Translations under genes and position numbers: made by a program | NCBI GenBank assembly: GCA_919902495.1 | Contig: CAKKRC010000041.1 | Coordinates: 30,786-94,785 of the forward strand | Source of the DNA: Nitrospiria bacterium | GTDB lineage: Bacteria > Nitrospirota > UBA9217 | Direction: 5' to 3' | Length of the DNA stretch: 64,000 nucleotides | The notes under the pieces: generated by a model | The model's input: the letters and a program-made list of their open reading frames with translations, nothing else | Databases searched by the model: none | What the model was told of the DNA's origin: nothing | Part shown: piece by piece, positions 1 through 64,000 of the stretch | How positions within the stretch are numbered: the stretch's first letter is position 1 | How the letters are laid out: each line of letters begins with the position of its first letter

Positions 1-87
1 AACACGAATAAGAACAGAACCTGATGTTAATTGTTAACTAAAGAAGTTCATTCGTGACATTTGTCCATTCGTGACATTCGTGTTCGC
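1..87. repeat. hairpin element with tandem-unit arms (CATTCGTG units), left arm cut by window edge
   Basis: AACACGAAT (1-9) is the reverse complement of ATTCGTGTT (76-84). The right arm 46-84 is tandem CATTCGTGA-type units. The 20-mer CCATTCGTGACATTCGTGTT (65-84) recurs exactly at 60172-60191. Confidence 0.6.
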
Positions 88-124
88 TGTTTGGTTTTGA
101 CTTCCGGTCTGTGACGACTTGTCC

Positions 125-1480
125 CTAGCAGACGTCCTTCCGCTCCTTGACAGGCCCGGGCACCTTTTCCACCGGCTGCTCCGCTGCCCTGTCGTGTACA
201 GGCCTTTTCAATTCTTTGTCCAGGTTGAAGAGCTTCCGCGCGATGGCGAGGGTGGCATCTCCGCTATCCGTGCTGGCAGCCGCCTGTTTCAGGACCACAA
301 GCGGCGCGTGAAGAAGCTTGTTCACGATGGCCTGGGACATGATGTCCACGGCCCTCTTCTGATCGTCGGTCATGCCGTTAAGGGAACCGATGGTCTTATC
401 CAGCTCGCGCTTCCGTATGTCCTCCACCTTTTCCCGGAGGTCCACGATGGTCGGCACGGCGTCGAGGCCCCGCTCCCACTGGAGATAGGTCTCCACCTCC
501 TGGGTCACGAGCTCCTCGGCCCGCTCCGCTTCCTTCGCCCTTCCCCCGGTGTTGACATCGACCTTGCTCTGAAGGTCATCGATGTCATAGAGGTACACAT
601 TGTCGACCTTGTCGACCTCAGGCTCGATATTCCGCGGATTGGAGATGTCGATCATGAAGATGGGCTTGTGGCGGCGGTCCTTGATCACCTTAGCGACCAT
701 ATCGCGCTTGACCACGTAGTTCGGAGCGCCGGTGGCGCAGATGAGGATGTCCACCATGACCAGGGCGTCGGGAAAATGCTCGAACCGTATGGCATCACCC
801 TTGAACTCCTTGGCAAGCTCCTCGGCGCGCTCGAAGGTGCGGTTCGCGACCATGATGTTCTTTACGCCGTTGCTCAACAGGTGCTGGGCGGCCAGTTCGG
901 CCATCTCGCCGGCGCCGAGCAGCATGACCGTCTTGCCCGTGAGGTCGCCGAAGATCTTCTTCGCCAGTTCCACGGCAGCGGAGCTGATGGACACCGCTCC
1001 CTCGGCGAGCCGCGTTTCGGTGCGGACCCGCTTTGCCACGGAGATGGATTTTTTGATGAGCTTGTTCAGGATGGTGCTGGTGGTCTTGGCCTTGAGGGCG
1101 ATGTCGTAGGCGTCCTTGAGTTGCCCCAGGATCTGCGCCTCACCGAGCACCAGGGAGTCGAGGCTCGAGGCCACGCGGAAGGTGTGGCGCACACCTTGTG
1201 CGTCGGGATAGACATAGAGCGCCCCTTCGAGGGCCTCGCGGGCGATGCCGTGGTAGTCCGAGATGAACTGCTTGATGCGGTCCACGCCCTTCGCGCTGTC
1301 CTGTACGTACGCGTAGATCTCCACGCGGTTGCATGTCGAGATAATGAGGCTTTCCCGGATGCCCTCGTAGGACATGAGCTTGCCGAGCGCGGCAGGGATC
1401 GTCTCCTCAGGGAAGTAGAGCTTCTCCCGGACCTCGATGGGCGCTGATTTATGGCTGAGACCGACGACGACGATTCCCAT
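125..1480 (-). CDS. hemA: glutamyl-tRNA reductase
   Basis: 451-aa ORF with MGIVVVGLSHKSAPIEVREK N-terminus, STCNRVEIY active-site region and GAGEMAE dinucleotide-binding motif, typical of HemA. Confidence 0.95.
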   Translation of the reverse strand: MGIVVVGLSHKSAPIEVREKLYFPEETIPAALGKLMSYEGIRESLIISTCNRVEIYAYVQDSAKGVDRIKQFISDYHGIAREALEGALYVYPDAQGVRHTFRVASSLDSLVLGEAQILGQLKDAYDIALKAKTTSTILNKLIKKSISVAKRVRTETRLAEGAVSISSAAVELAKKIFGDLTGKTVMLLGAGEMAELAAQHLLSNGVKNIMVANRTFERAEELAKEFKGDAIRFEHFPDALVMVDILICATGAPNYVVKRDMVAKVIKDRRHKPIFMIDISNPRNIEPEVDKVDNVYLYDIDDLQSKVDVNTGGRAKEAERAEELVTQEVETYLQWERGLDAVPTIVDLREKVEDIRKRELDKTIGSLNGMTDDQKRAVDIMSQAIVNKLLHAPLVVLKQAAASTDSGDATLAIARKLFNLDKELKRPVHDRAAEQPVEKVPGPVKERKDVC

Positions 1481-1651
1481 GCATCACCTTAACTCGAACA
1501 AGACGGAACAAAGTGCATTAAACCACAGGCGTCTTCGCCGCACACGGTTAAAGACCATTGTTCAATGAAAGATTCCGATCTGTGTTTATCTGTGTGTCCC
1601 GCAGAGCGGGACCCGTGGTTACCTATTGATATTGTTTCGTTTCTTGAGCGG

Positions 1652-2464
1652 CTAGAACGTATGTTTCCCGACCCCGATCCTGCTCACGACGAAGAAGCTG
1701 ATCAGCACGAACAGGAACCCCGCGATCGAGAGATAAGCCATCTTGCGGCCCCGCCATCCGATGGTCCGCAGGTGCAGGACCGCCAGGTAAAGGACCCATA
1801 CAAGGAGCGACGCAGTCTCCTTCGGCTGCCAGCTCCAGTAGGTCCCCCAGGCGCTCTCCGCCCAGATGGAGCCCGTGATCATGCCGAGGGTGAAGAGCGG
1901 CCAGCCTATGGAGAGGGCGCGATAGCTGATGGTGTCCATCACGTCGAGCGGCGGCAGGCGGTGAAAGATGGCGCCGAGCCGCTTGTGCTTGAGCTGGTGT
2001 TCCTGGATCAGATACATGAGGGAGACGATGAAGGCGAAAGCGAACGCAGCGTCGCCCAGAAGCGCGAGGCTCGTGTGGATCCCCAGCCAGGCGCTCTTCA
2101 GGATCGGATTCAGCCCGGCGATCTGTCGCGACGTGATCGCCGCAGGCGCCATAAGGAGGAGCACGAGCGGCAGCATGAACGTGCCGAGCGCCGGGATCCG
2201 GTAGCGCAGCTCCATGATCAGGAATACCAGGACGATGCCCATGCCGAGCCCGTTGATGGCCTCGAAGAAGTTCGTGACAGGGATGCGGCCGCTCTCGGAC
2301 CAGCGCAGGATGAAGTAGATGAAATGGAGAACGAAGCCAAGGAAGGTCGCCCAGAGCGAGATCGATGCGATGGACTTCCGCTCCGGCTGGACGAAGAAAA
2401 TGCAATATCCCGCGGTCGCGATCAGATAGAAAGCTATAGCTGCGAAAAAGAAGGTCAGGTTCAT
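1652..2464 (-). CDS. cytochrome c assembly protein (CcsA/HemX-like)
   Basis: 270-aa polytopic membrane ORF with the Trp-rich heme-handling motif WGTYWSWQPKE. It lies directly upstream of hemA, as is common for hemA-linked CcsA-family genes. Confidence 0.8.
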   Translation of the reverse strand: MNLTFFFAAIAFYLIATAGYCIFFVQPERKSIASISLWATFLGFVLHFIYFILRWSESGRIPVTNFFEAINGLGMGIVLVFLIMELRYRIPALGTFMLPLVLLLMAPAAITSRQIAGLNPILKSAWLGIHTSLALLGDAAFAFAFIVSLMYLIQEHQLKHKRLGAIFHRLPPLDVMDTISYRALSIGWPLFTLGMITGSIWAESAWGTYWSWQPKETASLLVWVLYLAVLHLRTIGWRGRKMAYLSIAGFLFVLISFFVVSRIGVGKHTF

Positions 2465-2776
2465 GATAAGGGCCCGGCTCCGTGGATGTATTTTACCGAT
2501 TGGGCAAGTGCTTATATTACGTTCTTAACCCGTTCAAAGTCAAGGGAAAGTTGTGAATTGATGTAGCCGGACATCAAAAAGGCGATCAGAAGCAGCGAAC
2601 TTTGCTACATTCTGCGACACAAGAGATCGCACACGATTTCCGGCTTGTCAGGTTACTGCCGGTAACGTCACATCAGCGCGATATTTTACATCAACAATAG
2701 TGATAGACCGCCCATGCACCACGCCAACGATATTTTTTCGGTCATTATAAGCATGGAGCGTATTTTTTTGCTATGC

Positions 2777-2794
2777 TTATGATGCATATCATAA
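2777..2794. promoter_or_regulatory. candidate CRP/FNR-family (DNR/NnrR-like) operator
   Basis: Perfect palindrome TTATGAT-GCAT-ATCATAA (TGAT-N4-ATCA core) about 68 nt upstream of the norC-like start codon. Confidence 0.35.
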
Positions 2795-2861
2795 CTGTCA
2801 TGTTCAGAATTCTTTATTCTGCATCATCAATTGCAAAGATCCTATTTTCAAGGAGGTGTCT

Positions 2862-3539
2862 ATGAGCAACAAAGCAGCACGGAATCTTTTCATTTTCGGC
2901 AGTCTCTTCTTTTTCGTGATCTTCCTGGGCCTCACCGTCGATACGATGAACCAGATCGACGGCAGGGCCCCGGAGGTGACGAAGGAAGTGGACGCCGGCA
3001 AGATGGTCTGGCAGAAGTACGACTGTATCGGCTGCCATACCATCCTGGGGAACGGGTCCTACTTCGCGCCCGACATGACCAAGGCAGTGGAGCGCAAGCC
3101 GGACGGGTACCTCAAGCAGTTTCTGATGGATCCCCGCGGCGTGAAACCTACCGCGGCCATGCCGAAATTGGGGATCACCTCGCAGGAAGCGGATGATCTG
3201 ATCGCCTTCCTCACCTGGATCTCGAAGATCGACACGAACGGATGGCCGCCCAAGCCCATTCTGGCCGCTGCGGCAGGCGTCGGCGGGCAGGGACAGACAC
3301 GGGGACAGCAGATATACCAGTCCCAGGGGTGCTCGAACTGCCACAACATCAACGGTATCGGCGGCACCAGCGGGCCCGAACTGACGCGCGTCGGCGCGAA
3401 CGGAAAGGACGTGGCGTGGCATGTGAAGCACCTGAAGCAGCCCCGTTCCGTCGTCCCCAATTCGGCGATGCCGCCCTACGCAGCCATATCGGATGACGAT
3501 CTCAAATCGCTGGCCGCTTATCTTGTTACGTTGAAATAG
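2862..3539 (+). CDS. norC: nitric oxide reductase subunit C-like diheme cytochrome c (NorC domain plus extra C-terminal cytochrome c domain)
   Basis: RBS AAGGAGG lies 5 nt before the ATG at 2862. N-terminal TM anchor. NorC-like KMVWQKYDCIGCHTILGNGSYFAPDM, plus a second heme motif CSNCHNINGIGG...AMPPY. Immediately upstream of norB. Confidence 0.8.
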   Translation: MSNKAARNLFIFGSLFFFVIFLGLTVDTMNQIDGRAPEVTKEVDAGKMVWQKYDCIGCHTILGNGSYFAPDMTKAVERKPDGYLKQFLMDPRGVKPTAAMPKLGITSQEADDLIAFLTWISKIDTNGWPPKPILAAAAGVGGQGQTRGQQIYQSQGCSNCHNINGIGGTSGPELTRVGANGKDVAWHVKHLKQPRSVVPNSAMPPYAAISDDDLKSLAAYLVTLK

Positions 3540-3555
3540 CCCCCCCTCACCTCGT

Positions 3556-3580
3556 TTCCTCTCCCCCGAGGGGAGAGGAA
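3556..3580. repeat. palindromic element TTCCTCTCCCC-CGA-GGGGAGAGGAA
   Basis: 11-bp perfect stem between norC and norB. Same CCTCTCCC/GGGAGAGG family as 51365-51388, 53517-53540 and 63936-63958. Confidence 0.8.
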
Positions 3581-3616
3581 GTAAAAGGTGCGGGGCATTA
3601 TCAATCGGAGGTGACA

Positions 3617-4990
3617 ATGACCGTCAAATATCAAAGTCAAAAGATCGCGCAGTACTTTTACACGTTCGCCGTCATCCTGTTCCTCGTCCAGGTGGTCGTC
3701 GGGATCATTGCGGCGATCCAGTTCCTCAAACCCGATATTTTCATCCTGAACTTCAACACTATCAGGACGCTCCACATCAACGCCCTCGTGGTCTGGCTCC
3801 TGTCGGGGCTCATGGGCGCCACGTATTACGTGGTCCCCGAGGAATCGGAGACCGAAGTGTGGAGCTACCCTCTCGCCTTAGCCCAGTTCTGGGCGACGGT
3901 CGGCGCAATCACGCTGGTCGTGCTCGGCTACATTTGGATGGGCTTGAATCCACAAGCGAACATTACGGTCATGGGTACGCAGCTCCTGAATGAGGGCCGC
4001 GAATACATCGAGGCGCCCCGCTGGGCCGATGTGCTGATCGTGATCTCGGTGCTGCTGTTCCTGTTCAACATGTTCATGACCATGATGAAGACCAAGAAGT
4101 GGACCGGCATCCAGGGCGTGCTGCTTTTCGGCCTTTTGTTCCTGGCGCTTATGTACCTGCCGGGCATGTACTACTCGAAGAACATGATCAAGGACCAGTT
4201 CTGGTGGTGGTGGGTCATCCACCTCTGGGTGGAAGGCTCCTGGGAAGTGATCGCCGGCGCGCTGCTCGCCTTCATGCTGATGAAGACCATCGGCGCCAAG
4301 CGCGAGGTGCTGGAGAAGTGGATGTACATCGAGGTCGGCCTCGTGCTCTTCACCGGCATCCTCGGGACGGGACATCACTACTATTTCATCGGCACACCGA
4401 AGTACTGGCACTGGATCGGCGGATTTTTCAGTTCGCTCGAACCCGTACCGCTGCTCCTGATGGTCTGGGACGCATTCCGGACCACCCGTGAGGCGCGGAA
4501 CGTTACGAACAAGCCGGGGCTGTTCTACACCGTGGCCCATGCCATCTTCAACTTCGTGGGCGCCGGACTCTGGGGGATCATCCATACCCTGCCGCAGGTG
4601 AACAAGTGGACCCACGGCACCCAGATCACCACGGCCCACGGGCACCTTGCCTTCTACGGAGCCTATGTGCTGCTGGTCATCTCCATGATCTACGTGACCC
4701 TGCCGTCCATCCGCGGCGTGAAGGACTACAACCCGGCGCGGGCGTACCTTGCGTTCTGGTGGATGACGATCTCCATGGTCTTCATCGTGCTGACCATCAC
4801 CGGCGCGGGCATGGTCCAGGTCTACATGGAACGGCTCATGGGTCTCGATTATGTCGCGGTCAAGACGACCTACAACCTCTGGTTCTGGATCCTCCGGGCC
4901 ATCTTCGGCGTGGGCTTCCTGGTTGGCGTCTCGATCTTCGTGTATGACTTCTTCATGCTCGGGAGGGAACCGGCGGAGCAGAAGGCGTAA
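3617..4990 (+). CDS. norB: nitric oxide reductase subunit B (cNOR-type heme-copper oxidase superfamily)
   Basis: RBS GGAGG lies 5 nt before the ATG at 3617. 12-TM protein with WWWVIHLWVEGSWEV (FeB His plus conserved Glu residues), GTGHHYYFIG and HGHLAFYGAY motifs. Confidence 0.9.
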   Translation: MTVKYQSQKIAQYFYTFAVILFLVQVVVGIIAAIQFLKPDIFILNFNTIRTLHINALVVWLLSGLMGATYYVVPEESETEVWSYPLALAQFWATVGAITLVVLGYIWMGLNPQANITVMGTQLLNEGREYIEAPRWADVLIVISVLLFLFNMFMTMMKTKKWTGIQGVLLFGLLFLALMYLPGMYYSKNMIKDQFWWWWVIHLWVEGSWEVIAGALLAFMLMKTIGAKREVLEKWMYIEVGLVLFTGILGTGHHYYFIGTPKYWHWIGGFFSSLEPVPLLLMVWDAFRTTREARNVTNKPGLFYTVAHAIFNFVGAGLWGIIHTLPQVNKWTHGTQITTAHGHLAFYGAYVLLVISMIYVTLPSIRGVKDYNPARAYLAFWWMTISMVFIVLTITGAGMVQVYMERLMGLDYVAVKTTYNLWFWILRAIFGVGFLVGVSIFVYDFFMLGREPAEQKA

Positions 4991-5024
4991 GAACGATCCG
5001 TACAGCATATTGTGCACAAATCAG

Positions 5025-5050
5025 GGGACGGCGATCGCGCCGTCCCTTTT
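5025..5050 (+). terminator. rho-independent terminator after norB
   Basis: GGGACGGCG-ATCG-CGCCGTCCC stem-loop followed by TTTT. Confidence 0.7.
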
Positions 5051-5134
5051 CTCCTTACCGGCGGTAAGCGCCGTCTTCCCGGCATGACTAAAGCCGGGAT
5101 CCAGAGGCAAACATCGTCGCAACGCCATGGAGTC

Positions 5135-5170
5135 CTGGATTCCCGATAATGTCAATCGGGAATGACGAAA
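5135..5170. repeat. hairpin repeat CTGGATTCCCG...CGGGAATGACGA
   Basis: 9-bp stem ATTCCCGAT/ATCGGGAAT. The same flanks CTGGATTCCCG and CGGGAATGACGA recur at 33137-33174. Confidence 0.7.
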
Positions 5171-5195
5171 AAGTAAGAACACATTGGAGGCATTT

Positions 5196-5684
5196 ATGAA
5201 CAGGAAGATCATTTCAATTCTCATAGGGATTGCAGCATCGGTCGTTATTTCCCTTGCTGCCTTCGGGGGAAGCGAACATGACGAGAAGCATCGCGTCGAC
5301 GAACACAAGCACGGCGCTCAGGCTCAGAGCAAGCATGAGCACGGCGGAAATCCGCTTATTGAAGAAATGGTCGCCCTCGACATCGTGTTCCGCGACGTCG
5401 TATCGGCCGTTGCAATGAGCGACGGCCACCGGGTGCACGGTGCGCTGGAAATGATGCACGGCACCATGGAGAAGACCCACGAGGGAGTGAAGCACGGCAC
5501 GGTCACGCTCAAGAAGAACGCGAACCGCCTGAGCGACTTCGTCGAGCAGGACAAACAGTTCCACGGAAAGCTCGAGGACCTGGCCAAGGCGGCGCACAAG
5601 AACGACGGCAGCGCCATGCTGTCCCTGACCAAGGACCTGCTGGACCGGTGCGTGAAATGCCACCGGGATTTCCGGATGCCCTGA
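5196..5684 (+). CDS. class II c-type cytochrome (cytochrome c'-like) with His-rich linker
   Basis: RBS GGAGG before the ATG at 5196. Signal/anchor helix, His-rich stretch EHDEKHRVDEHKHGAQAQSKHEHGG, helical body, and a single C-terminal heme motif CVKCHRDFR as in cytochrome c'/c556. Confidence 0.65.
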   Translation: MNRKIISILIGIAASVVISLAAFGGSEHDEKHRVDEHKHGAQAQSKHEHGGNPLIEEMVALDIVFRDVVSAVAMSDGHRVHGALEMMHGTMEKTHEGVKHGTVTLKKNANRLSDFVEQDKQFHGKLEDLAKAAHKNDGSAMLSLTKDLLDRCVKCHRDFRMP

Positions 5685-5817
5685 TAGCATCATCGGACAT
5701 GCCGGGAGCTCCCAATGCCCGGAGCCGCAGTTGCCGGACCCGGACCACATCTCTGACGAGCAAATATCTTGCTTCGGAAAGCGGCTCTGGGATATAATTC
5801 ACACGTTCATTGAAGAT

Positions 5818-5839
5818 TCCCCGCAGCAAGCTGCGGGGA
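5818..5839. repeat. palindrome TCCCCGCAGC-AA-GCTGCGGGGA
   Basis: 10-bp inverted repeat. Related to 9378-9398 and 9471-9491. Confidence 0.7.
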
Positions 5840-5888
5840 TTGCGCTCGCTCCTGGATTCATCCGATCGGAGCCTGCCTGACAGCGCCC

Positions 5889-6713
5889 ATGCCATCAATC
5901 ACCGAAGACAACCGGCACGATAACGAGTCCTACCTGGTCTTTACGGCAGCCAACCAGCTGTATGCCCTCTCCTACCACGACCTGCTCCAGATCCTGGATG
6001 CGCCCGTGGTAACCTCGCTGCCGCTCGCGCCGCCGTCCGTTCGCGGTGTCATCGATGTGCAAGGCGCGACTGTTCCCCTCATCGACCTGCGCATCCTTCT
6101 CGGATCGGCATCCCTTCGCGAGGAGATCGCCGACCTGGTACAGACCGTGGCCGCGCGCAGGCAGGACCATGTGAACTGGCTGACGAAGCTCAAGGATGCG
6201 GTCTATCACGATAAGGAGATCATGGTGCAGACCGATCCCCACAAGTGCAATTTCGGCCTGTGGTATGACCGCTACGAGACGAGCAGCGCTACCTTCACCA
6301 GCTACATGCAGCGTTTCGACAATCCCCATCAGGCGGTCCACCGCATCGCGATACAGGCGAAGGAGCTCATGGCCCGGGGGCAGATGAACGCTGCGAAGGA
6401 GCTCGTCCATGACACGGAGAACACCATCCTCAAGGGCCTGCTCGCGCTCTTTGACGGATTCGAAGTGCAGCTCAAGCGCCACACCCACGAATACGCGATC
6501 GTTCTGCAGCGCGACGGGAGGACGTTCGCCCTCGTTGTCGACAGTCTTGTGGTGTTCGACACGTTCGCCGAGACGGTCAGCGAACTGCCGTTGGCCGCGA
6601 GGAATACACAGGCCAATTTCGTTACCCGGATCGGGAGACTGGCCGGCAGCGGCACGCTGAACGACGTGCTCATCCTGGACCCGGACCTTCTCCATACCGC
6701 TGCGCTTTCCTGA
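5889..6713 (+). CDS. CheW-like protein with inserted CZB (chemoreceptor zinc-binding) domain
   Basis: N-terminal CheW half: YLVFTAANQLYALSYHDLLQILD...VRGVIDVQGATVPLIDLR. CZB signature: HVNWL...DPHKCNFGLWY...HQAVH. C-terminal CheW half: YAIVLQRDGRTFALVVDSLV...VLILDPDLL. Confidence 0.75.
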   Translation: MPSITEDNRHDNESYLVFTAANQLYALSYHDLLQILDAPVVTSLPLAPPSVRGVIDVQGATVPLIDLRILLGSASLREEIADLVQTVAARRQDHVNWLTKLKDAVYHDKEIMVQTDPHKCNFGLWYDRYETSSATFTSYMQRFDNPHQAVHRIAIQAKELMARGQMNAAKELVHDTENTILKGLLALFDGFEVQLKRHTHEYAIVLQRDGRTFALVVDSLVVFDTFAETVSELPLAARNTQANFVTRIGRLAGSGTLNDVLILDPDLLHTAALS

Positions 6714-6799
6714 TCGGCGCATTGTCGCGGCTCCGTCGTCAGTCCCCTGCGTTCTCCTATTCTGGTGACAACCACATCGCCCCGAGGTATACTTGTGCT

Positions 6800-7726
6800 A
6801 TGAAGTCCCTGCTCACCCTGGTCGCACCTATCGTCATCACCGCCTGCTGCTTCCTGAGCGCGCCCCGTCAGGCCGTGGCCACTCCCGACTACGCCAAACA
6901 GACCGGCTACGACTGCGAAAAATGCCACGTTGATGTCATCGGCGGCGGAAAGCTTACGACTACGGGAGAAGCGTTCCTGGCGGACCTGAAGGCGAAGGGC
7001 CTGTACCGTCAGCTCTCGACGACCCAGCATGTTGTCCGGCTCATTGTCGGCTATCTTCATATGTTAGCTGCCATCATGTGGTTCGGCACGATCCTGTACG
7101 TGCATCTCCTCCTGAAACCCGCGTATGCATCAAAAGGCCTCCCCCGGGGAGAACTTCGTCTGGGCTTCATTTCGATGCTGGTCGTCCTCGTGACCGGCAT
7201 TCTGCTGACCATCGCCCGGATGCCTTCATTCGCAGCATTCACAACGACCCGGTTCGGCATTCTGTTAGGGGTCAAGATCGTCCTTTTCCTGATCATGCTC
7301 TCAAGCGCCCTCGTTGTGGCGATCTACATAGGTCCCCGGCTCAGAAAGAAGCTGAAAAGTCCCGTTGCCGCATGTCTCTCCAAGGAGCTGACGCAGGAAC
7401 AGCTGTCCAATTTCGACGGCGCGGAGGGCGGGCCTGCCTATATCGCCTACAAGGGAATGATCTACGATATTTCCGGCAGCCGGCTCTGGAAGAACGGCCA
7501 ACACATGATGAAGCACCACGCCGGAATGGATCTGACCGATATGCTGAAGAACGCGCCTCATGGCGAGGACAAGGTCCTGTCCATGCCGCAGGTGGGCATG
7601 TGCGTCACGTCGGACCGAAAACCGGAAAAGCCCTTCCATGAGAGGCTCTTCTACTTCTTCGCCTACATGAACCTCGCCCTCGTCTTCGTCATCATCTTCG
7701 TCATTTCGCTGTGGCGATGGTGGTGA
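6800..7726 (+). CDS. membrane protein: signal peptide + CxxCH + CopD-like TM bundle + cytochrome b5-like heme/steroid-binding domain
   Basis: Start taken at MKSLLTLV (signal peptide). Also contains CEKCH, TM helices with GYLHMLAAIMWFG, the b5-like LSNFDGAEGGPAYIAYKGMIYDISGSRLWKNGQHMMKHHAGMDLT, and a C-terminal TM helix. Confidence 0.6.
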   Translation: MKSLLTLVAPIVITACCFLSAPRQAVATPDYAKQTGYDCEKCHVDVIGGGKLTTTGEAFLADLKAKGLYRQLSTTQHVVRLIVGYLHMLAAIMWFGTILYVHLLLKPAYASKGLPRGELRLGFISMLVVLVTGILLTIARMPSFAAFTTTRFGILLGVKIVLFLIMLSSALVVAIYIGPRLRKKLKSPVAACLSKELTQEQLSNFDGAEGGPAYIAYKGMIYDISGSRLWKNGQHMMKHHAGMDLTDMLKNAPHGEDKVLSMPQVGMCVTSDRKPEKPFHERLFYFFAYMNLALVFVIIFVISLWRWW

Positions 7727-7899
7727 TCACTTCAGTGCGGAGTGTGGAGTTCGGAGTGCGATATTCGGAACAGTGAAACCAAGTTCCGCTATTCCTGTCT
7801 ATCCGTGCCATACGTGGCGAAACAAATATTCCCTGCTCTCATACCACCTGTATGACCCACGTCATACCCTTCCTCCGCCGGCAGCGGTATACTATAAGC

Positions 7900-8832
7900 A
7901 TGAAACAATCATCCCTCACGACCTGGCGCCGCGTCTCGCAGGTGGCCTTCATCCTGTTCATCTTCCTGATGCCGGTGCTGAACATCCTGCGGATCGACTC
8001 GGACACCCATGAGCTGATCATCTTCGGCGTCTCCTGGAGCTTCGGCATCCAGCCTGAATATTTCGCCGACCGGAGCGCTTTGGGCGGACTGCGGATCGCC
8101 GCACAGTTCTTTCTTAAAGGCATCCTTCCCTGGGTCCTCTTTCTGGCCATCTTCCCCCTGCTGGGCTGGCTCACGGGAAGGCTCTTCTGCGGCTGGCTCT
8201 GTCCGGAAGGCGCGTTGTTCGAACTGTCGGACTTCCTGACGCTGAAACTGCTCGGCAGGCGGAACCTGTACGGCAAGCGACCGAGCGATCCCGACGGCGC
8301 GAAGGAAAAGACCCTTCTGTACGGTACAATCGCGGTCCTGAGTGCTATACTAATACCATTGGCAGGCGGCGTGGCGCTAACCGGGTACATCGTTGCGCCG
8401 AAGACCATCTGGCACCAGATCGTGACCTGGGACTTCACCTTCGGCGTGAAGGCCGGGATCATCGGCGTGGCCGTCTACATGCTCATCACGTCGATCCTCG
8501 TGCGCCACGTCCTGTGCCGGTACGTCTGCGCCGCGGGACTCATGCAGATGCTCTTTGGATGGGTCAACCCGGTCTCGCTCAGGATCAAGATGGACACCGC
8601 CCGGACAGCGGACTGCACGGACTGTAAAGGCTGCGACAAGGCCTGTTTCATGAACGTCACGCCGCGCAAGAACAAACGGGACATCTCGTGCGTGAACTGC
8701 GGGGCCTGCGTCGTGGCGTGCAACAAGGAGCTGGGGACCGGCAAGGGACTGTTCCACCTCGGCTTCGGCAAAGGCTGCGCCCTGCCGGAGGAGAACTGCA
8801 GGAACCTGTCGCCGGAGACGGTGAAAACATAA
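7900..8832 (+). CDS. CcoG/NapH-family membrane 4Fe-4S protein
   Basis: TM helices with GRLFCGWLCPEGALFE and CRYVCAAG, then a ferredoxin-type CTDCKGCDKAC...CVNCGACVVAC. Start taken at MKQSSLTTWRR. Confidence 0.7.
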   Translation: MKQSSLTTWRRVSQVAFILFIFLMPVLNILRIDSDTHELIIFGVSWSFGIQPEYFADRSALGGLRIAAQFFLKGILPWVLFLAIFPLLGWLTGRLFCGWLCPEGALFELSDFLTLKLLGRRNLYGKRPSDPDGAKEKTLLYGTIAVLSAILIPLAGGVALTGYIVAPKTIWHQIVTWDFTFGVKAGIIGVAVYMLITSILVRHVLCRYVCAAGLMQMLFGWVNPVSLRIKMDTARTADCTDCKGCDKACFMNVTPRKNKRDISCVNCGACVVACNKELGTGKGLFHLGFGKGCALPEENCRNLSPETVKT

Positions 8833-8975
8833 TAAGCGCCGGCCGCGTCATACAGTCACGGTTACGATGCCCGTTTCGTCGTTCGGTTACGTTGTTCGTC
8901 TTTGACGTTACACGACACCGCTCCCCGATACGGGCCTCGTTACCGGTTACCATTAGACATCTTAAGGAGACATAA

Positions 8976-9290
8976 ATGGAAACAATCGATCTCAAGAAAG
9001 TAGCAAAGTTCTACCCCGACCGCATCTCCCGCGAGATGCTGAAGGACAGCCCCGAGATGCGCATCGCCCTCATGTGCCTGAACCCGGGCCAGAAGCTCGA
9101 TCCCCACAAGGCCCCGATGCGGCTGCTCATGTACTGTGTTGAGGGCAAAGGCACTTTTACCGTGGGCGACGAAAAGATCGTGGCCGACGAGAAGACCTGC
9201 ATCCCCTGCGATCCGAACGTGCTCCACGGGTTCGCCGCCGACCAGGGAGAGAAGCTTGTCGTCCTGGCCATCGTTACGGCGGTGGATTAA
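8976..9290 (+). CDS. cupin domain protein
   Basis: 104-aa ORF with RBS AAGGAGA and a cupin-like beta-barrel pattern (LNPGQKLDPHKAP...YCVEGKGTF..G...CDPNVLHGF). Confidence 0.65.
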   Translation: METIDLKKVAKFYPDRISREMLKDSPEMRIALMCLNPGQKLDPHKAPMRLLMYCVEGKGTFTVGDEKIVADEKTCIPCDPNVLHGFAADQGEKLVVLAIVTAVD

Positions 9291-9327
9291 GCAGCCTCCC
9301 ACAACGTAGTTCCTGTGCTATCATTGA

Positions 9328-9358
9328 GGCAGACGGATACTTCCGTCTGCCCTTTTTT
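9328..9358 (+). terminator. rho-independent terminator after cupin gene
   Basis: GGCAGACGGA-TACT-TCCGTCTGCC followed by TTTTTT. Confidence 0.75.
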
Positions 9359-9377
9359 ATAAAAGCGTCCTGAAATA

Positions 9378-9398
9378 CCCAGCAGCTCTGCTGCTGGG
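9378..9398. repeat. palindrome CCCAGCAGC-TCT-GCTGCTGGG
   Basis: 9-bp perfect inverted repeat. Near-identical copy at 9471-9491. Confidence 0.8.
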
Positions 9399-9470
9399 AT
9401 GAAAAGGACATCCTGACGAAGTCGGGATTAGTTTTTGGTTTCGATGTGTTTTAAGGTTGCGAATTTGATG

Positions 9471-9491
9471 CCCCGCAGCTCTGCTGCGGGG
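9471..9491. repeat. palindrome CCCCGCAGC-TCT-GCTGCGGGG
   Basis: 9-bp perfect inverted repeat 34 nt upstream of the peroxiredoxin ATG. Confidence 0.8.
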
Positions 9492-9524
9492 TACTTCACT
9501 TCATTTCATGAGGAGGTAATAGCC

Positions 9525-10139
9525 ATGACTGAACGATGCGGTTGCCTGCAGGTGGGACAAGAAGTGCCGGATCTCGAGCTGGACATGTTCGATCCGGTGA
9601 AATGCGATTTCGGAAGCGTCAGCCTGAAGAAGTTGAAAGCGGCGAAGAAATGGACCGTTCTGTTCTTCTATCCCGCGGATTTCACTTTTGTGTGAGCAAC
9701 CGAGTTCGCCGCTCTGGCAGAGCGGTACGAGGAATTCCGGAAAGCGGGCGCCGAAGTGATCACCGTGAGCAGAGACACGAAGTTCGTGCATCTCGCCTGG
9801 CAGAGAGATGAGAAGGCGCTGGCGAACGTCCGGTACCCCATGGGTTCGGACCCGACCGGTGCGGTCTGCCGCCTGTTCGGCGTGCTGGACGAGAAGAGCG
9901 GCCTTGCGCTGCGCGGGACCTATATCATCAGCCCGAAGGGCGTTTTGATGAACTCGGAAATGAACTTCTTCAATCTTGGCAGGAACATCGAGGAACTGCT
10001 CCGGAAGGTCCGCGGGAACATCCACCTGGCCGGTCATCCCGCTGAAGGGGTCCCTGCCCAATGGAAACGGTCCGGCGACCTGACGCTCAAACCGTCGGCT
10101 AAAATGGTCGGCAAGGTTTCGGAGGCGATGAAGAAATAG
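9525..10139 (+). CDS. prxU: selenocysteine-containing peroxiredoxin (AhpC/Prx family, PrxU-like); TGA at 9693-9695 read as Sec
   Basis: ORFs 9435-9695 and 9756-10139 share a frame and are separated only by one TGA. That TGA sits exactly at the peroxidatic Cys position: FFYPADFTFV-[TGA]-ATEF versus canonical FYPxDFTFVCPTE. RBS GAGGAGG precedes the ATG at 9525. The downstream half is Prx-like (HLAW...YPMGSDP...RGTYIISPKGV). Confidence 0.8.
9709..9725 (+). promoter_or_regulatory. candidate bacterial SECIS hairpin
   Basis: CCGCTCT-GGC-AGAGCGG (7-bp stem, G-containing loop) begins 14 nt after the in-frame TGA. Its apical loop lies about 21 nt downstream, within the spacing usual for bacterial SECIS. 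Confidence 0.5.
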
Positions 10140-10164
10140 CATCCCTATCCCGGCTGCTGCAGAC

Positions 10165-10200
10165 AAAAAAAGCCCCCGCACGATCATGCGGGGGCTTTAC
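10165..10200. terminator. bidirectional rho-independent terminator
   Basis: AAAAAA-AGCCCCCGCA-CGATCA-TGCGGGGGCT-TT sits between the convergent prxU-like and Cys-rich genes. Confidence 0.75.
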
Positions 10201-10221
10201 CTTTTACGATGAAAACAAATA

Positions 10222-10650
10222 TCAGATCTTCTTCATTTCCTTCCCGCAGCCGCACTTTTCCGGTTTGTCGGATATCGTGTTGCACTTGCAGCCTCCGCTG
10301 CAGACGCACGAAGCGGCTCCACAGGTACACGCATACTTGCCCGTGATGTCCACCTTTTTCACCGGCTTTCCGCAACCGCAGAGGTTCGGGTCCTTTTTGC
10401 TCCTCTCGCAGCTGCAGTCCGCGCCGCATGTACACAGAACGGCGGTGTTCTTTTCAATCTCCAGCATGTGCATGGCCGCCATTTCCTTGCCGCAGGCGCA
10501 CTTGCCCGGCTCTTTGGAGATGCTGTTGCACTTGCAATCGTCCCCGCAATTGCAGACATAGTAGACCTGGCTCTTGTCCGCGCTGATCACCACACCCGCC
10601 GCCAAAGCCAGAATGACCAGTACGACCATACCAACAACGATCTTCTTCAT
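10222..10650 (-). CDS. secreted/anchored cysteine-rich repeat protein (three CxCGxxCxC...CxCGK modules, metallothionein-like)
   Basis: RBS GAAGGAGGA fits the second ATG (10650). N-terminal hydrophobic helix, then three modules: YVCNCGDDCKCNSISKEPGKCACGKEM, VLCTCGADCSCERSKKDPNLCGCGKPV and YACTCGAASCVCSGGCKCNTISDKPEKCGCGKEM. 20 Cys in total. Confidence 0.65.
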   Translation of the reverse strand: MKKIVVGMVVLVILALAAGVVISADKSQVYYVCNCGDDCKCNSISKEPGKCACGKEMAAMHMLEIEKNTAVLCTCGADCSCERSKKDPNLCGCGKPVKKVDITGKYACTCGAASCVCSGGCKCNTISDKPEKCGCGKEMKKI

Positions 10651-10724
10651 GTACATTCCTCCTTCACCATACTTGGTCTGTTTTATTTCAAGTTCGGAAT
10701 TTCTCTGCGATCTCAGCGAGCTCG

Positions 10725-10755
10725 CCTAGAGGCGCCTACTTTTGGCTGCGGTAAA
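10725..10755 (+). repeat. conserved core repeat, copy 1 (GCGCCTACTTTTGG at 10732-10745)
   Basis: CCTAGAGGCGCCTACTTTTGGCTGCGGTAAA. The same 14-nt core occurs at 37598-37611, 47883-47896 and 62639-62652. Confidence 0.85.
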
Positions 10756-10786
10756 ACACTTTCGTTTAGTTCATAGGACAAATTGT

Positions 10787-11332
10787 TCACACCCAGTACT
10801 CCGGGTACTTTCTGTTCTTGCTGAGGTTGTTCACGAGGAGGGCGACGATCAGAAGCACCACGGCGCCCGCCCCCGCGGGGATGACGGCATAGAGAAAACC
10901 GAGGTTGTGCACCTTGGCGCCGCCGATAACGGCGATGAGCGCGGTCGCGCCGCCGGGAGGATGCAGGGTCTTCGTGGCGAGCATGGCCACAATAGCAAGG
11001 GATACCGCCAGCGCGGCAGCGATCCAGACCGTGCCGCCGAACAACTGCCAGCATGCCACCCCGACAAGCCCCGAGACCACGTGTCCGCCAACAAGGTTTC
11101 GCGGCTGGGCCAGGGGGCTCTTGATCGCTCCATAGACCAGAACGGCCGATGCGCCGAACGAGCCGATGAGCAGCGTCAGGTCTCGTGGTTCGAAATAGCG
11201 TGACGAAATCCAGCCACAGATCCCGATCCCGAGCACAGAGCCGATCCAGGACCAGAGGAGTTCCCCTGCTCCCACGCCGGGGGGGCTTTTCGTGCTCCCT
11301 TTCATCTTCGAAAGATATTCCGCGACGGTCAT
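10787..11332 (-). CDS. HPP family membrane protein
   Basis: 181-aa 4-5 TM ORF with the family-defining TLHPPGGATALIAV motif. Confidence 0.85.
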   Translation of the reverse strand: MTVAEYLSKMKGSTKSPPGVGAGELLWSWIGSVLGIGICGWISSRYFEPRDLTLLIGSFGASAVLVYGAIKSPLAQPRNLVGGHVVSGLVGVACWQLFGGTVWIAAALAVSLAIVAMLATKTLHPPGGATALIAVIGGAKVHNLGFLYAVIPAGAGAVVLLIVALLVNNLSKNRKYPEYWV

Positions 11333-11979
11333 TTCTTGCTGCTCCGCAGCAAACGTCTCTTTTTGGGCTTCTTCTCCTGCCCCATGCCCATTGCGCGAAC
11401 GATATCGGCGCGCGCTATAATGCCGACCAGCCTATCGTCTTCGTCGATAACAGGGAGCCGCTTGATCCTTTTTTCGTCCAGGATCGCGGCAACAGCGCGG
11501 ATATCCCGGTCCGGATCGGTGGTAATGGCGGGAGAACTCATGATCTCGCCGACCGTATTCCCTTTTTTGCGGACCGGCAGCGGTGCGCCGAGAACATGCC
11601 GGAGAACATCCTTGAACGTGTGGCCCTTTTTCACTCCCGCCAGGGACAGGATATCGGCCTCGGATAGTATCCCCAGGACCCGGTGTTCCGCGTCCACGAC
11701 CGGCATGCCGCTGATCCGGAGCCCCGAGAGACGCCGCGCAGCCTCCTTGAGGTCCGCTTCAGGATTGATCGTGACCACGTCCCTGGTCATGAGGTCCGAG
11801 ACCGGGATCGCGACCATGGACCGTTTCCGTGCGTGACGGAGCGCCAAGGAATATATCTTCAGGAGATCTTCCTCGGTAATATCGACGTAGCCCTTAAGGT
11901 CCGCAAGCGCTGACCGCAGGTCCTCTTCGTCAATACGGCATTGTTTCGGATCGGTGACCATAGGATTGCCTCCGGACAT
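11329..11979 (-). CDS. CBS domain-pair protein
   Basis: Two CBS repeats (VSDLMTRDVVTINPEADL...GMPVVDAEHRVLGILSEADIL and VGEIMSSPAITTDPD...RLPVIDEDDRLVGIIARADIV). Its stop overlaps the HPP start (ATGA). Confidence 0.85.
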   Translation of the reverse strand: MSGGNPMVTDPKQCRIDEEDLRSALADLKGYVDITEEDLLKIYSLALRHARKRSMVAIPVSDLMTRDVVTINPEADLKEAARRLSGLRISGMPVVDAEHRVLGILSEADILSLAGVKKGHTFKDVLRHVLGAPLPVRKKGNTVGEIMSSPAITTDPDRDIRAVAAILDEKRIKRLPVIDEDDRLVGIIARADIVRAMGMGQEKKPKKRRLLRSSKK

Positions 11980-12089
11980 GAACGTTTGAAAGACTGATGC
12001 CGCTGAACCGGTGTCAAATGCGAAAAGCCTCCCGGGGGAGGCTTACTGGTGAGTCCACCTATGCACAGATGTCCGATAGTTGATGGCCA

Positions 12090-12986
12090 TTATTTCGATT
12101 TTTCCTCTGCCCTGGTCACGATCCAGTATACAAAGCCGATGACAAGGATGGCCGCGATGAGGTAATAGACGGACTCCGGTTTTTCATGCTTGAGCGTCGC
12201 GATCATGGTCTCCCGGATCATGGTGACCAGTGCCACGCCCACGAACATGCTGATGTGGAACTTTCCGCCCTTCAGGTGGGAGATCTCGGTGTTCATCAGC
12301 TCGATCATGAGCCACAGCAGCAGCATGGAGCCGAGCGCCGAGATGATGCCGCGCTCCACATCTCCGGTGAGCAGGTGCAGCACATCCTTCACGAACAGCC
12401 AGCCGACACCGATCGTGAGACCCATGAGCGCCAGCACGAGTAAGAGATTTGTGGCCTGCGAGAACCGTTCGGAAAAGCTGATCAGCGCGCTCTTCACCTT
12501 GTAGACCGGCGAATAGACGCGCATCTCTTCCTCGATATAGGCGTTGGTTATGATGTTCAGACTGATGTCCACGATCTTGCCGACCGAAACGATATTGTTC
12601 ACCATCTCGTCGCGGGCATCATCGGTCTTGGACAGGACACCCGTGCAGGAGTTCTTGACGATGTTGGCCATGCGGTGAAGATAATGCACATCCACATTCC
12701 GGCGCATGTGCGCCATCCCGATCTTGATCAGCTTGTCGTAGTAGGAATTGTCGTATTTGCCCGAAAAGAGCAGCAGGAACCAGTCCTTCTGCGATGCGAA
12801 CACGTGCTGCTGCAGGGTCTCTTCGGTAAAGAACTTCGCCGCGCCCTTGGTCCCCTTGAACCAGAGGGAGAGCGTGCTCATGATCTCCTCGGCGTGCTCC
12901 TCCAGAAGGGGCCGCAGACCGGCGAGACGCCGCTCGTCGTCGGGCGTGAACCGGTAGTCCTGCTTTATTTCCTTGATCGATCGCAT
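12090..12986 (-). CDS. protoglobin (globin-coupled sensor) domain fused to PsiE-like membrane domain
   Basis: The N-terminal ~150 aa match the sensor-globin pattern (YRFTPDDERRL...QKDWFLLLFSGKYDNSYYDKLIKIGMAHMR). The C-terminal ~130 aa is a 4-TM region resembling PsiE (LLLWLMIELMNTEI...FVGVALVTMIRE). Confidence 0.65.
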   Translation of the reverse strand: MRSIKEIKQDYRFTPDDERRLAGLRPLLEEHAEEIMSTLSLWFKGTKGAAKFFTEETLQQHVFASQKDWFLLLFSGKYDNSYYDKLIKIGMAHMRRNVDVHYLHRMANIVKNSCTGVLSKTDDARDEMVNNIVSVGKIVDISLNIITNAYIEEEMRVYSPVYKVKSALISFSERFSQATNLLLVLALMGLTIGVGWLFVKDVLHLLTGDVERGIISALGSMLLLWLMIELMNTEISHLKGGKFHISMFVGVALVTMIRETMIATLKHEKPESVYYLIAAILVIGFVYWIVTRAEEKSK

Positions 12987-13074
12987 GTTTTCTCCGGCTC
13001 AAAATGTATCACAGGGGCGATAAATTGTCAAACCGCGAAGCCTCCCGGTATATCACCCCGGCTTCACTTGTTTA

Positions 13075-13527
13075 TTATCCCTTTGCTGCCCTCAGCTTCA
13101 GATATTCTCCAACTAAAAGCGACGCGGGATAATAGATCTGCTCCTCCATCTGGGCGTGGAGCAGCAGTTTTCTCGCGAAGCGGGCCAGCTCCGGTCGCTG
13201 ATCACCGGTCGCTGTGTCATAAAGGTGCTCAAGGGCCTTCGCTATGGCTTGATGCTCCCGGAGCATTTCGGCAAGTTCGTGTTTCAGCCGCTCTACCTTG
13301 GCAATGATCGCATCCGGATTTTCCGGAACGCCTCCTCCCGCAAGGACCGGCAGCGCGTCAAGGGGCGTCAGGGCGCACTCTTCCTCCTTCTTAAAATGAG
13401 GAACAAGGAGCCGCGCCACCTCGCGTGCCGCCTCCCCGCTCTTACCGGCTGCCTTCGCGGAGATCTCGAGCGACGCGCGCATCTCTCCATGCTCATGCTT
13501 CAACGACGGCGGTATCTTCATTTCCAT
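13075..13527 (-). CDS. hemerythrin-like (HHE cation-binding) domain protein
   Basis: Start taken at MEMKIPPSLKHEHGEM. His/Glu motifs LKHEH, VPHFKKEEE, LREHQ and LLLHAQMEEQIYYP. The longer ORF would overlap the ferredoxin gene. Confidence 0.7.
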   Translation of the reverse strand: MEMKIPPSLKHEHGEMRASLEISAKAAGKSGEAAREVARLLVPHFKKEEECALTPLDALPVLAGGGVPENPDAIIAKVERLKHELAEMLREHQAIAKALEHLYDTATGDQRPELARFARKLLLHAQMEEQIYYPASLLVGEYLKLRAAKG

Positions 13528-13550
13528 TTTTTGACCCCTCTCAACATCAT

Positions 13551-13736
13551 CTACTCGCTCCAACTGATCGCCTGCACCGGACAGGTGTCGATCGCCTCCT
13601 GGCACTTGCAGGTGCCGCACTTGTCCGGACCGATGACCCGGGATTTTTCGTCCTCCAGTTCGAACACCTGCGGGCAAAGCTCCACGCAATGGCCGCAGCC
13701 TATACAGAGTTCCTCGTCCACCACAGGCTTGCGCAT
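13551..13736 (-). CDS. small ferredoxin (single-cluster type)
   Basis: [27 protein letters not shown]...[13 protein letters not shown], a CxxCxxC...CP pattern as in small Fe-S ferredoxins. Confidence 0.75.
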
Positions 13737-13805
13737 GACCGTTCCCCTTCCGTGCAAAATACTATAGCATATTCCCTGCCAGGGGTATAGGTTCCTGACT
13801 GTGGC

Positions 13806-13862
13806 CTATCCCAGCCGCTTCCGGAACCGGAGGGCGCGGGGAATGAGCGTATTGATCGCGTA
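13806..13862 (-). pseudogene. remnant of the 3' end of an ABC-2 permease gene
   Basis: 13811-13832 (CCAGCCGCTTCCGGAACCGGAG) is identical to 17361-17382. The translation ...ALRFRKRLG* mirrors the C-terminus ...ALRFRKRLV* of the permease at 17356-18468. Confidence 0.55.
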
Positions 13863-14082
13863 AATTCCGCATCCGCCCTTAATGGATCCGGAAGACGGTC
13901 TTTTGTCGGTTTGGGAGAAAAGCATACTGAAGGGCAGCAAACGGGTTGCCTGCATGTGCTGGCAAGTCAAGTGTTGTATGGACTCATGTAATGTATAGAC
14001 ATGCCTCCCGGACAACGGAGCGAATTCTCTTTCGTTGCCTGAGCACGGTCAATCCCGGTAGCACGTCGCTGATTGTTCGGGC

Positions 14083-17000
14083 TCACGTCTTCTCATTGTT
14101 CGCTCGGTCAAGCACCTCTCTGATCTTTTCCGCCAGACTTGCGGGGCTGAGCGGTTTCTGGATGAAGTTCAGCCCGGGCAGCAATACGCCATGCCGCGCG
14201 AGTGATTCATCCGCATGGCCGGACATGAAGATCACCCTGCAATCCGGGCGCTTTGCCGCAAAGGCATCGGCAAGTTCCTTGCCGTTCATGCCGGTCAGGA
14301 TAACATCCGTCAGCAGCAGGGGTATGGTATCAGCGGTGTTGTCGCTGATCTTGAGCGCCTCTTCTCCGGACGACGCGATCAGGAGCCGGTACCCCAGGGG
14401 CTCGAGGATGTCCCGGACCAGCGAGCGGATCGAGGGATCGTCTTCCACGACAAGCACCGTCTCCGTCCCTCCTGATGGCATGTTCCGGTGGATATTGACG
14501 ACCACCTCCGCCTCTCCCTCCACTGCGGGAAGATAGATGGTGAAGGTGGTCCCCTTGCCGGGCTCGCTGCTCACCCGGATATGGCCGTTATGCTGCATGA
14601 CGATGCCGTACACCATGGACATCCCCAGGCCGGTGCCCTTGCCCGATTCTTTCGTGGTGAAAAACGGCTCGAATATCCTCTCCCGCGTCTCCTGGCTCAT
14701 TCCCTCGCCGTTGTCAGCCACGGAGAGCATCACATAGGGCCCTGGCTCCATGTCCCCCTGCTCGCGTGCGGAGTCTTCGTCCAGATCAATGTCGCTCGTT
14801 TCGATCGTACACTGACCGCCCCGCGGCATGGCGTCCCGGGCATTGACGGCAAGGTTCATCAGGATCTGCTCCATCTGGGCCGGGTCGGCCAGGGTCGTCC
14901 TCGTGGAGCGGGTGTTCAGCTTGAGCGTTACGTCCTCCCCGATCATCCGCATCAACAGCTTGATCGTGTCCTCGATCACGCTGTTCAGTTTTATTTTCAC
15001 GAGATAGAGCGCCTGTTTGCGGCTGAAGGCGAGAAGGTGTCTCGTCAGGACCGCGGCTTTTTCTCCCGCCTCTTTGATGAGAACGAGCTTGTCCAGGGAG
15101 GGCTTGTCGCCGGAGCCTTTCCGAAGGAGCATATCGCTGTACCCCACGATGACGGACAGCAGGTTGTTGAAGTCATGCGCCACGCCGCCCGCGAGCCTTC
15201 CGATGGATTCAAGCTTCTGCGCCTGCAGGAGTTGGGACTGGAGTTGTCGGTTCTCTTCTTCAGCCTTTTTACGGTCCGTGATGTCAACGCTCAGCGCGAG
15301 CGCGCCGGTGATGTTCCCGTCCGCGTCACGGATGGGCTGGGCCGCCCTGGCCACATCGATCACCCTGCCGTCCTTACGGACCATGCGGATCTCCGCCTGC
15401 ACGGGCGACCCGTGCAGGAGCTGCTGGAACTTTTCCCGAACGACCGGGACGGACCGCGGGTCGAGCAATTCGGTGATGCGCTTCCCGATCAGTTCATCGC
15501 GTTCATAGCCCAGGAGGCGCGAGTCGCTCAGGCTGCAGTCAACGATGCGCCCCTCCGTGTCAAGCACCTCTCCGCCGTAGGGCAGGAGGTCGAACAGCAG
15601 GCGGTACCGCCGTTCGCTCTGCCGCACGACATCCTCGGCCCGTTTCTGGTCGCTGATGTCCCGGACGATGCCGATCATGGCGATGATGTTGTCGTGCTCG
15701 TACTTCACCAACGACGTGGACAGGAGCACGGGATATTCCCTGCCGTCCTTTGTGATATTGATGATCTCTCCGCGCCAGCCGCCGTCGGTGAGGGTCGCGC
15801 GGTGGATATCCTCCCAGAGCGCCGCGACCCGTGGTGCTTGCATGAGCGAAATATGCCGCCCCTTCAGCTCTTCCGGCGTGTACCCCAGATAGGCCTCCAC
15901 CTGGGGATTGACATGCAGGACCATCCCCTCCACATCGGCGATCACGATGAGGTCCATGCTGCTCTCCAGGGACTGGGCGAGCATCGCTACCTGCTTGTGG
16001 TTCAACGCGTTCTGGATGGATACGGAAAGGATATCGGCAATGGACTGATAGAACTTGACCTCATTGTCAGGGAGCTTTGTCCCGGCGGGAAGATAGAAGC
16101 ACAGGACACCGAGCAGCTTATTTCTCGCTTTGAGCGGAAGGACCACATGGCCGTGGGTCTTCATGCCCGTATACGTTTTTGTGTGCCGCCGGTCGCTGTC
16201 GCTGGCCTCCGACAGCACCAGTTCCTCCTGCTTTGCGCAGAGCCCGCAGAGGCATTCACCGATGTCCACGGAAGCGCAGAGCCGTGCCTGCTCCTCATCG
16301 AAGTTGCGCGAGACGACCATTTCCAGGACCTTCTTGTCCTCATCAAACAGCAGGACAGCCCCCTTGCGCAGCAGGGTCAGCGGCGCAAGGCTCAGGATGG
16401 CATCCATCACCTTGTCGAGCATCACCTTCAGTTCAAGGGTCTTGCTTGCGGCAAGAGAGATCTCGTTCAGCATGTTCAGCTCATGCAGGTGCTCCTCCTT
16501 TTCGGCAAAAAGGTCCTTCAGGCGCCGCGCCATGCTGTTGAACGCCAATCCCAGGGTCCCCATTTCGTCCGCCGTCCGGACCGCGACGCTCACATCAAAG
16601 TTACCCCGCTCGACATCCGCCGCCGCGGCCCGCAACTCGCGCGCAGGACGGATGAGGCTCCGGACCGCGTAGACGACCAGCGAGATAAGAATGGCGACGA
16701 GCAGGACGATGGAACTGAAGCGGTAGAGATCAAAGGCCAAAAGCTCCCGTTCGTGGTGTTCCTCGATGCGCTTCACGAGCGCTTCGATCTTGGGAAGGTT
16801 CTCCCGGACAGCGGCATGGCAGGCTTCGCAGGTTTCCTTTACGTTTCGCAGCGGCTGCCTGATGATCGTCCTCAGGAGCGGCCGCTGGACGTTCTTCCAG
16901 AGGCCGGTCAGTTCGTCGAGCTGGACGCGGGAAGGACCGTCGTGCACGTGCAGCGGTTCCAATCCCAGCTTGACGCTGCCGCCCGCAAGGGCGAGGAGCG

Positions 17001-17265
17001 CATCTTCATACTCGTCCATGGCCGTCTCCACACCCCGGGCGTGCAGTTCCCGCTCGGCGGACGGCGGGCTCTGGGCGATGAAATGCAGGTGGGAGGCGAT
17101 CCGGTAGGTCAGCATCCGCTCGCGTCCGGCCACATTGATCTTCCGGGCATCGCCCTCCATGACGTTCGTGAAATAGAAGCTTCCTCCGGTATAGAGGGCG
17201 AAAAAGAGCAGGAGGATCACGCTGATAAAAATATATTTCGCCGCGAGCGACCTGAATAACGTCAT
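14083..17265 (-). CDS. hybrid sensor histidine kinase (NarX/PilJ-type periplasmic domain with CxxCH, HAMP, GAF, PAS x2-3, HisKA, HATPase, REC)
   Basis: TM1. P-box-like KINVAGRERMLTYRIA. CEACH (nt 16816-16830) before TM2. HAMP. GAF with ECLCGLC. PAS repeats. H-box GGVAHDFNNLL. N/G boxes NLAVNARDAM and GKGTGLGMS. C-terminal receiver (VLVVEDD...LLLTDVILTGMNG). Confidence 0.9.
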   Translation of the reverse strand: MTLFRSLAAKYIFISVILLLFFALYTGGSFYFTNVMEGDARKINVAGRERMLTYRIASHLHFIAQSPPSAERELHARGVETAMDEYEDALLALAGGSVKLGLEPLHVHDGPSRVQLDELTGLWKNVQRPLLRTIIRQPLRNVKETCEACHAAVRENLPKIEALVKRIEEHHERELLAFDLYRFSSIVLLVAILISLVVYAVRSLIRPARELRAAAADVERGNFDVSVAVRTADEMGTLGLAFNSMARRLKDLFAEKEEHLHELNMLNEISLAASKTLELKVMLDKVMDAILSLAPLTLLRKGAVLLFDEDKKVLEMVVSRNFDEEQARLCASVDIGECLCGLCAKQEELVLSEASDSDRRHTKTYTGMKTHGHVVLPLKARNKLLGVLCFYLPAGTKLPDNEVKFYQSIADILSVSIQNALNHKQVAMLAQSLESSMDLIVIADVEGMVLHVNPQVEAYLGYTPEELKGRHISLMQAPRVAALWEDIHRATLTDGGWRGEIINITKDGREYPVLLSTSLVKYEHDNIIAMIGIVRDISDQKRAEDVVRQSERRYRLLFDLLPYGGEVLDTEGRIVDCSLSDSRLLGYERDELIGKRITELLDPRSVPVVREKFQQLLHGSPVQAEIRMVRKDGRVIDVARAAQPIRDADGNITGALALSVDITDRKKAEEENRQLQSQLLQAQKLESIGRLAGGVAHDFNNLLSVIVGYSDMLLRKGSGDKPSLDKLVLIKEAGEKAAVLTRHLLAFSRKQALYLVKIKLNSVIEDTIKLLMRMIGEDVTLKLNTRSTRTTLADPAQMEQILMNLAVNARDAMPRGGQCTIETSDIDLDEDSAREQGDMEPGPYVMLSVADNGEGMSQETRERIFEPFFTTKESGKGTGLGMSMVYGIVMQHNGHIRVSSEPGKGTTFTIYLPAVEGEAEVVVNIHRNMPSGGTETVLVVEDDPSIRSLVRDILEPLGYRLLIASSGEEALKISDNTADTIPLLLTDVILTGMNGKELADAFAAKRPDCRVIFMSGHADESLARHGVLLPGLNFIQKPLSPASLAEKIREVLDRANNEKT

Positions 17266-17355
17266 ATCTGATCCCCAGGGGAAAAGTATTGTGCGTTCCT
17301 TATTCTATTATAGCGTACGATCGCGTTGCTATGGTCCAAAACCGTCAGTTCCGGC

Positions 17356-18468
17356 TCATACCAGCCGCTTCCGGAACCGGAGAGCGCTGAGCGTGATCAC
17401 CATGGTCCCGATGATGAGGAGCGCGGCCATCTGCGGCCAGAGGATCTCGATGCCGATCCCCTTCAGGAACACCCCGCGGATAATGACGAGAAAATAGCGA
17501 AGCGGGATCCCATAGGTAAGCAGCTGGAATAATTCCGGCATGTTCTTGATCGGGAAGACGAACCCCGACAACAGGATGTTCGGCATATAGAACAGGATCG
17601 TGGTCATGAGGGCCTGCTGCTGGGTACGTGCGAAGGTGGAAATGAACAGGCCGATCCCGAGAACGGACAGAAGATAGAGCGACGTGCCCAGGAACAGGAC
17701 CGGCAGCGAACCCTTGATCGGCACCTGGAACCAGAACACACCGATCAGGGTCACGAGGATCATGTCGACGAAGCTGATGACCGCGAACGGTATCGTCTTG
17801 CCGAGCATCAGTTCGGCAGGGCGCAGCGGGCTTACCATGAGCTGTTCCATCGTACCCATCTCCCGTTCGCGCACCACGGACATGGAGGTCAACATGAGGC
17901 ACAGAAGCGTTATGACCGTGGCCATCACGCCCGGCACGTTGTAGTTCTTGCTCCGCAGATCGGGATTATACCAGGCGCGCAGACGCAGGTCCACCGGCAG
18001 CTGCCGGACGGCGATTCCGGCCCCGGGCCGGTCAAACGAGTACCGCTCGATGATCTGGCTCACGTAGCCCATGACAACGCTCGCGGTGTTCGAATCCGTG
18101 CCGTCCAGGACCACCTGTATCGAGGCCTGCCTCCCCCTGCGGAGATCACGTTCGAACCCCCGGTCGATCTGGATCGCGCAGGCGGCCGCGCCGCGGTCCA
18201 GCACATCCCGCACGCCTTGATCGTTCACGGCACTGGCCGTGAACACGAAGACGCCTGACGATCCGAAGCGCCTCGTGAGCTCCCGGCTCGCCGCGGTCCG
18301 GTCATGATCGACAAGGACCGTGGGCACGACATTCACATCCATGGTGACCACATACCCGAACATGAGGAGCTGAACGAGCGGCGGCACGACGACGAAAAAC
18401 CGGAGGCGCTTGTCGCGAAGCACCTGGATGAACTCTTTGCGGACCATATGACGGATGCGCTCAAGCAT
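17356..18468 (-). CDS. ABC-2 type transporter permease (YbhR/YbhS-like)
   Basis: Start taken at MLERIRHMVRKEF (RBS AAGAGGA, 1 nt after the upstream stop). N-terminal TM, a large periplasmic loop and a C-terminal 5-TM ABC-2 domain. Confidence 0.85.
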   Translation of the reverse strand: MLERIRHMVRKEFIQVLRDKRLRFFVVVPPLVQLLMFGYVVTMDVNVVPTVLVDHDRTAASRELTRRFGSSGVFVFTASAVNDQGVRDVLDRGAAACAIQIDRGFERDLRRGRQASIQVVLDGTDSNTASVVMGYVSQIIERYSFDRPGAGIAVRQLPVDLRLRAWYNPDLRSKNYNVPGVMATVITLLCLMLTSMSVVREREMGTMEQLMVSPLRPAELMLGKTIPFAVISFVDMILVTLIGVFWFQVPIKGSLPVLFLGTSLYLLSVLGIGLFISTFARTQQQALMTTILFYMPNILLSGFVFPIKNMPELFQLLTYGIPLRYFLVIIRGVFLKGIGIEILWPQMAALLIIGTMVITLSALRFRKRLV

Positions 18469-18469
18469 G

Positions 18470-19579
18470 CTATTCGATCCTCTTATGGAACCGGCGGTTG
18501 GCAAGCAGGAACATGACGCCGCCGAACACCGTGAGCAGTACGGTCTCCAGCACCAGCATGGACATGGGCGTTCCCTTGAGGAAGATCCCTTTCAGGATCT
18601 TGACGAAATAGCGGCCGGGCACGGCGTAGGTGATGATCTGGAGCGGCGTGGGCATGTTGGGGATCGCAAAGATGAAGCCCGTCAGCAGGAACGACGGCAG
18701 AAAGGTGCTCAGAAGGGCCATCTGGCTGGACAGCAGCTGGTTCCGCGAGATGATGGAGATCGTCATGCCCATGCAGAGCCCGCCGGCAAGGAAGATGCTG
18801 GACAGGGCAAGCAGCAGGGCGACGCTCCCCCGGAACGGGACGTGAAAGAGCTGCGTGCCCATGACGATGCAGAGCACCGTGTCGATGAACCCGATGACGA
18901 AATACGGAAGAAGCTTCCCGATGATCAACTCGTTCGTCCCGACCGGCGTTGCAATGAGCTGCTCCATCGTGCCCCGTTCCCACTCCCGCGATATCGTGAG
19001 CGACGTGAGCAGCGCAACGATGACGCTCATGATGACCGCGATAAGGCCCGGGATGATGAAGTTCCGCGACTTGAGCTCGGGATTGTACCAGACGCGGGCC
19101 CGGACGTCGATGCTTGGAGGCGCTCCGCCGGGAACAAGCCGCCGTGAATACTGCCCGATGATGCCGGCAAGGTATCCCTGCGCTATGGTCGCCGTATTCG
19201 CGTCGCTTCCGTCCACGACGACGCCGAGCTGTGCGGTCCTGCGCGCCATGATCGTCCTCGTGAAGCCGGGCGGGATCATCACCGCGACCTTTGCCCTGCC
19301 GGAGTCGAGCTCATCATCGATATCGCGGGTACCGTCCAGAACGGCCCGGACCGTGAAATAGCCCGACGCCTCGAAGGCGCGCGCCAGGTCGCGGCTGTGG
19401 CTGCTCCGGTCCTGATCAACGATGACCATATCGATCTCCCGGATATCAAAGGTTATCGCGTAGCCGAATATCAGCAGCAGGAAGAGCGGCACGAGGAACG
19501 CCATGACCAGGCTCAGGGGGTCCCGCATGATCTGGAGCGATTCTTTCCAGGCAACGGCTTTGATACGGATGAGTCTCAT
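18470..19579 (-). CDS. ABC-2 type transporter permease (YbhS/YbhR-like)
   Basis: Paralog of the downstream permease with the same topology (MRLIRIKAVAWKESLQIMRDPLSL...). Confidence 0.85.
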   Translation of the reverse strand: MRLIRIKAVAWKESLQIMRDPLSLVMAFLVPLFLLLIFGYAITFDIREIDMVIVDQDRSSHSRDLARAFEASGYFTVRAVLDGTRDIDDELDSGRAKVAVMIPPGFTRTIMARRTAQLGVVVDGSDANTATIAQGYLAGIIGQYSRRLVPGGAPPSIDVRARVWYNPELKSRNFIIPGLIAVIMSVIVALLTSLTISREWERGTMEQLIATPVGTNELIIGKLLPYFVIGFIDTVLCIVMGTQLFHVPFRGSVALLLALSSIFLAGGLCMGMTISIISRNQLLSSQMALLSTFLPSFLLTGFIFAIPNMPTPLQIITYAVPGRYFVKILKGIFLKGTPMSMLVLETVLLTVFGGVMFLLANRRFHKRIE

Positions 19580-19584
19580 AAGTA

Positions 19585-19692
19585 CCAGTCGACAGTCGTC
19601 AGTCTCTAGTCATACATCAGTCAGATTGCAATGGTTCGTGACTGGTTTTGACTGCCGACTATCGACCACCTCTCGACTATCTTTACGACTGC
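19585..19692. repeat. hairpin element with tandem-unit arms (CAGTCGN / CGACTGN units)
   Basis: Left arm CCAGTCGACAGTCGTCAGTC (19585-). Right arm GACTGCCGACTATCGAC... then TTTACGACTGC. Same sub-family as 23969-24067. Confidence 0.7.
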
Positions 19693-20630
19693 TTTATCAT
19701 CGTCACGAACACATCCTCCAGGGACGGGATGATCCGCTCGATCCTCGTGACCGCGATGCCCGCCCCAGCCAGCATGGCACGTACCGCGGGGATGGCTGCC
19801 TCCGCGTCCTCGACCGTGGCGTGGATCCTGCTGCCGAAGATCACCGCGTCAACGCCATGCGACGCCAGCAGGTCAATGGCATCGACGAGCGCGGCGACCT
19901 CGACCTCGATCACCTGCTTCGCGAGCGGTGACCCTCTGAGCTGCTTTGGCGTCCCCTCGGCGATGATCCTTCCCCGGTAGATCAGGGCGAGACGGTCGCA
20001 GTAATCGGCCTCGTCGAGATAATGGGTCGTTACAAAGACCGTGACGCCCCGCTGCGCCAGTGCATGGATGAGGTCCCAGAAATCCCGCCGTGACACCGGG
20101 TCGACACCGGCCGTGGGTTCGTCCAGGAACAGGATGGACGGCTCATGCAGGATCGCGCACCCGAGCGCGAGACGCTGTTTGAACCCGGCGGGAAGCGTCC
20201 TTGTCAATGCCTTCCTCCGGTCGGCAAGCCCCGCCATCGCAAGGACCCATTGCTTGCGTTCGTGCCGCCGTTCACCATGGACGCCGTACAGACCGCTGAA
20301 GAAATCGATGTTCTCCCCCACGGTAAGGTCATCATACAGCGAGAACCGCTGGGACATGTAGCCTATGGCTGACTTGATCTCCTCGGACTGAGTGATAATA
20401 TCGAATCCGCCCACTTCACCCTTCCCTCCGGAGGGAAGGAGCAGGCCGCAGAGCATGCGAATGGTCGTGGACTTTCCCGCGCCATTGGGCCCGAGGAATC
20501 CGAAGATCTCGCCCTTTCCCACGGCAAGATCTATCCCGTCCACGGCGATAAAATCGCCGAAGTGCCGCGTAAGGTTCCTGACACTGACGGCGGTATTTCC
20601 GTCGTTCTGTATCACGACCTGATCCCCCAT
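19683..20630 (-). CDS. ABC transporter ATP-binding protein
   Basis: Walker A GPNGAGKSTT, signature LPAGFKQRL, Walker B ILFLDEP. Start taken at MGDQVV (an alternative ATG is at 20651). The long N-terminal extension in the ORF track overlaps the upstream gene. Confidence 0.85.
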   Translation of the reverse strand: MGDQVVIQNDGNTAVSVRNLTRHFGDFIAVDGIDLAVGKGEIFGFLGPNGAGKSTTIRMLCGLLLPSGGKGEVGGFDIITQSEEIKSAIGYMSQRFSLYDDLTVGENIDFFSGLYGVHGERRHERKQWVLAMAGLADRRKALTRTLPAGFKQRLALGCAILHEPSILFLDEPTAGVDPVSRRDFWDLIHALAQRGVTVFVTTHYLDEADYCDRLALIYRGRIIAEGTPKQLRGSPLAKQVIEVEVAALVDAIDLLASHGVDAVIFGSRIHATVEDAEAAIPAVRAMLAGAGIAVTRIERIIPSLEDVFVTMIKQS

Positions 20631-20658
20631 TCCGCAATCCGCAATCCGCATTCCGCAA

Positions 20659-21585
20659 TCATGTTCTTTTCTCCACCGATGCGATGAAGACATCCTCCAG
20701 TGACGGAAGGATCGCCCGATGGTCAAGCACGGCGATCCCCGACCGCGACAGGCTGTCAATGACCGATGCCGCCGCGGTGCCCTGCTCAAGGGCGATGTGC
20801 AGGCGGTCCCCGTACACGGTAACGTCCTTCACACCGGCCGTGTCCCGGGCGAGTGCCCCTGCTTCCCGCACGCGGTCCGGCCAAAGCTCGATCATCGGTA
20901 CATTGAGCGAACTGCGGACCTGGAGCGGCTCGCCCTCGAGGATGATGCCGCCCCTATGGATCAGACCGATGCGGGTGCACCGCTCGGCTTCGTCGAGATA
21001 GGACGTGGAAAGGAAGATCGTGACCCCTTCACGGAGGAGATCGTAAAGAATGCGCCAGAAGTCCCGGCGCGAGACCGGATCGACCCCGTTCGTCGGTTCA
21101 TCGAGCAGCAGCACCTCCGGCGTATGGACAAGGGCGCAAGCAAGGCCCAATTTCTGCTTCATCCCGCCCGAGAGCGCCCCGGCCAGCCTTTTCTGGAACG
21201 GATCGAGCCCGCTGAACGAAAGAAGCCGTTTGATCCGGTCCGCTCGTTCCCTTTTTGGGACCTCGTAGAGGTCTGCGTAGAACAGGATGTTCTCCAGCAC
21301 CGTCAGGTCCTCGTACAGGCCGAAGCGCTGCGACATGTAGCCTATCTGCCCCTTGATACCTTCCGGGTCCTCCCGAAGAGAAAAGCCGGCAACCCGGGCA
21401 TCACCCGCCGTCGGCTCCAGGATCCCCGCAAGAAGCCGCATGGTCGTGGTCTTGCCGGCTCCATCAGGCCCCACAAGACCATAGAGCTCTCCACGATCGA
21501 TGGCAAGATCGAGCTTGTTCACAGCATTGACGGTACCAAAGGAACGGGAAAGACCAGCGGAAGTGATCACGGGAGGCAGGGTCAT
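20659..21585 (-). CDS. ABC transporter ATP-binding protein
   Basis: Walker A GPDGAGKTTT, signature LSGGMKQKL, Walker B LLLLDEP. Confidence 0.9.
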   Translation of the reverse strand: MTLPPVITSAGLSRSFGTVNAVNKLDLAIDRGELYGLVGPDGAGKTTTMRLLAGILEPTAGDARVAGFSLREDPEGIKGQIGYMSQRFGLYEDLTVLENILFYADLYEVPKRERADRIKRLLSFSGLDPFQKRLAGALSGGMKQKLGLACALVHTPEVLLLDEPTNGVDPVSRRDFWRILYDLLREGVTIFLSTSYLDEAERCTRIGLIHRGGIILEGEPLQVRSSLNVPMIELWPDRVREAGALARDTAGVKDVTVYGDRLHIALEQGTAAASVIDSLSRSGIAVLDHRAILPSLEDVFIASVEKRT

Positions 21586-21663
21586 AATAAAACCATTTAA
21601 TTAACTACATTATTGCATCTAATTGAATTTATAGCTTTTAATATATTCTATTAACCAATTATA

Positions 21664-22491
21664 TTATCTGATATTTATCTTTACGTCTGCGGGCATCCCC
21701 GGCTTAAGCTCGTCATTCTGGTTCGTGACGCTCACCTTCACGCCGAATACCAGCTTGACCCGTTCCTCCTGGGTCTGGACGTTCTTGGGCGTGAATTCTG
21801 CCTCCGAAGCGATATAGGTCACCCTTCCCTCATAGGACTTTCCCGGAAAGGTGTCCACGGACACTTCCGCCTTCTGGCCCAGTTTTACCATTCCGAGCTT
21901 TGTTTCGCTTACATAGACCTGCACCCAGGGATTGGCGAGGTCACCGAGGGCATAGACCGCAACACCTGCGGCAATGGTCTCGCCGGGCTCGACGTTCCGG
22001 ACCAGAACGATGCCTGAAACGGGCGCATCGAGCGTCATATCGTGCAGCCTCACCTCGGCGGTCCGGAGCGCCGCCCGGGCCTGGTCGAACTGGGAGCGGG
22101 AGACATCGTAGGCCTTCTGTGCGGCATCCAGCTGCTGCGTGGATATGGCACCGTCCTGCGACAGGTTCCGGTACCGGTCATGGTCCTTCCGTGCCTTCTC
22201 GAACTCCGCTTCTGCATTGCGGACAGCGGCCCGGTTCTGCTCCACAATGCTCCTCAGCTCGGCGTTATCGAGCACCGCCAGCCGGTCGCCGCTTGTGACC
22301 CGTTGTCCCTCTTCCGCCCGCAGGTCGGCGATCCTGCCGGCCGTCTTGAATCCCACGTTCACCTCGGTCACCTCGACCGTGCCCGAGAGAACGAGCATTC
22401 CGTCGTTCCGGCTGGTTTTAAGATACTGATAGGCCGCGACGCCAGTGATGATCAGAACAGCGATGATTGCGGCGATGAACCTTTTTTTCAT
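21664..22491 (-). CDS. HlyD-family membrane fusion protein (YbhG-like)
   Basis: N-terminal anchor, a barrel-sandwich/coiled-coil pattern, and a C-terminal LKPGMPADVKI. First gene of the ABC-2 exporter operon. Confidence 0.85.
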   Translation of the reverse strand: MKKRFIAAIIAVLIITGVAAYQYLKTSRNDGMLVLSGTVEVTEVNVGFKTAGRIADLRAEEGQRVTSGDRLAVLDNAELRSIVEQNRAAVRNAEAEFEKARKDHDRYRNLSQDGAISTQQLDAAQKAYDVSRSQFDQARAALRTAEVRLHDMTLDAPVSGIVLVRNVEPGETIAAGVAVYALGDLANPWVQVYVSETKLGMVKLGQKAEVSVDTFPGKSYEGRVTYIASEAEFTPKNVQTQEERVKLVFGVKVSVTNQNDELKPGMPADVKINIR

Positions 22492-22520
22492 GCTCTCTCC
22501 GGTAGATACTAAATGGTCAG

Positions 22521-23951
22521 CTATCCTTTTACGCAGGCCAGCGGCCTGACGCGCGCGACCTTCCTGGCAAGACCCGCGAAATGTGCCGCATCAACCACCT
22601 CGGTCACGTCCTTGTAGGACCCCGGTGCCTCCTCGGCTATGCCGGAATAGGAATGGCCCCGCACCAGGATGCCCTGCCCTTCGAGCTGCCGCACCACGTC
22701 GCGGCCGTGCCACTGCTTCTTCGCCTGGGTGCGGGACATGGCCCTGCCGGCTCCGTGGCAGGCGGAGCCGAATGCCACCTCCATCCCCTGTTCCGTGCCA
22801 ATGAGGATATAGGATGACGTGCCCATGGTCCCGCCGATCAGCACCGGCTGGCCCACATGCCGGTATTCCGGCGGCAGGTCGACCTGGCCCGGCCCGAAAG
22901 CGCGCGTGGCGCCCTTGCGGTGCACAAAGAGCCGCTTCTTCCTTCCCTTGACGACATGGGTCTCGACCTTGCAGGTATTGTGGCTGATGTCGTACAGCAT
23001 GGTGATCCGCCCTTCGGGAAAGACGCCGGTGAAGATCTCCCGCACCAGGTGGGTGATGATCTGGCGGTTCGCCAGCGCGCAGTTGATGCCCGCGCTCATG
23101 GCGCCGAAGTAGGACTTTCCTTCCGGCGACGTGATGGGCGCCGAGGCAAGCTCGCGGTCCTTGATCGGCAGTTTGAACCGCTGCGCGGCATTGGCAAGAC
23201 TCCGGAGATAGTCGGTGCCGATCTGGTGCCCCAATCCCCGGGAGCCGCAGTGCACCGAGATGACCACGCCGTCCTTCCGGAGCCCCATGGCCTGGCCGGC
23301 CTGCTCATCGTAGAGCTCGTCAACGACCTGCACTTCAAGATAGTGGTTTCCCGAGCCGAGGGTCCCCATTTCGCGGTATTGCCGCTTCTTTGCCGTATCC
23401 GATACCTGGGAGGGGTCCGCGCCGTCAACACGGCCGTGCTCCTCGATATATTCCAGGTCCTCTTTCACGCCGTAGCCCTTTTTCACCGCCCACTCTGCGC
23501 CGCCCTGCAGCATCTCGTCGATCTGGGAGGCGTTGAGCTTGATGAGACCTTCGGACCCGACGCCCGCCGGAACGCGGTTGTAGAACTGGTCAACAAGACG
23601 CTCGATCCCGGGCAGGACATCGTCCTTCATCAGGCCGGTCTTCATGGTGCGCACTCCGCAGGATATGTCGAATCCCACGCCGCCCATGGAGATGATGCCG
23701 CCCTCATCGGGATCGAAGGCCGCCACACCGCCGATGGGGAAACCGTAGCCCCAGTGGGCGTCGGGCATGGCCATGGAAGCGATCTGGATGCCCGGGAGGC
23801 AGGCCACATTGCGGATCTGCTCAGCCACCTTCTCATCCATCTCCGCGATGAGTTTCTCGCTGGCAAAGATCCTGCCCGGGACGTTCATGTCCCCGGTCTG
23901 CGGTATCTCCCAGCAGTAGTCGGTCAATTTATGTAACGTTCGTACGTCCAT
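22521..23951 (-). CDS. rtcB: RNA-splicing ligase RtcB
   Basis: 476 aa with GIQIASMAMPDAHWGYGFPIGGVAAFD, GVGFDISCGV, LGSGNHYLE and HCGSRGLGHQ motifs. Confidence 0.95.
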   Translation of the reverse strand: MDVRTLHKLTDYCWEIPQTGDMNVPGRIFASEKLIAEMDEKVAEQIRNVACLPGIQIASMAMPDAHWGYGFPIGGVAAFDPDEGGIISMGGVGFDISCGVRTMKTGLMKDDVLPGIERLVDQFYNRVPAGVGSEGLIKLNASQIDEMLQGGAEWAVKKGYGVKEDLEYIEEHGRVDGADPSQVSDTAKKRQYREMGTLGSGNHYLEVQVVDELYDEQAGQAMGLRKDGVVISVHCGSRGLGHQIGTDYLRSLANAAQRFKLPIKDRELASAPITSPEGKSYFGAMSAGINCALANRQIITHLVREIFTGVFPEGRITMLYDISHNTCKVETHVVKGRKKRLFVHRKGATRAFGPGQVDLPPEYRHVGQPVLIGGTMGTSSYILIGTEQGMEVAFGSACHGAGRAMSRTQAKKQWHGRDVVRQLEGQGILVRGHSYSGIAEEAPGSYKDVTEVVDAAHFAGLARKVARVRPLACVKG

Positions 23952-23968
23952 AATTCACCGTTCCACAA

Positions 23969-24067
23969 GCGTCGGCAGTCAGCAGTCGGCAGTCACAAGT
24001 CTTAGGCAGACAAAAGGAACAGATATCAGACTGCCGACTGACGACGATCGACTGTTTTACGACTGCC
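23969..24067. repeat. hairpin element with tandem-unit arms (CAGTCGG units)
   Basis: CAGTCGGCAGTC (23983-23994) pairs perfectly with GACTGCCGACTG (24029-24040). Tail TTTTACGACTGCC. Lies between rtcB and archease. Confidence 0.75.
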
Positions 24068-24068
24068 C

Positions 24069-24557
24069 CTACACATCCACCACGCACTGGGCCACATACC
24101 GGCCGTTCTCCTGACGAACGCTGAGCATATGATAGGTCGCACCCTTCACTTCAACATGAGCGCGATGCTTCCCCTGGTCAAGGTGCTCGCCCCAGGCCGT
24201 GCCTGCAAGCCTGTTCCCTTCGATCCTGACCTCGAACTTCGAGAAGACCATGCGTTCGATGTCGGAAACCGCGAGAAGCGAGTTCAACCATTCCACGAGC
24301 AGCTTTTCCTGATCGTCTGCCGTGACGTTCACGCCGCGGAACTCTTTCTGTTCTACCCGGGTGATATCGACCATGACCGAATAGAGCGCTGCAGCCGTGT
24401 TCGCGAACGCCTCTTCAGGCGTACTCCCGAATCCGCGTATGCCGATGTCCGCCTCATGCTCGAAGGTCTCGTAGTCCACTCCGCACTCCGCACTTCGCAC
24501 TTGGTCATTATCTTCCCCTTGTCCCCTTGTCCCCTTGTCCCCGCGTCCCCGTGTCAT
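24069..24557 (-). CDS. archease (RtcB activator); start uncertain
   Basis: Core DYETFEHEADIGIRGFGSTPEEAFANTA...GATYHML is archease-like. The first ~19 codons (MTRGRGDKGTRGQGEDNDQ) are read from a tandem octamer repeat. In-frame GTG alternatives are at 24500 and 24479. Confidence 0.75.
   Translation of the reverse strand: MTRGRGDKGTRGQGEDNDQVRSAECGVDYETFEHEADIGIRGFGSTPEEAFANTAAALYSVMVDITRVEQKEFRGVNVTADDQEKLLVEWLNSLLAVSDIERMVFSKFEVRIEGNRLAGTAWGEHLDQGKHRAHVEVKGATYHMLSVRQENGRYVAQCVVDV
24477..24555. repeat. one-armed tandem arrays (CACTCCG x4 degenerate; GTCCCCTT x5 degenerate)
   Basis: CACTCCGCACTCCGCACTTCGCACTTGG, then CCCCTTGTCCCCTTGTCCCCTTGTCCCCGCGTCCCCGTGTC. Confidence 0.85.
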
Positions 24558-24560
24558 GCC

Positions 24561-25571
24561 CTACTCCCACACCCCATCGATCATCGCCCCGCATTGTCCG
24601 CACTTTCCCATATGCACGTGGTTCTCCTCCACGGAGAATCCGAAGCGCTTCACCAGGGACGTTCCACAGCTCCAACAGATCGTTTCCTCTCCCTCACCGG
24701 GAATATTCCCTTCATACACATATCGAAGCCCCGCGTCGATGCCGATCTGCCTCGCCCGCTTCAGCGTTTTAACCGGAGTAACCGGCTGGTCCATGAGCTT
24801 GTAGGTCGGATGGAACCGTGACACATGCCAGGGAACGCCTTCACCCACGGACCGGACGAACTGTGCTATCTGCCGGAGTTCGTCCTCCGAATCGTTGTGT
24901 CCGGGGATGACGAGCGTCGTGATCTCGATCCATATCCCGAGTTCCTTATACAGGCGGATCGAATCCAGCACCGGCTGCAGCCGCGCACCGCATATATTCT
25001 TGTAGAAATCATCGGTGTATCCCTTGAGGTCGATGTTCGCGGCGTCGAGGAAGGGGCTGATCTCCCGGAGCGCCTCGGGGGTAATGTAGCCGTTCGTGAC
25101 GAAAACGTTCTTGATTCCGGCCTTACGGGCCAGCTTTGCCGTATCATAGGCAAGCTCGAAAAAGACCGTCGGTTCGGTATAGGTATAGGATATGCTTGCG
25201 CAATTGTGCCGCAGGGCGGCCTCAACGATCTCCGCAGGCGTCACCGGTTCGCCCCCGACCATGCCGGCATGGTCGCGGGGCAGCTGCGAGATGTCGGCAT
25301 TCTGGCAATGTTTGCAGCGAAAGTTGCAGCCAGCCGTTGCGATGGAAAAGGAAAGGCTGCCGGGAAGGAAATGGAAAAGCGGTTTTTTCTCTATAGGATC
25401 GATGTTGCGGGCGATGATCCGGTCATAGACAAGACTGTAGAGCGTGCCGTCACGGTTCTCGCGGACCGCGCAGATGCCCCGGTGGCCCGGGGAGATCAGA
25501 CAGTGGTGGGAACAGAGGCCGCACAGGACCTTGTTGCCCTCTTTCGGCTCCTGGAACATCGCCTGTTTCAT
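24561..25571 (-). CDS. AmmeMemoRadiSam system radical SAM enzyme
   Basis: CGLCSHHCLISPGHRGICAVRENRDGTLYSLVY...DPIEKKPLFHFLPGS...TAGCNFRCKHCQNADIS is characteristic of this PflA-like family. Confidence 0.85.
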   Translation of the reverse strand: MKQAMFQEPKEGNKVLCGLCSHHCLISPGHRGICAVRENRDGTLYSLVYDRIIARNIDPIEKKPLFHFLPGSLSFSIATAGCNFRCKHCQNADISQLPRDHAGMVGGEPVTPAEIVEAALRHNCASISYTYTEPTVFFELAYDTAKLARKAGIKNVFVTNGYITPEALREISPFLDAANIDLKGYTDDFYKNICGARLQPVLDSIRLYKELGIWIEITTLVIPGHNDSEDELRQIAQFVRSVGEGVPWHVSRFHPTYKLMDQPVTPVKTLKRARQIGIDAGLRYVYEGNIPGEGEETICWSCGTSLVKRFGFSVEENHVHMGKCGQCGAMIDGVWE

Positions 25572-25627
25572 TGTGTAGACTCCCTCTGTTCAATGCTCGC
25601 TGCTCGCTCCGCGTTCCGTGTACCTTC

Positions 25628-26428
25628 TCAACCATGGTTGTGCGATCCCATGGCGCTTCCCCGCTCCTGGACCTTTTCGTCCTTCCGTTTATGGTCCACC
25701 GCCTCGGCCTGGATCTTGGTCTTGCAGTTCTGGCAGATAAGATCGGGAGACGCATGCCCGCATACGATGCACCGCCTGTCCGAGGTGCCCTTCTCCCCTT
25801 CCGCCTTGAAGATCATCTCGAGGAACGTGCTCTCGGTGATATGGCCATCCAGGTGAAGTTTCGGGCCGAAGAGGGTGTACGGCAGTAACTTGATCCTGTG
25901 CTTCGCCAGGAACTCCGGATAGTCATCGGCGACGATGATCTCGGTCGAGACCAGCTTGTTCGCCAGCGCCAGGCCGATGGCGGTCTCTGCAACGGGCCTG
26001 CACAGGGAACAGTCATTCTCCAGGAGCACCTGGACCGGGACCTCGTTGACCAGCAGCTTCAGGGTATTGCTGATCCTGTCCGGGAACCATGCACGGCCGA
26101 CGGCAATGCTGTCAATGACATCCAGGAGGAGGATCAGCGATATCCCCTCGAGGCTGCCGCTGAACATCACCGTCCTTCCATCGTGGGATTCCACGACGCA
26201 TGAGGGGACCCGCGTGATGCCGTATTCCTCGCTCTTGTCTCGGTCCATGGTGATATCATAGAACTCCAGCGCTACCTTCGGGGCCGCGGCCTTGATGGCA
26301 CGGGCGATCTCGACCGTTTGCGGGCACATCTCGCAGCCCTTTTCCCCGGTCATAACGACCAGGCGGACCGGTTGGACAATGTTGGTAAGGGAATCTCGGA
26401 TGATCTGGTGTATGTTTTCCTTGATCAT
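25628..26428 (-). CDS. two-unit thioredoxin-fold protein (PDO/glutaredoxin-like) with C-terminal zinc ribbon
   Basis: Redox motifs CEMCP and CSLCRP about 110 aa apart. C-terminal CIVCG...CQNC. Confidence 0.5.
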   Translation of the reverse strand: MIKENIHQIIRDSLTNIVQPVRLVVMTGEKGCEMCPQTVEIARAIKAAAPKVALEFYDITMDRDKSEEYGITRVPSCVVESHDGRTVMFSGSLEGISLILLLDVIDSIAVGRAWFPDRISNTLKLLVNEVPVQVLLENDCSLCRPVAETAIGLALANKLVSTEIIVADDYPEFLAKHRIKLLPYTLFGPKLHLDGHITESTFLEMIFKAEGEKGTSDRRCIVCGHASPDLICQNCKTKIQAEAVDHKRKDEKVQERGSAMGSHNHG

Positions 26429-26512
26429 GGCATCACCTCGCGGAGTGAAGATGCGTATGATTTTAGTATACCAGAAGAGACGGCCAAGAGTATGATAATC
26501 ATAAAGAAAGAC

Positions 26513-26540
26513 TTGTTTTTCGCATCCAGTGTGTTATAAT
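26513..26540 (+). promoter_or_regulatory. sigma-70-type promoter for the triheme cytochrome operon
   Basis: TTGTTT-N16-TATAAT with an extended -10 TG (TGTTATAAT), about 43 nt upstream of the ATG at 26583. RBS GGGGGAGG. Confidence 0.5.
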
Positions 26541-26582
26541 CCTCCGCATGGAACTATCTATGCCAGGGGGAGGTACTGACCG

Positions 26583-26906
26583 ATGAAAAAGGGAATCATT
26601 GTCGTACTGCTGATCGTATGTCTGGTTCTGCCGTTCTCAGCAATGGCGCAGAAGGTAGGCGGCGGTGACATCAAGTTCACCCCCAAGAACGCCGGTCCGG
26701 TGAACTTCAGCCACGAGTCCCATGTCAAAGGCAAAGGCATCAAGTGCACGGGCTGCCACTACCAGATCTTCCAGATGGCCCAGGGTTCGTACAAGATGGA
26801 CATGAACAAGATCACGAAGGGAGACTTCTGCGGCAAGTGCCACAACGGCCAAAAGTCGTTCGACGTGAAGGGAACCGATAATTGCGTCAAATGCCATAAA
26901 CCATAA
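26583..26906 (+). CDS. c7-type triheme cytochrome c, paralog 1
   Basis: Signal peptide plus GGGDIKF...FSHESH, and three CxxCH motifs (CTGCH, CGKCH, CVKCH). Confidence 0.85.
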   Translation: MKKGIIVVLLIVCLVLPFSAMAQKVGGGDIKFTPKNAGPVNFSHESHVKGKGIKCTGCHYQIFQMAQGSYKMDMNKITKGDFCGKCHNGQKSFDVKGTDNCVKCHKP

Positions 26907-26921
26907 ATAACAGGGGGTCCC

Positions 26922-27236
26922 ATGCGGAACGCCATTCTGTTGTTTGTCCTGCTGTTCCTGTTCACCACGGCAACCACAGCTTTTGCAGTCGGAGGCGGAG
27001 ACATCGCGTTTACCTTGCAAAAGGCGGACCCTGTCCATTTCAGCCATGACTACCACATTAAAACGCGCGGCATCAAGTGCGTGGCCTGCCACTTTCAGAA
27101 GTTCTCCAGGGGTCAGGGTTACGAGATGAAAAAAGAAGTGATCACGAAGCGTGATTTCTGCGAGCATTGTCATAACGGGATGAAGGGCTTTGACGCAGGA
27201 TCGACGAAGAACTGCACCCGCTGTCACAAGAAATAA
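26922..27236 (+). CDS. c7-type triheme cytochrome c, paralog 2
   Basis: Signal peptide plus GGGDIAF...FSHDYH, with CVACH, CEHCH and CTRCH. Confidence 0.85.
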   Translation: MRNAILLFVLLFLFTTATTAFAVGGGDIAFTLQKADPVHFSHDYHIKTRGIKCVACHFQKFSRGQGYEMKKEVITKRDFCEHCHNGMKGFDAGSTKNCTRCHKK

Positions 27237-27250
27237 CAAGGAGGCCGCGC

Positions 27251-27583
27251 ATGACGTTGAGAACCGTAGGGACCGCGCTCGTTGTTGGACTTTTTGTTCT
27301 TGCTCCGCTGACCGCCCTGGCAAAGATAGGAGGCGGAGACGTCGAATACAAGCCCAAGGGGGCGGGCAAAGTGGTCTTCGCCCATGACTACCATGTGAAC
27401 CTGAAAGGGCAGAAGTGCAGCAACTGCCACTACAAGACCTTTCAGATGAAGGGCGGCGATGCCGCCTATAAGATGGATATGTCGATGCTCACAAAAGGCC
27501 AGTTCTGCGGCAGCTGCCACAATGGTCAGAAGGGTTTTGATCTGAAGGCGGCGGACAACTGCAAACGCTGCCACAAGGACTAA
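27251..27583 (+). CDS. c7-type triheme cytochrome c, paralog 3
   Basis: Signal peptide plus GGGDVEY...FAHDYH, with CSNCH, CGSCH and CKRCH. Confidence 0.85.
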   Translation: MTLRTVGTALVVGLFVLAPLTALAKIGGGDVEYKPKGAGKVVFAHDYHVNLKGQKCSNCHYKTFQMKGGDAAYKMDMSMLTKGQFCGSCHNGQKGFDLKAADNCKRCHKD

Positions 27584-27616
27584 CGTTCACCGCCCCCCCC
27601 TGCCATCATCACTCCG

Positions 27617-28324
27617 TCAGGCGAGGCCCAACAGGACCTTCGCAACCTCATCGGGCCGCGACACCATCATGTCGTGGCCCGCGTCTATTTCTATCGGCGT
27701 GATCCCCAACCGTTCGGCGAACCGCACCGTTAATTCAGGCGGCAGGCTCTTGTCCTTGAGGCCGAGGATATAGGTCTTCGGAATGTCGATATTCGGGAAC
27801 TGCCTGAAGTGTGTCTTCTCGAAGAATGCGGCGAGCGGCTGGGGAGTCAGTTGTTTCAGATAGAATTCCTTCTCATCCCCTTCCAGGTCGGTGAAGTACA
27901 TCGGCCGCAGCTGTTCCAGCGTACCAAAGACCTCTTTCACCTTCCCGTGCAGCTTGCTGAGCGGCTCCTGCCGCTCCTTCGTGAGCAAATCGATGAGCGC
28001 CTCGTTGTTCCTGGGAACGACCGCCGCAAGGTAGACCAGGTGCTTTATGCGCTCCGGCACCTCCTCCGCCACCTTGCTGATCACGATGCCGGACATGCTG
28101 TGGCCCACGAGCACCAGGTCCTTGAGGTTCTCCTTCCGGATGAACTGGATGACGTCATCGATATACGTGGACATGGTCGCAAACGAGCCTTCGGACGTGC
28201 GGTATCCATGGCCCGGCAGGTCGATCGCTATGGGGTTCGCACCGCCCTTCATCAGGAGCGGCATCAGTTTGTCCCACAGCCATGCGCCCCGCATGGCGCC
28301 GTGGATCAGAAGAAAGTTCGTCAT
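27617..28324 (-). CDS. alpha/beta hydrolase (esterase-like)
   Basis: FLLIHGAMRGAWLW..., the nucleophile elbow GHSMSG, and a C-terminal GHDMM. Confidence 0.8.
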   Translation of the reverse strand: MTNFLLIHGAMRGAWLWDKLMPLLMKGGANPIAIDLPGHGYRTSEGSFATMSTYIDDVIQFIRKENLKDLVLVGHSMSGIVISKVAEEVPERIKHLVYLAAVVPRNNEALIDLLTKERQEPLSKLHGKVKEVFGTLEQLRPMYFTDLEGDEKEFYLKQLTPQPLAAFFEKTHFRQFPNIDIPKTYILGLKDKSLPPELTVRFAERLGITPIEIDAGHDMMVSRPDEVAKVLLGLA

Positions 28325-28420
28325 AATGATATCTCCGTTCTATCTGTTACGGTACAGCATACGACTTTACACCGGAACGAAACAATTGACGAATGGGATC
28401 GTTGATGATCTGGTTCACTG

Positions 28421-28654
28421 CTATCGTTCAGCAGGTTTGTGACAAACGATGCATTGTTCCTTCGGTGGATGCGTATCTTTCAACGGCGCCTGCTTTCCCG
28501 GTGCATGGCAGGGCAAGCACGCCTCATTCGTTTTGAGATCGGCATGAAGACTATCGAGCGGAATAACAGGAGGCTTCTTCCCTGCCGATGATAAGTAAAC
28601 AAGGAGAAGAAGTACTGCTGCACCAGCAATAATAAGCGGCCAGGACTTATTCAT
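28421..28654 (-). CDS. small membrane-anchored diheme cytochrome c
   Basis: 77 aa with an N-terminal TM helix and CLPCH and CIVCH motifs. Its start lies 1 nt after the regulator's stop codon. Confidence 0.6.
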   Translation of the reverse strand: MNKSWPLIIAGAAVLLLLVYLSSAGKKPPVIPLDSLHADLKTNEACLPCHAPGKQAPLKDTHPPKEQCIVCHKPAER

Positions 28655-28655
28655 A

Positions 28656-30026
28656 TTATTGTTCCCTGATCTTGAACTTCTTCAGTTTATACCTCAGCAC
28701 CCGCTCGCTGATGCCGAGCTCTTCCGCGGCCCGGGTCTGCACCCCTCCGGCCGCCTTGAGCGCTTCCATAATGATACCGCGTTCAACCGTATCGAGGGTG
28801 TCGGTCAGCGAACCGTCGCGCTTCGCAACGCAGATCTTTTCCTCGCTCTCCATCGTCTTGAGGTGAATGGGGATGTCCGCCGAGGTGATGATCTCGCCTT
28901 TTGTCAGGACGACGGCCCGTTCGATGATGTTTTCAAGTTCCCGCACGTTCCCCGGATAGGAATAGCGCATCAGCAGATCACGCGTTTCCGCGGTCACGCC
29001 TTGTATATCCTTCTTGTTCTCCCGGCTGTACTTCCTCAGAAAATGCTCCATAAGGGCCGGGATGTCCTCTTTCCTTTCCCGGAGCGGCGGGATAACCAGG
29101 GTCACCACGTTCAACCGGTAGTACAGGTCCTCCCGGAACGATCCATCCTTCATCGCCTTTTCCAGGTCCCGGTTCGTGGCCGCGACCAGCCGCACGTCCA
29201 CCTTGATCGTCGCATTGCCGCCGATCCGTTCGAACTCCTTCTCCTGGAGCACGCGCAGGAGCTTCACCTGCACGCTGGGAGGAATATCGCCGATCTCATC
29301 AAGGAACAGAGTCCCCGTGTCTGCGGCCTCGAACCGGCCGATACGCCTGGCCGCGGCACCGGTAAAGGCGCCCTTCTCGTGTCCGAAAAGCTCGCTCTCC
29401 AGGAGTGTTTCAGGAAGCGCCGCGCAGTTGACCTTGATGAGCGGACGGGCGGCCCGGGGGCTGTGGTAGTGGATCGCTTTGGCGATAAGTTCCTTGCCGG
29501 TCCCGCTCTCACCCCTGAGAAGCACCGTGGCATTGCTGGCCGCCACCCGTCCCACCACGTTCATGACCTCTTCCATGGCATGGCTGGTGCTCGCGATCTC
29601 GTCGAACTTGTAGCGATCGATCAGCTGCTCCCGGAGCCGGGCATTCTCCCGCAGGAGGTTTTGGCGCTCCGAGATGCGTCCGATGAGCACCACGAGCTGC
29701 TCCAGGTCGATGGGCTTTGGCAGATAGTCATAGGCGCCTGCCTTGATGGCCTTCACTGCGGTCTCGATGGTGCCGAAGGAGGTCATGATGATGACCGCCA
29801 TGTCCGGATTGATCTTCCGCGCCTCGTCCGAGTTCCGGAGCGCGTCCACGCCGGGAATGTTGCAGTCCGTTATGAACACATCGAAGCGCTCACGTTTCAT
29901 GGCCTCGACCGCCGCTTCAACGCTCGCCAGGGCCGTGACCTCGTACTCCTTCTGTTTCAGGAACGACTCGATCCTGTTGCGTTCCTGGGCCTCGTCGTCC
30001 ATGATCAATATGCGAGCATCCTGCAT
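28656..30026 (-). CDS. sigma-54-dependent response regulator (NtrC family)
   Basis: REC (ILIMDDE...FITDCNIPG), AAA+ with GESGTGKE and the GAFTGA loop, and a C-terminal Fis-type HTH (AAEELGISERVLRYKLKK). Confidence 0.9.
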   Translation of the reverse strand: MQDARILIMDDEAQERNRIESFLKQKEYEVTALASVEAAVEAMKRERFDVFITDCNIPGVDALRNSDEARKINPDMAVIIMTSFGTIETAVKAIKAGAYDYLPKPIDLEQLVVLIGRISERQNLLRENARLREQLIDRYKFDEIASTSHAMEEVMNVVGRVAASNATVLLRGESGTGKELIAKAIHYHSPRAARPLIKVNCAALPETLLESELFGHEKGAFTGAAARRIGRFEAADTGTLFLDEIGDIPPSVQVKLLRVLQEKEFERIGGNATIKVDVRLVAATNRDLEKAMKDGSFREDLYYRLNVVTLVIPPLRERKEDIPALMEHFLRKYSRENKKDIQGVTAETRDLLMRYSYPGNVRELENIIERAVVLTKGEIITSADIPIHLKTMESEEKICVAKRDGSLTDTLDTVERGIIMEALKAAGGVQTRAAEELGISERVLRYKLKKFKIREQ

Positions 30027-30066
30027 CGTTCGTTAACCTCTGATGTTAATTATACAATGAAATATG

Positions 30067-31044
30067 TCATTTCGTGCCTGCACCACGGCGTTTCTCGTAC
30101 AGGTCGAACACGATCCCTTCGCGCAGCCCCCAGTCGCTCACCAGCATCTGACGGGCCCCGCAGCGACAAATGATCTCCTGTGCCACTATGGCTCCTGCGA
30201 GGATGATGTCCTCGCGGCCGGATTCAAGGCCAGCGAGTGTCTTTCTCGCATCCAGTGTGCTCACCGACAGCATGTGCACCAGCCTGTCCAGGGATGAACG
30301 CGACAGGATGTATCCATTTATCCGTGCAGGATCGTACTCGGTAAGAGCCTGGTCCATGGCGGCAAGGGTCGTGATCGTACCTGCCGTACCGGCAACGGTC
30401 GCGAAGAAAGATGGATGGACATCCCTGCCGCGGAACGCTTCGCGCTCCCACGCGTCCAGTTCTCTGCTGACGACCTTGCGGAGTGTGTCGAGTTCCTCCT
30501 TGAGCGGCGGATCGTTCCTCAGAAATCGCTCGGTGAGATAGACCGCTCCCAGGGGAATGCTCATCATGGACTTGACCTTGCCGTGAACGGTCTCGATGAG
30601 TTCCGTACTTCCGCCGCCGATATCGATCACCAGGGCCGAGGCAAGCGGGTCATCCTCCGTCTTTTTCGCGTACGACAGGGCGCGACGGACACCGGCAAGC
30701 ATTAGCCGCGACTCTTCCTCGCCCCCGATGATATTCAATTCGAGCCCCGTGCGCCGTTTGAACGAAGCCACAAACGTCCTGGCATTCGAAGCCTTCCGGA
30801 GCGCACTAGTCCCAACGACGGCAACAGGGATCCCCGGGAAGCGTTGCAGGACATTTACATACCCGTCAAGTGCCTCTAGGGATCTCGCCATGGCGTCGTC
30901 CGCGAGCCGTCCCGTGCGATCGAGTTCCTGCCCGAGTCGGGTGATGGTCCTTCCTGAATAGAGTTCGCGGTGGGTAATGTCGCTGGTATCAGCAACCAGC
31001 AGTCGGATGGTGTTCGTGCCGATATCGATACCGGCAAGGATCAT
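30067..31044 (-). CDS. Ppx/GppA family phosphatase
   Basis: AGIDIGTNTIRLLVAD, VGTSALR and IDIGGGSTE motifs. Confidence 0.85.
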   Translation of the reverse strand: MILAGIDIGTNTIRLLVADTSDITHRELYSGRTITRLGQELDRTGRLADDAMARSLEALDGYVNVLQRFPGIPVAVVGTSALRKASNARTFVASFKRRTGLELNIIGGEEESRLMLAGVRRALSYAKKTEDDPLASALVIDIGGGSTELIETVHGKVKSMMSIPLGAVYLTERFLRNDPPLKEELDTLRKVVSRELDAWEREAFRGRDVHPSFFATVAGTAGTITTLAAMDQALTEYDPARINGYILSRSSLDRLVHMLSVSTLDARKTLAGLESGREDIILAGAIVAQEIICRCGARQMLVSDWGLREGIVFDLYEKRRGAGTK

Positions 31045-31493
31045 GAAAGCAGGAGTTCCCGGAGTTTGCCGCTGTAGGCCTTGACGCGCATCGCCAGGAG
31101 CCTGGCAATGGCAAGGGTGATCTTTGCCGCGACGCGGGGGTCGAGGTCGAGAAGCGCAAGAAAATCCTTACGGGTCAGCATGACGACCTCGACCGCGCTT
31201 TCCGCCCGCGCGGTCACCGCGCGGCTCGACTCCTGGATCAGGGCGATCTCGCCGAAAAAGTCCCCCGGACCCAGTTCCAGGAGGCCGACCTCATCGCCCT
31301 CGCCTTCCATGACCGATATCCTGATCTTGCCGCTCTTGACGATGTAGAGGGCCTCGGCAGGCATCTTCTCGGAGAAGATGGTCGTATTTGGCTTCACCTG
31401 ACGCTCTTTGAAAAGGCCTGACAGAAGCTCGAAATCCTCGGCGGTGCAGCCCTTGAAGAGCAGGTTCTTTTTGAGAAGTTCTATGATTTCCAA
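31041..31493 (-). CDS. cyclic nucleotide-binding domain protein
   Basis: 150 aa with the cNMP-binding pattern GDFFGEIALI...RAVTARA. 4-nt overlap with the ppx-like gene. Confidence 0.8.
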   Translation of the reverse strand: MEIIELLKKNLLFKGCTAEDFELLSGLFKERQVKPNTTIFSEKMPAEALYIVKSGKIRISVMEGEGDEVGLLELGPGDFFGEIALIQESSRAVTARAESAVEVVMLTRKDFLALLDLDPRVAAKITLAIARLLAMRVKAYSGKLRELLLS

Positions 31494-31563
31494 TGGAGGG
31501 TCCTATTCGCGACGAAGAATGAGCAATTATAGGCACGTAGCCATACCTTGTCAAGAAACAATC

Positions 31564-33003
31564 TTACGGTTGATCGGATTCCGGAGCGGCCATCATCGTT
31601 TTACGCTCCGTCAGGACCACCGAGCCGGGCTTTGCCCCCTTCGGCTTTTTCACGTATGCGGCACGGGTATACGCCACCGGCACCTTGGCGGAATTCCTCC
31701 CCTTGCTGTACCAGGCCGCAAGGGATGCGGCCTTTTTGAGGACCCCTTCGGGAATGTCGCGCTTCCCGGGGTTCCTGACGACCACATGGGAACCGGGCAT
31801 GCCTTCGGCGTGGAGCCAGAGATCATCGGGCCGCGCAAGTTTCATGGTGATGTAGTCATTGCCGGCAGCGCTCTTTCCCACGAGGATCTCCCATCCCTCA
31901 TGCCCGATCGTCCTGAAAGGCGTCGCAGTCACGATACGCGTTCCCGAGACCTTTCCTGCCCCCTCCCTGATATATCCCCGCCGCGCCAGCAGCGACCTGA
32001 TAGCGAGCAGGCCGTCCCGATCGACCGCGGCACGCAGGTCCTCCTGCACCGACGTCAGGAACGCCGCCTCGTCACGGGCCTCGGCGAACCGCTCCCGCAT
32101 GACCGCGAGCCCGGCCTTCGCCTTCTTGTATCGTTGAAAATACCTGCTTGCGTTCTCCGCCGGTGAGCGCGACGGATCAAGGGCGACAGACACCATCGTT
32201 CCGTCATAACCGGAAAGTTCCGCGGTCATCTGCCCTTTCATCAGCAGGTGTTTGTTCGCCAGGACCAGTTCACCCATCAGGCGGAAGGTGTCACCCTGCT
32301 CCGCCCCCGCGACGTCCTTCGCCACGGCATCACGCCTGCGCACCGCTTTTTCCGCGGCCCTCCTGACGACGGAAACAAGTTCCTGCCTGAGCGATGCGGT
32401 CTCTTGTTCGGCAACGGTACGTTCGTACCATTTCTCGACGGCCCTGTTCACGGGAGCGGGCCCCGTATACTCCTCGGGGGGTGAAAGCAGGACGACCCCG
32501 CTCTTCGCTGCGAACGAACCCGGCCTTGGTTCCGGCGGGTCGTACTGCAAGCCGGCAAGGAACGGTCTCCTGACCTTGTCCCCCGGCGGCACCGGGCGGA
32601 ACACAGCCAGGATCGCATACTGTTGATCGGTCAGCAGGAGATTAGCGGATGATCCGATGAGCTCGAAAATGAGAACATGCACGGCACCTCGCGTGGAGAA
32701 TTGGAGCTCTGCCACGCGGTCCCCGTTCACCAGGCGTATTGCATCGACCCGTCCTCCGGTCAGATGTTTTTTCAGGGAAAGAAAGAAACCGGCGGCGACA
32801 CGGGTGCCGGACGGCTTATGAGAAACAAGGTGGATGCGGGGAAGAGCGCGTTCCGGGGACAGGAAAAGGATGTAATTCTTCCGTTTCTGATGCAGCACGA
32901 GGAAGAGGTTATGATCGGCCGCCTGGACCACCTTGTCCACCCGCGCACCGGGAAGGAGGGATGCCAGTTCATCGACGACCTTTACGAGGATATCAAGATC
33001 CAA
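31564..33003 (-). CDS. NFACT-family protein (FbpA/RqcH-like)
   Basis: NFACT-N pattern (VVDELASLLPGARVDKV...ALPRIHLV...FFLSLKKHLTGGRV) and a C-terminal DUF814-like WLHAEGMPGSHVVV. Confidence 0.8.
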   Translation of the reverse strand: MDLDILVKVVDELASLLPGARVDKVVQAADHNLFLVLHQKRKNYILFLSPERALPRIHLVSHKPSGTRVAAGFFLSLKKHLTGGRVDAIRLVNGDRVAELQFSTRGAVHVLIFELIGSSANLLLTDQQYAILAVFRPVPPGDKVRRPFLAGLQYDPPEPRPGSFAAKSGVVLLSPPEEYTGPAPVNRAVEKWYERTVAEQETASLRQELVSVVRRAAEKAVRRRDAVAKDVAGAEQGDTFRLMGELVLANKHLLMKGQMTAELSGYDGTMVSVALDPSRSPAENASRYFQRYKKAKAGLAVMRERFAEARDEAAFLTSVQEDLRAAVDRDGLLAIRSLLARRGYIREGAGKVSGTRIVTATPFRTIGHEGWEILVGKSAAGNDYITMKLARPDDLWLHAEGMPGSHVVVRNPGKRDIPEGVLKKAASLAAWYSKGRNSAKVPVAYTRAAYVKKPKGAKPGSVVLTERKTMMAAPESDQP

Positions 33004-33136
33004 TCAGCGTTCCTTTCGGAGTGAATGTCAAACGCACCCTAAAGGGTGCGGCTACCAAGATTATAAAATGAATGCTCTCAGATATGGTAGCCGCAGGCTT
33101 TAGCCTGCGAAATCAGTTTTTCAGCAGCGCGTTAGA

Positions 33137-33174
33137 CTGGATTCCCGCTCAGGACCGCTGCGGGAATGACGATA
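33137..33174. repeat. hairpin repeat CTGGATTCCCG...CGGGAATGACGA, copy 2
   Basis: ATTCCCGC/GCGGGAAT stem. The flanks are identical to copy 1 at 5135-5170. Confidence 0.7.
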
Positions 33175-33248
33175 GTGAGACTGCGAGCTTGCAAATTATC
33201 GCATACGGCCGTTATTCCGCATTCCGCAATCCGAAATCCGCAATGGGA

Positions 33249-33989
33249 TCACGGCAACTGCAGCATCTTATGCACCTGCGGGATCACGCGCACATCCTCG
33301 AGGATCTCCAGGGCAATGTCCTGGAACAGGATAAGCGACTCCACCGGGGGCGACACGGGGCCGCTTGCCGGCTGAATAATGAACGGGACCGTTCGGTCCT
33401 GCTCCGCTACCAGGCGGGCGGCAATGAGGATCTCATCGGGCGTCGTGCTCCCGCTGACCACGGACTTCACGAACCGCTCTATCCCTTCCGTTGCGGACAG
33501 GAATTTCCGGTGCTCGTCCCAGTGCGCCCGCTGGCCCGTTGCTGATGGCAGTTTTATGTCCATGCTCACCACATCGATCAGACCGGCAAGCGCGCGCATC
33601 TCTGCGAAATGGACGCCGTTGGTCTCGAGATAGATCCGGAACATCTTCCGCTCCGAGGGCAGCCATTCCTGAAGGAACGGCCGGTGCAGCAACGGCTCGC
33701 CGCCGGTGATGCTCATGACCGGACGAGATACGCCGGGAATGCGCAGGCGTGAGCAAAGTCCGGAGAGGCCTGCCGGACTGAGGGGATTCGGCACTGATTC
33801 GCGCTCAAAGGAACCGGGTGAGACCTGCGCCCGGCAGTTCCTGACCTCGGATCCCGAAACGTTCTTGACCGCATCGGGCGTGTCACAGTACGCGCAGCGC
33901 AGGTCACAGCCCATGAAACGGACAAAGATGTGCCGTTGGCCGACCCACGGCCCCTCGCCCTGAACGGACGCGAATACCTCGTCGATCAT
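33249..33989 (-). CDS. queE: 7-carboxy-7-deazaguanine synthase-like radical SAM enzyme
   Basis: MIDEVFASVQGEGPWVGQRHIFVRFMGCDLRCAYCDTP is a QueE-type N-terminus. An alternative ATG is at 34001. The longer ORF-track N-terminus is unsupported. Confidence 0.75.
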   Translation of the reverse strand: MIDEVFASVQGEGPWVGQRHIFVRFMGCDLRCAYCDTPDAVKNVSGSEVRNCRAQVSPGSFERESVPNPLSPAGLSGLCSRLRIPGVSRPVMSITGGEPLLHRPFLQEWLPSERKMFRIYLETNGVHFAEMRALAGLIDVVSMDIKLPSATGQRAHWDEHRKFLSATEGIERFVKSVVSGSTTPDEILIAARLVAEQDRTVPFIIQPASGPVSPPVESLILFQDIALEILEDVRVIPQVHKMLQLP

Positions 33990-34235
33990 CGCGCTGATCA
34001 TTGGCCAATAATACAGGACAACAACGGCAAATACAAGGTCCGCAGCCGCCAAACACGCCCTGTGATAGCCTTGATACGTAATATTGGTGCGACCCGCCGA
34101 TGAGCAGAGGCAATCGCGCTCCAAGAGGATCATTCGGCGATACAGCAAGACAATGATTTTTCAGGATTTTCTGGTAACTTTACCTTGACTTTGACGGGCC
34201 AATCGGGTATTAAGTAACAAATGCAAGGAGTCCTC

Positions 34236-35576
34236 ATGCGCCATAGATTTACCGCTATAACCCTGCTGTCGTGTTCCGTTCTCCTCCTCCCCTTTCTGCA
34301 GTCCCCGGTGTCCGCTGAAACCGCCGCTCAAGCCGCAGAACGGAACATTCCCCGCGAACTGAAGCCACCTGTGCAGGACCTCGCCCAGATCGATGAGAAC
34401 ATCGAAGGACTTTTCGAGGAAAAACCGTATCAGATCCCGATGGTCCTGAACGACAGCGTCGAGAACCATCTTGAATACTTCAAGACCAGGGGCCGTGATG
34501 TATTCCAAAAATGGCTTGACCGGTCCACCCGCTACATCCCCGTGATGCAGGATATCTTCCGCGAAAAGAATTTACCGGAAGACCTGGTGTACGTGGCGAT
34601 GATCGAGAGCGGATTCAATCCCTACGCCATATCCTGGGCCCGCGCGGTCGGTCCCTGGCAGTTCATGCCCCACACCGGGAAGCTCTATGGCCTCAAGATA
34701 GACTGGTGGGTCGATGAGCGCAAGGACCCCATCAAGGCGACCCATGCGGCTGCCGAGCATTTCAAGGACCTCCATAACCTCTTCGGTTCGTGGCCCCTGG
34801 CGCTTGCCTCGTACAATGCGGGCGCCGGGAAGGTCCAGAGGGCGGTTCTCCGGACGCGTTCCGAGGACTTCTGGGACTTGAAGGATTCCCGCTACATCCG
34901 CCGCGAAACAAAGAATTACATTCCGAAGTTCATGGCCGCCACCATCATCGCCAAGAACCCTGACGCCTACGGTTTCATCGTTCAGCCCGCCGGACCTTTT
35001 GTGTACGACGAGGTCGTCATCACCGAGAGCACGGACCTGCGATTGATCGCACGCTGCGCCGGAACCACGTACGAGACCGTCAAAGAGCTTAATCCCGAGC
35101 TGAAACGCTGGGTCACACCGCCCGATACAACGCATTACATTCTCCGCCTGCCCAGCGGAACGAAAACGACCTTTACGGCAAATTACCAGAACCTGCCTTC
35201 GGACCAGAAGATCCGGTGGGAGCGTCACCTGGTCGGCAAGGGAGCCACCCTTGCGGGCATTGCAAAACAGTATAACACCACCCCGGAAACGATCAGCGAC
35301 ATCAACGGCCTGAAAAAGAACCGCGTCACGCCGGGCAAGCACCTGCTCATCCCGGTCGATGGCAACAGCAAGCAGCAGGACCTGAGCTATCTGTCGCCCG
35401 AGCAGTTCGGCAAGAAGCAGCAGATCCTGTACCGGGTGCGTCGGGGAGACAACCTGACCCGGATCGCGCACAAGCACGAGGTCACCGTAGCGGATATCCG
35501 GCAGTGGAACAATGGCATCCGCACGGTCCGCGCGGGCCAGAAGATTAAACTGGTCGTGGATGTCGACCGCATCTGA
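34236..35576 (+). CDS. lytic transglycosylase with LysM domains (MltD-like)
   Basis: RBS AAGGAG lies 5 nt before the ATG at 34236. Signal peptide. SLT motif VAMIESGFNPYAISWARAVGPWQFM. C-terminal LysM repeats. Confidence 0.85.
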   Translation: MRHRFTAITLLSCSVLLLPFLQSPVSAETAAQAAERNIPRELKPPVQDLAQIDENIEGLFEEKPYQIPMVLNDSVENHLEYFKTRGRDVFQKWLDRSTRYIPVMQDIFREKNLPEDLVYVAMIESGFNPYAISWARAVGPWQFMPHTGKLYGLKIDWWVDERKDPIKATHAAAEHFKDLHNLFGSWPLALASYNAGAGKVQRAVLRTRSEDFWDLKDSRYIRRETKNYIPKFMAATIIAKNPDAYGFIVQPAGPFVYDEVVITESTDLRLIARCAGTTYETVKELNPELKRWVTPPDTTHYILRLPSGTKTTFTANYQNLPSDQKIRWERHLVGKGATLAGIAKQYNTTPETISDINGLKKNRVTPGKHLLIPVDGNSKQQDLSYLSPEQFGKKQQILYRVRRGDNLTRIAHKHEVTVADIRQWNNGIRTVRAGQKIKLVVDVDRI

Positions 35577-35601
35577 GCGAGAATACCATAGACAACAAAA
35601 A

Positions 35602-35632
35602 GGGTTAGGAGAACATCTCCTAACCCTTTTTT
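35602..35632. terminator. bidirectional rho-independent terminator
   Basis: AAAAA-GGGTTAGGAG-AACAT-CTCCTAACCC-TTTTTT. Confidence 0.8.
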
Positions 35633-35681
35633 ATTTCATCGTCTGGAAGAACCATGAACCTAGAACTTAAATGAAAGCACA

Positions 35682-35854
35682 TTTCTCGCAAAGACGCAAA
35701 GGCGCAAAGAAAGCAGACCCTTCACAAATAAACCATATTTAGCAATGAAAGAAAATGAAAAGCCGGCACCTGATCGATAGTATTCTCAATACCATCAGCA
35801 ATTAAATCTTCTATCTTTGCCGTTCTTTGCGTGCTTGGCGGCTTTGCGAGAGAC
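35682..35854 (+). repeat. MITE-like hairpin element (CGCAAAG units, TIR TCTCGCAAAG/CTTTGCGAGA)
   Basis: Left arm TTTCTCGCAAAGACGCAAAGGCGCAAAGAAAGC. Right arm ...TCTTTGCGTGCTTGGCGGCTTTGCGAGAGAC. Homologous to 47783-47907, including the loop motif CAATACCA...TTAAA.ATCTTC. Confidence 0.8.
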
Positions 35855-35899
35855 AATATCCGTCGTTGCTCATGTCCTGTCGTAATTCCGCCACTTCGG

Positions 35900-36619
35900 T
35901 TATTTCGGCGCAGCTGCCGGCTGTGCGGGTTTCGGCGCCTGGCCAAGATCCGGCGGCTGGAGCTTCTTCCGCGCCTCCATGGCCCAGGCCGATGACGGCA
36001 GTTTTTCACTGATAACCTTATATCTCTTCTGCGCCTCCTGGATCTTGCCCTCTCGTTCATAAAGCCGGGCAAGTTCCAGCGTTGCCGGTCCCGTCCCCGC
36101 TATGGATTCAGCCTGCCCAAAGGCCTTCACCGCCTGATCCTGCTTGCCCAGTGCGAGGTACGCATACCCCATTCTCTGGTATACCAGTCCGAGCAGGAGC
36201 CTCTCGCCTGAGTATTTATTAATGAACGTTTCATACTCTTTGAGAGCTGCCTCCGGCTGTCCCATCTGCACATAGGTATTGCCTAAGTAGAATTGAGCGA
36301 TCGCGCCGTTCAGCGTCCCGCCATACTGTTTGACGATATCCTGGTAACGCTGGAGCGCTTGCGGATAGTTTGCCGGTGCGCCGCCTCCCGGATTGGAGGC
36401 GTCATAGGCCGCGCTCAGCATCTGACCCGCTTTCTTCTCGTTTGATGAACTGACGAAAGAATAGATCAGCGCGACAGCAAGGACGAGAACGATCGCCACG
36501 ATCGCCATGGTGAACTGCTTCTGGTAGACCTGATAGTACTCGGACGCGTGATGGGCCATGCTCTTGATCTCATCTTCGGGCTGCATCAGGGATTTCGCCT
36601 TCTTTTTTATCTTCGGCAT
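35900..36619 (-). CDS. membrane-anchored TPR repeat protein
   Basis: Start at MPKIKKK (RBS AAGGAGGA). One TM helix, then TPR-like repeats (AQFYLGNTYVQMGQPEAALKEY..., YAYLALGKQDQAVKAF...). Confidence 0.7.
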   Translation of the reverse strand: MPKIKKKAKSLMQPEDEIKSMAHHASEYYQVYQKQFTMAIVAIVLVLAVALIYSFVSSSNEKKAGQMLSAAYDASNPGGGAPANYPQALQRYQDIVKQYGGTLNGAIAQFYLGNTYVQMGQPEAALKEYETFINKYSGERLLLGLVYQRMGYAYLALGKQDQAVKAFGQAESIAGTGPATLELARLYEREGKIQEAQKRYKVISEKLPSSAWAMEARKKLQPPDLGQAPKPAQPAAAPK

Positions 36620-36811
36620 CGATGAACATTCCTCCTTGGCAATTATTGGACAATAGATCATTCAAGAAACGACCTTTGACACGGATCAATGCGGATAAAC
36701 GTCGGATAAGATCGGATTTGTTACAAGGGAATTTATTTCTTTATCCGCATTTATCAGAAGTTGATCCGCTTCTTCAGTGTCTAAAAGCTCTTTCTTGAGA
36801 TTTGTTCGAAT

Positions 36812-37471
36812 TTATTTGAACTTCCTGATCGCCCGGTCGGCAAGTTCCCGCGAGTTCTGAAAGATCTCGTCGATGTGCCTTCGTCCGATGCCGGCTCCGA
36901 GCAGTACCGTCCTGGCAAACTCATCGGTCACCAGGTCGCCGGGTTCATGGGTGTCCGTGTCAATGACCAGTTTCGCGCCGGTCGCCCCCGCCATCTTCGC
37001 CACATGGCCATTCGACAGGCTGTGGCCCTTTCTGGTCGTGATCTCCAGGCAAACACCATTCTTCGCCGCCAGTTCCGCCTCATCCCGCGTAATGAGCCCC
37101 GGATGGGCCAGGATGTCCACCTTTGCCTCGATGGCGGCCCGATTCGTTCCGGGATGGACCGGTTCCACCAGGGTCTCGCCGTGGGCAACAACGATCATGG
37201 CTCCCAGCTTGCGGGCCTTCTTCGTGAGCGCGCCGAAGGTCTCCGGCGGGATGTGGGTAAGCTCGATGCCGGGCAGCGCGTTGATGTTCCAGCGCTTGCC
37301 AAGCTCACGGCAGGCTGTCGTCACCCGGGGTATGATGAAATCAAGGTTAGAAGCGTCGCCATGGTCGGTGATGGCGATGACCTCATAGCCGTTCATCACC
37401 GCCCGGCGAATAAGCTCCGACGGCACCAGTACGCCGTCGCTGAACAATGAGTGCGTATGCAGATCGATCAT
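36812..37471 (-). CDS. PHP-domain metal-dependent phosphoesterase
   Basis: MIDLHTHSLFSDG...AITDHGD...VAHGE... is a PHP His/Asp motif series. Confidence 0.8.
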   Translation of the reverse strand: MIDLHTHSLFSDGVLVPSELIRRAVMNGYEVIAITDHGDASNLDFIIPRVTTACRELGKRWNINALPGIELTHIPPETFGALTKKARKLGAMIVVAHGETLVEPVHPGTNRAAIEAKVDILAHPGLITRDEAELAAKNGVCLEITTRKGHSLSNGHVAKMAGATGAKLVIDTDTHEPGDLVTDEFARTVLLGAGIGRRHIDEIFQNSRELADRAIRKFK

Positions 37472-37486
37472 AACAGCTCCTTAAAC

Positions 37487-37622
37487 TTTTCACCGCGGAG
37501 ATCGCGGAGCACGCAGAGGTTAAATTCTTGCACTGGACCCATAACAGTTGCTTCGTCTTTCTCGGCGCTCTCCGCGTCCTCGCTTAGAAGCTTAGAAGCG
37601 CCTACTTTTGGCTGCGGTAAAC
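37487..37622 (+). repeat. hairpin element with tandem-unit arms (CGCGGAG units) plus conserved core
   Basis: Purine arm CACCGCGGAGATCGCGGAGCACGCAGAGG (37491-37519). Pyrimidine arm ...CGCTCTCCGCGTCCTCGC (to 37583). CTTAGAAG duplicated. Core GCGCCTACTTTTGG at 37598-37611. Closing CTGCGGTAAA. Confidence 0.8.
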
Positions 37623-38567
37623 TTACGTTTTGTGCCTTTTACCTTGGTAACTTCCCACGCTTTCCATGTACGAGTCCAGGTCGTTCAGGAACTCGCTCCG
37701 CGTCCTGTTCCAAATGGGCGCGATAAGGATATCCTCGGGAGCCGCTGCGAACAATCGCTGCAGCACGATGTCCGGCGAAAGCCGCTCCAGGAATTCCGAG
37801 ACCATCGCAATATACTCCTCGTATGTGAATGTCGGGAACGGCTTTGCCGCGTACTGCTCCGCCAAAAGCGTATCCTTGATGACCTGCAGTTGGTGCAGTT
37901 TCAGGAAGCCGATGGGAAGACTTGATAGTTCCTTCGCCATATCAAGCATGTTTTCCCGTGTCTCCGTCGGGAAACCCAGGATCAAGTGCGCGCCCACCTT
38001 GATACCCCGTCCCGCCGTCATCTCCAGGGCGTTTTTAAAGCATGCGTAATCATGTCCCCGATTGATGAACTCCAGGGTGCGGTCATGGATGGACTGCAGT
38101 CCGTACTCGACGAGGATGAAATGGTCCTTCGCGAGATCTGCAAGTAATGCGATCTTCCCTTCATCAACGCAGTCCGGACGGGTACCAATGGCAAGCCCGA
38201 CCACCCCGGGATGGTCCAGGGCCTCGCGGTAGAGCCGTTCCAGCGTCTCGACCGGCGCGTAGGTGTTGGTGAAGGGCTGAAAATAGACGATGAACTTCTC
38301 GGCGCCATACCGTCGTCGAAGGTAGGGTATCCCCTTTTCGATCTGCACACCCACCGAGGCCGCGCTCGTGCATGCGGTCGGCCGAAAACTGTCGTTATTG
38401 CAATAGATGCAGCCGCCCACGGATACCGTTCCGTCGCGGTTCGGGCAGGTGAACCCGGCGTCAACGTTCACCTTATACACCGCCTGACCGTACAGGTCCT
38501 TCATGTGCTGGCCGAAGGCGTTGTAGCGCCTCGTGGTCTGCCTTATTGGTAACAATGCTGTTTTCAT
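37623..38567 (-). CDS. TIGR01212-family radical SAM protein
   Basis: Start taken at MKTALLPIRQ. YKVNVDAGFTCPNRDGTVSVGGCIYCNN is typical of this family. Confidence 0.85.
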   Translation of the reverse strand: MKTALLPIRQTTRRYNAFGQHMKDLYGQAVYKVNVDAGFTCPNRDGTVSVGGCIYCNNDSFRPTACTSAASVGVQIEKGIPYLRRRYGAEKFIVYFQPFTNTYAPVETLERLYREALDHPGVVGLAIGTRPDCVDEGKIALLADLAKDHFILVEYGLQSIHDRTLEFINRGHDYACFKNALEMTAGRGIKVGAHLILGFPTETRENMLDMAKELSSLPIGFLKLHQLQVIKDTLLAEQYAAKPFPTFTYEEYIAMVSEFLERLSPDIVLQRLFAAAPEDILIAPIWNRTRSEFLNDLDSYMESVGSYQGKRHKT

Positions 38568-38850
38568 GGGATCGATGCAGTAATATACCAGAGAGGGAGG
38601 AAAAAATCCATTCAGGAAATAGGACCGGTCTTTCGTTGTCGATCCACTGACGGTCGGTTGTTCTGTCCCTTTGCAGCCGGAGGGCCTATATTCCAGCGCT
38701 CTAATGGGCAGCGCCCGCTGCAAGCGGATCTGCGGATGTGCGGTCTATGGATCATTGATTGCAATATAAATAGATATCACCTGTTCGAAGAATGCGCTAT
38801 GTACCCGCCCTGCCGTGCTACCGTAGTATATTGAGAATTGAACAGTATGA

Positions 38851-39879
38851 CTATTTATTCGATTGCAGCGAGCGTTGATGCCTGTCCACTTCTGTTACTA
38901 TTATGGCTGATATTTCCTTTATCGTATCGGCCAGAACGCCATAATCCGCTCCTTTCGTCATGATGCACAACAAATAGGGCATGTTCGGATAATACACGAT
39001 ACCGCAGTCATGCAATTCCTTGATATTCGGATCGTCGAATGAACGTTCTCCGTACTTCTGCGCAACCGTGATCCCGGGTGGCAAGCCTCCGACCATGCCG
39101 TCCCGGAAGTCAGGCTTGGCCAGGTAGCGCAGCGCCCGCTCCGAATATTCCCTGTTCAGGTACGAGGAATTGAAAAGGACGCGATAACAGGATGAGTACT
39201 CTTTCACGCTCATGTAATCATACACCGAGGCATTCGGATCGAAGACGCCCAGGTCCTGATATACTTTTTCGCGAAACGTTCGATCCAAATGGTTCAGCAG
39301 CAGGAACATGGCGTTATTATCAGAGTATGCGGTCATCATCTCGATCAGTTCATCGACCGTATACCGCTTTCCCGGTTCGATCGCCCGGGATGCCCTGAAG
39401 AACTTCGTTTTGTTGCGGTCCTGGCTCCCGTCATATACGAGCTGCTCCTTCAACACCGCCGGCCGGGATTCGGCCATTTTGTAATAGGCGATCATGAGCG
39501 GTACCTTGAGCAGGCTGGCAGGAGCAAAACGCTCATGATCATTCACACCGAACGATGGTCCGTTGTTGAGATCGCGATAATAGATCGACACCTGCGTTGC
39601 GCGTTTTTTATTCACGACGGCATCGACGTACCCCCTGATCTTGCGCTGGAACGACTTGATCTCCCGATCGCCGATGATCTCCTGGGCGCCGTCACATTGG
39701 AGAAGCGGATTGATGAACGTGTAGCCTCCTTCCCGCTTCTCGACGAGCGGCGGCTGCTTATCCCCCATCCCTGTCCAGACGCGATCAATGACGATGCCGG
39801 TCAGTATGCCTCCGGCAAACAGGGCGATCACGATGAGCCGCCTGACCGCACCGCCTCCGGTCTTGTCTGGTCTATTCAT
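38851..39879 (-). CDS. class A beta-lactamase-related serine hydrolase
   Basis: N-terminal anchor, an SxxK motif (ASLLK) and an SDN motif (YSDNN). Confidence 0.7.
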   Translation of the reverse strand: MNRPDKTGGGAVRRLIVIALFAGGILTGIVIDRVWTGMGDKQPPLVEKREGGYTFINPLLQCDGAQEIIGDREIKSFQRKIRGYVDAVVNKKRATQVSIYYRDLNNGPSFGVNDHERFAPASLLKVPLMIAYYKMAESRPAVLKEQLVYDGSQDRNKTKFFRASRAIEPGKRYTVDELIEMMTAYSDNNAMFLLLNHLDRTFREKVYQDLGVFDPNASVYDYMSVKEYSSCYRVLFNSSYLNREYSERALRYLAKPDFRDGMVGGLPPGITVAQKYGERSFDDPNIKELHDCGIVYYPNMPYLLCIMTKGADYGVLADTIKEISAIIVTEVDRHQRSLQSNK

Positions 39880-40072
39880 ATTGTCGGTCCCTTGTCGTAT
39901 GGAGATAGTTCACTTATCTGACCTGCCACATCCATTGGATCTCCCTGCGGTCCCGCATTGCCGGGACAGGGAATCTTTGTTCCTCATGGTAATGTTATGT
40001 ATTCTGATCGCCCGTTCCTGGGTCCATACTGCCGTTGCTGGTCCTGTTCCTGATCGTAGTCATGGTCCCCGC

Positions 40073-40465
40073 CTATGACCCTGCGGATCTTCTTTTCAAA
40101 TAGGAATCAATATCCTGAATGAATGACCCGGCGAGAACCGCCATCTCGCTTACTTCCCCGGCGGTCACCGGGGTCTTTTCCCCGCTGCATTTCGGCTTGA
40201 TGTCGAATATCCGGCGTGCAGCATCGCCATATTCCTTTTTGAAGATCCCTGTCTGTATGTATCGCTGATCGAAAAGGCCGATGGTGACGCTCTGCATGGT
40301 GGATGGGACCTGCCCCTCGTTCAGCAAGGCAAGTATGGGATAGTAGTATGCGTAGTAGAGGTTCGTCAGAACGAACCCGGCGTCCATTTCTTCGGCAAGC
40401 AGCGCCAATGCCTCATCCAGCGACTCCCGCGCCTGCTTCAGCCTCGCTTTTTCCAAGTCCTTCAT
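40073..40465 (-). CDS. HEPN-like helical protein (degenerate)
   Basis: The four-helix pattern LDEALALLAEE...NLYYAYYYPILALL resembles a HEPN domain, but the R-x4-6-H motif is not evident. Confidence 0.4.
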   Translation of the reverse strand: MKDLEKARLKQARESLDEALALLAEEMDAGFVLTNLYYAYYYPILALLNEGQVPSTMQSVTIGLFDQRYIQTGIFKKEYGDAARRIFDIKPKCSGEKTPVTAGEVSEMAVLAGSFIQDIDSYLKRRSAGS

Positions 40466-40523
40466 TGTCTTTCTGTCTTTTGATATCTATTCCGCACTCC
40501 GCACTTCGCACTCGGCACTCGGC

Positions 40524-40982
40524 TCATTTCGTCCAGCTGGTCGTCCGTCCAAGCAGTGATATTCCGATATACCCCCGCAGGTCCAGCTGCCGAGGAGAAA
40601 CGAGGGTCATCTTGCCCTTGTAGGTCTTTCCGTTCTTCGGGTCATAGACACGCCCATCCTTCCAGAGATCATCTCCAACAAAGGTAAAATCGTACACGAT
40701 CGGGAGACCGATGATGGGGGTTTTCTTGAGCGCAGCGTCCGGATTGTTGTGGTCAAGCTTCGGCGTTCCCGGCGTGCCGTCCTTCGATCCTTCGGGATAA
40801 TCCGGCACTTTCAGCCAGACGATCTTCCCGCAATATCTGTCCGCGCATTTCACTATCTCTATCTTGGCGTCCTTTTCCCCGTTGAACCACTCACCCAGGA
40901 TGTCATCCGCACCTGCGAACGCGGTTGCCGGCATCGACATGACGAGTGACAAGACAAGCAAGACTGAACGCATGATCATCAT
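40524..40982 (-). CDS. DUF2147 domain protein
   Basis: Signal peptide. GEWFNGEKDAKIEIVKCADRYCGKIVW...DHNNPD...GRVYDPKNGKTYKGKMTL...LDLRGYIG matches the DUF2147 pattern. Confidence 0.8.
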   Translation of the reverse strand: MMIMRSVLLVLSLVMSMPATAFAGADDILGEWFNGEKDAKIEIVKCADRYCGKIVWLKVPDYPEGSKDGTPGTPKLDHNNPDAALKKTPIIGLPIVYDFTFVGDDLWKDGRVYDPKNGKTYKGKMTLVSPRQLDLRGYIGISLLGRTTSWTK

Positions 40983-41488
40983 TTCTCCTCGCTTTTCACT
41001 TTCTCCGCCGCTTCGTTCTTCTTTGTTCCCTCCAGATGTTTCGCCATTTCCTTGGCCAGCACATGAGGCGGCATAAAGTCAGGCTCGCTGATCTTCCAGC
41101 CCCGGCCGGTCTTCACCACTTTGAAACGCACAGACTCGGTTTTTTTGCCTGATACGTAATCTCCTGAAACAGCTCCCAGTACCTGATACTCGACAGTGAC
41201 CGCTGATTCAGCGTCGCCCTTCTTCTGGACCTTGCCGATACTGAAGCCGGATATTACGACAGCACGATCAAAGCCCGCCTCTTCTGACCAGGAAATATAA
41301 GGAAGCACCTTGGACCAGGTCGCGCTGGTGAGCCGCGCACCTTTCGCGTCCAGGTCGCAATAGGCTTTGACGGTCTCTTCGGGGGTAGCAAGCGTGTTCT
41401 GCGGCGTAGCGGGGTCTTTGGAGCATCCCGACAGGACCATGACCGCTGCCATGATCAGCACCAGGCAATAGAGTTTATTGTTCTTCAT
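40979..41488 (-). CDS. lipoprotein, unknown function
   Basis: Start at MKNNKLYCLVLIMAAVMVLSGC (lipobox LSGC). Confidence 0.6.
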   Translation of the reverse strand: MKNNKLYCLVLIMAAVMVLSGCSKDPATPQNTLATPEETVKAYCDLDAKGARLTSATWSKVLPYISWSEEAGFDRAVVISGFSIGKVQKKGDAESAVTVEYQVLGAVSGDYVSGKKTESVRFKVVKTGRGWKISEPDFMPPHVLAKEMAKHLEGTKKNEAAEKVKSEEK

Positions 41489-41516
41489 ATGCACCTCGCT
41501 TTTTTCATATTCATGA

Positions 41517-42974
41517 TCAGTCATTAAAGATCCTGCCGCCCTTCACAAACCTCTTCACGTAATATTTTTCCTTCAGGGAGCTTTTGGTCACGCCCTTGCT
41601 GCTGCTGGCATGTGCGAAGGTGCCGCCCCCGAGAAACACTCCCACATGGGATATGCTGCCGTTGATGGAAGTGTCGAAGAAGATCAGGTCCCCGGTCCTC
41701 ACCGAGGAATAGGCGACACTGGAGCTCACCCGCGCCTGCTCCCTGCTGTTCCGGGGGAGTTCGACGTTCTGGCTCCGGTAGACCCTCCGGGTAAAGGCCG
41801 AGCAGTCGATGCCCCGCTCCGAGTCCCCGCCGAACCGGTAAGGCGTGCCGATCAACCTGTTCACCGCGCCATTGAGCTTGTCCGTGTTCAGCCTTCCGCT
41901 TTTGCCTGCCGAGCTCACCAGCCCGTGCTGTTTCGTCAGTGCCCGTTCCTGCTTCGTCCTGCGCTCCTTGTCCCTGGCATCCTGCTGCTGGTCTACGTAC
42001 TTTTTGGTCGCTTCCAGCTCAGCAACGATGTTCCCGCGCTGGCCCTGGTACTTCGTGATCTCGCCCTGGAGGTTCTTGAGCAGCCGCTCCAGGTCGCGGT
42101 TCAGCTTGTCCATGTCCACGTCGGATCCTTTCCCGCCCGGATACTCACGGAGTTCCTTGAGCTCGGACTGGACCTGAACAAAGGCCCGTTCTTTCTGGTC
42201 GATATTGTTGTCAAGCTCGCGTTTTCTCTGTTCAAGGCTTCGCTGTTTGTCCTTCTTGAGCGCGAGATCCTTTTCCACCTGACTCATGGGCTTCCAGTTC
42301 TTCGGCTCCTTCTCGCGCACGAGCTTTATGGAATCCATGACCATCTGTTCAGGCGGCTTGTTCGCGTATTCAGGGTTCTTGGCATCGAGCATGATGATGA
42401 GGGCGACCTTGTCCGGCGAGAGCCCCCGGTCCACGCCATAGATCAAACCACGGGTGTACACCGGCAGTGCTGCCGGGTCCCAGCGGTCCTCGATGGAGTG
42501 ATAGACGAACTCTTCATAAATATCCTGGGGCACATCGGAGCTGTGAAATTCCTTCAGGGCCTTTGCCGCCGCAGCGAGCTGGTCGACGGTGATAGTGTTC
42601 ACATAGGCGACATCGAAGATGTCGTCAAGATAATCCAGGGGCGCGCCTTTCTTGAACGCCCCGTGCACCAATCCGATGATCTCGGCGGTCTTCTCCTCTG
42701 CGATGCTGTCGAAGTCCGTCCGTTTGATCACCCCCTCAATGATCTTGAGCAGGTCTGTAGCAGGTTCCTTCTCCAGCTCCGGCCCAAATTGTGCAGCAAG
42801 GAGCATGGACATCTTGTCCTTGTTGAGATTGATGCATTCCCGTTCCAGTATGTCCCTGAGAATGCCCGATGAGGGTGTGTCGGAGTAGGACGAAGTGAGA
42901 AAGAGCGCGGGGATGAACAAAAGCTCGGCAAGAACGATGATCAGAACGCTACGGGACCTTGAGCAGCAGAGCAT
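41517..42974 (-). CDS. NlpC/P60 family peptidase with N-terminal and coiled-coil domains
   Basis: C-terminal GTPYRFGGDSERGIDCSAFTRRVY...ISHVGVF (Cys/His catalytic pair). A long Lys/Glu-rich coiled coil precedes it. Start taken at MLCCSRSRS. Confidence 0.8.
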   Translation of the reverse strand: MLCCSRSRSVLIIVLAELLFIPALFLTSSYSDTPSSGILRDILERECINLNKDKMSMLLAAQFGPELEKEPATDLLKIIEGVIKRTDFDSIAEEKTAEIIGLVHGAFKKGAPLDYLDDIFDVAYVNTITVDQLAAAAKALKEFHSSDVPQDIYEEFVYHSIEDRWDPAALPVYTRGLIYGVDRGLSPDKVALIIMLDAKNPEYANKPPEQMVMDSIKLVREKEPKNWKPMSQVEKDLALKKDKQRSLEQRKRELDNNIDQKERAFVQVQSELKELREYPGGKGSDVDMDKLNRDLERLLKNLQGEITKYQGQRGNIVAELEATKKYVDQQQDARDKERRTKQERALTKQHGLVSSAGKSGRLNTDKLNGAVNRLIGTPYRFGGDSERGIDCSAFTRRVYRSQNVELPRNSREQARVSSSVAYSSVRTGDLIFFDTSINGSISHVGVFLGGGTFAHASSSKGVTKSSLKEKYYVKRFVKGGRIFND

Positions 42975-43112
42975 GTGCGATTTCCTCCCCGGTATTTCCC
43001 GGCAATTCCCGGGCCGTCTGCCCGTTGATAAATAGTATATACGAGATGGTTCTCCGAGGCAAAACAAAAGAAAACGGCGATACGCGTGGAAGAATGGATC
43101 GAGGGCGGACCA

Positions 43113-43628
43113 TCAGAACTTGCCGTCAATGGCCTTCAAAATGCCCTGGAGCAGTGTCGTAGGTGTCGGGGGACATCCGGGTATGACCGCATCCACGGGG
43201 ATCACCTTGCCTACTCCGCCCAGCGACGCGTAGCTCTCTCCGAACACGCCTCCATTGCAGCCGCAGTCACCCACGGCTACAACGATCTTGGGAGGCGGTG
43301 TCGCGGCGTAGGTCCGCTTGAGGGCGATCTCCATGTTATGGGAGACCGGTCCCGTCACCAGCAGCAGGTCCGCAAAACGGGGCGAAGCGGTGAAATGGAT
43401 GCCGAACCGCTCACAGTTGTAGAACGCGTTATTGATGGCGTGGATCTCAAGCTCGCAGCCGTTGCACGACCCTGCATCGACCTGCCGGATGGCGAGGCTC
43501 CGCTGGAACCGGCTCCGTATCGCCTCCTCCAGTTGCACGCCTATCTTCCCGATCTCGGGATCGGTGATCGGCGGCAGCGGCTCGGTGACGATGCCGGTGC
43601 GAAAAATGTGTTTCAAAATGCGGATCAT
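43113..43628 (-). CDS. NuoB/HycG-like small subunit of hydrogenase-related complex (EhrS-like)
   Basis: DAGSCNGCELE, VGDCGCNGG and IPGCPPTP retain the four Cys of the proximal [4Fe-4S] cluster. Confidence 0.85.
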   Translation of the reverse strand: MIRILKHIFRTGIVTEPLPPITDPEIGKIGVQLEEAIRSRFQRSLAIRQVDAGSCNGCELEIHAINNAFYNCERFGIHFTASPRFADLLLVTGPVSHNMEIALKRTYAATPPPKIVVAVGDCGCNGGVFGESYASLGGVGKVIPVDAVIPGCPPTPTTLLQGILKAIDGKF

Positions 43629-43634
43629 AAAACT

Positions 43635-43813
43635 CCAAAAGTACCTAATTTAACCACGGAGACACGGAGTCACGGAGAAAAGCGAACCAATGTTGCAACA
43701 ATTAATTAATATATTTCATTACTGCAAGCAAACACATCATTCATTCGTTTTTAAATGCAGTAAGACATTTTGTAGATGTTGCCCCTCTCCGTGTCTCCGT
43801 GCCTCCGTGGTGG
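43635..43813 (-). repeat. hairpin element (CACGGAG units) with degenerate core, opposite orientation
   Basis: CCAAAAGTACCTAA (43635-43648) resembles the reverse complement of the core. Arms ACCACGGAGACACGGAGTCACGGAGAAAAGC (43653-43683) and GCCCCTCTCCGTGTCTCCGTGCCTCCGTGGTGG (43781-43813) flank an AT-rich loop. Confidence 0.8.
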
Positions 43814-43822
43814 TATTTGACT

Positions 43823-45394
43823 TTACAGATCATGCCCCGAATAGGACTGATTGAAGCTCTTGTTGCACAGCGGGAAGTCCGGGACGATATTCCCGTGAAT
43901 GCACTGCTCCAGGCCCAGCCAGTTGACGCTCGACGGGTCCCGGACCATGCAGCGATTGATCTCCCCATTCGGCCCCGACTGCACCCAATAAAGGATCTCC
44001 CCGCGCCAGCCCTCGACCGCGGCGAATCCGGACCGGTCCGGCAATGGATCGCCGATCGGGACGATGAGCCCGTCGGACGGAACGGTCCTCAGGATCTCCC
44101 TGATGATCCTGATTGACTCGCGGATCTCCTCCACCCGAACCCATGCCCGCGCATGCGCGTCGCCGGATATGAGCACCGGTACGTTCACACTGATGCGGTC
44201 ATAGGGAGGGAACGGATGATCTACGCGGCAATCAAGGTTCAGGCCGCTCGCCCGCGCCACGATCCCCACCGCGCAGAGGTCACGCGCCTGCTCCGGCCTG
44301 AGCACGCCGGCGTCCCGCACCCGGTCCTCGAGCGATGCGTTCTCGTCATAGATCGTCACGAGTGGCTCGTACTCTCTCTCCAGCCAGGCCAGCTCGTTGG
44401 TGATCGCCAAGACCCCCTCCCCGTCGATATCTACGACGACCCCCCCGGGAACGATACGGTCCATCAGGAACCGGTGGCCAAAAAGGTGATGGTTCGTGCG
44501 AAGCAGGATCTCCTTGAGGCGGTGGAACTGATAAAAAAGGAAGGTGAAAGCAACATCGTTGCAAATGGCGCCCAGGTCCCCCAGATGATTGGCGATGCGC
44601 TCCCTTTCGAGAAACAGCGCACGGAGCCATTGCGCGCGATCAGGCAGGACGGTGCCGGTCAATGCTTCGACCGCGCGGGAGTAGGACAGACTGTGGGCAA
44701 CGGTCGTATCTCCCGAGACCCTGCCTGCCAGGCGCGCCGCCTCCTGCCAGGAGAACGATTCGAATCGTTTCTCGATGCCTTTATGCACATACCCCAGTTT
44801 TTCTTCCAGATTGATGACATCCTCGCCCATTGCCTGGAACCGGAAATGGCCCGGCTCAATGATCCCGGCATGGACCGGCCCGACCGGGATCTCGTAGATC
44901 CCATCGCCCTCGGCCCGGATCCAGCGATACTCGCCAGGGACCCGCTGCATCGTTGTTTTCGCGTCAAAGGTCTTTCTGAGCGGCCACGCGTTCGCGGGCC
45001 AGTCCTCGTGCTTGATCCATGGCCGGTCGTCGGGATTGCCGACGGGCGTAAGCCCCATGAGGCTCTGGATCTGCCGCTCGAAACGGTAGGCTGCCGCATA
45101 TTTCTTTGTCAGGCTAGGAAACGTCGCATCGCCGACCGGGACCTCGGTCTTAATAACGAGATACTCCTGCTCCCTCCGGAAGCAGGCGAAAACAGCGAAC
45201 CCTCTGCCGAAAGGCGTCTCGTCCGCCGCCCACTCCGCGGCAAGAAGCGCATAGTCCTTCTTGAGCGTCCGTGCCGCATCAGCGAACCGTTTCCGGGGGA
45301 CGACCAGGGACGACACCGAGGACGGCGCGAGGCTGTCATCTTCCCGCGCATCCTTCCCCAGTTCGTTCAGAACAAGGCTTTTCAGTCTGATCAT
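43823..45394 (-). CDS. fused NuoC/NuoD-HycE-like large subunit lacking Ni-Fe cysteine ligands (EhrL-like)
   Basis: GPVHAGIIEPGHFRF and LGYVHKGIEK are as in HycE/HyfG. The L1 motif reads RVSGDTTVAH (44693-44722) and the C-terminal motif reads NQSYSGHDL (43826-43852), so no Cys ligands remain. Confidence 0.85.
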   Translation of the reverse strand: MIRLKSLVLNELGKDAREDDSLAPSSVSSLVVPRKRFADAARTLKKDYALLAAEWAADETPFGRGFAVFACFRREQEYLVIKTEVPVGDATFPSLTKKYAAAYRFERQIQSLMGLTPVGNPDDRPWIKHEDWPANAWPLRKTFDAKTTMQRVPGEYRWIRAEGDGIYEIPVGPVHAGIIEPGHFRFQAMGEDVINLEEKLGYVHKGIEKRFESFSWQEAARLAGRVSGDTTVAHSLSYSRAVEALTGTVLPDRAQWLRALFLERERIANHLGDLGAICNDVAFTFLFYQFHRLKEILLRTNHHLFGHRFLMDRIVPGGVVVDIDGEGVLAITNELAWLEREYEPLVTIYDENASLEDRVRDAGVLRPEQARDLCAVGIVARASGLNLDCRVDHPFPPYDRISVNVPVLISGDAHARAWVRVEEIRESIRIIREILRTVPSDGLIVPIGDPLPDRSGFAAVEGWRGEILYWVQSGPNGEINRCMVRDPSSVNWLGLEQCIHGNIVPDFPLCNKSFNQSYSGHDL

Positions 45395-45499
45395 TTCATG
45401 TCATCCTATAGATAGACCACTTCACCACAGAGACACAGAATAAAGCAAAGATCTGTTTTCACCGCGTCCCCGCGTCTCCGTGTCCCCGCATCGGACGTA

Positions 45500-46948
45500 T
45501 TACTTCAGCAGCCCCACCGCCGTATGGAACCAATCGGCAAGGAACTTCGGCATATAGATGCCGATCCCGAGGACAAGAAACATGTGTAAGAGGACCGGTA
45601 CGTGGGCCACCTTCAGGAACTTCTGGTGCGGCGGAACCTCACCGGTGACCATGGGCTGTACCTTCCGAAAGAGCGCGGCAAAGGTAACGCCAAGCCCCAG
45701 GAGCAGGAACGGCGCCATGAGCGGCGCGTCCTTGATCGTCGCGGTAAGGATCAGGAACTCGCTCATGAACACGCCGAAGGGCGGCATGCCCACGATCGCC
45801 ATGACGCCGAACGTCATTCCCCAGCCGACCAGCGGGTTCCCCCGGATAAGGCCCTGGATCCTGTCCATGTCCTGCGTTCGGTGCATCTGCGACGCGTGTC
45901 CGACGGTAAAGAAGATCGCTGACTTGGTCAGGCTGTGGACCAGCATGTGCAGCAATGCGCCGAAGGTGGCAACAGGGCCGCCGAGGCCGAAGGCGAAGGT
46001 GGTGATCCCCATGTGTTCGATCGACGAATAGGCGAACATCCTCTTGATGTCCTTTTGCCTGAGCAGCGAGAACGAAGCGACGATGACCGAGAGAATGCCA
46101 AAGCCCATCATGATGTTCCCGGCGTGGTGCGTGCCCGTGGACCCGTCCACGAGGACCTTGCACCGCACCAGCGCGTACAGGGCGATATTGAGCAGAAGCC
46201 CGGAGAGGACAGCCGAGATGGGCGTTGGTCCTTCGCTGTGCGCGTCGGGCAGCCAGTTATGTACCGGCACAAGTCCCACTTTCGTTCCGTACCCGACCAT
46301 GAGAAACACAAAGGCAAGGGACAGGATGGTCGGTTCGAGCTGGTCGCTCACCTGGCTGAGATTCGTCCAGAGCAGCGCCTCACCGCCCGCCCCGAGCACC
46401 TTTTCCGCCGCAAAGTACAGCAGAACGGTTCCGAACAGCGCCAGCGCGATGCCCACGCCGCAGAGGATGAAGTACTTCCATGCAGCTTCGATCGCCGACG
46501 GTGTGCGATAGAGCGATACTAGCAGGACCGTGGACAGGGTTGCGAGCTCCATGGCGATCCAGAGGACACCCACGTTGTTCGTAAGCAGACAGAGCAGCAT
46601 GGCGAAGATGAAAAGCTGGAACATGGCATGATAGAACCGTATCCGGCGGTGCCCGATGGTCCCATGCTCCCGCTCCCGTCGCATATAACGCCTGCTGAAC
46701 AACGCCGTCGTCATGGAAACGAACGAGGTCAGCACCGCCAGGTAGACATTGAAGGCGTCGACAAAGAAGAACTTGTCCCCTGCCAGCATCGGTCCGTGGT
46801 GATAGACCTCCAGCGCAAGCGCGATGCCGGCAACGAAGGTCGCCGCCGAGCCCAGGATGTTCACTTCAGGCGCGAACTTCCGGTCGCCGATGAAGGCCAG
46901 CGCCAGCGATGCGACCAGCGGAACACATAAGAGAACAAGAAGGATCAT
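45500..46948 (-). CDS. NuoM/N-HyfF-like antiporter-type subunit
   Basis: 482-aa, ~14-TM protein of the proton-conducting membrane transporter family (WLPDAHSEGPTPISAVLSG). Confidence 0.85.
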   Translation of the reverse strand: MILLVLLCVPLVASLALAFIGDRKFAPEVNILGSAATFVAGIALALEVYHHGPMLAGDKFFFVDAFNVYLAVLTSFVSMTTALFSRRYMRREREHGTIGHRRIRFYHAMFQLFIFAMLLCLLTNNVGVLWIAMELATLSTVLLVSLYRTPSAIEAAWKYFILCGVGIALALFGTVLLYFAAEKVLGAGGEALLWTNLSQVSDQLEPTILSLAFVFLMVGYGTKVGLVPVHNWLPDAHSEGPTPISAVLSGLLLNIALYALVRCKVLVDGSTGTHHAGNIMMGFGILSVIVASFSLLRQKDIKRMFAYSSIEHMGITTFAFGLGGPVATFGALLHMLVHSLTKSAIFFTVGHASQMHRTQDMDRIQGLIRGNPLVGWGMTFGVMAIVGMPPFGVFMSEFLILTATIKDAPLMAPFLLLGLGVTFAALFRKVQPMVTGEVPPHQKFLKVAHVPVLLHMFLVLGIGIYMPKFLADWFHTAVGLLK

Positions 46949-46960
46949 GAGACCTCAATA

Positions 46961-47049
46961 CATTGGAAATATCAAATTGTAAATTAGAAATTGAATATTT
47001 TTAACGACAGCTTCTCGATCCATCAATTTGATATTTACAATTTGCAATG
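46961..47049. repeat. AT-rich hairpin element (CAAATTG/ATATCAAATTG units)
   Basis: CATTGGAAATATCAAATTGTAAAT... versus ...ATCAATTTGATATTTACAATTTGCAATG. Lies between the HyfE-like and HyfF-like genes. Confidence 0.65.
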
Positions 47050-47060
47050 ACGCGTCAGCG

Positions 47061-47726
47061 TCAATCTTCTTCCTTCAACCTCGCCATCTGGTCCACGTCG
47101 AGGCTGTCAAAGGTCGTATTGATGTGGAAAAAGAAAATACCGAAGATGAATGCCGCGATAAGGATGTCCAGGGCGACGCCGAGTTCGACCACCAGCGGCA
47201 TCCCGTAGGTCGCGCTGGTGGCGGCGAAAAAGAGGCCGTTCTCCATGGCGAGGAAACCGATGATCTGGGTGACCGCGTGCCGCCGGGTGATCATCATAAG
47301 GAGGCCGAGCATCACGGTGGCAAGCGCGACCGCAAGCGTCGACTTGGTCATCAGGGTGGACAGTTCACGGATCGGCGCGGTCAGATGGTAGGAAAAGATC
47401 ACCAGGGCAATTCCGATAAGCATGGTCGTCGGGACGTTCACGATCGTCTCCACCTCGCGGTGGATCTTCAATTTCCGGATCAGCACATGAAGGATGTACG
47501 GAAGCAGGATGACCTTGATCGCCAGGGTCAGCACCGATGAGATATACAAGTGATGCGATTGGGCAGCGAATCCAACGACGGCGGTGCTGATGGAGAGGAA
47601 CAATCCCTGCCAGGCAAACAGGTGCAGGAGCGCGTACATCCTGCGCTGCACGAGCATGGCAAAGGCCGTGAGCAGGATAAGCGCTGCCAGAAGGCTGTTC
47701 AGCTGTGCGGCAAAAGCGTAGCTCAT
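47061..47726 (-). CDS. HyfE-like membrane subunit
   Basis: 221-aa 7-TM protein. The GFLAMENGLFFAA motif is typical of hydrogenase-4 component E. Confidence 0.8.
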   Translation of the reverse strand: MSYAFAAQLNSLLAALILLTAFAMLVQRRMYALLHLFAWQGLFLSISTAVVGFAAQSHHLYISSVLTLAIKVILLPYILHVLIRKLKIHREVETIVNVPTTMLIGIALVIFSYHLTAPIRELSTLMTKSTLAVALATVMLGLLMMITRRHAVTQIIGFLAMENGLFFAATSATYGMPLVVELGVALDILIAAFIFGIFFFHINTTFDSLDVDQMARLKEED

Positions 47727-47782
47727 CGGTTCCCTTCCTGAGATAACGACGGAATCAACTTAAAATTAAAATGACAAGACTA

Positions 47783-47907
47783 TTTTCTCGCAAAGTCGCT
47801 AAGCTCGCAAAGAAAAGCAAATCCAGACTGACAATACCAAGACTTAAAGATCTTCTTTGCGTCCTTTGCGGCTCGCCTTAAAGCGCCTACTTTTGGTTGC
47901 GAGAGAC
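47783..47907 (+). repeat. MITE-like hairpin element (CGCAAAG units) with conserved core
   Basis: Left arm TTTTCTCGCAAAGTCGCTAAGCTCGCAAAGAAAAGC. Right arm TCTTCTTTGCGTCCTTTGCGGCTCGCC. Core GCGCCTACTTTTGG at 47883-47896. Closing TTGCGAGAGAC pairs with the left end. Confidence 0.85.
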
Positions 47908-47962
47908 GCCGTTTGGTTCTGCTTATCCGGTTTGGATCTTAAAACATCAAACGCCGTCCATT

Positions 47963-48907
47963 CTATTCCAGGATAAAGAACGACAGCATCCCGAGCGTGG
48001 CAAAAAGGAAAGCGCTCCCGAGAAATTCAGTCACGCGGAATATCCGCATCTTTGCCAGTCCGGTCTCGATCAGGACAAGCCCGACCCCGGAGATGCCAAG
48101 CTTCAGGGACATTATCAGAAAGGAGGAAGCAAGGCCCGCGGCCCCTCCTGCGGCATCGATACCCCAGGGGAAGAACACGGCGATACCGAGGGTGATGAAC
48201 AAAAAAAGCTTCATCATCTTCGCCCATTCGATGAGCGCAAGATGCCGGCCGGAATATTCGAGGATCATCGCTTCGTGGATCATGGTAAGTTCCAGATGCG
48301 TCGCAGGATTATCGACCGGCACCCTCCCCGTCTCTGTCAACGCAATGAGAATGAAGGCCAGGAGCGCGAATGCAAGGGACGGCCGAAGGATGGAATATCC
48401 CTGGGATACCACAATGGCCATCTGGGACAGCGACGTCGACTTGCTTGCCAGGGAAACAGCGAAGATCGCCATGAGCATGGCCGGCTCGGCAAGCGACGCG
48501 ATCGTCATCTCCCTGCTCGAGCCCATACCGCCGAATGACGTGCCGATGTCCATGCCCGCCAGCGCTGTAAAGAACCGTGCAATGGCAAAGAGCGCCACGA
48601 GCGCGATAACGTCTGCCGTGGCCGACAACGGCAGGTCAACAGAGATGATCGGGATGATGCCACCGGCCAGTACGGTGACGCCAAAGACGAGGTACGGAGT
48701 GGACCGGAATATCCACGAGGCGTTCTCGGCAAGAGCTACGTCCTTGGAAAACAATTTACAGAGGTCGCGGTAGGGCTGGAGCAGGCTCGGCGATGTGCGT
48801 CCCTGCGACCAGCACTTCACCATTTTCACCCACCCCGCGAACAGCGGAGCCGCAAAGAGAAGTACAAAGACCTGGATGAGCTCTATGAGCAACGGATGGA
48901 CCTTCAA
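47963..48907 (-). CDS. NuoH/HyfC-like membrane subunit
   Basis: 314-aa 8-TM protein of the complex I subunit 1 family (GRVPVDNPATHLELTMIHEAMILEYSG). Confidence 0.85.
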   Translation of the reverse strand: MKVHPLLIELIQVFVLLFAAPLFAGWVKMVKCWSQGRTSPSLLQPYRDLCKLFSKDVALAENASWIFRSTPYLVFGVTVLAGGIIPIISVDLPLSATADVIALVALFAIARFFTALAGMDIGTSFGGMGSSREMTIASLAEPAMLMAIFAVSLASKSTSLSQMAIVVSQGYSILRPSLAFALLAFILIALTETGRVPVDNPATHLELTMIHEAMILEYSGRHLALIEWAKMMKLFLFITLGIAVFFPWGIDAAGGAAGLASSFLIMSLKLGISGVGLVLIETGLAKMRIFRVTEFLGSAFLFATLGMLSFFILE

Positions 48908-48954
48908 TCAATGACTCCTGACGCGATACGCATATTCCGCAAAATGATCTTCAT

Positions 48955-50997
48955 TTACAAGAACAGCAGCAGAACAATGATCGTCACAAAGGAATAGATC
49001 AGATATACCTGGATCCGGCCCTGCTGCAGCTTTCCCACCTTGCGGGAGATCCAGAAGCTTACGTCTATCACCGGTTTGTACAGCCATCCCCAGAAACGGT
49101 CACGTACGCGAAGACGGTACTGGAGCCGTTCGGGAAAGGCCGGATGCGCCCCCGGCGGGAACGGCTTCACTTCTTCTTTCACCGAGAACAGGAATCCCAA
49201 TATCCGGCGCAGCGGCATGGAGAACGACGTGGCCGTGTACTGCATTCTCGAAGTGATCTTTTCAAAACCGCAGTCCCACAACGGCACCCGGTGGATGGTC
49301 CCGGGTCGCGTATGGAGAATAAGGTACGTCACCACGACAACTGCCAGGATGCCGACAAAAGCAACCGGGGCAGAATAGGAGGCCCGCTCAGCGGCGATCG
49401 GCGTAAGCCACATCCATCCGAAGCCCGCGGCGGAGGACGCGATCTTTCCGCCCACCAGTTGTTCCGTAATGGGGTCCATCCAGTGGATCAGGTAGGTCGG
49501 AAAGACGCCGAGGCCCAGGCACGTGATCGCGGCCAGAAGCATGCCGGCTCGCATGGCCCAGCCGACCTCATGCACACGGTGATGATGAGTTCCCCGCCGG
49601 TGCCCGAGGAACGTGATCCCGAACGCCTTTACGAAGCCGGCGGCAGCCAGCGCGCCGCTTAACGCCAGAAGCGCCGCCCCCAGGGGGATCAGCAGGTTCA
49701 GGATGGGACTCTCGAGCGCCGGGGACAGCAGGAATGCCTGATAGGTCAGCCACTCCGATACAAAGCCGTTAAAAGGCGGAAGGGCCGAGATGGATACGCA
49801 CCCTACAAGAAACAAGGCGGCGGTCCATGGCAGGTCCCTGATCAGTCCTCCCATGTTCTCCATGTTCCGTTCATGGGTGGCATGGAGCACCGCACCCGCC
49901 CCCATAAACAGGAGCCCTTTGTACATCGCGTGATTCAGCGTATGGTACAGCGCCGCGATGAGCGCAAGCGCCGCAAGCAGCACCATCTCCGAGGAGCTGA
50001 AGATCATGGAAAGCCCGATACCGATCAGGATAATGCCGATGTTCTTCACCGAGCTGTAGGCAAGGAGCTTTTTCAGGTCCTGCTGCATCACCGCGGACAA
50101 CATGCCTACGACCGCGGAAATGAGGCCGAAGATCAGCACCAGCGCGCCCCACCAGACGGGGAAATCGCCGATGAGGTCGAAGACCACACGGATGATCCCG
50201 TAGATGGCCGTCTTGAGCATCACGCCGCTCATGAGCGCCGATACGTTCGAAGGCGCTACCGGGTGGGCTTCCGGCAGCCAGACATGGAGTGGAACGACCC
50301 CTGCCTTGGCGGAGAACCCGAAGAACGCAAGAAGGAACGCCGCCGTTGCCCACCCTGCCGGAAGATCGGTCTCCCGCATCGCGTCGAACGTATAGCCTTC
50401 GAAGCCGTGGTAATCCGTTGCAAGTCCCGCCATCACGCCGAAAGACAGCAGGATCGCGATCGCGCCCACATGGGCCACGACCAGGTACAGCAGCGCGGCC
50501 CTGCGGTTCTCGATGCGTTCATCCTCGAAGAGCACAAGGAAATAGGAGGAAGCTGCCATGATCTCCCAGGACACCAGGAAGATGAAGGCATCGTCCGACA
50601 GGACCACGAGGAACATCCCGGCAAGGAACAGCGACGAGAATATGACCAGGCTGGTCACCTGCCGATGGCCGAGGAATCCCTTGACATATCCCACTGAATA
50701 GACGGAAACGAAGAATGCCAGGAGCCCGATCACCGCGAGAAAGAATCCCGACAGGTGGTCAAGCCGCAGATGGACGGGAAGGTCGGGAAGGCCCAGGGGA
50801 AGGATCACCTGGGCGATCGTGCCGCGTGACACTGCCCAGACGCCGGCACCAGCGGTAAGCAGCGCAGCGACCGCCATAAGCGAATATCCGGCGGTTATGA
50901 GGAGGCGTTGATGGGAGCGCAGGAACAGCGCCAGCAGCACAACGAGCAGCAATACCGCGAAGGATAGTGACAGGATAGTTGCGGGAGTAATGATCAC
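48955..50997 (-). CDS. NuoL/HyfB-like antiporter-type subunit
   Basis: 680-aa polytopic protein (WLPEAHPVAPSNVSALMSG). GTG start preceded by GGGGAGG. Confidence 0.85.
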   Translation of the reverse strand: MIITPATILSLSFAVLLLVVLLALFLRSHQRLLITAGYSLMAVAALLTAGAGVWAVSRGTIAQVILPLGLPDLPVHLRLDHLSGFFLAVIGLLAFFVSVYSVGYVKGFLGHRQVTSLVIFSSLFLAGMFLVVLSDDAFIFLVSWEIMAASSYFLVLFEDERIENRRAALLYLVVAHVGAIAILLSFGVMAGLATDYHGFEGYTFDAMRETDLPAGWATAAFLLAFFGFSAKAGVVPLHVWLPEAHPVAPSNVSALMSGVMLKTAIYGIIRVVFDLIGDFPVWWGALVLIFGLISAVVGMLSAVMQQDLKKLLAYSSVKNIGIILIGIGLSMIFSSSEMVLLAALALIAALYHTLNHAMYKGLLFMGAGAVLHATHERNMENMGGLIRDLPWTAALFLVGCVSISALPPFNGFVSEWLTYQAFLLSPALESPILNLLIPLGAALLALSGALAAAGFVKAFGITFLGHRRGTHHHRVHEVGWAMRAGMLLAAITCLGLGVFPTYLIHWMDPITEQLVGGKIASSAAGFGWMWLTPIAAERASYSAPVAFVGILAVVVVTYLILHTRPGTIHRVPLWDCGFEKITSRMQYTATSFSMPLRRILGFLFSVKEEVKPFPPGAHPAFPERLQYRLRVRDRFWGWLYKPVIDVSFWISRKVGKLQQGRIQVYLIYSFVTIIVLLLFL

Positions 50998-51350
50998 CGT
51001 GCCTCCCCTGTCCTGACCGGGAGGGGATGTTGTGTACTGCTGGTTTCACTGTTCGGAAGGACTATTCGGGAAGGTACTGGTGTGAATAGAGATAGAGATA
51101 TGACTGCCGGTAAATTGTGCGATGCATTCATTTTTCAAAAAACCGTCACCGTAATGTATCCAGGGTGGATGTGTCAGAACGAAAAAACTTTACAATAAAT
51201 GAAGGGGTTCTGTCAATGATAAAATGCTTTCCCGGAGAGGAAAACGCGGGTTGATGTGGCCCTTCCCCACCCAGCCTCCTCCTTTATTGATCGTCTCAAA
51301 ATAGAAACGACATGACCGAGATCCGTCTCCCCAACACCTCTATCATAATT

Positions 51351-51404
51351 CCCCTCACCCCTGCCCCTCTCCCCATTGTGGGAGAGGGAAAAAGGGAGAG
51401 GGTG
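51351..51404. repeat. palindromic CCCTCTCCC/GGGAGAGGG element
   Basis: Inner 9-bp stem 51365-51373/51380-51388, flanked by further C-rich and G-rich runs. Confidence 0.75.
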
Positions 51405-51501
51405 CTTCATGATCGAGGGGCTACAGCATATCCTCCCCTTGGTATCAGGAAAGGTACGGATCTGTTCGTTCAGCATAGCAGGGGGATGTATAAAAATGAG
51501 C

Positions 51502-53460
51502 TCATGACGCGATTCTTTTGAAGATCACCATTCCCAGCGGCGGAACCGTGATCGAGAGGGAATGGTCTTTCCCGTGCATGGGAACAGGCGTGGATACGAC
51601 GCCGCCGAAATTGCCCTGTCCGCTGCCGCCGTACTCCTGAGAATCGCTGTTCAGGACCTCACGCCAATATCCGCCTGACGGCACGCCGACGAGATAATTG
51701 TGCCTCGGCACCGGCGTGAAATTGCTGACGACGAGCAGGACATCATCGCGGTCCTTCCCTTTCCGGAAATAGCTCACCACGCTCTGCTCCCAGTCGCTAA
51801 GGTCGCCCCACGCGAAGCCATCGTTCACGAAGTCGAGCTCATAGAGCGCCGGCTCGCCGCGATACAGGATGTTCAGGTGCTTCATCCACGTCTGGACCGA
51901 CCGGTGTGCGGGGAACTGGAGCAGGTGCCAGTCCAGGCTCCTTTCGTGGTCCCACTCGCTCCACTGGCCGAACTCGGCGCCCATGAACAGGAGCTTCTTC
52001 CCGGGATGGGTGTAGAGATAGCCCATCAGGAGCCGCAGGTTCGCGAACTTCTGCCAGTCGTCTCCGGGCATCTTGTTCAGGAGCGAACCCTTGCCGTGCA
52101 CCACTTCGTCGTGGGACAGGGAGAGCATGAAGTTCTCGAAGAATGCGTACCAGATGCTGAAGGTCAGCTGGTTATGGTGATATTTCCGGAACACCGGGTC
52201 GGTCGTAAAATACGCAAGCGTGTCGTGCATCCAGCCCATGTTCCACTTCATCCCGAAGCCCAGCCCGCCGACATACACGGGCCGCGAGACCATGGGCCAT
52301 GATGTGGACTCCTCGGCAATGGTCTGAACGTCGGGGAATCTGCGATAGACCTCCTCGTTCAGCCGCCGGAGAAATGTGATTGCCTCGATGTTCTCCTTGC
52401 CGCCGTACTGGTTGGGGATCCACTCGCCTTCCTTCCGCGAGTAATCGAGGTAGAGCATGGACGCCACGCCGTCGATCCTGATGCCGTCAACGTGGTACCG
52501 TTCGAGCCAGAACAGTGCGCTGCTCACGAGGAAGGAGCGGACCTCGTGCCTGCCGTAGTTGAAGATATAGCTCTTCCAGTCGGGGTGAAAGCCCTTTTGC
52601 GGGTCCGCATGCTCGAAAAGATGGGTCCCGTCGAAGTAAGCGAGGCCGTGCTCGTCGCTCGGGAAGTGCGACGGCACCCAGTCGAGGATCACGCCGATCC
52701 CGTTCTGGTGCAGATGGTCGACGAGATACATCATGTCCTGCGGGCTGCCGTACCTGCTCGAAGGGGCAAAGTACCCCGTGGTCTGGTATCCCCAGGACCC
52801 GTAGAAGGGATGTTCCATCACGGGCATGAGCTGCACATGGGTGAACCCCATCTCTTTCATATACTCTGCCAGGGATTCCGCCATCTCCCGGTAGGTGAGA
52901 TAGCCGTTGTTCCGCTCAACGGCCCGGGCCCATGAGCCCGGGTGTATCTCATAGACCGACATCGGGGCAGAGAGGCTGTTCGCCCGGTGCCGGTCCTTCA
53001 TCCATGCATCGTCCTTCCATTGATACTTGAGGTCGCAGACGATCGAGGCGGTCCGTGGCGGCGCCTCCCAGCAGAAGGCAAAGGGGTCGCCCTTGTCCGC
53101 GCGATAGCCCGCATGGCGCGAGATGACATGGTATTTATAGAACGCACCAGCCTCGATGCCCGGGATGAACCCTTCCCAGATGCCGGACCCGTCCCAGCGG
53201 GCGCTCAGGTGATGGGATCCCTTGTTCCATTGGTTGAACTCGCCGATGACCGATACCCTCTCCGCTTCCGGCGCCCAGACGGCAAAGAGCGTGCCCTTCA
53301 TGCCCTCATGCACCATCGGATGGGCTCCAAGCTTGTCATACAGGCTGAAGTGGCTCCCCTCCTTGAACAGGTAGATGTCATGGTCCGTCAGAAGGCTCGG
53401 GCCATGGACCGCTGGGACCTGCTTTTTTGTCTTTTTGCCTTGCGCACCCATAGGGACCAC
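51502..53460 (-). CDS. glgB: 1,4-alpha-glucan branching enzyme
   Basis: 652 aa with [34 protein letters not shown] and SHDEVVHGK (GH13 catalytic regions). Confidence 0.95.
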
Positions 53461-53516
53461 CTTCTCGGGAATTGAATCTCCCGTAGCAAACTACGGAGGA
53501 TCGTGGCTTTTGACTC

Positions 53517-53610
53517 TCCCCTCCCTTCGATGGGAGGGGACTAAGGGGAGGGTGAAGTATCGGGCGTTCGTGCTCAGCACCCCACCTAACCTCCCCCATC
53601 AAGGGGGAGG
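53517..53610. repeat. two palindromic elements (TCCCCTCCC-N6-GGGAGGGGA; CCTCCCCC-N5-GGGGGAGG)
   Basis: Stems at 53517-53540 and 53590-53610, upstream of glgB. Confidence 0.8.
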
Positions 53611-53750
53611 AACCGCGTTTGCATCCTCTTCATTTCAATTGTAGGGCAAGCAGGAATAAATGACAAGGACTAATAGGAGCAGGACTAAACAAGGAACGGG
53701 CGGCTCGATGCCGCCCGTTCCGGGATTCAATCAAATAGAGCTCGCGGAGA

Positions 53751-54170
53751 TCAGTGCCCGCCGACCTTCAGGAGACCGCTCGCGGCCAGGGACAGGACCA
53801 GCACTTCCATGACCGCAATGACCGCATAGGCGGTATCCTTCTTCCTGATAAGGATCGGCAGGATCACCAGGTAGCACAGGATGGTCAATCCCGACAGCAT
53901 CGCGATGCCGACAAAGTTCAGATAATCGCCCTTCCCCACGAGCGACGCCCAGCCCCAGCCCGTGGGCGCGTGAAGCTTGTCGTTGTAATCGTGGACCCTC
54001 ATGCTCCAGTACTTCGGCAGGTCGTCGATAGGCACATAGCTCGGGAGCACGCCCGAAATGTACACAAAGAAGGTTAATACCAGTACGGCAAGCCCCAGCC
54101 ACATGCCGAAATTGAGGACCTTTGCATACGCCATCTGCTCTTCCGAAGCCTTGGTCTTTTCAGAAGTCAT
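53751..54170 (-). CDS. small integral membrane protein (possibly DUF1634-like partner of TauE)
   Basis: 139 aa with 3-4 TM helices, immediately downstream of the TauE/SafE gene. Confidence 0.45.
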   Translation of the reverse strand: MTSEKTKASEEQMAYAKVLNFGMWLGLAVLVLTFFVYISGVLPSYVPIDDLPKYWSMRVHDYNDKLHAPTGWGWASLVGKGDYLNFVGIAMLSGLTILCYLVILPILIRKKDTAYAVIAVMEVLVLSLAASGLLKVGGH

Positions 54171-54222
54171 GGAAAACCTCCATCATTCGTTTAGAACTGC
54201 TCCTACCGTCACCACGTCCAGA

Positions 54223-55233
54223 CTACTTCCAGATCTCAAGCCCCTTCAGCAGCGACCGCAAGCCCGCAAAGAGCAGGAGGCCTATGACCATCCACTTGAT
54301 CGCCTTGGGCTTCGACTTTGCAAGTATCTTCACGCCGATGATCGAACCCAGCATGATGCCCACCAGCGATGGCACAACGATCATGGGCAGAACCGCGCCC
54401 TGGTTCAGATAGACCCAGGCAGCGGAAGTGTCCGTAATGGAAAGCAGGAACTTGCTTGTCGCCACCGAGATCTTGAGGGGCGCGCCCATCAGGAGGTTCA
54501 GCACGGGGACGTTCGCCCATCCGGCGCCGAGCCCGAACATACCCGCCATGATGCCGATCACGACGAACAGCGCCAGGCCCATCGGCGTCTTATGAACATT
54601 CCACTCAACATCCTTGCCGAGCGACTCTTCGCGGTAGATGCCCATGATCCCGAGGCTCTGAGACAACGCATCCGGCTTCGGCACCACGGGAAAATCCGAT
54701 TTCTTAGCCGTTGCCATGATGACCACGATGAACAGGATGGTGGCGCCAAGGAGCGTATTGATCACATTCGCGGAGAGCGCAAGGCCGATCATGGCGCCGC
54801 CGATCGCGGCTGACGAGGCGATGAGTGCCACGGGAATCGCCAGCCGCAGGCTCGCCAGGTTCCGTTTGAGAAGACCCGGCCCGGCCGCAAGCGCTCCCGC
54901 AAGCGCCACGAGCAGACCGGCGCCCCTCACAAAGTCGATATGGAACGGGAAAAAACCGCCCACGATGGGCACGAAGAGCACACCGCCGCCGACGCCGCCG
55001 AGAACGGCAAGGATGCCCAGAATGAACGTTACAACGAACAGGGAGAGAGGCCAAACCCACCAGGGCGTCGTTGACTTGGGTGCCTCGGGCGCCACGGGGG
55101 CAACGGCATGCATATCAGCATGGCCCTGAACAGCGGGCGCCGCAGGCGCTGAAGATGCAATAGCGACACCACCGGTCATGAGGCCGGCGATAGCGATCGC
55201 CATGATAAATAGGAATGCGAAACGTTGAGTCAT
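54223..55233 (-). CDS. TauE/SafE family anion exporter
   Basis: Polytopic protein with repeated GGVGGGVLFVPI / GLGAGWANVPVL type motifs, plus an N-terminal signal-like extension. Confidence 0.85.
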   Translation of the reverse strand: MTQRFAFLFIMAIAIAGLMTGGVAIASSAPAAPAVQGHADMHAVAPVAPEAPKSTTPWWVWPLSLFVVTFILGILAVLGGVGGGVLFVPIVGGFFPFHIDFVRGAGLLVALAGALAAGPGLLKRNLASLRLAIPVALIASSAAIGGAMIGLALSANVINTLLGATILFIVVIMATAKKSDFPVVPKPDALSQSLGIMGIYREESLGKDVEWNVHKTPMGLALFVVIGIMAGMFGLGAGWANVPVLNLLMGAPLKISVATSKFLLSITDTSAAWVYLNQGAVLPMIVVPSLVGIMLGSIIGVKILAKSKPKAIKWMVIGLLLFAGLRSLLKGLEIWK

Positions 55234-55432
55234 TTCAGGTGCTTATCCTCCTTCACGAGAACTACTACAATGATAGAGATAATATGATTTCAGCAAATGT
55301 CATTGACACGATTCCTACCGCGAACAGCTCGTCATGTTATTATAATGATAGAGATAAATCAAGAAAATATGCAACGATGTCCATTAAATCATTCTTTGGA
55401 GGTATAAAAAACGTTTATGAGGGAGGCTACAC

Positions 55433-55524
55433 CATTCAACGTTCAAGGCTTAAAGTTCAAGGCATGAATCGGTAGTTGGCATAAGACCTTCCTTAAACCT
55501 AAAACATTGAACTTTGAATGATCT
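55433..55524. repeat. hairpin element with tandem-unit arms (GTTCAAGG units)
   Basis: CATTCAACGTTCAAGGCTTAAAGTTCAAGG versus the reverse complement of CCTTCCTTAAACCTAAAACATTGAACTTTGAATG. Abuts the lpxL-family stop codon. Confidence 0.7.
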
Positions 55525-55526
55525 TA

Positions 55527-56435
55527 TCAGTACACCGGCGGGCTTCCCGCAGGACGTGTCTTGAACCGGCGGTATCCCCACAGATACTGCTCCGGATTCT
55601 GACGGACGGCCTTTTCGATCTCTTCATTCATACGGCGTGCGTCCTTCTCCAGGTCGCCGGAAGGAAAATCCACGAGCGGTTCCTCGAATCGGACCTCGAA
55701 TCCCCTTCCCCAGGGCAAGATACGATTGTAGCAGGGAATGACCGCTGCGTTCGTCATCTTCGCTATGCGGCTTAGGGCAGTGACCGTTGCCGCGGGTACG
55801 CCAAAGAAAGGAACAAAGACCGATTCCGCGCTACCAGGGTCCTGGTCAGGCAGATAGTAGAACGGCCTTCCCTCGCGCAGGTGACGAATGAGCGCCTTGA
55901 GGTTCGATTTCCGTTCGAACAGGACAGCCCCGTACCTGGCCCGCTTTTTGAGCATCCGGTCGATGAGCCGGTTTCGCGAAGCACGGTACATGCTGATATA
56001 CAGCCGTTCACTGCTGAGCATGATGCCGCTGATATCGAGCGCGAGGAAATGAGGCGCGAAAACGATGATGCTCTTGCCCGCAGCGATCGCATCGTCATAA
56101 TGATGCCGGTCGCGCATCTTCACCAACCGGCTGAGGCGCGATGCCGACGACCACCAGCCGAGCCCGTAACAGATGATCGATACGCCGAGGGAACGGAAGT
56201 GCCGCCGCACAAGACTGGCCTGCCCCTCCTTCCCGAGTTCAGGGAAGCAGAGGCCGACATTGATGAGGGCGGTCTCCTTGATCTTCGATGGGAACAGGTG
56301 GAAGAAAGCGCCGAGCACACTGCCCAGCACCCAGAGCACCGGCAGGGGCAGTAAGGAGAGAAGACGCATGAATGCGAGCCCCAGCCACGTGGGCCAGTAC
56401 GCGGGGTGATAGAGTGGAAGTTCCTGGAGTCCCAT
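55527..56435 (-). CDS. lipid A lauroyl/myristoyl acyltransferase family protein
   Basis: LpxL/HtrB-like: an N-terminal TM helix and a conserved acyltransferase pattern (FAPHFLALDI...YLPDQD). Confidence 0.85.
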   Translation of the reverse strand: MGLQELPLYHPAYWPTWLGLAFMRLLSLLPLPVLWVLGSVLGAFFHLFPSKIKETALINVGLCFPELGKEGQASLVRRHFRSLGVSIICYGLGWWSSASRLSRLVKMRDRHHYDDAIAAGKSIIVFAPHFLALDISGIMLSSERLYISMYRASRNRLIDRMLKKRARYGAVLFERKSNLKALIRHLREGRPFYYLPDQDPGSAESVFVPFFGVPAATVTALSRIAKMTNAAVIPCYNRILPWGRGFEVRFEEPLVDFPSGDLEKDARRMNEEIEKAVRQNPEQYLWGYRRFKTRPAGSPPVY

Positions 56436-56497
56436 AGATAAGCGGTGCAGAGTCTAACGCAAAAATGAGGTCCGGTCAAGCGGCAAGTTGTAATGCA

Positions 56498-59400
56498 TCA
56501 CGCCAGTATCCGTTCGAATATATTCCGCACTTTCCGGCTTGTCCGCTCGTACTCGTCAAGAAGCATCTTCCCGGCCAAGCCATCATCATCGGCATACCCC
56601 ATCCGTTTCGCAAGGGTCCGGAGCTTGCCCGCGTCACGGGAAAGGAAGCTCGTGGACTGGTTCGCCACGATCCGGAGCCTGCTTTCAAGCCGGCGAAGGA
56701 AAAGATAGGAGTCAATGAGAACACGATGATCGCCGGGAGAGAGCAAACGTTCTTTCTGTAGCGATCGCAACGCGTTCATCGTTCCGGGAACCCTTGCCCG
56801 AACGTGCTTGTTCCCATTCTTAAGCTGGAGATACTGCGCAAGAAACTCGATGTCCACCAGCCCGCCCCTCCCCTGCTTGATATTGTACTGAGATGCGTCT
56901 TCCTTGCCGCGCTCCTCCTGCATCCGCTTCCGCATGGAACGGATGTCCGAAGCCAGCGCGACGGGATCATGATCGCGGTAGATGAGCCCTGGCATCGCTT
57001 CCGAGAATATGCTTCCCACCTTCCGGTCCCCGGCGATGAACCGGGAATTGACCAGCGACTGGCGCTCCCAGGTCTCGGCGCCGGAGGAATAGTAGTTCCT
57101 GAATGCGTCGATGCTCTGGACAAGCGGGCCCTTTGCGCCCGTGGGCCGGAGCCGGGTGTCCACACGGTACGAGAACCCTTCACGGGTCATCGTGGTGAGA
57201 TAGGAGATGGTCTTCTCTGCGATCTTGCTGAAATGTTCGAACACGCTGAGTCCAGGCGGCGGGGTCTCCGCGTTTGATCCATCGTACACGAACAGGATGT
57301 CGAGGTCAGAGCCGTAGATGAGCTCTCTGCCGCCCAGTTTGCCCGCCCCGATGACGGCAAGACCGCCGCATCCCCCCCCTGCCCCGCAGCGTTTTGCGGT
57401 CTCCGTTGCGGCAAGCGCGAGCGCAGCGCTGAGGCAGGCATCGGCAAGCCGGGAAAGTCCCCGGCAGATCGACGGCAGCGGGATGCTCCCCATGAGGTCC
57501 GCCATACCGATGCGCAGTTCCTCGCGGTGTTTGAACCGGCGAAGCGCGTCGAGCTTGTCGGTTATGGTCGCCGCCTTATCGAGCGCCGCGGTAAGCCCCT
57601 TTTCCAGAAATGCGCCGGATCCGAGACCGATCTCCCGGCTCGCGTCCATCAGGTCCTCGATGAGCCCGGGGCTCCTGATCAGCATGCGGGAAAAGTATTC
57701 GCTGTTCCCGAAGATGGAGACCAGGACCTTGAGCGCCCGCACATCCTGCCGCATGAACGCATGGAACGAATCCCACGATCCTTGCGACGCCAGGTAGGAT
57801 TCAAAGTAGTTCAACGCCATATCCGGGTCCGGTGATCGCGCGATCTCCTCGAAGAGCATCGGGAACATCTCGTTGAACACGCGTCTGCTGCGCGGCGTCT
57901 GGTGAACGAAGGCCTGTCCTTCCCGGAGCAGGACGATGTTCCGAAATGCCTTGGACGGGTCCCGAAAACCATACCGCGAAAGGACTGCCACGGCCTCCTG
58001 CTCGCCCAGTTCCGGACCGAGGAGCACGGCAAAATCCGGCCGGGTCGGTTCCTCTTCACGCGTTTCCGAGGTCTGGCTTAATAGATTATCATAGAGACCC
58101 CGCACCTTGAGGGTATGGGAAGCATAATCACGCAGCAGCGTCTCCGCTTCCTGCCCCGGCTCGAGGTATCCCGTGCGCCGTGCAAGGACGCGCAGCTCGG
58201 CCTCGCCCGCGGGAAGGGTCTGGGTCTGGAGGTCGTTCAGTATCTGGAGGCGGTGCTCCACGGTGCGCAGGAACACATAGGCCTTCGAGAGGTCGGCGAC
58301 TTCCTGGTAGGTGAGCAGCCCCTTCTGGGCAAGCGTATGCAGGGCTTTCAGGGAGTTCTTCTCCCGAAGCCCCCGGTCGCGGCCGCCGTAGATGAGCTGA
58401 AGCGACTGGATCAGGAACTCGATCTCCCGGATGCCTCCGTATCCCAGCTTCACGTCGCGGTGGGTCTTTCCCTTCAGCTCGACGTCCCGGTTGATCTTCT
58501 GCTTCATCTCGCGGATCTCGACGATGGCGCTGAAGTCGATGTACTTCCGGTACACGAACGGGGTGATGCGCGTCAGGAATTCCCTGCCGACTGCCTCATC
58601 ACCGGCAACGAAACGCGCCTTGATGAGCGCGGAACGCTCCCACGTCTGGCCCCAGGACTCGTAATAGATCTCGTATCCGCCCAGGCTTTGCGCAAGCGGG
58701 CCGCGCTGCCCTTCCGGCCGAAGCCGCAGGTCAACACGGAACACGAACCCGTCGGCGGTATTCTTGCCGATGGCGGCGCTCAACTTCTCGGCAAGCTTTA
58801 TGAAATACTGATGGTTCGAGATGCGATTCGTCAAGCTCCCGTCAGGCCCAGGCACCCCTTCTGTCTCTCCATCCGCGGTATAGACGTACATGAGATCGAT
58901 GTCGGAACTGAAGTTCAGCTCCTGGCCGCCGAGCTTGCCCATGCCGATGACCGCGAAACCCGCGGGAATGCCGGTGCCATCGGGCTCCTGGACAACCGGC
59001 TTCCCGAACCTGCCGCGAAGCTCTGCGTCGGTCCGTTCGTACGCCGCCTGGAGACAGACCTCAGCAAGGTTCGACAGCTCTCCCACGGTCTCCGTCAGGT
59101 CCGCCTTTCCCAGAAGGTCCCGGAGCCCGATCCGGAGCATCTCCTGCTTCCGGAACCGCCGCAAGGCCCGGAAGAGGTCCTCATCGGCGGTCACTCCCTT
59201 GACAACAGCCGCGAGACGGTCATTGAGCAGTTCCTTGTGGGCAGGATTGGCAAGATACGCTGGATGGCAAAGAAGCTCGAAGGTCTCCGCGGCCGTAGCA
59301 GCGCTATAGTCCGCGAGGAACCTGCTCGCTCCGAACAGGACGATGAGGGCGTTCAGTATGGCCGGTTGTTTGCTTGCTTCCGTGATAAAAAGCGATATCA

Positions 59401-59620
59401 GATCCAGCTCTACCAGAAAGCGCTCCATGCTATTCAGCGCCATGTCCGGATCACCGGTGCGTTTGAGCGCGGCCAAAAGGGACGGAAGGATGAAGGAAAA
59501 GGGATCCGGCCCGATCCGGTCCCTAATCAGGTCGAGGTTCTTCGCCGCCTGCTTCACATCGACGATGCCCGAGGCGGCAATAACAGCAGGATCGAGCGCT
59601 ATTTCATTGTCATTGCTCAC
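56498..59620 (-). CDS. glnE: bifunctional glutamine synthetase adenylyltransferase/adenylyl-removing enzyme
   Basis: 1040 aa with two nucleotidyltransferase modules (GKLGGQELNFSSDIDLMYVY and GKLGGRELIYGSDLDILFVY). Confidence 0.9.
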   Translation of the reverse strand: MSNDNEIALDPAVIAASGIVDVKQAAKNLDLIRDRIGPDPFSFILPSLLAALKRTGDPDMALNSMERFLVELDLISLFITEASKQPAILNALIVLFGASRFLADYSAATAAETFELLCHPAYLANPAHKELLNDRLAAVVKGVTADEDLFRALRRFRKQEMLRIGLRDLLGKADLTETVGELSNLAEVCLQAAYERTDAELRGRFGKPVVQEPDGTGIPAGFAVIGMGKLGGQELNFSSDIDLMYVYTADGETEGVPGPDGSLTNRISNHQYFIKLAEKLSAAIGKNTADGFVFRVDLRLRPEGQRGPLAQSLGGYEIYYESWGQTWERSALIKARFVAGDEAVGREFLTRITPFVYRKYIDFSAIVEIREMKQKINRDVELKGKTHRDVKLGYGGIREIEFLIQSLQLIYGGRDRGLREKNSLKALHTLAQKGLLTYQEVADLSKAYVFLRTVEHRLQILNDLQTQTLPAGEAELRVLARRTGYLEPGQEAETLLRDYASHTLKVRGLYDNLLSQTSETREEEPTRPDFAVLLGPELGEQEAVAVLSRYGFRDPSKAFRNIVLLREGQAFVHQTPRSRRVFNEMFPMLFEEIARSPDPDMALNYFESYLASQGSWDSFHAFMRQDVRALKVLVSIFGNSEYFSRMLIRSPGLIEDLMDASREIGLGSGAFLEKGLTAALDKAATITDKLDALRRFKHREELRIGMADLMGSIPLPSICRGLSRLADACLSAALALAATETAKRCGAGGGCGGLAVIGAGKLGGRELIYGSDLDILFVYDGSNAETPPPGLSVFEHFSKIAEKTISYLTTMTREGFSYRVDTRLRPTGAKGPLVQSIDAFRNYYSSGAETWERQSLVNSRFIAGDRKVGSIFSEAMPGLIYRDHDPVALASDIRSMRKRMQEERGKEDASQYNIKQGRGGLVDIEFLAQYLQLKNGNKHVRARVPGTMNALRSLQKERLLSPGDHRVLIDSYLFLRRLESRLRIVANQSTSFLSRDAGKLRTLAKRMGYADDDGLAGKMLLDEYERTSRKVRNIFERILA

Positions 59621-59682
59621 GTTTTATATTATACTGATAAGCACTTGGTTACACAAGCGAAAGACATTTGACCGTTTCATGC

Positions 59683-60078
59683 ATGAAGGAACTTAAGGAC
59701 AACCAGCGCTGCTATGTCTGCGGGAAGGACAATCCCACCGGGCTTCATGTACCGTTCACCGTTGATCACACGACACGGACCATAACCGGACGGTTCACGC
59801 CCCGGCAGGAGCACGAAGGATGGGAAGGCATCGTCCACGGAGGCATCATCGCCGCGCTTCTGGACGAGGCCATGGTCAAGCTCGCAGCCCATCTCGGCGA
59901 ACCCGCGGTCAGCGCAGAGATCACGGTAAAGTTCAAGGCCCCCGTCGCGTCGGGGGAGGAGATCCTCGTGACGGGAAAGATGATCAAAGAATCCAGCCGG
60001 ATGATCGAAGCTGAGGCAAAGGTGGAAAAAGGGCTGATAGTCGTAGCGGAGGCAAAAGGGAAATTGCTAAGAATCTAA
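59683..60078 (+). CDS. PaaI-family hotdog-fold thioesterase
   Basis: CYVCGKDNPTGLHVPF...VHGGIIAALLDEAM. Start taken at the first ATG (MKELKDNQ). Confidence 0.8.
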   Translation: MKELKDNQRCYVCGKDNPTGLHVPFTVDHTTRTITGRFTPRQEHEGWEGIVHGGIIAALLDEAMVKLAAHLGEPAVSAEITVKFKAPVASGEEILVTGKMIKESSRMIEAEAKVEKGLIVVAEAKGKLLRI

Positions 60079-60094
60079 AGAATATAGCAAATCT

Positions 60095-60221
60095 CACCAC
60101 GGAGGCACAGAGTCACGGAGAAAATACTTTGCTAAGAGTTGTTTATAATGTTCTCATTCGTGTCATTCGTCCCATTCGTGACATTCGTGTTAAGGCTTCG
60201 CATCGTCCCTGACTTTTAATG
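60095..60221 (+). repeat. hairpin element (CACGGAG arm / CATTCGTG arm) with degenerate core
   Basis: Arm CACCACGGAGGCACAGAGTCACGGAGAAAA and arm TTCTCATTCGTGTCATTCGTCCCATTCGTGACATTCGTGTT pair with G-T wobbles on the plus strand. The loop contains TATAAT (60145-60150) upstream of rnr. Confidence 0.7.
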
Positions 60222-60235
60222 TTATACTTTAAACT

Positions 60236-62473
60236 ATGAAACCAACTAAAAAAGACTTCATCACGTTCTTCAAGACCCGCGCAGGCAGGCCCCTCCTGGT
60301 GCGCGAGATCATGCGCCAGTTCAAGCTCAAGGCCGAGGACCGGCATGACCTCAAACATGTCCTGGCGGAACTCATCCGCGAAGGCCAGATCGTCAAGACC
60401 CGCGGGGACCGCTACGGCCTCGCAGAAAAGATGGACCTTGAACCGGGCAGGTTCCAGGGACATGCCTCGGGCTTCGGGTTCGTCATCCCCGAAACGAAGG
60501 GAAAGGCCGATGTCTATGTTGCCGCCACAGGCCGGATGGACGCCATGGACGGGGACAAGGTGATCGTGCGGGTATCTCCGCCGGCAGGCAAAAAGAAAGC
60601 GACGGGCAAGCGGGAAGGCGTCATCATCCGCATCCTGGAGCGCGCGCGCACCAGGATGGTCGGGACCTACGAAGCGAGCGGAACGCAGCGCGGCGGCCTC
60701 GGGTTCGTCGCGCCTACGAACCAGCGGATCACCCAGAACCTTGTGGTCAGCGCCGAGAACGCCGGCGCGGCAAGGCCCGGCGATCTGGTCTCCGCCGAGA
60801 TCGTCACCTACCCCCTGCAGGGCAGGCCTGCCGAAGGCAAGATCATCCGGATCATCGGCAAGCCGGGAGACCCCGGGATCGACTCCGAGCTCATCATCGA
60901 GGAGCACGAACTCCCGGTAGCGTTCACTCACGCGACACTTTCCGAGGCCGGCGCGATCCCCCAGGAAGTGACCCCTGCCCTTCGCAAGGGCCGGCGCGAC
61001 CTGCGGGACCTGCCGACGGTCACGATCGACGGCGAGAAGGCCCGTGACTTCGACGACGCCATCTCCATCGAAAAGATCCGCAGCGGCTGGCGCCTCTGGG
61101 TCCACATCGCAGACGTCGCCCAGTACGTCACAGAAGGGTCGTTCCTCGACCAGGAGGCCTATGAGCGCGGGACCAGCGTCTACCTGCCGGACCGCGCCAT
61201 CCCCATGCTGCCTGAACAGCTCTCGAACGGCATCTGCAGCCTGAACCCGCAGGTGGACCGGCTTACCCTGACCGCCGAGATGGACATCGACGAGCACGGC
61301 AGCATTCTGCGCCACGACATCTACGAAAGCATCATCAACAGCAACGAACGCATGACCTACACGGACGTGCGCCGGATTCTCGCCGACCGTGATGAGCAGG
61401 TGCGGAAGCGCTACGATTCCCTTCTCCCCCGGTTCGAGCTTATGGCAGAGCTCATGGATATCCTGCGCAAGAAACGGTCAAAGCGCGGAAGCATCGACTT
61501 CGACCTTCCCGAGCCCGAGATCATCCTGAACCTCCAGGGACAAATGACCGACATCATCCGGGCGGAGCGCAACATGGCCCACCAGCTCATCGAGGAGTTC
61601 ATGCTTGCGGCCAACGAGACCGTGGCTGGCCACCTCGAGGCGTTGGAGGTCCCGCTCATCTACCGCGTTCACGAAGAACCCGCCGAGGAAAAGCTTGCGG
61701 ACCTCGTGGAGTTCCTGGCGACCATCGGGGTCACGATCCCGATATCGGGAAAAGTGCGTCCCCGCAATATCCAGAAGGCCATTGCCCAGGTGAAGGGCAC
61801 GCCCGAAGAAGGCCTGGTGAACACCGTCGTGCTGCGCACCATGAAGCAGGCGAAATATTCCGAAGAGAACATCGGTCATTTCGGCCTCGCCGCCGAGACC
61901 TATACCCACTTCACCTCGCCGATCCGGCGTTACCCGGACCTTATCGTCCACCGCATTATCAAGGGCGTCATCAAGGGGAAATACAATAGCGAGGAGTCGC
62001 GGGAGGAACTGGCCGAGAGGCTGCCGCCGGCCGCGATCCACTGTTCCCAGCGGGAACGAACGGCCATGGAGGCCGAGCGTGACGTGGTCGCCATGCTGAA
62101 GGTACGCTTCATGGAGGACAAGCTGGGCGAGGTCTATGACGGGATCATCACCGGCGTCACCCAGTTCGGGTTCTTCGTTCAGCTCCGGGACCTCTTCGTC
62201 GAGGGCCTCGTGCACATCTCGTCCCTTGCCGGCGACTATTACCATTATATCGAGAACCGCCACTGTCTCCGCGGTGAGCGCACGAAACGCGTCTACCGCA
62301 TCGGCGATCATGTGCGCGTCCGCGTGGACCGGGTGGACAAGGAACGGAAGAAGATCGATTTTTCACTGATGGACGAGAAGTCTGCCGAAAAGCAGACCAA
62401 GCCTGCCACAGAGCCACAGCGTACACCGAGAAGCAGGGAGGGAAGGAAGGAAGGAAAGAAGGTAGGAAGATAA
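60236..62473 (+). CDS. rnr: ribonuclease R
   Basis: 745 aa with an RNB catalytic domain (TIDGEKARDFDDAIS, YLPDRAIPMLP), a C-terminal S1 domain and a basic tail. Confidence 0.95.
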   Translation: MKPTKKDFITFFKTRAGRPLLVREIMRQFKLKAEDRHDLKHVLAELIREGQIVKTRGDRYGLAEKMDLEPGRFQGHASGFGFVIPETKGKADVYVAATGRMDAMDGDKVIVRVSPPAGKKKATGKREGVIIRILERARTRMVGTYEASGTQRGGLGFVAPTNQRITQNLVVSAENAGAARPGDLVSAEIVTYPLQGRPAEGKIIRIIGKPGDPGIDSELIIEEHELPVAFTHATLSEAGAIPQEVTPALRKGRRDLRDLPTVTIDGEKARDFDDAISIEKIRSGWRLWVHIADVAQYVTEGSFLDQEAYERGTSVYLPDRAIPMLPEQLSNGICSLNPQVDRLTLTAEMDIDEHGSILRHDIYESIINSNERMTYTDVRRILADRDEQVRKRYDSLLPRFELMAELMDILRKKRSKRGSIDFDLPEPEIILNLQGQMTDIIRAERNMAHQLIEEFMLAANETVAGHLEALEVPLIYRVHEEPAEEKLADLVEFLATIGVTIPISGKVRPRNIQKAIAQVKGTPEEGLVNTVVLRTMKQAKYSEENIGHFGLAAETYTHFTSPIRRYPDLIVHRIIKGVIKGKYNSEESREELAERLPPAAIHCSQRERTAMEAERDVVAMLKVRFMEDKLGEVYDGIITGVTQFGFFVQLRDLFVEGLVHISSLAGDYYHYIENRHCLRGERTKRVYRIGDHVRVRVDRVDKERKKIDFSLMDEKSAEKQTKPATEPQRTPRSREGRKEGKKVGR

Positions 62474-62520
62474 GTGAACTAATCCCTTGCTGTCTAATTT
62501 TTTTTCTCATTGGCTCCTTA

Positions 62521-62660
62521 TCGCCGCGTCTCCCCGTCCCCGTGTCACCGTGTCTGCTTTATCCCCTTGTCACCTTGTCGGCTTCCTTCCACTTGTCAGT
62601 TCTTTCCCCGCGTCTCCGCGTCACCGTGTCGCTTAGAAGCGCCTACTTTTGGCCCCGCGT
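62521..62660 (+). repeat. pyrimidine-rich tandem-unit arrays ending in conserved core
   Basis: CGCGTCTCCCCGTCCCCGTGTCACCGTGTC..., CCCCTTGTCACCTTGTCGG..., and CCCCGCGTCTCCGCGTCACCGTGTCGCTTAGAAGCGCCTACTTTTGG (core at 62639-62652). Confidence 0.8.
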
Positions 62661-62668
62661 CCGTCTTA

Positions 62669-63688
62669 TTAAAGCGGTATCGTCGTCTCCCTGTCCTGCT
62701 CGGTAAGTCCCAGACTGTAGGCGAGGACGTTCTGCGGATTCTCAGGGTCATAGAGGCGTGCGTAGGGATCAGCCAGGAGCAGTTCGCGCGCTTTACTCAC
62801 AATGTTCTTTTCATCAAGCCCGACGTTCCTGAGATGGATGCCTTCACTGCTGACGGTGAACACCCGGAACGCGCAGGGATAGGTGACGATGGCCGGATCG
62901 GCGACGTACGTGATGCCGTTCACCGTCTCGACGCGCGACGCGTGATGGTGGCCCGAAATGACCATGCGGACCTTTGGATATTGTTCGAGAAGCACCCGCA
63001 CCGCCGCATGGTTCTTCGTCATCCAGATGGTCCCTTCAGGATTTGAGTCCCCTCTGGTCGTGGGCAACAGCAGCTGGTGGGTCACGATGATGACAAGTTT
63101 CATCTTTCTGTTTGCGTCGAGCTCGTTCGCGAGCCACTTGAGTGACGCGGCGCTTGCCTCTCCGTAGGGTTTCCCGTCCACCGTCACGTCGAATCCGATG
63201 ATCCTGACGCCCTTCTCCGGTTCAACGGACCAGGAGGACCTTCCGGGCGCCACTCCTCTTCCCCGCCATGCCATGAGAAAAGATTCCCTGGTCATCGTTG
63301 AAACGCCCGGTATCGGCGAGACCTCAGCGTTCCCGAGAAGGATGTAATACGGAAGGTCCAGGTGCCTCGTCCATGCCTGAAAAACGGAAAGTGAATCCCG
63401 GTCGCGCGGCCCCGCATGGACCTGGTCACCGCCGAAGATGACGAACTTCAGCTTATGGAGCCTCCCGATCTGCCGCAGGGCATTGATGAACAGCGGGACG
63501 CTCTTTTCCCGATGCTGCCACGTGCTCGTCCCCTTCACGTCGAGATGCAGGTCCGAGATGTGGGCGAAGCTGAACTTCGGGATGTCCGCGGCCTGGGCAA
63601 AGGGGATGAACGTTTCACCCAGGAGCGGCGCTGCTGTGACTGCTGCGCCGGCAAGGGCAAGGCTTCGTATAAAGTCACGTCGATTCAT
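62669..63688 (-). CDS. Tat-exported metallophosphoesterase
   Basis: Twin-arginine signal MNRRDFIRSLALAGAA. HISDLH, GGDQV, GNAE and HH motifs of the calcineurin-like phosphoesterases. Confidence 0.8.
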   Translation of the reverse strand: MNRRDFIRSLALAGAAVTAAPLLGETFIPFAQAADIPKFSFAHISDLHLDVKGTSTWQHREKSVPLFINALRQIGRLHKLKFVIFGGDQVHAGPRDRDSLSVFQAWTRHLDLPYYILLGNAEVSPIPGVSTMTRESFLMAWRGRGVAPGRSSWSVEPEKGVRIIGFDVTVDGKPYGEASAASLKWLANELDANRKMKLVIIVTHQLLLPTTRGDSNPEGTIWMTKNHAAVRVLLEQYPKVRMVISGHHHASRVETVNGITYVADPAIVTYPCAFRVFTVSSEGIHLRNVGLDEKNIVSKARELLLADPYARLYDPENPQNVLAYSLGLTEQDRETTIPL

Positions 63689-63709
63689 GGTGCTATGGCA
63701 GATCCTTGT

Positions 63710-64000
63710 TTAAGCTTTTGCAGATCTCTCACCCAGGTCCCCCACGATCTCCCTGAACTGCTCCAGCGCCGCCTCCAGGTCTTCAACGATCTCCTGGGCA
63801 ATTACATCGGGATCGGGGAGGTTGTCGGAGGCTTCGAGGGATTCGTCCTTGAGCCAGAAGATGTCGAGGCTGGCCTTGTCGCGGCTGATGAGTTCTTCAT
63901 AGGTATATGACCGCCAGCGGCCTTCATTACCCACTTCCTCTCCCTTCCGGGGAGAGGATTGAGGTGAGGGGGTGGACTTGCCTTTTTTCTTTCCCCCCTC
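63710..64000 (-). CDS. hsdM: type I restriction-modification methyltransferase subunit, C-terminal end (partial, runs off window)
   Basis: RWRSYTYEELISRDKASLDIFWLKDESLEASDNLPDPDVIAQEIVEDLEAALEQF is the conserved HsdM C-terminus. The frame stays open from 63934 to the window edge, so the 74-aa ORF in the track is not a real start. Confidence 0.6.
   Translation of the reverse strand, partial: EGGKKKGKSTPSPQSSPRKGEEVGNEGRWRSYTYEELISRDKASLDIFWLKDESLEASDNLPDPDVIAQEIVEDLEAALEQFREIVGDLGERSAKA
63936..63958. repeat. palindromic element TCCTCTCCC-TTCCG-GGGAGAGGA inside the hsdM reading frame
   Basis: 9-bp perfect stem. Translated in-frame as part of ...PSPQSSPRKGEE... Confidence 0.75.

Follow-up and report, generated by a model that had tools for sequence, protein, structure and literature searches.

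Genomic context and layout of the focal element

The window analysed here (the whole stretch of 64,000 nucleotides) belongs to a 585-kb contig recovered from the 0.1 µm fraction of a Hainich groundwater metagenome. It can be assigned to uncultured Nitrospirota on the basis of RtcB and neighbouring genes; the best matches are MAGs labelled 'Nitrospirota bacterium' (91% identical), and UBA9217 follows at 82%. Its GC content is about 58%, and the majority of genes between 10 and 59 kb lie on the minus strand. Pfam annotation of 50 of the approximately 60 called genes indicates ordinary housekeeping functions and detects no transposase or integrase domain, so that the statement of a first-pass annotation that the window contains no transposase holds for these genes. 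No tRNA or tmRNA was found in a scan of the window. Positions 43113-50997 correspond to a single group-4 [NiFe]-hydrogenase/complex-I-like operon (NuoL, H, K, N, CD and B-like genes), and every intercistronic gap of this operon from 43629 to 47962 carries a repeat element of the type described below.

The focal element (37487-37622) lies in the gap between a radical-SAM gene and a PHP-domain gene (Table 1). Its 3' arm ends 15 nt ahead of the ATG of the PHP-domain gene (37471-37469), with an AAGGAG ribosome-binding site in between, and module CTCCGCGATCTCCGCGGTGAAAAG of this arm is also found upstream of a non-orthologous ATG in locus L005. The outer terminus of the 5' arm recurs as TTTACCGCAG ahead of the dispersed insert at 10746-10756, and its homologue in the CACGGAG family is the TTCAC-CACGGAG terminus. 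The promoter scan gave no promoter-like site in the loop (37520-37556).

The first unit of the focal 5' arm is split by an insert, which contains an internal 8-nt duplication (TRF reports 37582-37599 as GCTTAGAA x2.2). As a consequence of this split, the focal element is a weak hairpin: the folding z-score of 37472-37625 is -1.7, and 16 of 200 shuffled sequences fold equally well. The 14-nt core of the insert, GCGCCTACTTTTGG, has exactly four occurrences in the window (10732, 37598, 47883 and 62639), and each time the dispersed insert (25-33 nt) sits within the first unit of a 5' arm. What had been read as a tail following the hairpin is thus an insertion within an arm. Among 202 fetched loci, the insert is confined to its own genome.

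Table 1. Repeat elements of the window and components of the focal element (z: folding z-score, with the interval folded in brackets; sense: mRNA sense)
Coordinates	Strand	Feature	z
1-87	-	CACGAATG-family hairpin, cut by window edge	
7734-7760	+	Single purine array, AGTGCGG x3.9, after stop codon of plus-strand gene	-0.8 (7735-7835)
10702-10756	-	Half element: TTTACCGCAG terminus, insert, degenerate CGCAGAG units, without 3' arm	
19585-19692	-	CAGTCG-family hairpin, ABC ATPase/permease gap, kept in closest relative L004	-2.0 (19580-19692)
20631-20660	-	Single array, sense TTGCGGA x4.3, whole gap between two ABC ATPase genes	
23969-24067	-	CAGTCGG-family hairpin, archease/RtcB gap	-2.4 (23965-24068)
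24477-24555	-	Single arrays, sense GTGCGGA x3.6 and CAAGGGGA x5.2, filling radical-SAM/archease gap	
25594-25620		Single array	
33216-33244	-	Single array, sense TTGCGGA x4.1, directly after stop codon	
35682-35854	-	CGCAAAG-family hairpin, downstream of TPR gene, convergent gap	-3.6 (35677-35860)
36684-36755	-	CGGATAA-unit hairpin, absent from first-pass annotation	-4.0 (36680-36790)
37487-37519	-	Focal 3' arm, sense CCTCTGCGTGCTCCGCGATCTCCGCGGTGAAAA	
37520-37556	-	Focal AT-rich loop	
37557-37583	-	Focal 5' arm, sense GCGAGGACGCGGAGAGCGCCGAGAAAG, CGCGGAG-like units, pairs with 37487-37519	
37579-37611	-	Dispersed insert, 33 nt, sense CCAAAAGTAGGCGCTTCTAAGC-TTCTAAGC-GAG, splits first unit of focal 5' arm	
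37612-37622	-	Focal outer terminus of 5' arm, sense GTTTACCGCAG, directly after radical-SAM TAA	
37623-37625	-	TAA stop codon, radical-SAM gene	
38724-38743		Single array	
40491-40520	-	Single array, sense GTGCGGA x4.3	
43635-43813	-	CACGGAG-family hairpin, NuoCD-like/NuoB-like gap; arms 43655-43677 and 43787-43809, loop 107 nt	-7.6 (43629-43822)
45418-45493	-	CACAGAG/CCGCGTC-type hairpin, NuoN-like/NuoCD-like gap	-2.3 (45395-45499)
46961-47049	-	CAAATTG-family hairpin, NuoK-like/NuoN-like gap	-3.1 (46949-47060)
47783-47907	-	CGCAAAG-family hairpin, NuoH-like/NuoK-like gap, insert at about 47870-47896	-0.9 (47775-47910)
55433-55524	-	GTTCAAGG-family hairpin	-4.6 (55425-55526)
60095-60221	+	Chimeric site: CACGGAG 5' arm, then non-complementary CATTCGTG array	+0.5
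62520-62668	-	Mosaic of three arrays (ACACGGGG/ACACGGTG, CAAGGGGA/CAAGGTGA, GACGCGG) and insert at 62625-62652	

Abundance and architecture of arrays in intergenic spacers

Using TRF with a period of 7-9 and at least 2.6 copies as the array criterion, we detected 15 arrays in the 8,946 intergenic bases of the window versus three in the 55,054 coding bases, which makes arrays about 30-fold denser in intergenic DNA. Dinucleotide shuffling of the same spacers (200 shuffles) gives a mean of 0.16 arrays and a maximum of two. The tandem-unit arrays of the spacers are genuine and far beyond chance. At the 15 intergenic sites, TRF counts 2.7-5.2 copies per array. Altogether, approximately 21 of the roughly 50 gaps of at least 50 nt (about 40%) bear arrays, amounting to about twenty element copies, and at least 10 different units are present within the 64 kb.

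A full element consists, in order, of a conserved outer terminus, two to five tandem units of 7-9 nt, a variable AT-rich spacer (11-370 nt), and the mirrored units and terminus. Units of the 5' arm are purine-rich in full elements, and single-arm and mixed-arm forms also exist. An element begins 0-15 nt past a stop codon and leaves about 10-35 nt to the start codon that follows, also in gaps within operons. Arrays are found in gaps downstream of stop codons and in none of the four divergent, promoter-only gaps.

Every site listed by the first-pass annotation contains the unit reported for it, and its description of a family with a common architecture, copy-specific units and the same unit in both arms is supported, as is its statement that the repeats are not CRISPR. 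The uniform hairpin layout that it proposed applies to only part of the sites. At 10-11 sites of the window, inverted pairs with loops of 28-132 nt fold better than their shuffles. The elements 37472-37625 and 47775-47910 fold weakly, and about 10 further sites, such as 60095-60221 and 7735-7835, are single arrays or have non-complementary arms; roughly half of the sites cannot form a hairpin. The list was also incomplete, as about nine single arrays and the hairpin at 36680-36790 had been overlooked.

The arms of 43635-43813 are 92% complementary, and 43786-43809 reads TCTCCGTG TCTCCGTG CCTCCGTG, a unit corresponding to TCTCCGTS, the class 2 unit of Geobacter metallireducens (see below). The two CGCAAAG elements (47783-47907 and 35682-35854) have termini TCTCGCAAAG...TTGCGAGAGAC in common and share loop edges. 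The second one adjoins a canonical terminator (35597-35631) in a gap flanked by two convergent stop codons, a setting that requires no promoter.

Folding on the mRNA strand and covariation of the arms

Folding z-scores of the listed inverted pairs that beat their shuffles range from -7.6 (43629-43822) to -2.0 (19580-19692). Gene orientation is secure for 19 elements, and in 17 of these the mRNA-sense strand gives the more stable fold of the two strands (p = 7e-4); sense folds contain 114 G-U pairs versus 48 in antisense. For example, 45418-45493 folds at -33.3 kcal/mol in sense and at -18.4 kcal/mol in antisense. Strand skew at four-fold-degenerate sites is nearly absent for G/C (0.017) and modest for T/A (0.127); because it is this small, mutation bias alone is unlikely to cause the strand asymmetry. 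The excess of sense over antisense stability was not reproduced in 20 CACGGAG pairs from metagenomes (10 versus 10), for which strand calls are crude: strands were assigned with a GC3 gene caller that agrees with the self-trained gene calls of the window at 48 of 60 stop-codon positions.

The first-pass annotation had also taken the joint change of the two arms as compensatory change preserving a hairpin rather than a sequence. Compensatory change is indeed observed in part of the stem. In the 32 CACGGAG pairs among the matches listed, the stem continues for about 5 bp past the invariant units with compensatory variants (TCAC/GTGA, TAAC/GTTA, TCTCT/AGAGA and GGGC/GCCC), and covariation of this extension (0.162) exceeds that of shuffled pairings (0.100±0.011; 0 of 500 as high) and of all slid controls. 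On the other hand, the inter-unit base does not covary: it is paired in 18 of the 32 pairs, no better than chance for a purine opposite a pyrimidine. The second half of the claim does not stand, as units and termini are kept as discrete sequence families across loci, genomes and phyla.

Contigs of soil metatranscriptomes contain arrays, including one complete pair, in unrelated flanks (DNA contamination is possible in these data, which record neither strand nor ends). Some of these RNA contigs end at arrays; as assemblies break at repeats, we did not take such ends to mark RNA 3' ends.

Families across loci, genomes and metagenomes

Both ACCACGGAGGCACGGAGACACGGAG and CTCCG(T/C)GGTGAAA are found again at unrelated loci as well as in other genomes. 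Scanning JGI metagenomes with CACGGAGNCACGGAGNCACGGAG returned at least 120 contigs, with a median GC content of 0.60 among the matches listed. Of these CACGGAG matches listed, 45 have a complementary array on the downstream side and two have it upstream. In the resulting pairs the inter-unit base is a purine, the termini are TTCAC at the outer end of one arm and GTGAA at that of the other, and the loops (11-370 nt) are mutually unrelated. No gene family recurs beside the arrays of the 120 matches listed (maximum, four occurrences), and single CACGGAG arrays in metagenome loci show no clear purine bias on the sense strand, strands being noisy with the crude gene caller. Paired heptamer arrays were also identified in Desulfobacterota-like, Thermodesulfobacteriota and Pseudomonadota loci.

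Comparison with related genomes shows that an orthologous junction may hold another family or no element. Synteny of the archease-RtcB gene pair extends over about 15 Nitrospirota genomes. At eight orthologous junctions (12-15 Nitrospirota genomes), arrays start 0-10 nt past the stop codon of the preceding gene and have a purine-rich sense strand, with a unit family that varies from genome to genome; some junctions carry no array at all. The junction between the ABC ATPase and permease genes, for example, carries CAGTCG hairpins in the window and in L004, AGGCAGG x8 plus a CTCCGCG arm in L005, CAGGAGT hairpins in L006 and L014, and a CACGGAG hairpin in L011. Another orthologous junction measures 0-1 nt in three genomes versus arrays of 30-75 nt in three others, and copy number at one junction ranges from x3 to x13.6 between relatives. 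Finally, L003 and L004 have genes that are 93-94% identical, yet two of their junctions are non-homologous, which shows turnover by replacement rather than by drift.

Further copies of the arms exist in the source genome itself. Read depth over the arms reaches 4-12 times the baseline, and depth and joints together indicate that about 3-10 other loci of the same genome share the CGCAAAG-family arms of 47783-47907. At the joints, the same arms continue into different loops at other loci, or into loops with homologous edges, which indicates mosaic, BIME-like combinations. No polymorphism in unit copy number was seen in the source population among assembled contigs, which drop rare variants.

Relation to described repeats

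Although the first-pass annotation did not recognise a described class, repeats of this kind are already known from G. metallireducens and Xanthomonas. In G. metallireducens GS-15, Aklujkar et al. 2009 (PMC2700814) reported Gmet_I classes 1-3 as 'putative global regulator binding sites', namely four tandem GTTGCTYN (class 1), three tandem TCTCCGTS[Y] (class 2, 21 pairs) and five tandem MTYCTGA (class 3). About 50 pairs are annotated in this cultivable species. The two sites of a pair are on opposite strands, with variable spacing, and one pair is located between proB and proA; in the supplement the purine arm stands left of the pyrimidine arm, and the distance between class 1 sites and inserted IS elements is fixed (PMC2700814). 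As in the window, these are paired arrays of three to five tandem hepta- or octanucleotides in intergenic DNA, including within operons. Class 2 TCTCCGTS is identical to the window unit at 43787-43809, and class 3 MTYCTGA is the reverse complement of the CAGGAGT/CAGAAGT units of L006, L014, L015 and L038. The window differs in belonging to another phylum (Nitrospirota), in having many more unit families per genome, in that about half of its sites are single arrays, and in the small dispersed insert found inside arms. Units CGCAAAG, CAGTCGG, CAAATTG, GTTCAAGG and CACGAATG match no described class.

Xanthomonas genomes carry GGGAATC heptamer SSRs, which are single or form convergent inverted pairs (70-75 pairs per genome); the single or paired state is usually kept between species, while array length varies (Rehm et al. 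2015, PMC4692102). These SSRs resemble the window arrays in being intergenic heptamers arranged in plus-then-minus pairs, but they consist of one G-tract unit with G-quadruplex potential, whereas the window combines many coexisting families, most units of which have no such potential. Four or more G3+ tracts, as required of a G-quadruplex heptamer array, do not characterise the window arrays in general: G-tracts occur only in 24514-24555 (sense CAAGGGGA x5) and in parts of 62520-62668. Within the literature searched, just two papers mention the paired arrangement (PMC2700814 and PMC4692102), in both cases in passing; neither contains an experimental test of the function of pairs, and the search found none elsewhere. 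No paper was retrieved with the literal arm sequences either.

Several features are shared with REP/BIME/REPIN sequences. These are also short extragenic inverted doublets that form hairpins in ssDNA or mRNA, with decayed singlets, several families per genome, mosaics, IS targeting, and a 3'-end or intercistronic location (Bertels and Rainey 2011, PMC3116915). However, a REP is itself the palindrome, whereas the window arms are tandem direct repeats without an internal palindrome, and REPIN spacing is fixed, as opposed to 11-370 nt here within the CACGGAG family alone. We detected no RAYT (Y1 transposase) in the window, and no family recurs as a neighbour in the 120 loci listed. Several MITEs, such as Correia, ERIC and RUP, give rise to hairpin transcripts. 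The present elements share with MITEs their terminal inverted repeats (here TTCAC-CACGGAG...CTCCGTG-GTGAA), a size of about 90-190 bp, an intergenic and co-transcribed position and the ability to fold into hairpins; they differ in that their arms are internally repetitive and that most copies appear not to share an internal sequence, CACGGAG loops being unrelated and CGCAAAG copies having loop edges in common. No direct repeat of 2-5 nt indicative of a target-site duplication was found at any boundary offset in the 32 CACGGAG pairs among the matches listed.

Heptamer SSRs, along with the TAACTGA repeats of Beggiatoaceae, for which a post-transcriptional role was proposed, have been reviewed by MacGregor 2015 (PMC4679880). 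Cyanobacterial STRR and TAACTGA repeats are likewise tandem intergenic heptamers near coding boundaries, with a patchy distribution across phyla (PMC4679880), but they are nearly always direct (169 direct sets versus one indirect repeat), lie just upstream of start codons and involve a single unit per genome.

A search of the whole window against Rfam returned no match at gathering score and none at E ≤ 0.1. Intrinsic terminators were ruled out, as the 3' arms are followed by GGTGAAAAG and a ribosome-binding site, with no U-tract; terminator-like sites are not enriched and the scan picks only the separate one at 35597-35631. Promoters are not enriched in the AT-rich loops (10 versus 8.1 expected). 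Models based on CsrB-like CAGGAUG mimicry or on Shine-Dalgarno 'standby' arrays were not adopted as the main one because several families lack GGA.

Possible function and origin of the elements

We tentatively favour the view, to which we give a little less than an even chance, that the elements are dispersed REP/BIME-like mosaic repeats acting as intercistronic or 3' mRNA hairpins. From their location between a stop codon and the next start codon, including between cistrons, it follows that they should be transcribed within mRNAs, where the two arms would pair into a long hairpin with one mismatch per unit. By analogy with enterobacterial REP/BIME, we infer that such a hairpin could stop 3'-to-5' exonucleases and thereby determine how stable the mRNA upstream of it is; the terminating ribosome, too, may meet this structure, which would also stand in front of the following ribosome-binding site. 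As the arms are tandem repeats, they could pair in several registers, and replication slippage would then change stem length without destroying the stem, making the element quickly tunable. This view draws on the non-random intergenic arrays and their inverted-pair layout, hairpin z-scores as low as -7.6, the intercistronic positions, the more stable fold of the mRNA strand, the compensatory stem extension, the conserved families and termini, replacement at orthologous junctions, the arrays in RNA contigs, and the lack of terminator or promoter signals. It has against it the 10 versus 10 result in metagenome pairs, the possible DNA contamination of the RNA contigs, the inter-unit base that does not covary, the single arrays at about half of the sites and the marginal fold of the focal element. 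We found no mobilising enzyme among the annotated genes of the window.

Other explanations account for part of these observations. The elements could be selfish DNA, mobile but non-autonomous and comparable to REPINs or MITEs, with arms that an enzyme encoded elsewhere in the genome recognises as ends; the hairpin would then matter in ssDNA during mobilisation, with only incidental effects on mRNA. We regard this as possible but somewhat unlikely. Discrete sequence families with conserved termini across loci, genomes and phyla fit this explanation well, as do the occupied, empty and differently occupied orthologous junctions of close relatives and the 3-10 or so additional arm copies of the same genome, some with homologous loop edges. 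Moreover, single arms could be decayed halves comparable to REP singlets, the fixed distance of IS elements from class 1 sites in G. metallireducens recalls IS insertion at REPs, and a 25-nt dispersed insert has colonised arms. Yet no transposase was found in the window, no neighbouring gene family recurs among the 120 loci listed (maximum, four), target-site duplications are lacking from the pairs inspected, loops are unrelated and span 11-370 nt unlike those of MITE or REPIN copies, and the arms are tandem repeats instead of REP-type palindromes. Nor would a pure DNA-level parasite predict the folding bias towards the mRNA strand. The sense-strand excess of G-U pairs is left unexplained by local SSR growth, in which a seed of 7-9 nt, often a Shine-Dalgarno-like GGAG, would expand by slippage within a neutral spacer, and template switching would create the inverted partner and keep the arms alike, with no function involved. 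Heptamers are the commonest class of long SSRs in prokaryotes according to the literature, arrays fill the free spacer from stop codon to ribosome-binding site, many units contain GGAG or GGA, copy number at one junction varies from x3 to x13.6 between relatives, and the inverted repeat reaches into locus-specific flanks, as expected from a local inverted duplication. We nevertheless consider this origin improbable: identical arms of 23-30 nt with identical termini are found at unrelated loci and in different phyla, which independent slippage would not yield, loops of up to 370 nt are hard for template switching to bridge, and population assemblies show no copy-number polymorphism.

Two further explanations invoke protein binding. 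According to the hypothesis published for G. metallireducens (PMC2700814), which was put forward as a proposal only, arrays would be dsDNA sites for IHF/HU-like nucleoid or global regulators, each arm binding a multimer and the pair looping DNA. Conserved unit sequences and the two-fold symmetry of pairs would be expected in this case, but the at least 10 different units of the 64-kb window would call for as many proteins, spacings of 11-370 bp are incompatible with one fixed geometry, and a period of 7-8 bp does not match the helical repeat. Arrays are also absent from the four divergent promoter-only gaps and present downstream of stop codons, and the folding asymmetry of the mRNA strand further disfavours this interpretation, to which we attach very little credence. 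Alternatively, the arrays may be ssRNA landing pads for an oligomeric RNA-binding protein (CsrA-, S1-, Csp- or HutP/TRAP-like), with one unit per subunit and the complementary arm as a masking anti-site, similar to a proposal made for the TAACTGA repeats of Beggiatoaceae (PMC4679880). The fixed 7-8 nt period of three to five units, the GGA/GGAG cores of many units (CACGGAG, CAGGAGT, GTGCGGA, CAAGGGGA) and the purine-rich sense strand of this lineage's single arrays at every junction examined would agree with landing pads. Since several families lack GGA (CGCAAAG, CAAATTG, CACGAAT, CAGTCGG, GAACATC), no candidate protein is linked to the arrays, and single CACGGAG arrays of metagenomes have no clear sense bias (with noisy strand calls), we judge this explanation, too, to be very improbable.

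Returning to mRNA hairpins of REP/BIME type, the conservation of unit sequences across phyla is not needed for a mere hairpin, and points to protein recognition or recent spread. One may imagine a cross-phylum class of self-propagating hairpins with arms evolving in concert: slippage would carry a base change from one unit to the whole array, and templated copying or selection would carry it to the opposite arm, as in a shift from CACGGAG/CTCCGTG to CGCGGAG/CTCCGCG with termini unchanged. The unit would be read by a dedicated putative protein, and in many anaerobic and soil bacteria the elements would serve as evolvable 'dials' that adjust mRNA stability and translation between cistrons; taken as a whole, this more ambitious scenario is unlikely.

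Relative to previous descriptions, the new observations are the presence of the CACGGAG family, including its conserved termini and compensatory stem extension, in at least 120 metagenome contigs, the turnover of junctions, and the sense-fold bias in 17 of 19 elements. Unit families are common to Geobacter, Nitrospirota and at least 120 soil or sediment contigs. The elements are widespread in soil and groundwater bacteria yet absent from Rfam, and in the window they occupy about 40% of intergenic gaps, including the spacers of an energy-conserving hydrogenase operon. If they do shape mRNA stability or translation between cistrons, they would represent a widespread unannotated layer of operon regulation; if they are mobile, they would be a type of repeat without a known mobilising enzyme. 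In practice, the elements break metagenome and metatranscriptome assemblies and yield spurious small ORFs.

Dispersed repeats and other hairpin families

Some 5′ (purine-rich, mRNA-sense) arms of the intergenic hairpin elements carry an insertion, a genome-specific small dispersed repeat whose sense strand reads CCAAAAGTAGGCGCYTCTARGCGAG. At every site this repeat lies in a single orientation and is inserted in the first unit of the arm. It is similar to the "small dispersed repeats" (21-27 nt) of Nostoc.

A second family of hairpin repeats in the window is based on the motifs CCYTC/GGGAG, as exemplified by CCTCTCCCCCGAGGGGAGAGG and CTCCCCTCCCTTCGATGGGAGGGGA. Compared by description, it fits the "class 4" sites (pentanucleotide CCYTC) of Geobacter metallireducens (Aklujkar et al. 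2009, PMC2700814). Among the comparison loci, the family also occurs 5′ of RtcB in L026 and in one intergenic junction of L005. Additional families of small palindromic repeats were found in the window, and are multi-copy, since depth in the source population is ~9x baseline over 33000-33516. Comparable CTGCGGGG hairpins are present in junctions of the related genomes L003 and L004.

In three further comparison loci (L029, L033, and L039), the archease-RtcB gap carries GAACATC/GATGTTC heptamer hairpins that are almost identical; the bins are labelled as an ANME-2 archaeon ("Methanogaster") and Deltaproteobacteria. Such near-identity points to mis-binning or, alternatively, to the locus having been transferred as a whole.

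Repeats and associated features in the window
Feature	Coordinates	Strand	Remark
Small dispersed repeat, 25-33 nt	37579-37611; 47870-47896; 62625-62652; 10718-10745		
Small dispersed repeat, 25-33 nt	43635-43654		Degenerate copy
CCYTC/GGGAG hairpin repeats	3540-3616; 51340-51410; 53500-53620; 63935-64000		
Palindromic repeat GGATTCCCG...CGGGAATGACG	5140-5172; 33130-33172		
Palindromic repeat CCCCGCAGC...GCTGCGGGG	5820-5850; 9380-9410; 9470-9500		
Inverted repeat of 25 nt, CGCACCCTAAAGGGTGCGGCTACCA / TGGTAGCCGCAGGCTTTAGCCTGCG	33033-33109		
Group-4 membrane-bound [NiFe]-hydrogenase / Mrp-complex-I-like operon	43113-50997	-	Six genes
Peroxiredoxin (AhpC/TSA) gene	9525-10142	+	In-frame TGA interrupts reading frame

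Genes of the window

The hydrogenase operon encodes NuoL, H, K, N, CD-fusion, and B-like proteins, and each of the four gaps between cistrons that lie within 43629-47962 holds a repeat element.

The TGA of the peroxiredoxin gene falls exactly where the peroxidatic cysteine is expected (DFTFV*ATE vs the usual FTFVCPTE), and a small hairpin, CCGCTCTGGCAGAGCGG, lies ~15 nt downstream. The product looks like a selenocysteine peroxiredoxin, with this hairpin as a putative SECIS element; gene callers would break such an ORF into two.

Within the RNase R gene, in its 3′ end, a GGAA x8 microsatellite (62437-62469, +) codes for a tail rich in Lys/Glu and adjoins the array mosaic at 62520-62668. Three small cytochrome c7-type paralogues are found in tandem (26583-27583, +), the copy number varying from 1 to 3 across syntenic Nitrospirota loci.

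Follow-up and report, generated by a model that had tools for sequence, protein, structure and literature searches.

The six ehr genes lie as intact ORFs on the minus strand, from 48955-50997 down to 43113-43628, in a 64-kb window, i.e., the whole stretch of DNA analysed. The contig derives from an uncultured groundwater Nitrospirota. In the order A-B-C-D-L-S, ehrA (48955..50997) codes a HyfB/NuoL-like antiporter-type subunit of 680 aa, ehrB (47963..48907) a HycD/HyfC/NuoH-like subunit of 314 aa, ehrC (47061..47726) a HyfE-like subunit of 221 aa with a NuoK-like C-terminal half, ehrD (45500..46948) a HyfF/NuoM-N-like antiporter-type subunit of 482 aa, ehrL (43823..45394) a fused NuoC-NuoD/HycE-like large subunit of 523 aa devoid of Ni-Fe ligands, and ehrS (43113..43628) a HycG/NuoB-like small subunit of 171 aa with one [4Fe-4S] site. 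The same ORFs, in this order, had been proposed in an earlier sequence-only reading; profile searches agree with the assignments, and the ORF lengths are identical in an independent public gene call of the source contig. The membrane complex coded by these six genes is real and well conserved; it descends from energy-converting hydrogenases and has lost the Ni-Fe site.

As the sequence-only reading had indicated, the flanks are glgB (51502-53460), beyond ehrA, and an NlpC/P60 gene (41517-43067), beyond ehrS, both identified by profile match; neighbouring gene families are not conserved among related ehr loci. Between glgB and ehrA, a gap of 504 bp contains a promoter-like site on the minus strand (TTGACA-18-TAAAGT, 51187..51216), which is no more than a pattern match from a consensus scan, with 10/12 matches. 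A palindromic element occupies the ehrL-ehrS gap (43653..43811); its 26-nt arms, with three NCACGGAG octamers, are 107 nt apart. Over the whole window the octamer pair is present 6 times, compared with 0.02 expected, and it recurs in gaps between ehr genes of the related loci L017, L020 and L079.

EhrL matches PF00329 and PF00346 in the profile search, corresponding to a NuoC-NuoD fusion, and its ORF is uninterrupted, as described previously; phmmer against the PDB retrieved HycE (7z0s_E, 2.9e-69), Nqo4 (7.8e-40), MbhL (1.5e-34) and MbsL (5.7e-25). Positions 44693..44722 (minus strand) code residues R225-H234, RVSGDTTVAH, the former L1 Ni-Fe motif, while 43826..43852 (minus strand) code N515-L523, NQSYSGHDL, the former L2 motif; both pairs of coordinates had been given exactly in the sequence-only reading. 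The HycE counterparts, RVCGICGFAH and DPCYSCTDR, pair column for column with these stretches in the phmmer alignment with HycE of PDB 7Z0S, and a MAFFT alignment that included E. coli HycE, HyfG and NuoCD gave the same pairing; thus, the four ligand cysteines correspond to S227, T230, S517 and G520 in EhrL. The earlier claim that all four Ni-Fe cysteines are replaced was borne out in full by this HycE/HyfG/NuoD-type comparison, in which the ligand positions are free of cysteine. EhrL also terminates at the HycE cleavage point and has no C-terminal extension. The AF2 model of EhrL (pLDDT 79.9, pTM 0.84) has 7z0s_E as top Foldseek match (TM 0.85); however, pLDDT falls below 50 in residues 152-204 and 496-523, the very segments that form the pocket, where the model is unreliable and therefore provides no usable geometry.

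The conservation of the overall HycE fold and of the EPGH loop could speak for an enzyme that is still a hydrogenase, with a metal site held by non-cysteine ligands. This appears scarcely credible, however, as every ligand position lacks cysteine, the C-terminal extension required for protease maturation is missing from EhrL, the window contains no hyp or hycI gene, and we know of no [NiFe] site with Ser/Thr/Gly ligation. Moreover, Ehr expression in Nitrospira moscoviensis is unresponsive to H2 (PMC12342949), a result that agrees with Ehr not being a hydrogenase but offers no positive clue.

The replacement residues were compared in 80 orthologous loci from Nitrospirota, Geobacteraceae, Desulfuromonadales and Nitrospinota. 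In the L1 motif R, G, D and H are found in 80/80 sequences and S227 in 79/80, while position 230 is T in 61 and S in 19; in the L2 motif N, S, Y and S are present in 79/80 and G in 80/80. RVSGD[TS]TVAH and NQSYSG[HN]DL are near-invariant, whereas only 108/523 EhrL columns are invariant overall. In a wider set, ~95 of about 120 full-length 50%-identity representatives lack the Ni-Fe cysteines, the majority of them reading [SA]-G-D-x ... N-L-S-Y-[SA]-G-x-D-L. The old Ni-Fe pocket is now a conserved hydroxyl/carboxylate site (S227, D229, T230, S517, G520), rebuilt and not decayed.

The order A-B-C-D-L-S is conserved in all of the 80 loci that are long enough to display it, including the Geobacteraceae MAG orthologues, which have identical gene order and whose EhrL is 65-67% identical to the one studied here. 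All six genes are intact and co-linear, and comparison with the closest unsaturated relative (L032, dS 0.44-0.75) gave dN/dS values of 0.01-0.14 for each of them, which indicates strong purifying selection. The disappearance of all four catalytic cysteines might suggest a decaying, functionless hydrogenase remnant under relaxed selection, a view voiced for Geobacter KN400 in one recent paper that regards Ehr as non-functional (PMC13194489). This explanation is very improbable: the six ORFs are intact, the replacement residues recur in the wider Cys-less representatives, and EhrA-1, EhrC, EhrL and EhrS are among the proteins detected in Geobacter sulfurreducens (PMC7894505). Relaxed selection is contradicted by the dN/dS values and by the conserved replacement motifs.

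EhrS belongs to PF01058 (NuoB family) by profile search, and its best PDB match is HycG (7z0s_G, 5.1e-36). The four [4Fe-4S] cysteines that had been described as kept, C55, C58, C122 and C152, align with the cluster cysteines of HycG/HyfI and are invariant (71/71); in the alignment their motif is CxxC, while NuoB has CC. EhrL and EhrS are all that remains of the peripheral part of the complex, and its only [4Fe-4S] site corresponds to N2 or to the proximal cluster. The N-terminal ~19 residues of EhrS bear a weak resemblance to the N-terminus of HycF/NuoI (hhalign P = 0.013, 19 columns).

As regards the membrane subunits, EhrA matches NCBIfam NF005086 ('hydrogenase 4 subunit B') end to end (residues 6-679; 809 bits vs a cut-off of 667), besides PF00361, and EhrD matches NF005045 ('hydrogenase 4 subunit F') with 766 bits, over the cut-off. 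EhrA residues E145, K231, K262, H352, H356, K360 and E415 occupy NuoL/M/N transport positions and are invariant in 47 sequences; in EhrD, E134, K223, N254, H334, H338, K342 and E397 are invariant in 62 sequences, the Asn at position 254 being found also in HyfF. The TM5 Glu, TM7 Lys, TM8 Lys/Asn, TM11 His-His-Lys and TM12 Glu of both proteins match E. coli NuoL/M/N. EhrB belongs to PF00146 (NuoH/HycD family, 2.1e-35), retains the EYSG motif in the alignment and has 29 charged residues with at least 97% conservation (56 sequences), including E133, E141, E192, E206, E212, E217 and E227. EhrC scored 105 bits with the NCBIfam HyfE model, under the cut-off of 136, and 23 bits with PF00420, also under cut-off, and no solved homologue was found by sequence search; it can be aligned with HyfE and NuoK, with E162, E181 and D187 conserved. 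Together, EhrB, EhrC, EhrD and EhrA retain the full Lys/Glu/His set that carries protons in complex I.

Alternatively, Ehr may have become an Mrp-like cation/proton antiporter, redox-independent or merely redox-gated, in which the only role left to EhrL, EhrS and the cluster is that of a structural cap or redox-state sensor. In favour of this, conservation is highest in the membrane subunits (80-99% identity among related loci for EhrC and EhrD vs 64-88% for EhrL), with EhrD first of all (232/482 columns invariant); there is one cluster only, which no wire reaches, a substrate site cannot be recognised, and a conserved Asp adjoining the cluster could be a redox-linked protonation site. However, strong purifying selection extends to the peripheral subunits and to all four cluster cysteines, and we know of no other complex that was converted in this way, making an antiporter unlikely. 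Some relatives carry a second paralogous Cys-less six-gene cluster directly upstream, and in two Geobacteraceae loci the small subunit of an adjoining cluster is fused to a HycF-like 2x[4Fe-4S] domain, which speaks for a continuing role of electron transfer in the broader Cys-less group; both arrangements are absent in this window.

Ehr and complex I (NuoB, CD, H, K, L, M, N) share a homologous core, the antiporter Lys/Glu/His residues and a single N2-equivalent cluster position, but Ehr lacks NuoA, E, F, G, I and J, its cluster motif is CxxC instead of CC, and EhrB is distant from ND1. The homology to NuoB/C/D/H/K/L/M, the presence of Ehr in menaquinone-using lineages (Geobacter and Nitrospirota) and the conserved polar pocket residues, which could hydrogen-bond a headgroup, are compatible with a ferredoxin-independent, quinone-linked, complex I-like enzyme whose rebuilt pocket binds menaquinone and which takes its electrons from a donor other than ferredoxin. 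Such an enzyme is nonetheless quite improbable, since in the alignment the headgroup-binding Tyr and His of complex I are replaced in EhrL by Gly228 and Ile, the beta1-beta2 loop is the HycE-like EPGHFRF, and EhrB matches ND1 only at about 2e-6, compared with 2.1e-42 for HycD (7z0s_D), its best PDB match; in addition, Riflemargulisbacteria with Ehr were reported to have no identifiable complete quinone biosynthesis pathways (PMC6349859). The label of 'intermediate between hydrogenases and complex I', adopted in the sequence-only reading, finds no support in the residues, because every diagnostic feature is hydrogenase-like (CxxC, Gly at the Tyr position, EPGHFRF) and the best PDB match of EhrL, EhrS and EhrB is E. 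coli formate hydrogenlyase.

Indeed, formate hydrogenlyase/hydrogenase 3 (PDB 7Z0S) and Ehr have in common the hydrogenase-type CxxC small subunit and the EPGHFR loop, although Ehr lacks the Ni-Fe site, HycF, HycB and FdhF, and possesses two antiporter-like subunits plus HyfE in place of the lone HycC of hydrogenase 3. E. coli hydrogenase 4 (Hyf, formate hydrogenlyase 2) provides counterparts in the same relative order: EhrA and EhrD score above the equivalog cut-offs curated for HyfB and HyfF, and EhrB, EhrC, EhrL and EhrS correspond to HyfC, HyfE, HyfG and HyfI. Ehr is, however, without HyfA, HyfD, HyfH (the NuoI-type 2x[4Fe-4S] subunit), HyfJ and HyfR, and EhrL, unlike HyfG, has neither the four Ni-Fe cysteines nor the C-terminal maturation peptide. 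To our knowledge, MBX/MBS is the one characterised group-4-like complex that gave up H2 chemistry. Pyrococcus furiosus MBH and MBS/MBX (PDB 6CFW, 6U8Y) belong to the same superfamily as Ehr, but are more distant in sequence than HycE and, unlike Ehr, carry Mrp-type small subunits as well as a subunit of NuoI type; MBX/MBS is sometimes grouped with Ehr in the literature (PMC6349859).

The closest correspondence is with the Ehr (Ech-/energy-converting hydrogenase-related) clusters of G. sulfurreducens (GSU0739-0745, a range that holds the extra locus tag GSU0744), where ehrA-D, L and S were named (PMC7894505), and of Nitrospira. They display the same six subunit types and order, a large subunit without the CxxC Ni-Fe motifs and a small subunit with the [4Fe-4S] motif, and no essential difference distinguishes this locus. 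The match to Ehr that had been proposed is supported by gene content, order, loss of the Ni-Fe ligands, the retained [4Fe-4S] motif, the lack of HycF/NuoI and the Geobacteraceae orthologues. The cluster is an orthologue within the already described Ehr family, and hence genuine but not new. No Ehr function has been demonstrated, as stated beforehand; the literature to 2025-2026 still calls it unknown (PMC12342949, PMC10284858, PMC10432482).

tblastn searches of the whole 64-kb window (E <= 1e-4) yielded no match to E. coli NuoA/E/F/G/I/J, HycB/F/H/I, HypA/B or HyfA/H/J, nor was an FDH gene found in it, consistent with the absence of HycF/NuoI, formate dehydrogenase, hyp/hycI and NADH module noted before; 78/80 related loci likewise have no HycF/NuoI-type subunit or dehydrogenase alongside ehr. 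Ehr could be a membrane coupling module on which a separately encoded soluble dehydrogenase (an FDH with NuoE/F-like subunits, a CO dehydrogenase or similar) docks through EhrL/EhrS, comparable to FdhF-HycB on hydrogenase 3. An FDH-Ehr complex was proposed in Margulisbacteria and Saganbacteria from nearby fdhA and nuoEF-like genes (PMC6349859), all Ehr subunits (GSU0739-45) of G. sulfurreducens were reported as more abundant on formate, which is a correlation (PMC7894505), and the three subunits with solved homologues are all closest to formate hydrogenlyase. However, FDH, NuoEFG and HycB-type genes are missing from the window and do not recur beside ehr in the 80 loci, and Ehr lacks a HycF-type subunit, the wire between FdhF-HycB and HycG in formate hydrogenlyase; such docking is rather unlikely.

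On balance, we somewhat favour the view that the cluster codes a working, non-hydrogenase, membrane-bound Ehr complex of the group-4-hydrogenase/complex I superfamily, a single-cluster, ion-translocating redox module whose partner is encoded elsewhere. Expression of the orthologous system speaks for it as well: besides being detected in G. sulfurreducens and more abundant on formate (PMC7894505), Ehr subunits were higher in a syntrophic coculture (PMC8691401). EhrB and EhrC would couple redox changes in the EhrL pocket and at the EhrS cluster to the movement of H+ (or Na+) by way of EhrD and EhrA, in the manner of formate hydrogenlyase, MBH and complex I; this coupling is inferred from homology alone. 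As no HycF/NuoI-type subunit or dehydrogenase is present here or in 78/80 loci, the direct electron partner of the complex would most likely be a common low-potential carrier that is soluble and encoded elsewhere, ferredoxin or flavodoxin. Against this proposal, in every characterised relative known to us a NuoI/HycF-type subunit feeds the proximal cluster, and Ehr has none. Both the Ni-Fe cysteines and the Tyr/His pair that binds quinone in complex I are missing from the EhrL pocket, which also counts against it. As for direction, we tentatively suggest that Ehr may reversibly couple the soluble carrier to the membrane potential: in one direction ferredoxin oxidation would drive ion export, and in the other the membrane potential would drive ferredoxin reduction for CO2-fixing or acetate-assimilating metabolism.

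The six ehr genes of the window are consecutive on the minus strand, and ORF calls together with profile searches gave each the subunit type that had been named from the sequence alone. EhrA (48955-50997, 680 aa) matches 'hydrogenase 4 subunit B' end to end with 809 bits (cut-off 667), EhrB (47963-48907, 314 aa) carries PF00146 (NuoH/HycD), and EhrC (47061-47726, 221 aa) is HyfE-like with 105 bits, a score below the cut-off, its C-terminal half resembling NuoK; EhrD (45500-46948, 482 aa) matches 'hydrogenase 4 subunit F' with 766 bits, EhrL (43823-45394, 523 aa) is a fusion of PF00329 (NuoC) and PF00346 (NuoD), and EhrS (43113-43628, 171 aa) belongs to PF01058 (NuoB/HycG). A public gene prediction made independently for the 585-kb source contig, which belongs to a Hainich groundwater metagenome, has the same six proteins with equal lengths. 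The cluster is flanked by glgB and an NlpC/P60 gene, as first described.

A protein search returned at least 8000 scored homologues, the best 119 being 74-88% identical and the best named ones coming from Nitrospirota MAGs. When one genome per species was scanned, 80 loci were obtained (loci are designated by L numbers) with EhrL 64-88% identical, mostly from Nitrospirota, and also from Geobacteraceae, Desulfuromonadales, 'Deltaproteobacteria' and Nitrospinota; the order A-B-C-D-L-S is found in each locus long enough to show it, and the Geobacteraceae loci L067, L070 and L077 share it with the window. The cluster is the one named ehrABCDLS in Geobacter sulfurreducens (GSU0739-0745), where subunits are annotated EhrA-1, EhrC, EhrL and EhrS (PMC7894505); therefore, the identification as Ehr made in the sequence-only reading was correct and the family is a known one, with agreement in large-subunit homology, CxxC loss, EhrS cysteines and gene content and order. 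Ehr is also reported from Geobacter, Mycobacterium tuberculosis, ammonia-oxidising archaea and several candidate phyla, and about one in two Nitrospirales genomes has it (PMC12342949). The statement that no function is known for it is shared by publications on Nitrospira from 2023 and 2025, both reviews and genome papers (PMC10284858, PMC12342949); a review on ammonia-oxidising archaea (PMC10432482) and a paper on M. tuberculosis Rv0081-0087 likewise call it unknown. The window cluster is a further member of this known, uncharacterised family: the copy is no new kind of object, and its presence in a Nitrospirota genome will not surprise a specialist. Because G. sulfurreducens, which is cultured and has genetics, and the enrichment-grown N. 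moscoviensis carry orthologues or close relatives, the window copy alone does not make the question of function more testable; the value is carried by the comparative results, namely purifying selection, the conserved replacement motif, intact pump residues, the self-contained unit and the tandem paralogues.

The loss of all four Ni-Fe ligand cysteines from EhrL was borne out by a phmmer alignment with HycE of the E. coli formate hydrogenlyase structure 7Z0S and by a MAFFT alignment with HycE, HyfG and NuoCD of E. coli MG1655, which are concordant at every column of both motifs and place S227, T230, S517 and G520 at the ligand positions. The N-terminal motif L1 (44693-44722) reads RVSGDTTVAH against RVCGICGFAH in HycE, and the C-terminal motif L2 (43826-43852) reads NQSYSGHDL against DPCYSCTDR; neither RxCGxCxxxH nor DPCxxCxxH/R, the ligand motifs of group 4 [NiFe]-hydrogenases, is found in aligned EhrL. 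The protein terminates three residues past the last ligand position, at the point where the maturation protease cuts HycE, and therefore has no C-terminal peptide. Invariant columns number 108 of 523 across the 80 orthologues; both replaced motifs are nonetheless nearly fixed, with R225, G228, D229, H234 and G520 in 80/80, S227, N515, S517, Y518 and S519 in 79/80, and Thr or Ser at T230. The aspartate D229 occupies the position, hydrophobic in hydrogenases, between the two L1 cysteines.

An exhaustive HMMER search over 1.84 billion cluster representatives gave 7766 matches; among the best 150 of these, about 120 are full-length, of which 19 retain the complete set of four cysteines and about 95 no more than one, this second group mostly reading [SA]-G-D-x-x-x-x-H and N-L-S-Y-[SA]-G-x-D-L. 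Since the replacement motifs are near-fixed in the orthologues and recur among these wider Cys-less representatives (large subunits without the Ni-Fe cysteines), the old Ni-Fe pocket is, to judge from the aligned residues, rebuilt as a conserved hydroxyl/carboxylate site, in which D229, S227, T230 and S517 are precise targets for mutagenesis. In a rough neighbour-joining tree of 127 large subunits, whose topology does not settle the number of cysteine losses, the window EhrL lies within a large Cys-less radiation beside genuine four-cysteine hydrogenases. The AF2 model of EhrL (pLDDT 79.9, pTM 0.84) gave TM-scores of 0.85 to 7z0s_E by Foldseek and about 0.82 to E. coli NuoCD; the predicted structure confirms the fold and is unreliable at the pocket.

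Among known systems, the best match of EhrL is HycE (2.9e-69), followed by Nqo4 (7.8e-40), MbhL (1.5e-34) and MbsL (5.7e-25); EhrS matches HycG with 5.1e-36, and EhrB matches HycD with 2.1e-42, whereas complex I ND1 reaches only about 2e-6. By sequence scores and modelled fold, the peripheral and NuoH-like subunits thus appear closest to those of E. coli formate hydrogenlyase. A cryptic hydrogenase is a reading that we regard as hardly credible; EhrL is devoid of the C-terminal extension that belongs to group 4 maturation, and hypA/B and hycI were not found in the 64 kb. On the side of complex I, its NuoA, I, J and E, F, G have no tblastn matches in the window, and the alignments place Gly228 and Ile in EhrL where NuoD of complex I has the quinone-headgroup ligands Tyr and His (Y87 and H38 of Nqo4); the EhrL loop EPGHFRF is the same as in HycE. 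The cluster had been described as an apparent intermediate between group 4 hydrogenases and complex I; the residues do not bear this out, as the quinone ligands are missing and the loop is of HycE type, and on this evidence Ehr is a side branch derived from hydrogenases, not a half-way form towards complex I. An enzyme acting on quinone, for which one may point to the homology with Nuo subunits and against which stand the two exchanged ligands, is accordingly ranked as quite improbable.

EhrS retains C55, C58, C122 and C152 in register with the cluster cysteines of HycG and HyfI, as had been noted, and these residues are invariant in 71/71 sequences; the first pair forms a hydrogenase-type CxxC, whereas NuoB has CC. 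The reported absence of a NuoI/HycF-type ferredoxin subunit, hyp/hycI genes and an NADH module held for the 64-kb window, where tblastn with E. coli NuoA/E/F/G/I/J, HycB/F/H/I, HypA/B and HyfA/H/J gave zero matches; in group 4 hydrogenases, by contrast, a HycF/EchF/MbhN-type 2x[4Fe-4S] subunit is present, and the queries without matches include HycF, HyfH and NuoI. A separate NuoI/HycF gene was found within the cluster in 0/80 loci. The first 19 residues of EhrS (MIRILKHIFRTGIVTEPLP) are highly conserved and align with the N-termini of HycF, HyfH, NuoI and a fused protein of Geobacteraceae; an hhalign comparison with the HycF N-terminus is weak (P = 0.013 over 19 columns). Descent of EhrS from an I-B fusion, with the ferredoxin core deleted and the N-terminal segment kept, would fit this pattern and is offered as a suggestion; the firmer statement that EhrS is a HycF-HycG fusion minus the ferredoxin core was not adopted at that P value. 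In two Geobacteraceae loci (L077:319-1125 and L070:3177-3941), a gene directly upstream of ehrA encodes a NuoB/HycG-like subunit with an N-terminal HycF/NuoI-like 2x[4Fe-4S] domain, and it is preceded by a large subunit ending in NLSYCGFDL.

The membrane arm was compared by aligning EhrA and EhrD with E. coli NuoL/M/N, HyfB/D/F and HycC. The Lys/Glu/His chain that carries protons in the antiporter-like subunits of complex I is present in both, and its residues are invariant in 47 EhrA and 62 EhrD orthologues: the TM5 glutamate (EhrA E145, EhrD E134), the TM7 lysine (K231, K223), the TM8 residue (K262 in EhrA; N254, an Asn as in HyfF, in EhrD), the TM11 His-His-Lys set (H352, H356 and K360; H334, H338 and K342) and the TM12 glutamate (E415, E397). 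EhrB has 29 charged residues conserved to at least 97%, including the glutamate run E192-E227 around an EYSG motif, the NuoK-like half of EhrC retains E162, E181 and D187, and EhrC and EhrD are the best-conserved subunits; on these residues the membrane arm looks competent. A redox-gated or redox-independent antiporter is a reading that we consider unlikely. The Mrp cation/proton antiporters combine MrpA/D-type subunits with MrpB, E, F and G and have no hydrogenase-type peripheral subunits; Ehr differs in having EhrL and EhrS, and its sole small membrane subunit is of the HyfE type (NuoK/MrpC-like).

Selection was estimated against locus L032, the nearest relative in which synonymous divergence is not saturated (dS 0.44-0.75), and dN/dS values of 0.010-0.143 were obtained for the six genes, which indicates that strong purifying selection acts on the complex. 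A Geobacter paper of 2026 calls Ehr 'already nonfunctional' (PMC13194489); the view of a non-functional relic is untenable under such selection and is very improbable, also with replacement motifs nearly fixed in 80 orthologues and cluster cysteines conserved in 71/71.

A conserved partner gene was sought by grouping into families every ORF that lies up to 6 kb from the cluster in the 80 loci. The recurrent families are lineage-restricted (a c7 cytochrome in 11 loci, a small membrane protein in 16, a 343-aa protein in 23 and an XRE-cupin regulator in 8), besides paralogous Ehr genes; none adjoins the window's cluster, and therefore no partner emerged. The flanks are not conserved either, glgB being upstream only in locus L029 and NlpC/P60 downstream only in the nearest relatives, and the six genes make up a self-contained unit that lacks a conserved cis partner. 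Outside the cluster, the genes that Pfam searches annotated in the window offer no obvious partner; they are hemA, a gene for cytochrome c assembly, a pair encoding a cytochrome c and a heme-copper oxidase, a protoglobin fusion, an ABC-2 transporter, RtcB with archease, glnE, three c7 cytochromes and a sigma-54 regulator. A docking module for a dehydrogenase encoded in trans is rather unlikely, though it ranks above the other rivals.

In some Nitrospirota, a paralogous six-gene Ehr unit lies directly upstream of the orthologous one, forming a 12-gene tandem just downstream of glnE (L088:4819-19890; also L005, L007, L008, L009, L018 and L026), and in L089 (220-7411) it stands alone. Its large subunit is Cys-less (RVSGTSSFAH ... 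NLSYSGTDM) and about 39% identical to EhrL, and the unit likewise lacks a NuoI-type subunit. In the window the order is glnE, lpxL, tauE, a small gene, glgB and then a single Ehr unit, the paralogous one being absent.

Three intergenic gaps of the cluster are unusually long (194, 236 and 504 bp; the matching gaps in relatives span 0 to about 300 bp), and hidden small genes were rejected there, the gaps having palindromes and no conserved ORFs; an 87-aa ORF at 51213-51476 has a counterpart in none of the loci. Palindromes lie at 43653-43811, in the ehrL-ehrS gap, and at 47794-47873, 46962-47044 and 60098-60120; the first has 26-nt inverted arms 107 nt apart, each of three NCACGGAG octamers. For the octamer pair, 6 occurrences were counted in the window where 0.02 would be expected, and ehr intergenic gaps of L017, L020 and L079 have it too; a small mobile palindromic element is one possible explanation, an mRNA-stabilising or processing hairpin another. 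Unrelated gene islets of 1.6-5 kb lie between ehrC and ehrD in five loci (L003:3500-8400, L077:5269-7374, L025, L036 and L067) and one lies between ehrL and ehrS in L074; by eye their ORFs look toxin-antitoxin- or mobile-like (possibly a PIN-like protein, and a zinc-ribbon plus HTH protein), and insertions seem to have struck this one intergenic spot repeatedly.

Elsewhere in the window, three tandem genes for small triheme c7-type cytochromes (PF14522) occupy 26583-27583 on the plus strand; in 11 related loci from Nitrospirota, and not in the window, a homologue directly follows ehrS. At 2856-4990 (plus strand), a cytochrome c protein with FixO/NorB-cytochrome-like domains precedes a homologue of heme-copper oxidase subunit I (PF00115), near hemA, a CopD-cytochrome b5 fusion and a gene for cytochrome c assembly; this suggests that the organism has a terminal enzyme of the oxidase or NO-reductase-like kind. 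An ORF at 12090-12986 (minus strand) unites, unusually, a protoglobin and a PsiE (phosphate-starvation-inducible) membrane domain, and at 22521-24557 (minus strand) an RtcB RNA ligase gene adjoins an archease gene beside a radical SAM gene.

Taken with the comparisons, we consider it somewhat probable that the cluster encodes a working, ion-translocating, non-hydrogenase Ehr complex. By analogy with its relatives, a redox change at the EhrS cluster and the EhrL pocket would drive, or be driven by, ion movement through EhrB, EhrC, EhrD and EhrA, and the electron donor or acceptor would be a soluble low-potential carrier of general use, ferredoxin for example, that docks directly; a ferredoxin-type carrier would be the simplest partner because there is neither a NuoI/HycF-type wire subunit nor a dedicated dehydrogenase. 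The lineages with this orthologue need reduced ferredoxin for pyruvate and 2-oxoglutarate synthases, yet live on higher-potential donors. In Geobacter, Ehr was more abundant on formate than with H2 present (PMC7894505). For these two reasons, reversible coupling of ferredoxin to the membrane potential is the preferred specific reading, a tentative one whose chance falls clearly short of even. A bolder proposal, to which we give a low probability, is that Ehr represents a new kind of complex I-superfamily machine, with the old pocket rebuilt as a new, strictly conserved hydroxyl/carboxylate site (S-G-D-[ST] plus S-Y-S-G) beside a lone [4Fe-4S] cluster and the NuoI-type wire deleted; such a machine might be an ion pump with a single cluster, redox-Bohr-driven or redox-gated and needing no bound substrate, or, alternatively, an enzyme with new metal-free or non-Ni chemistry at the rebuilt site, and tandem paralogous units (Ehr2-Ehr1) might act jointly. 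If the function of Ehr is ferredoxin turnover linked to the proton-motive force, it would bear on the low-potential electron supply of nitrite oxidisers and metal reducers.
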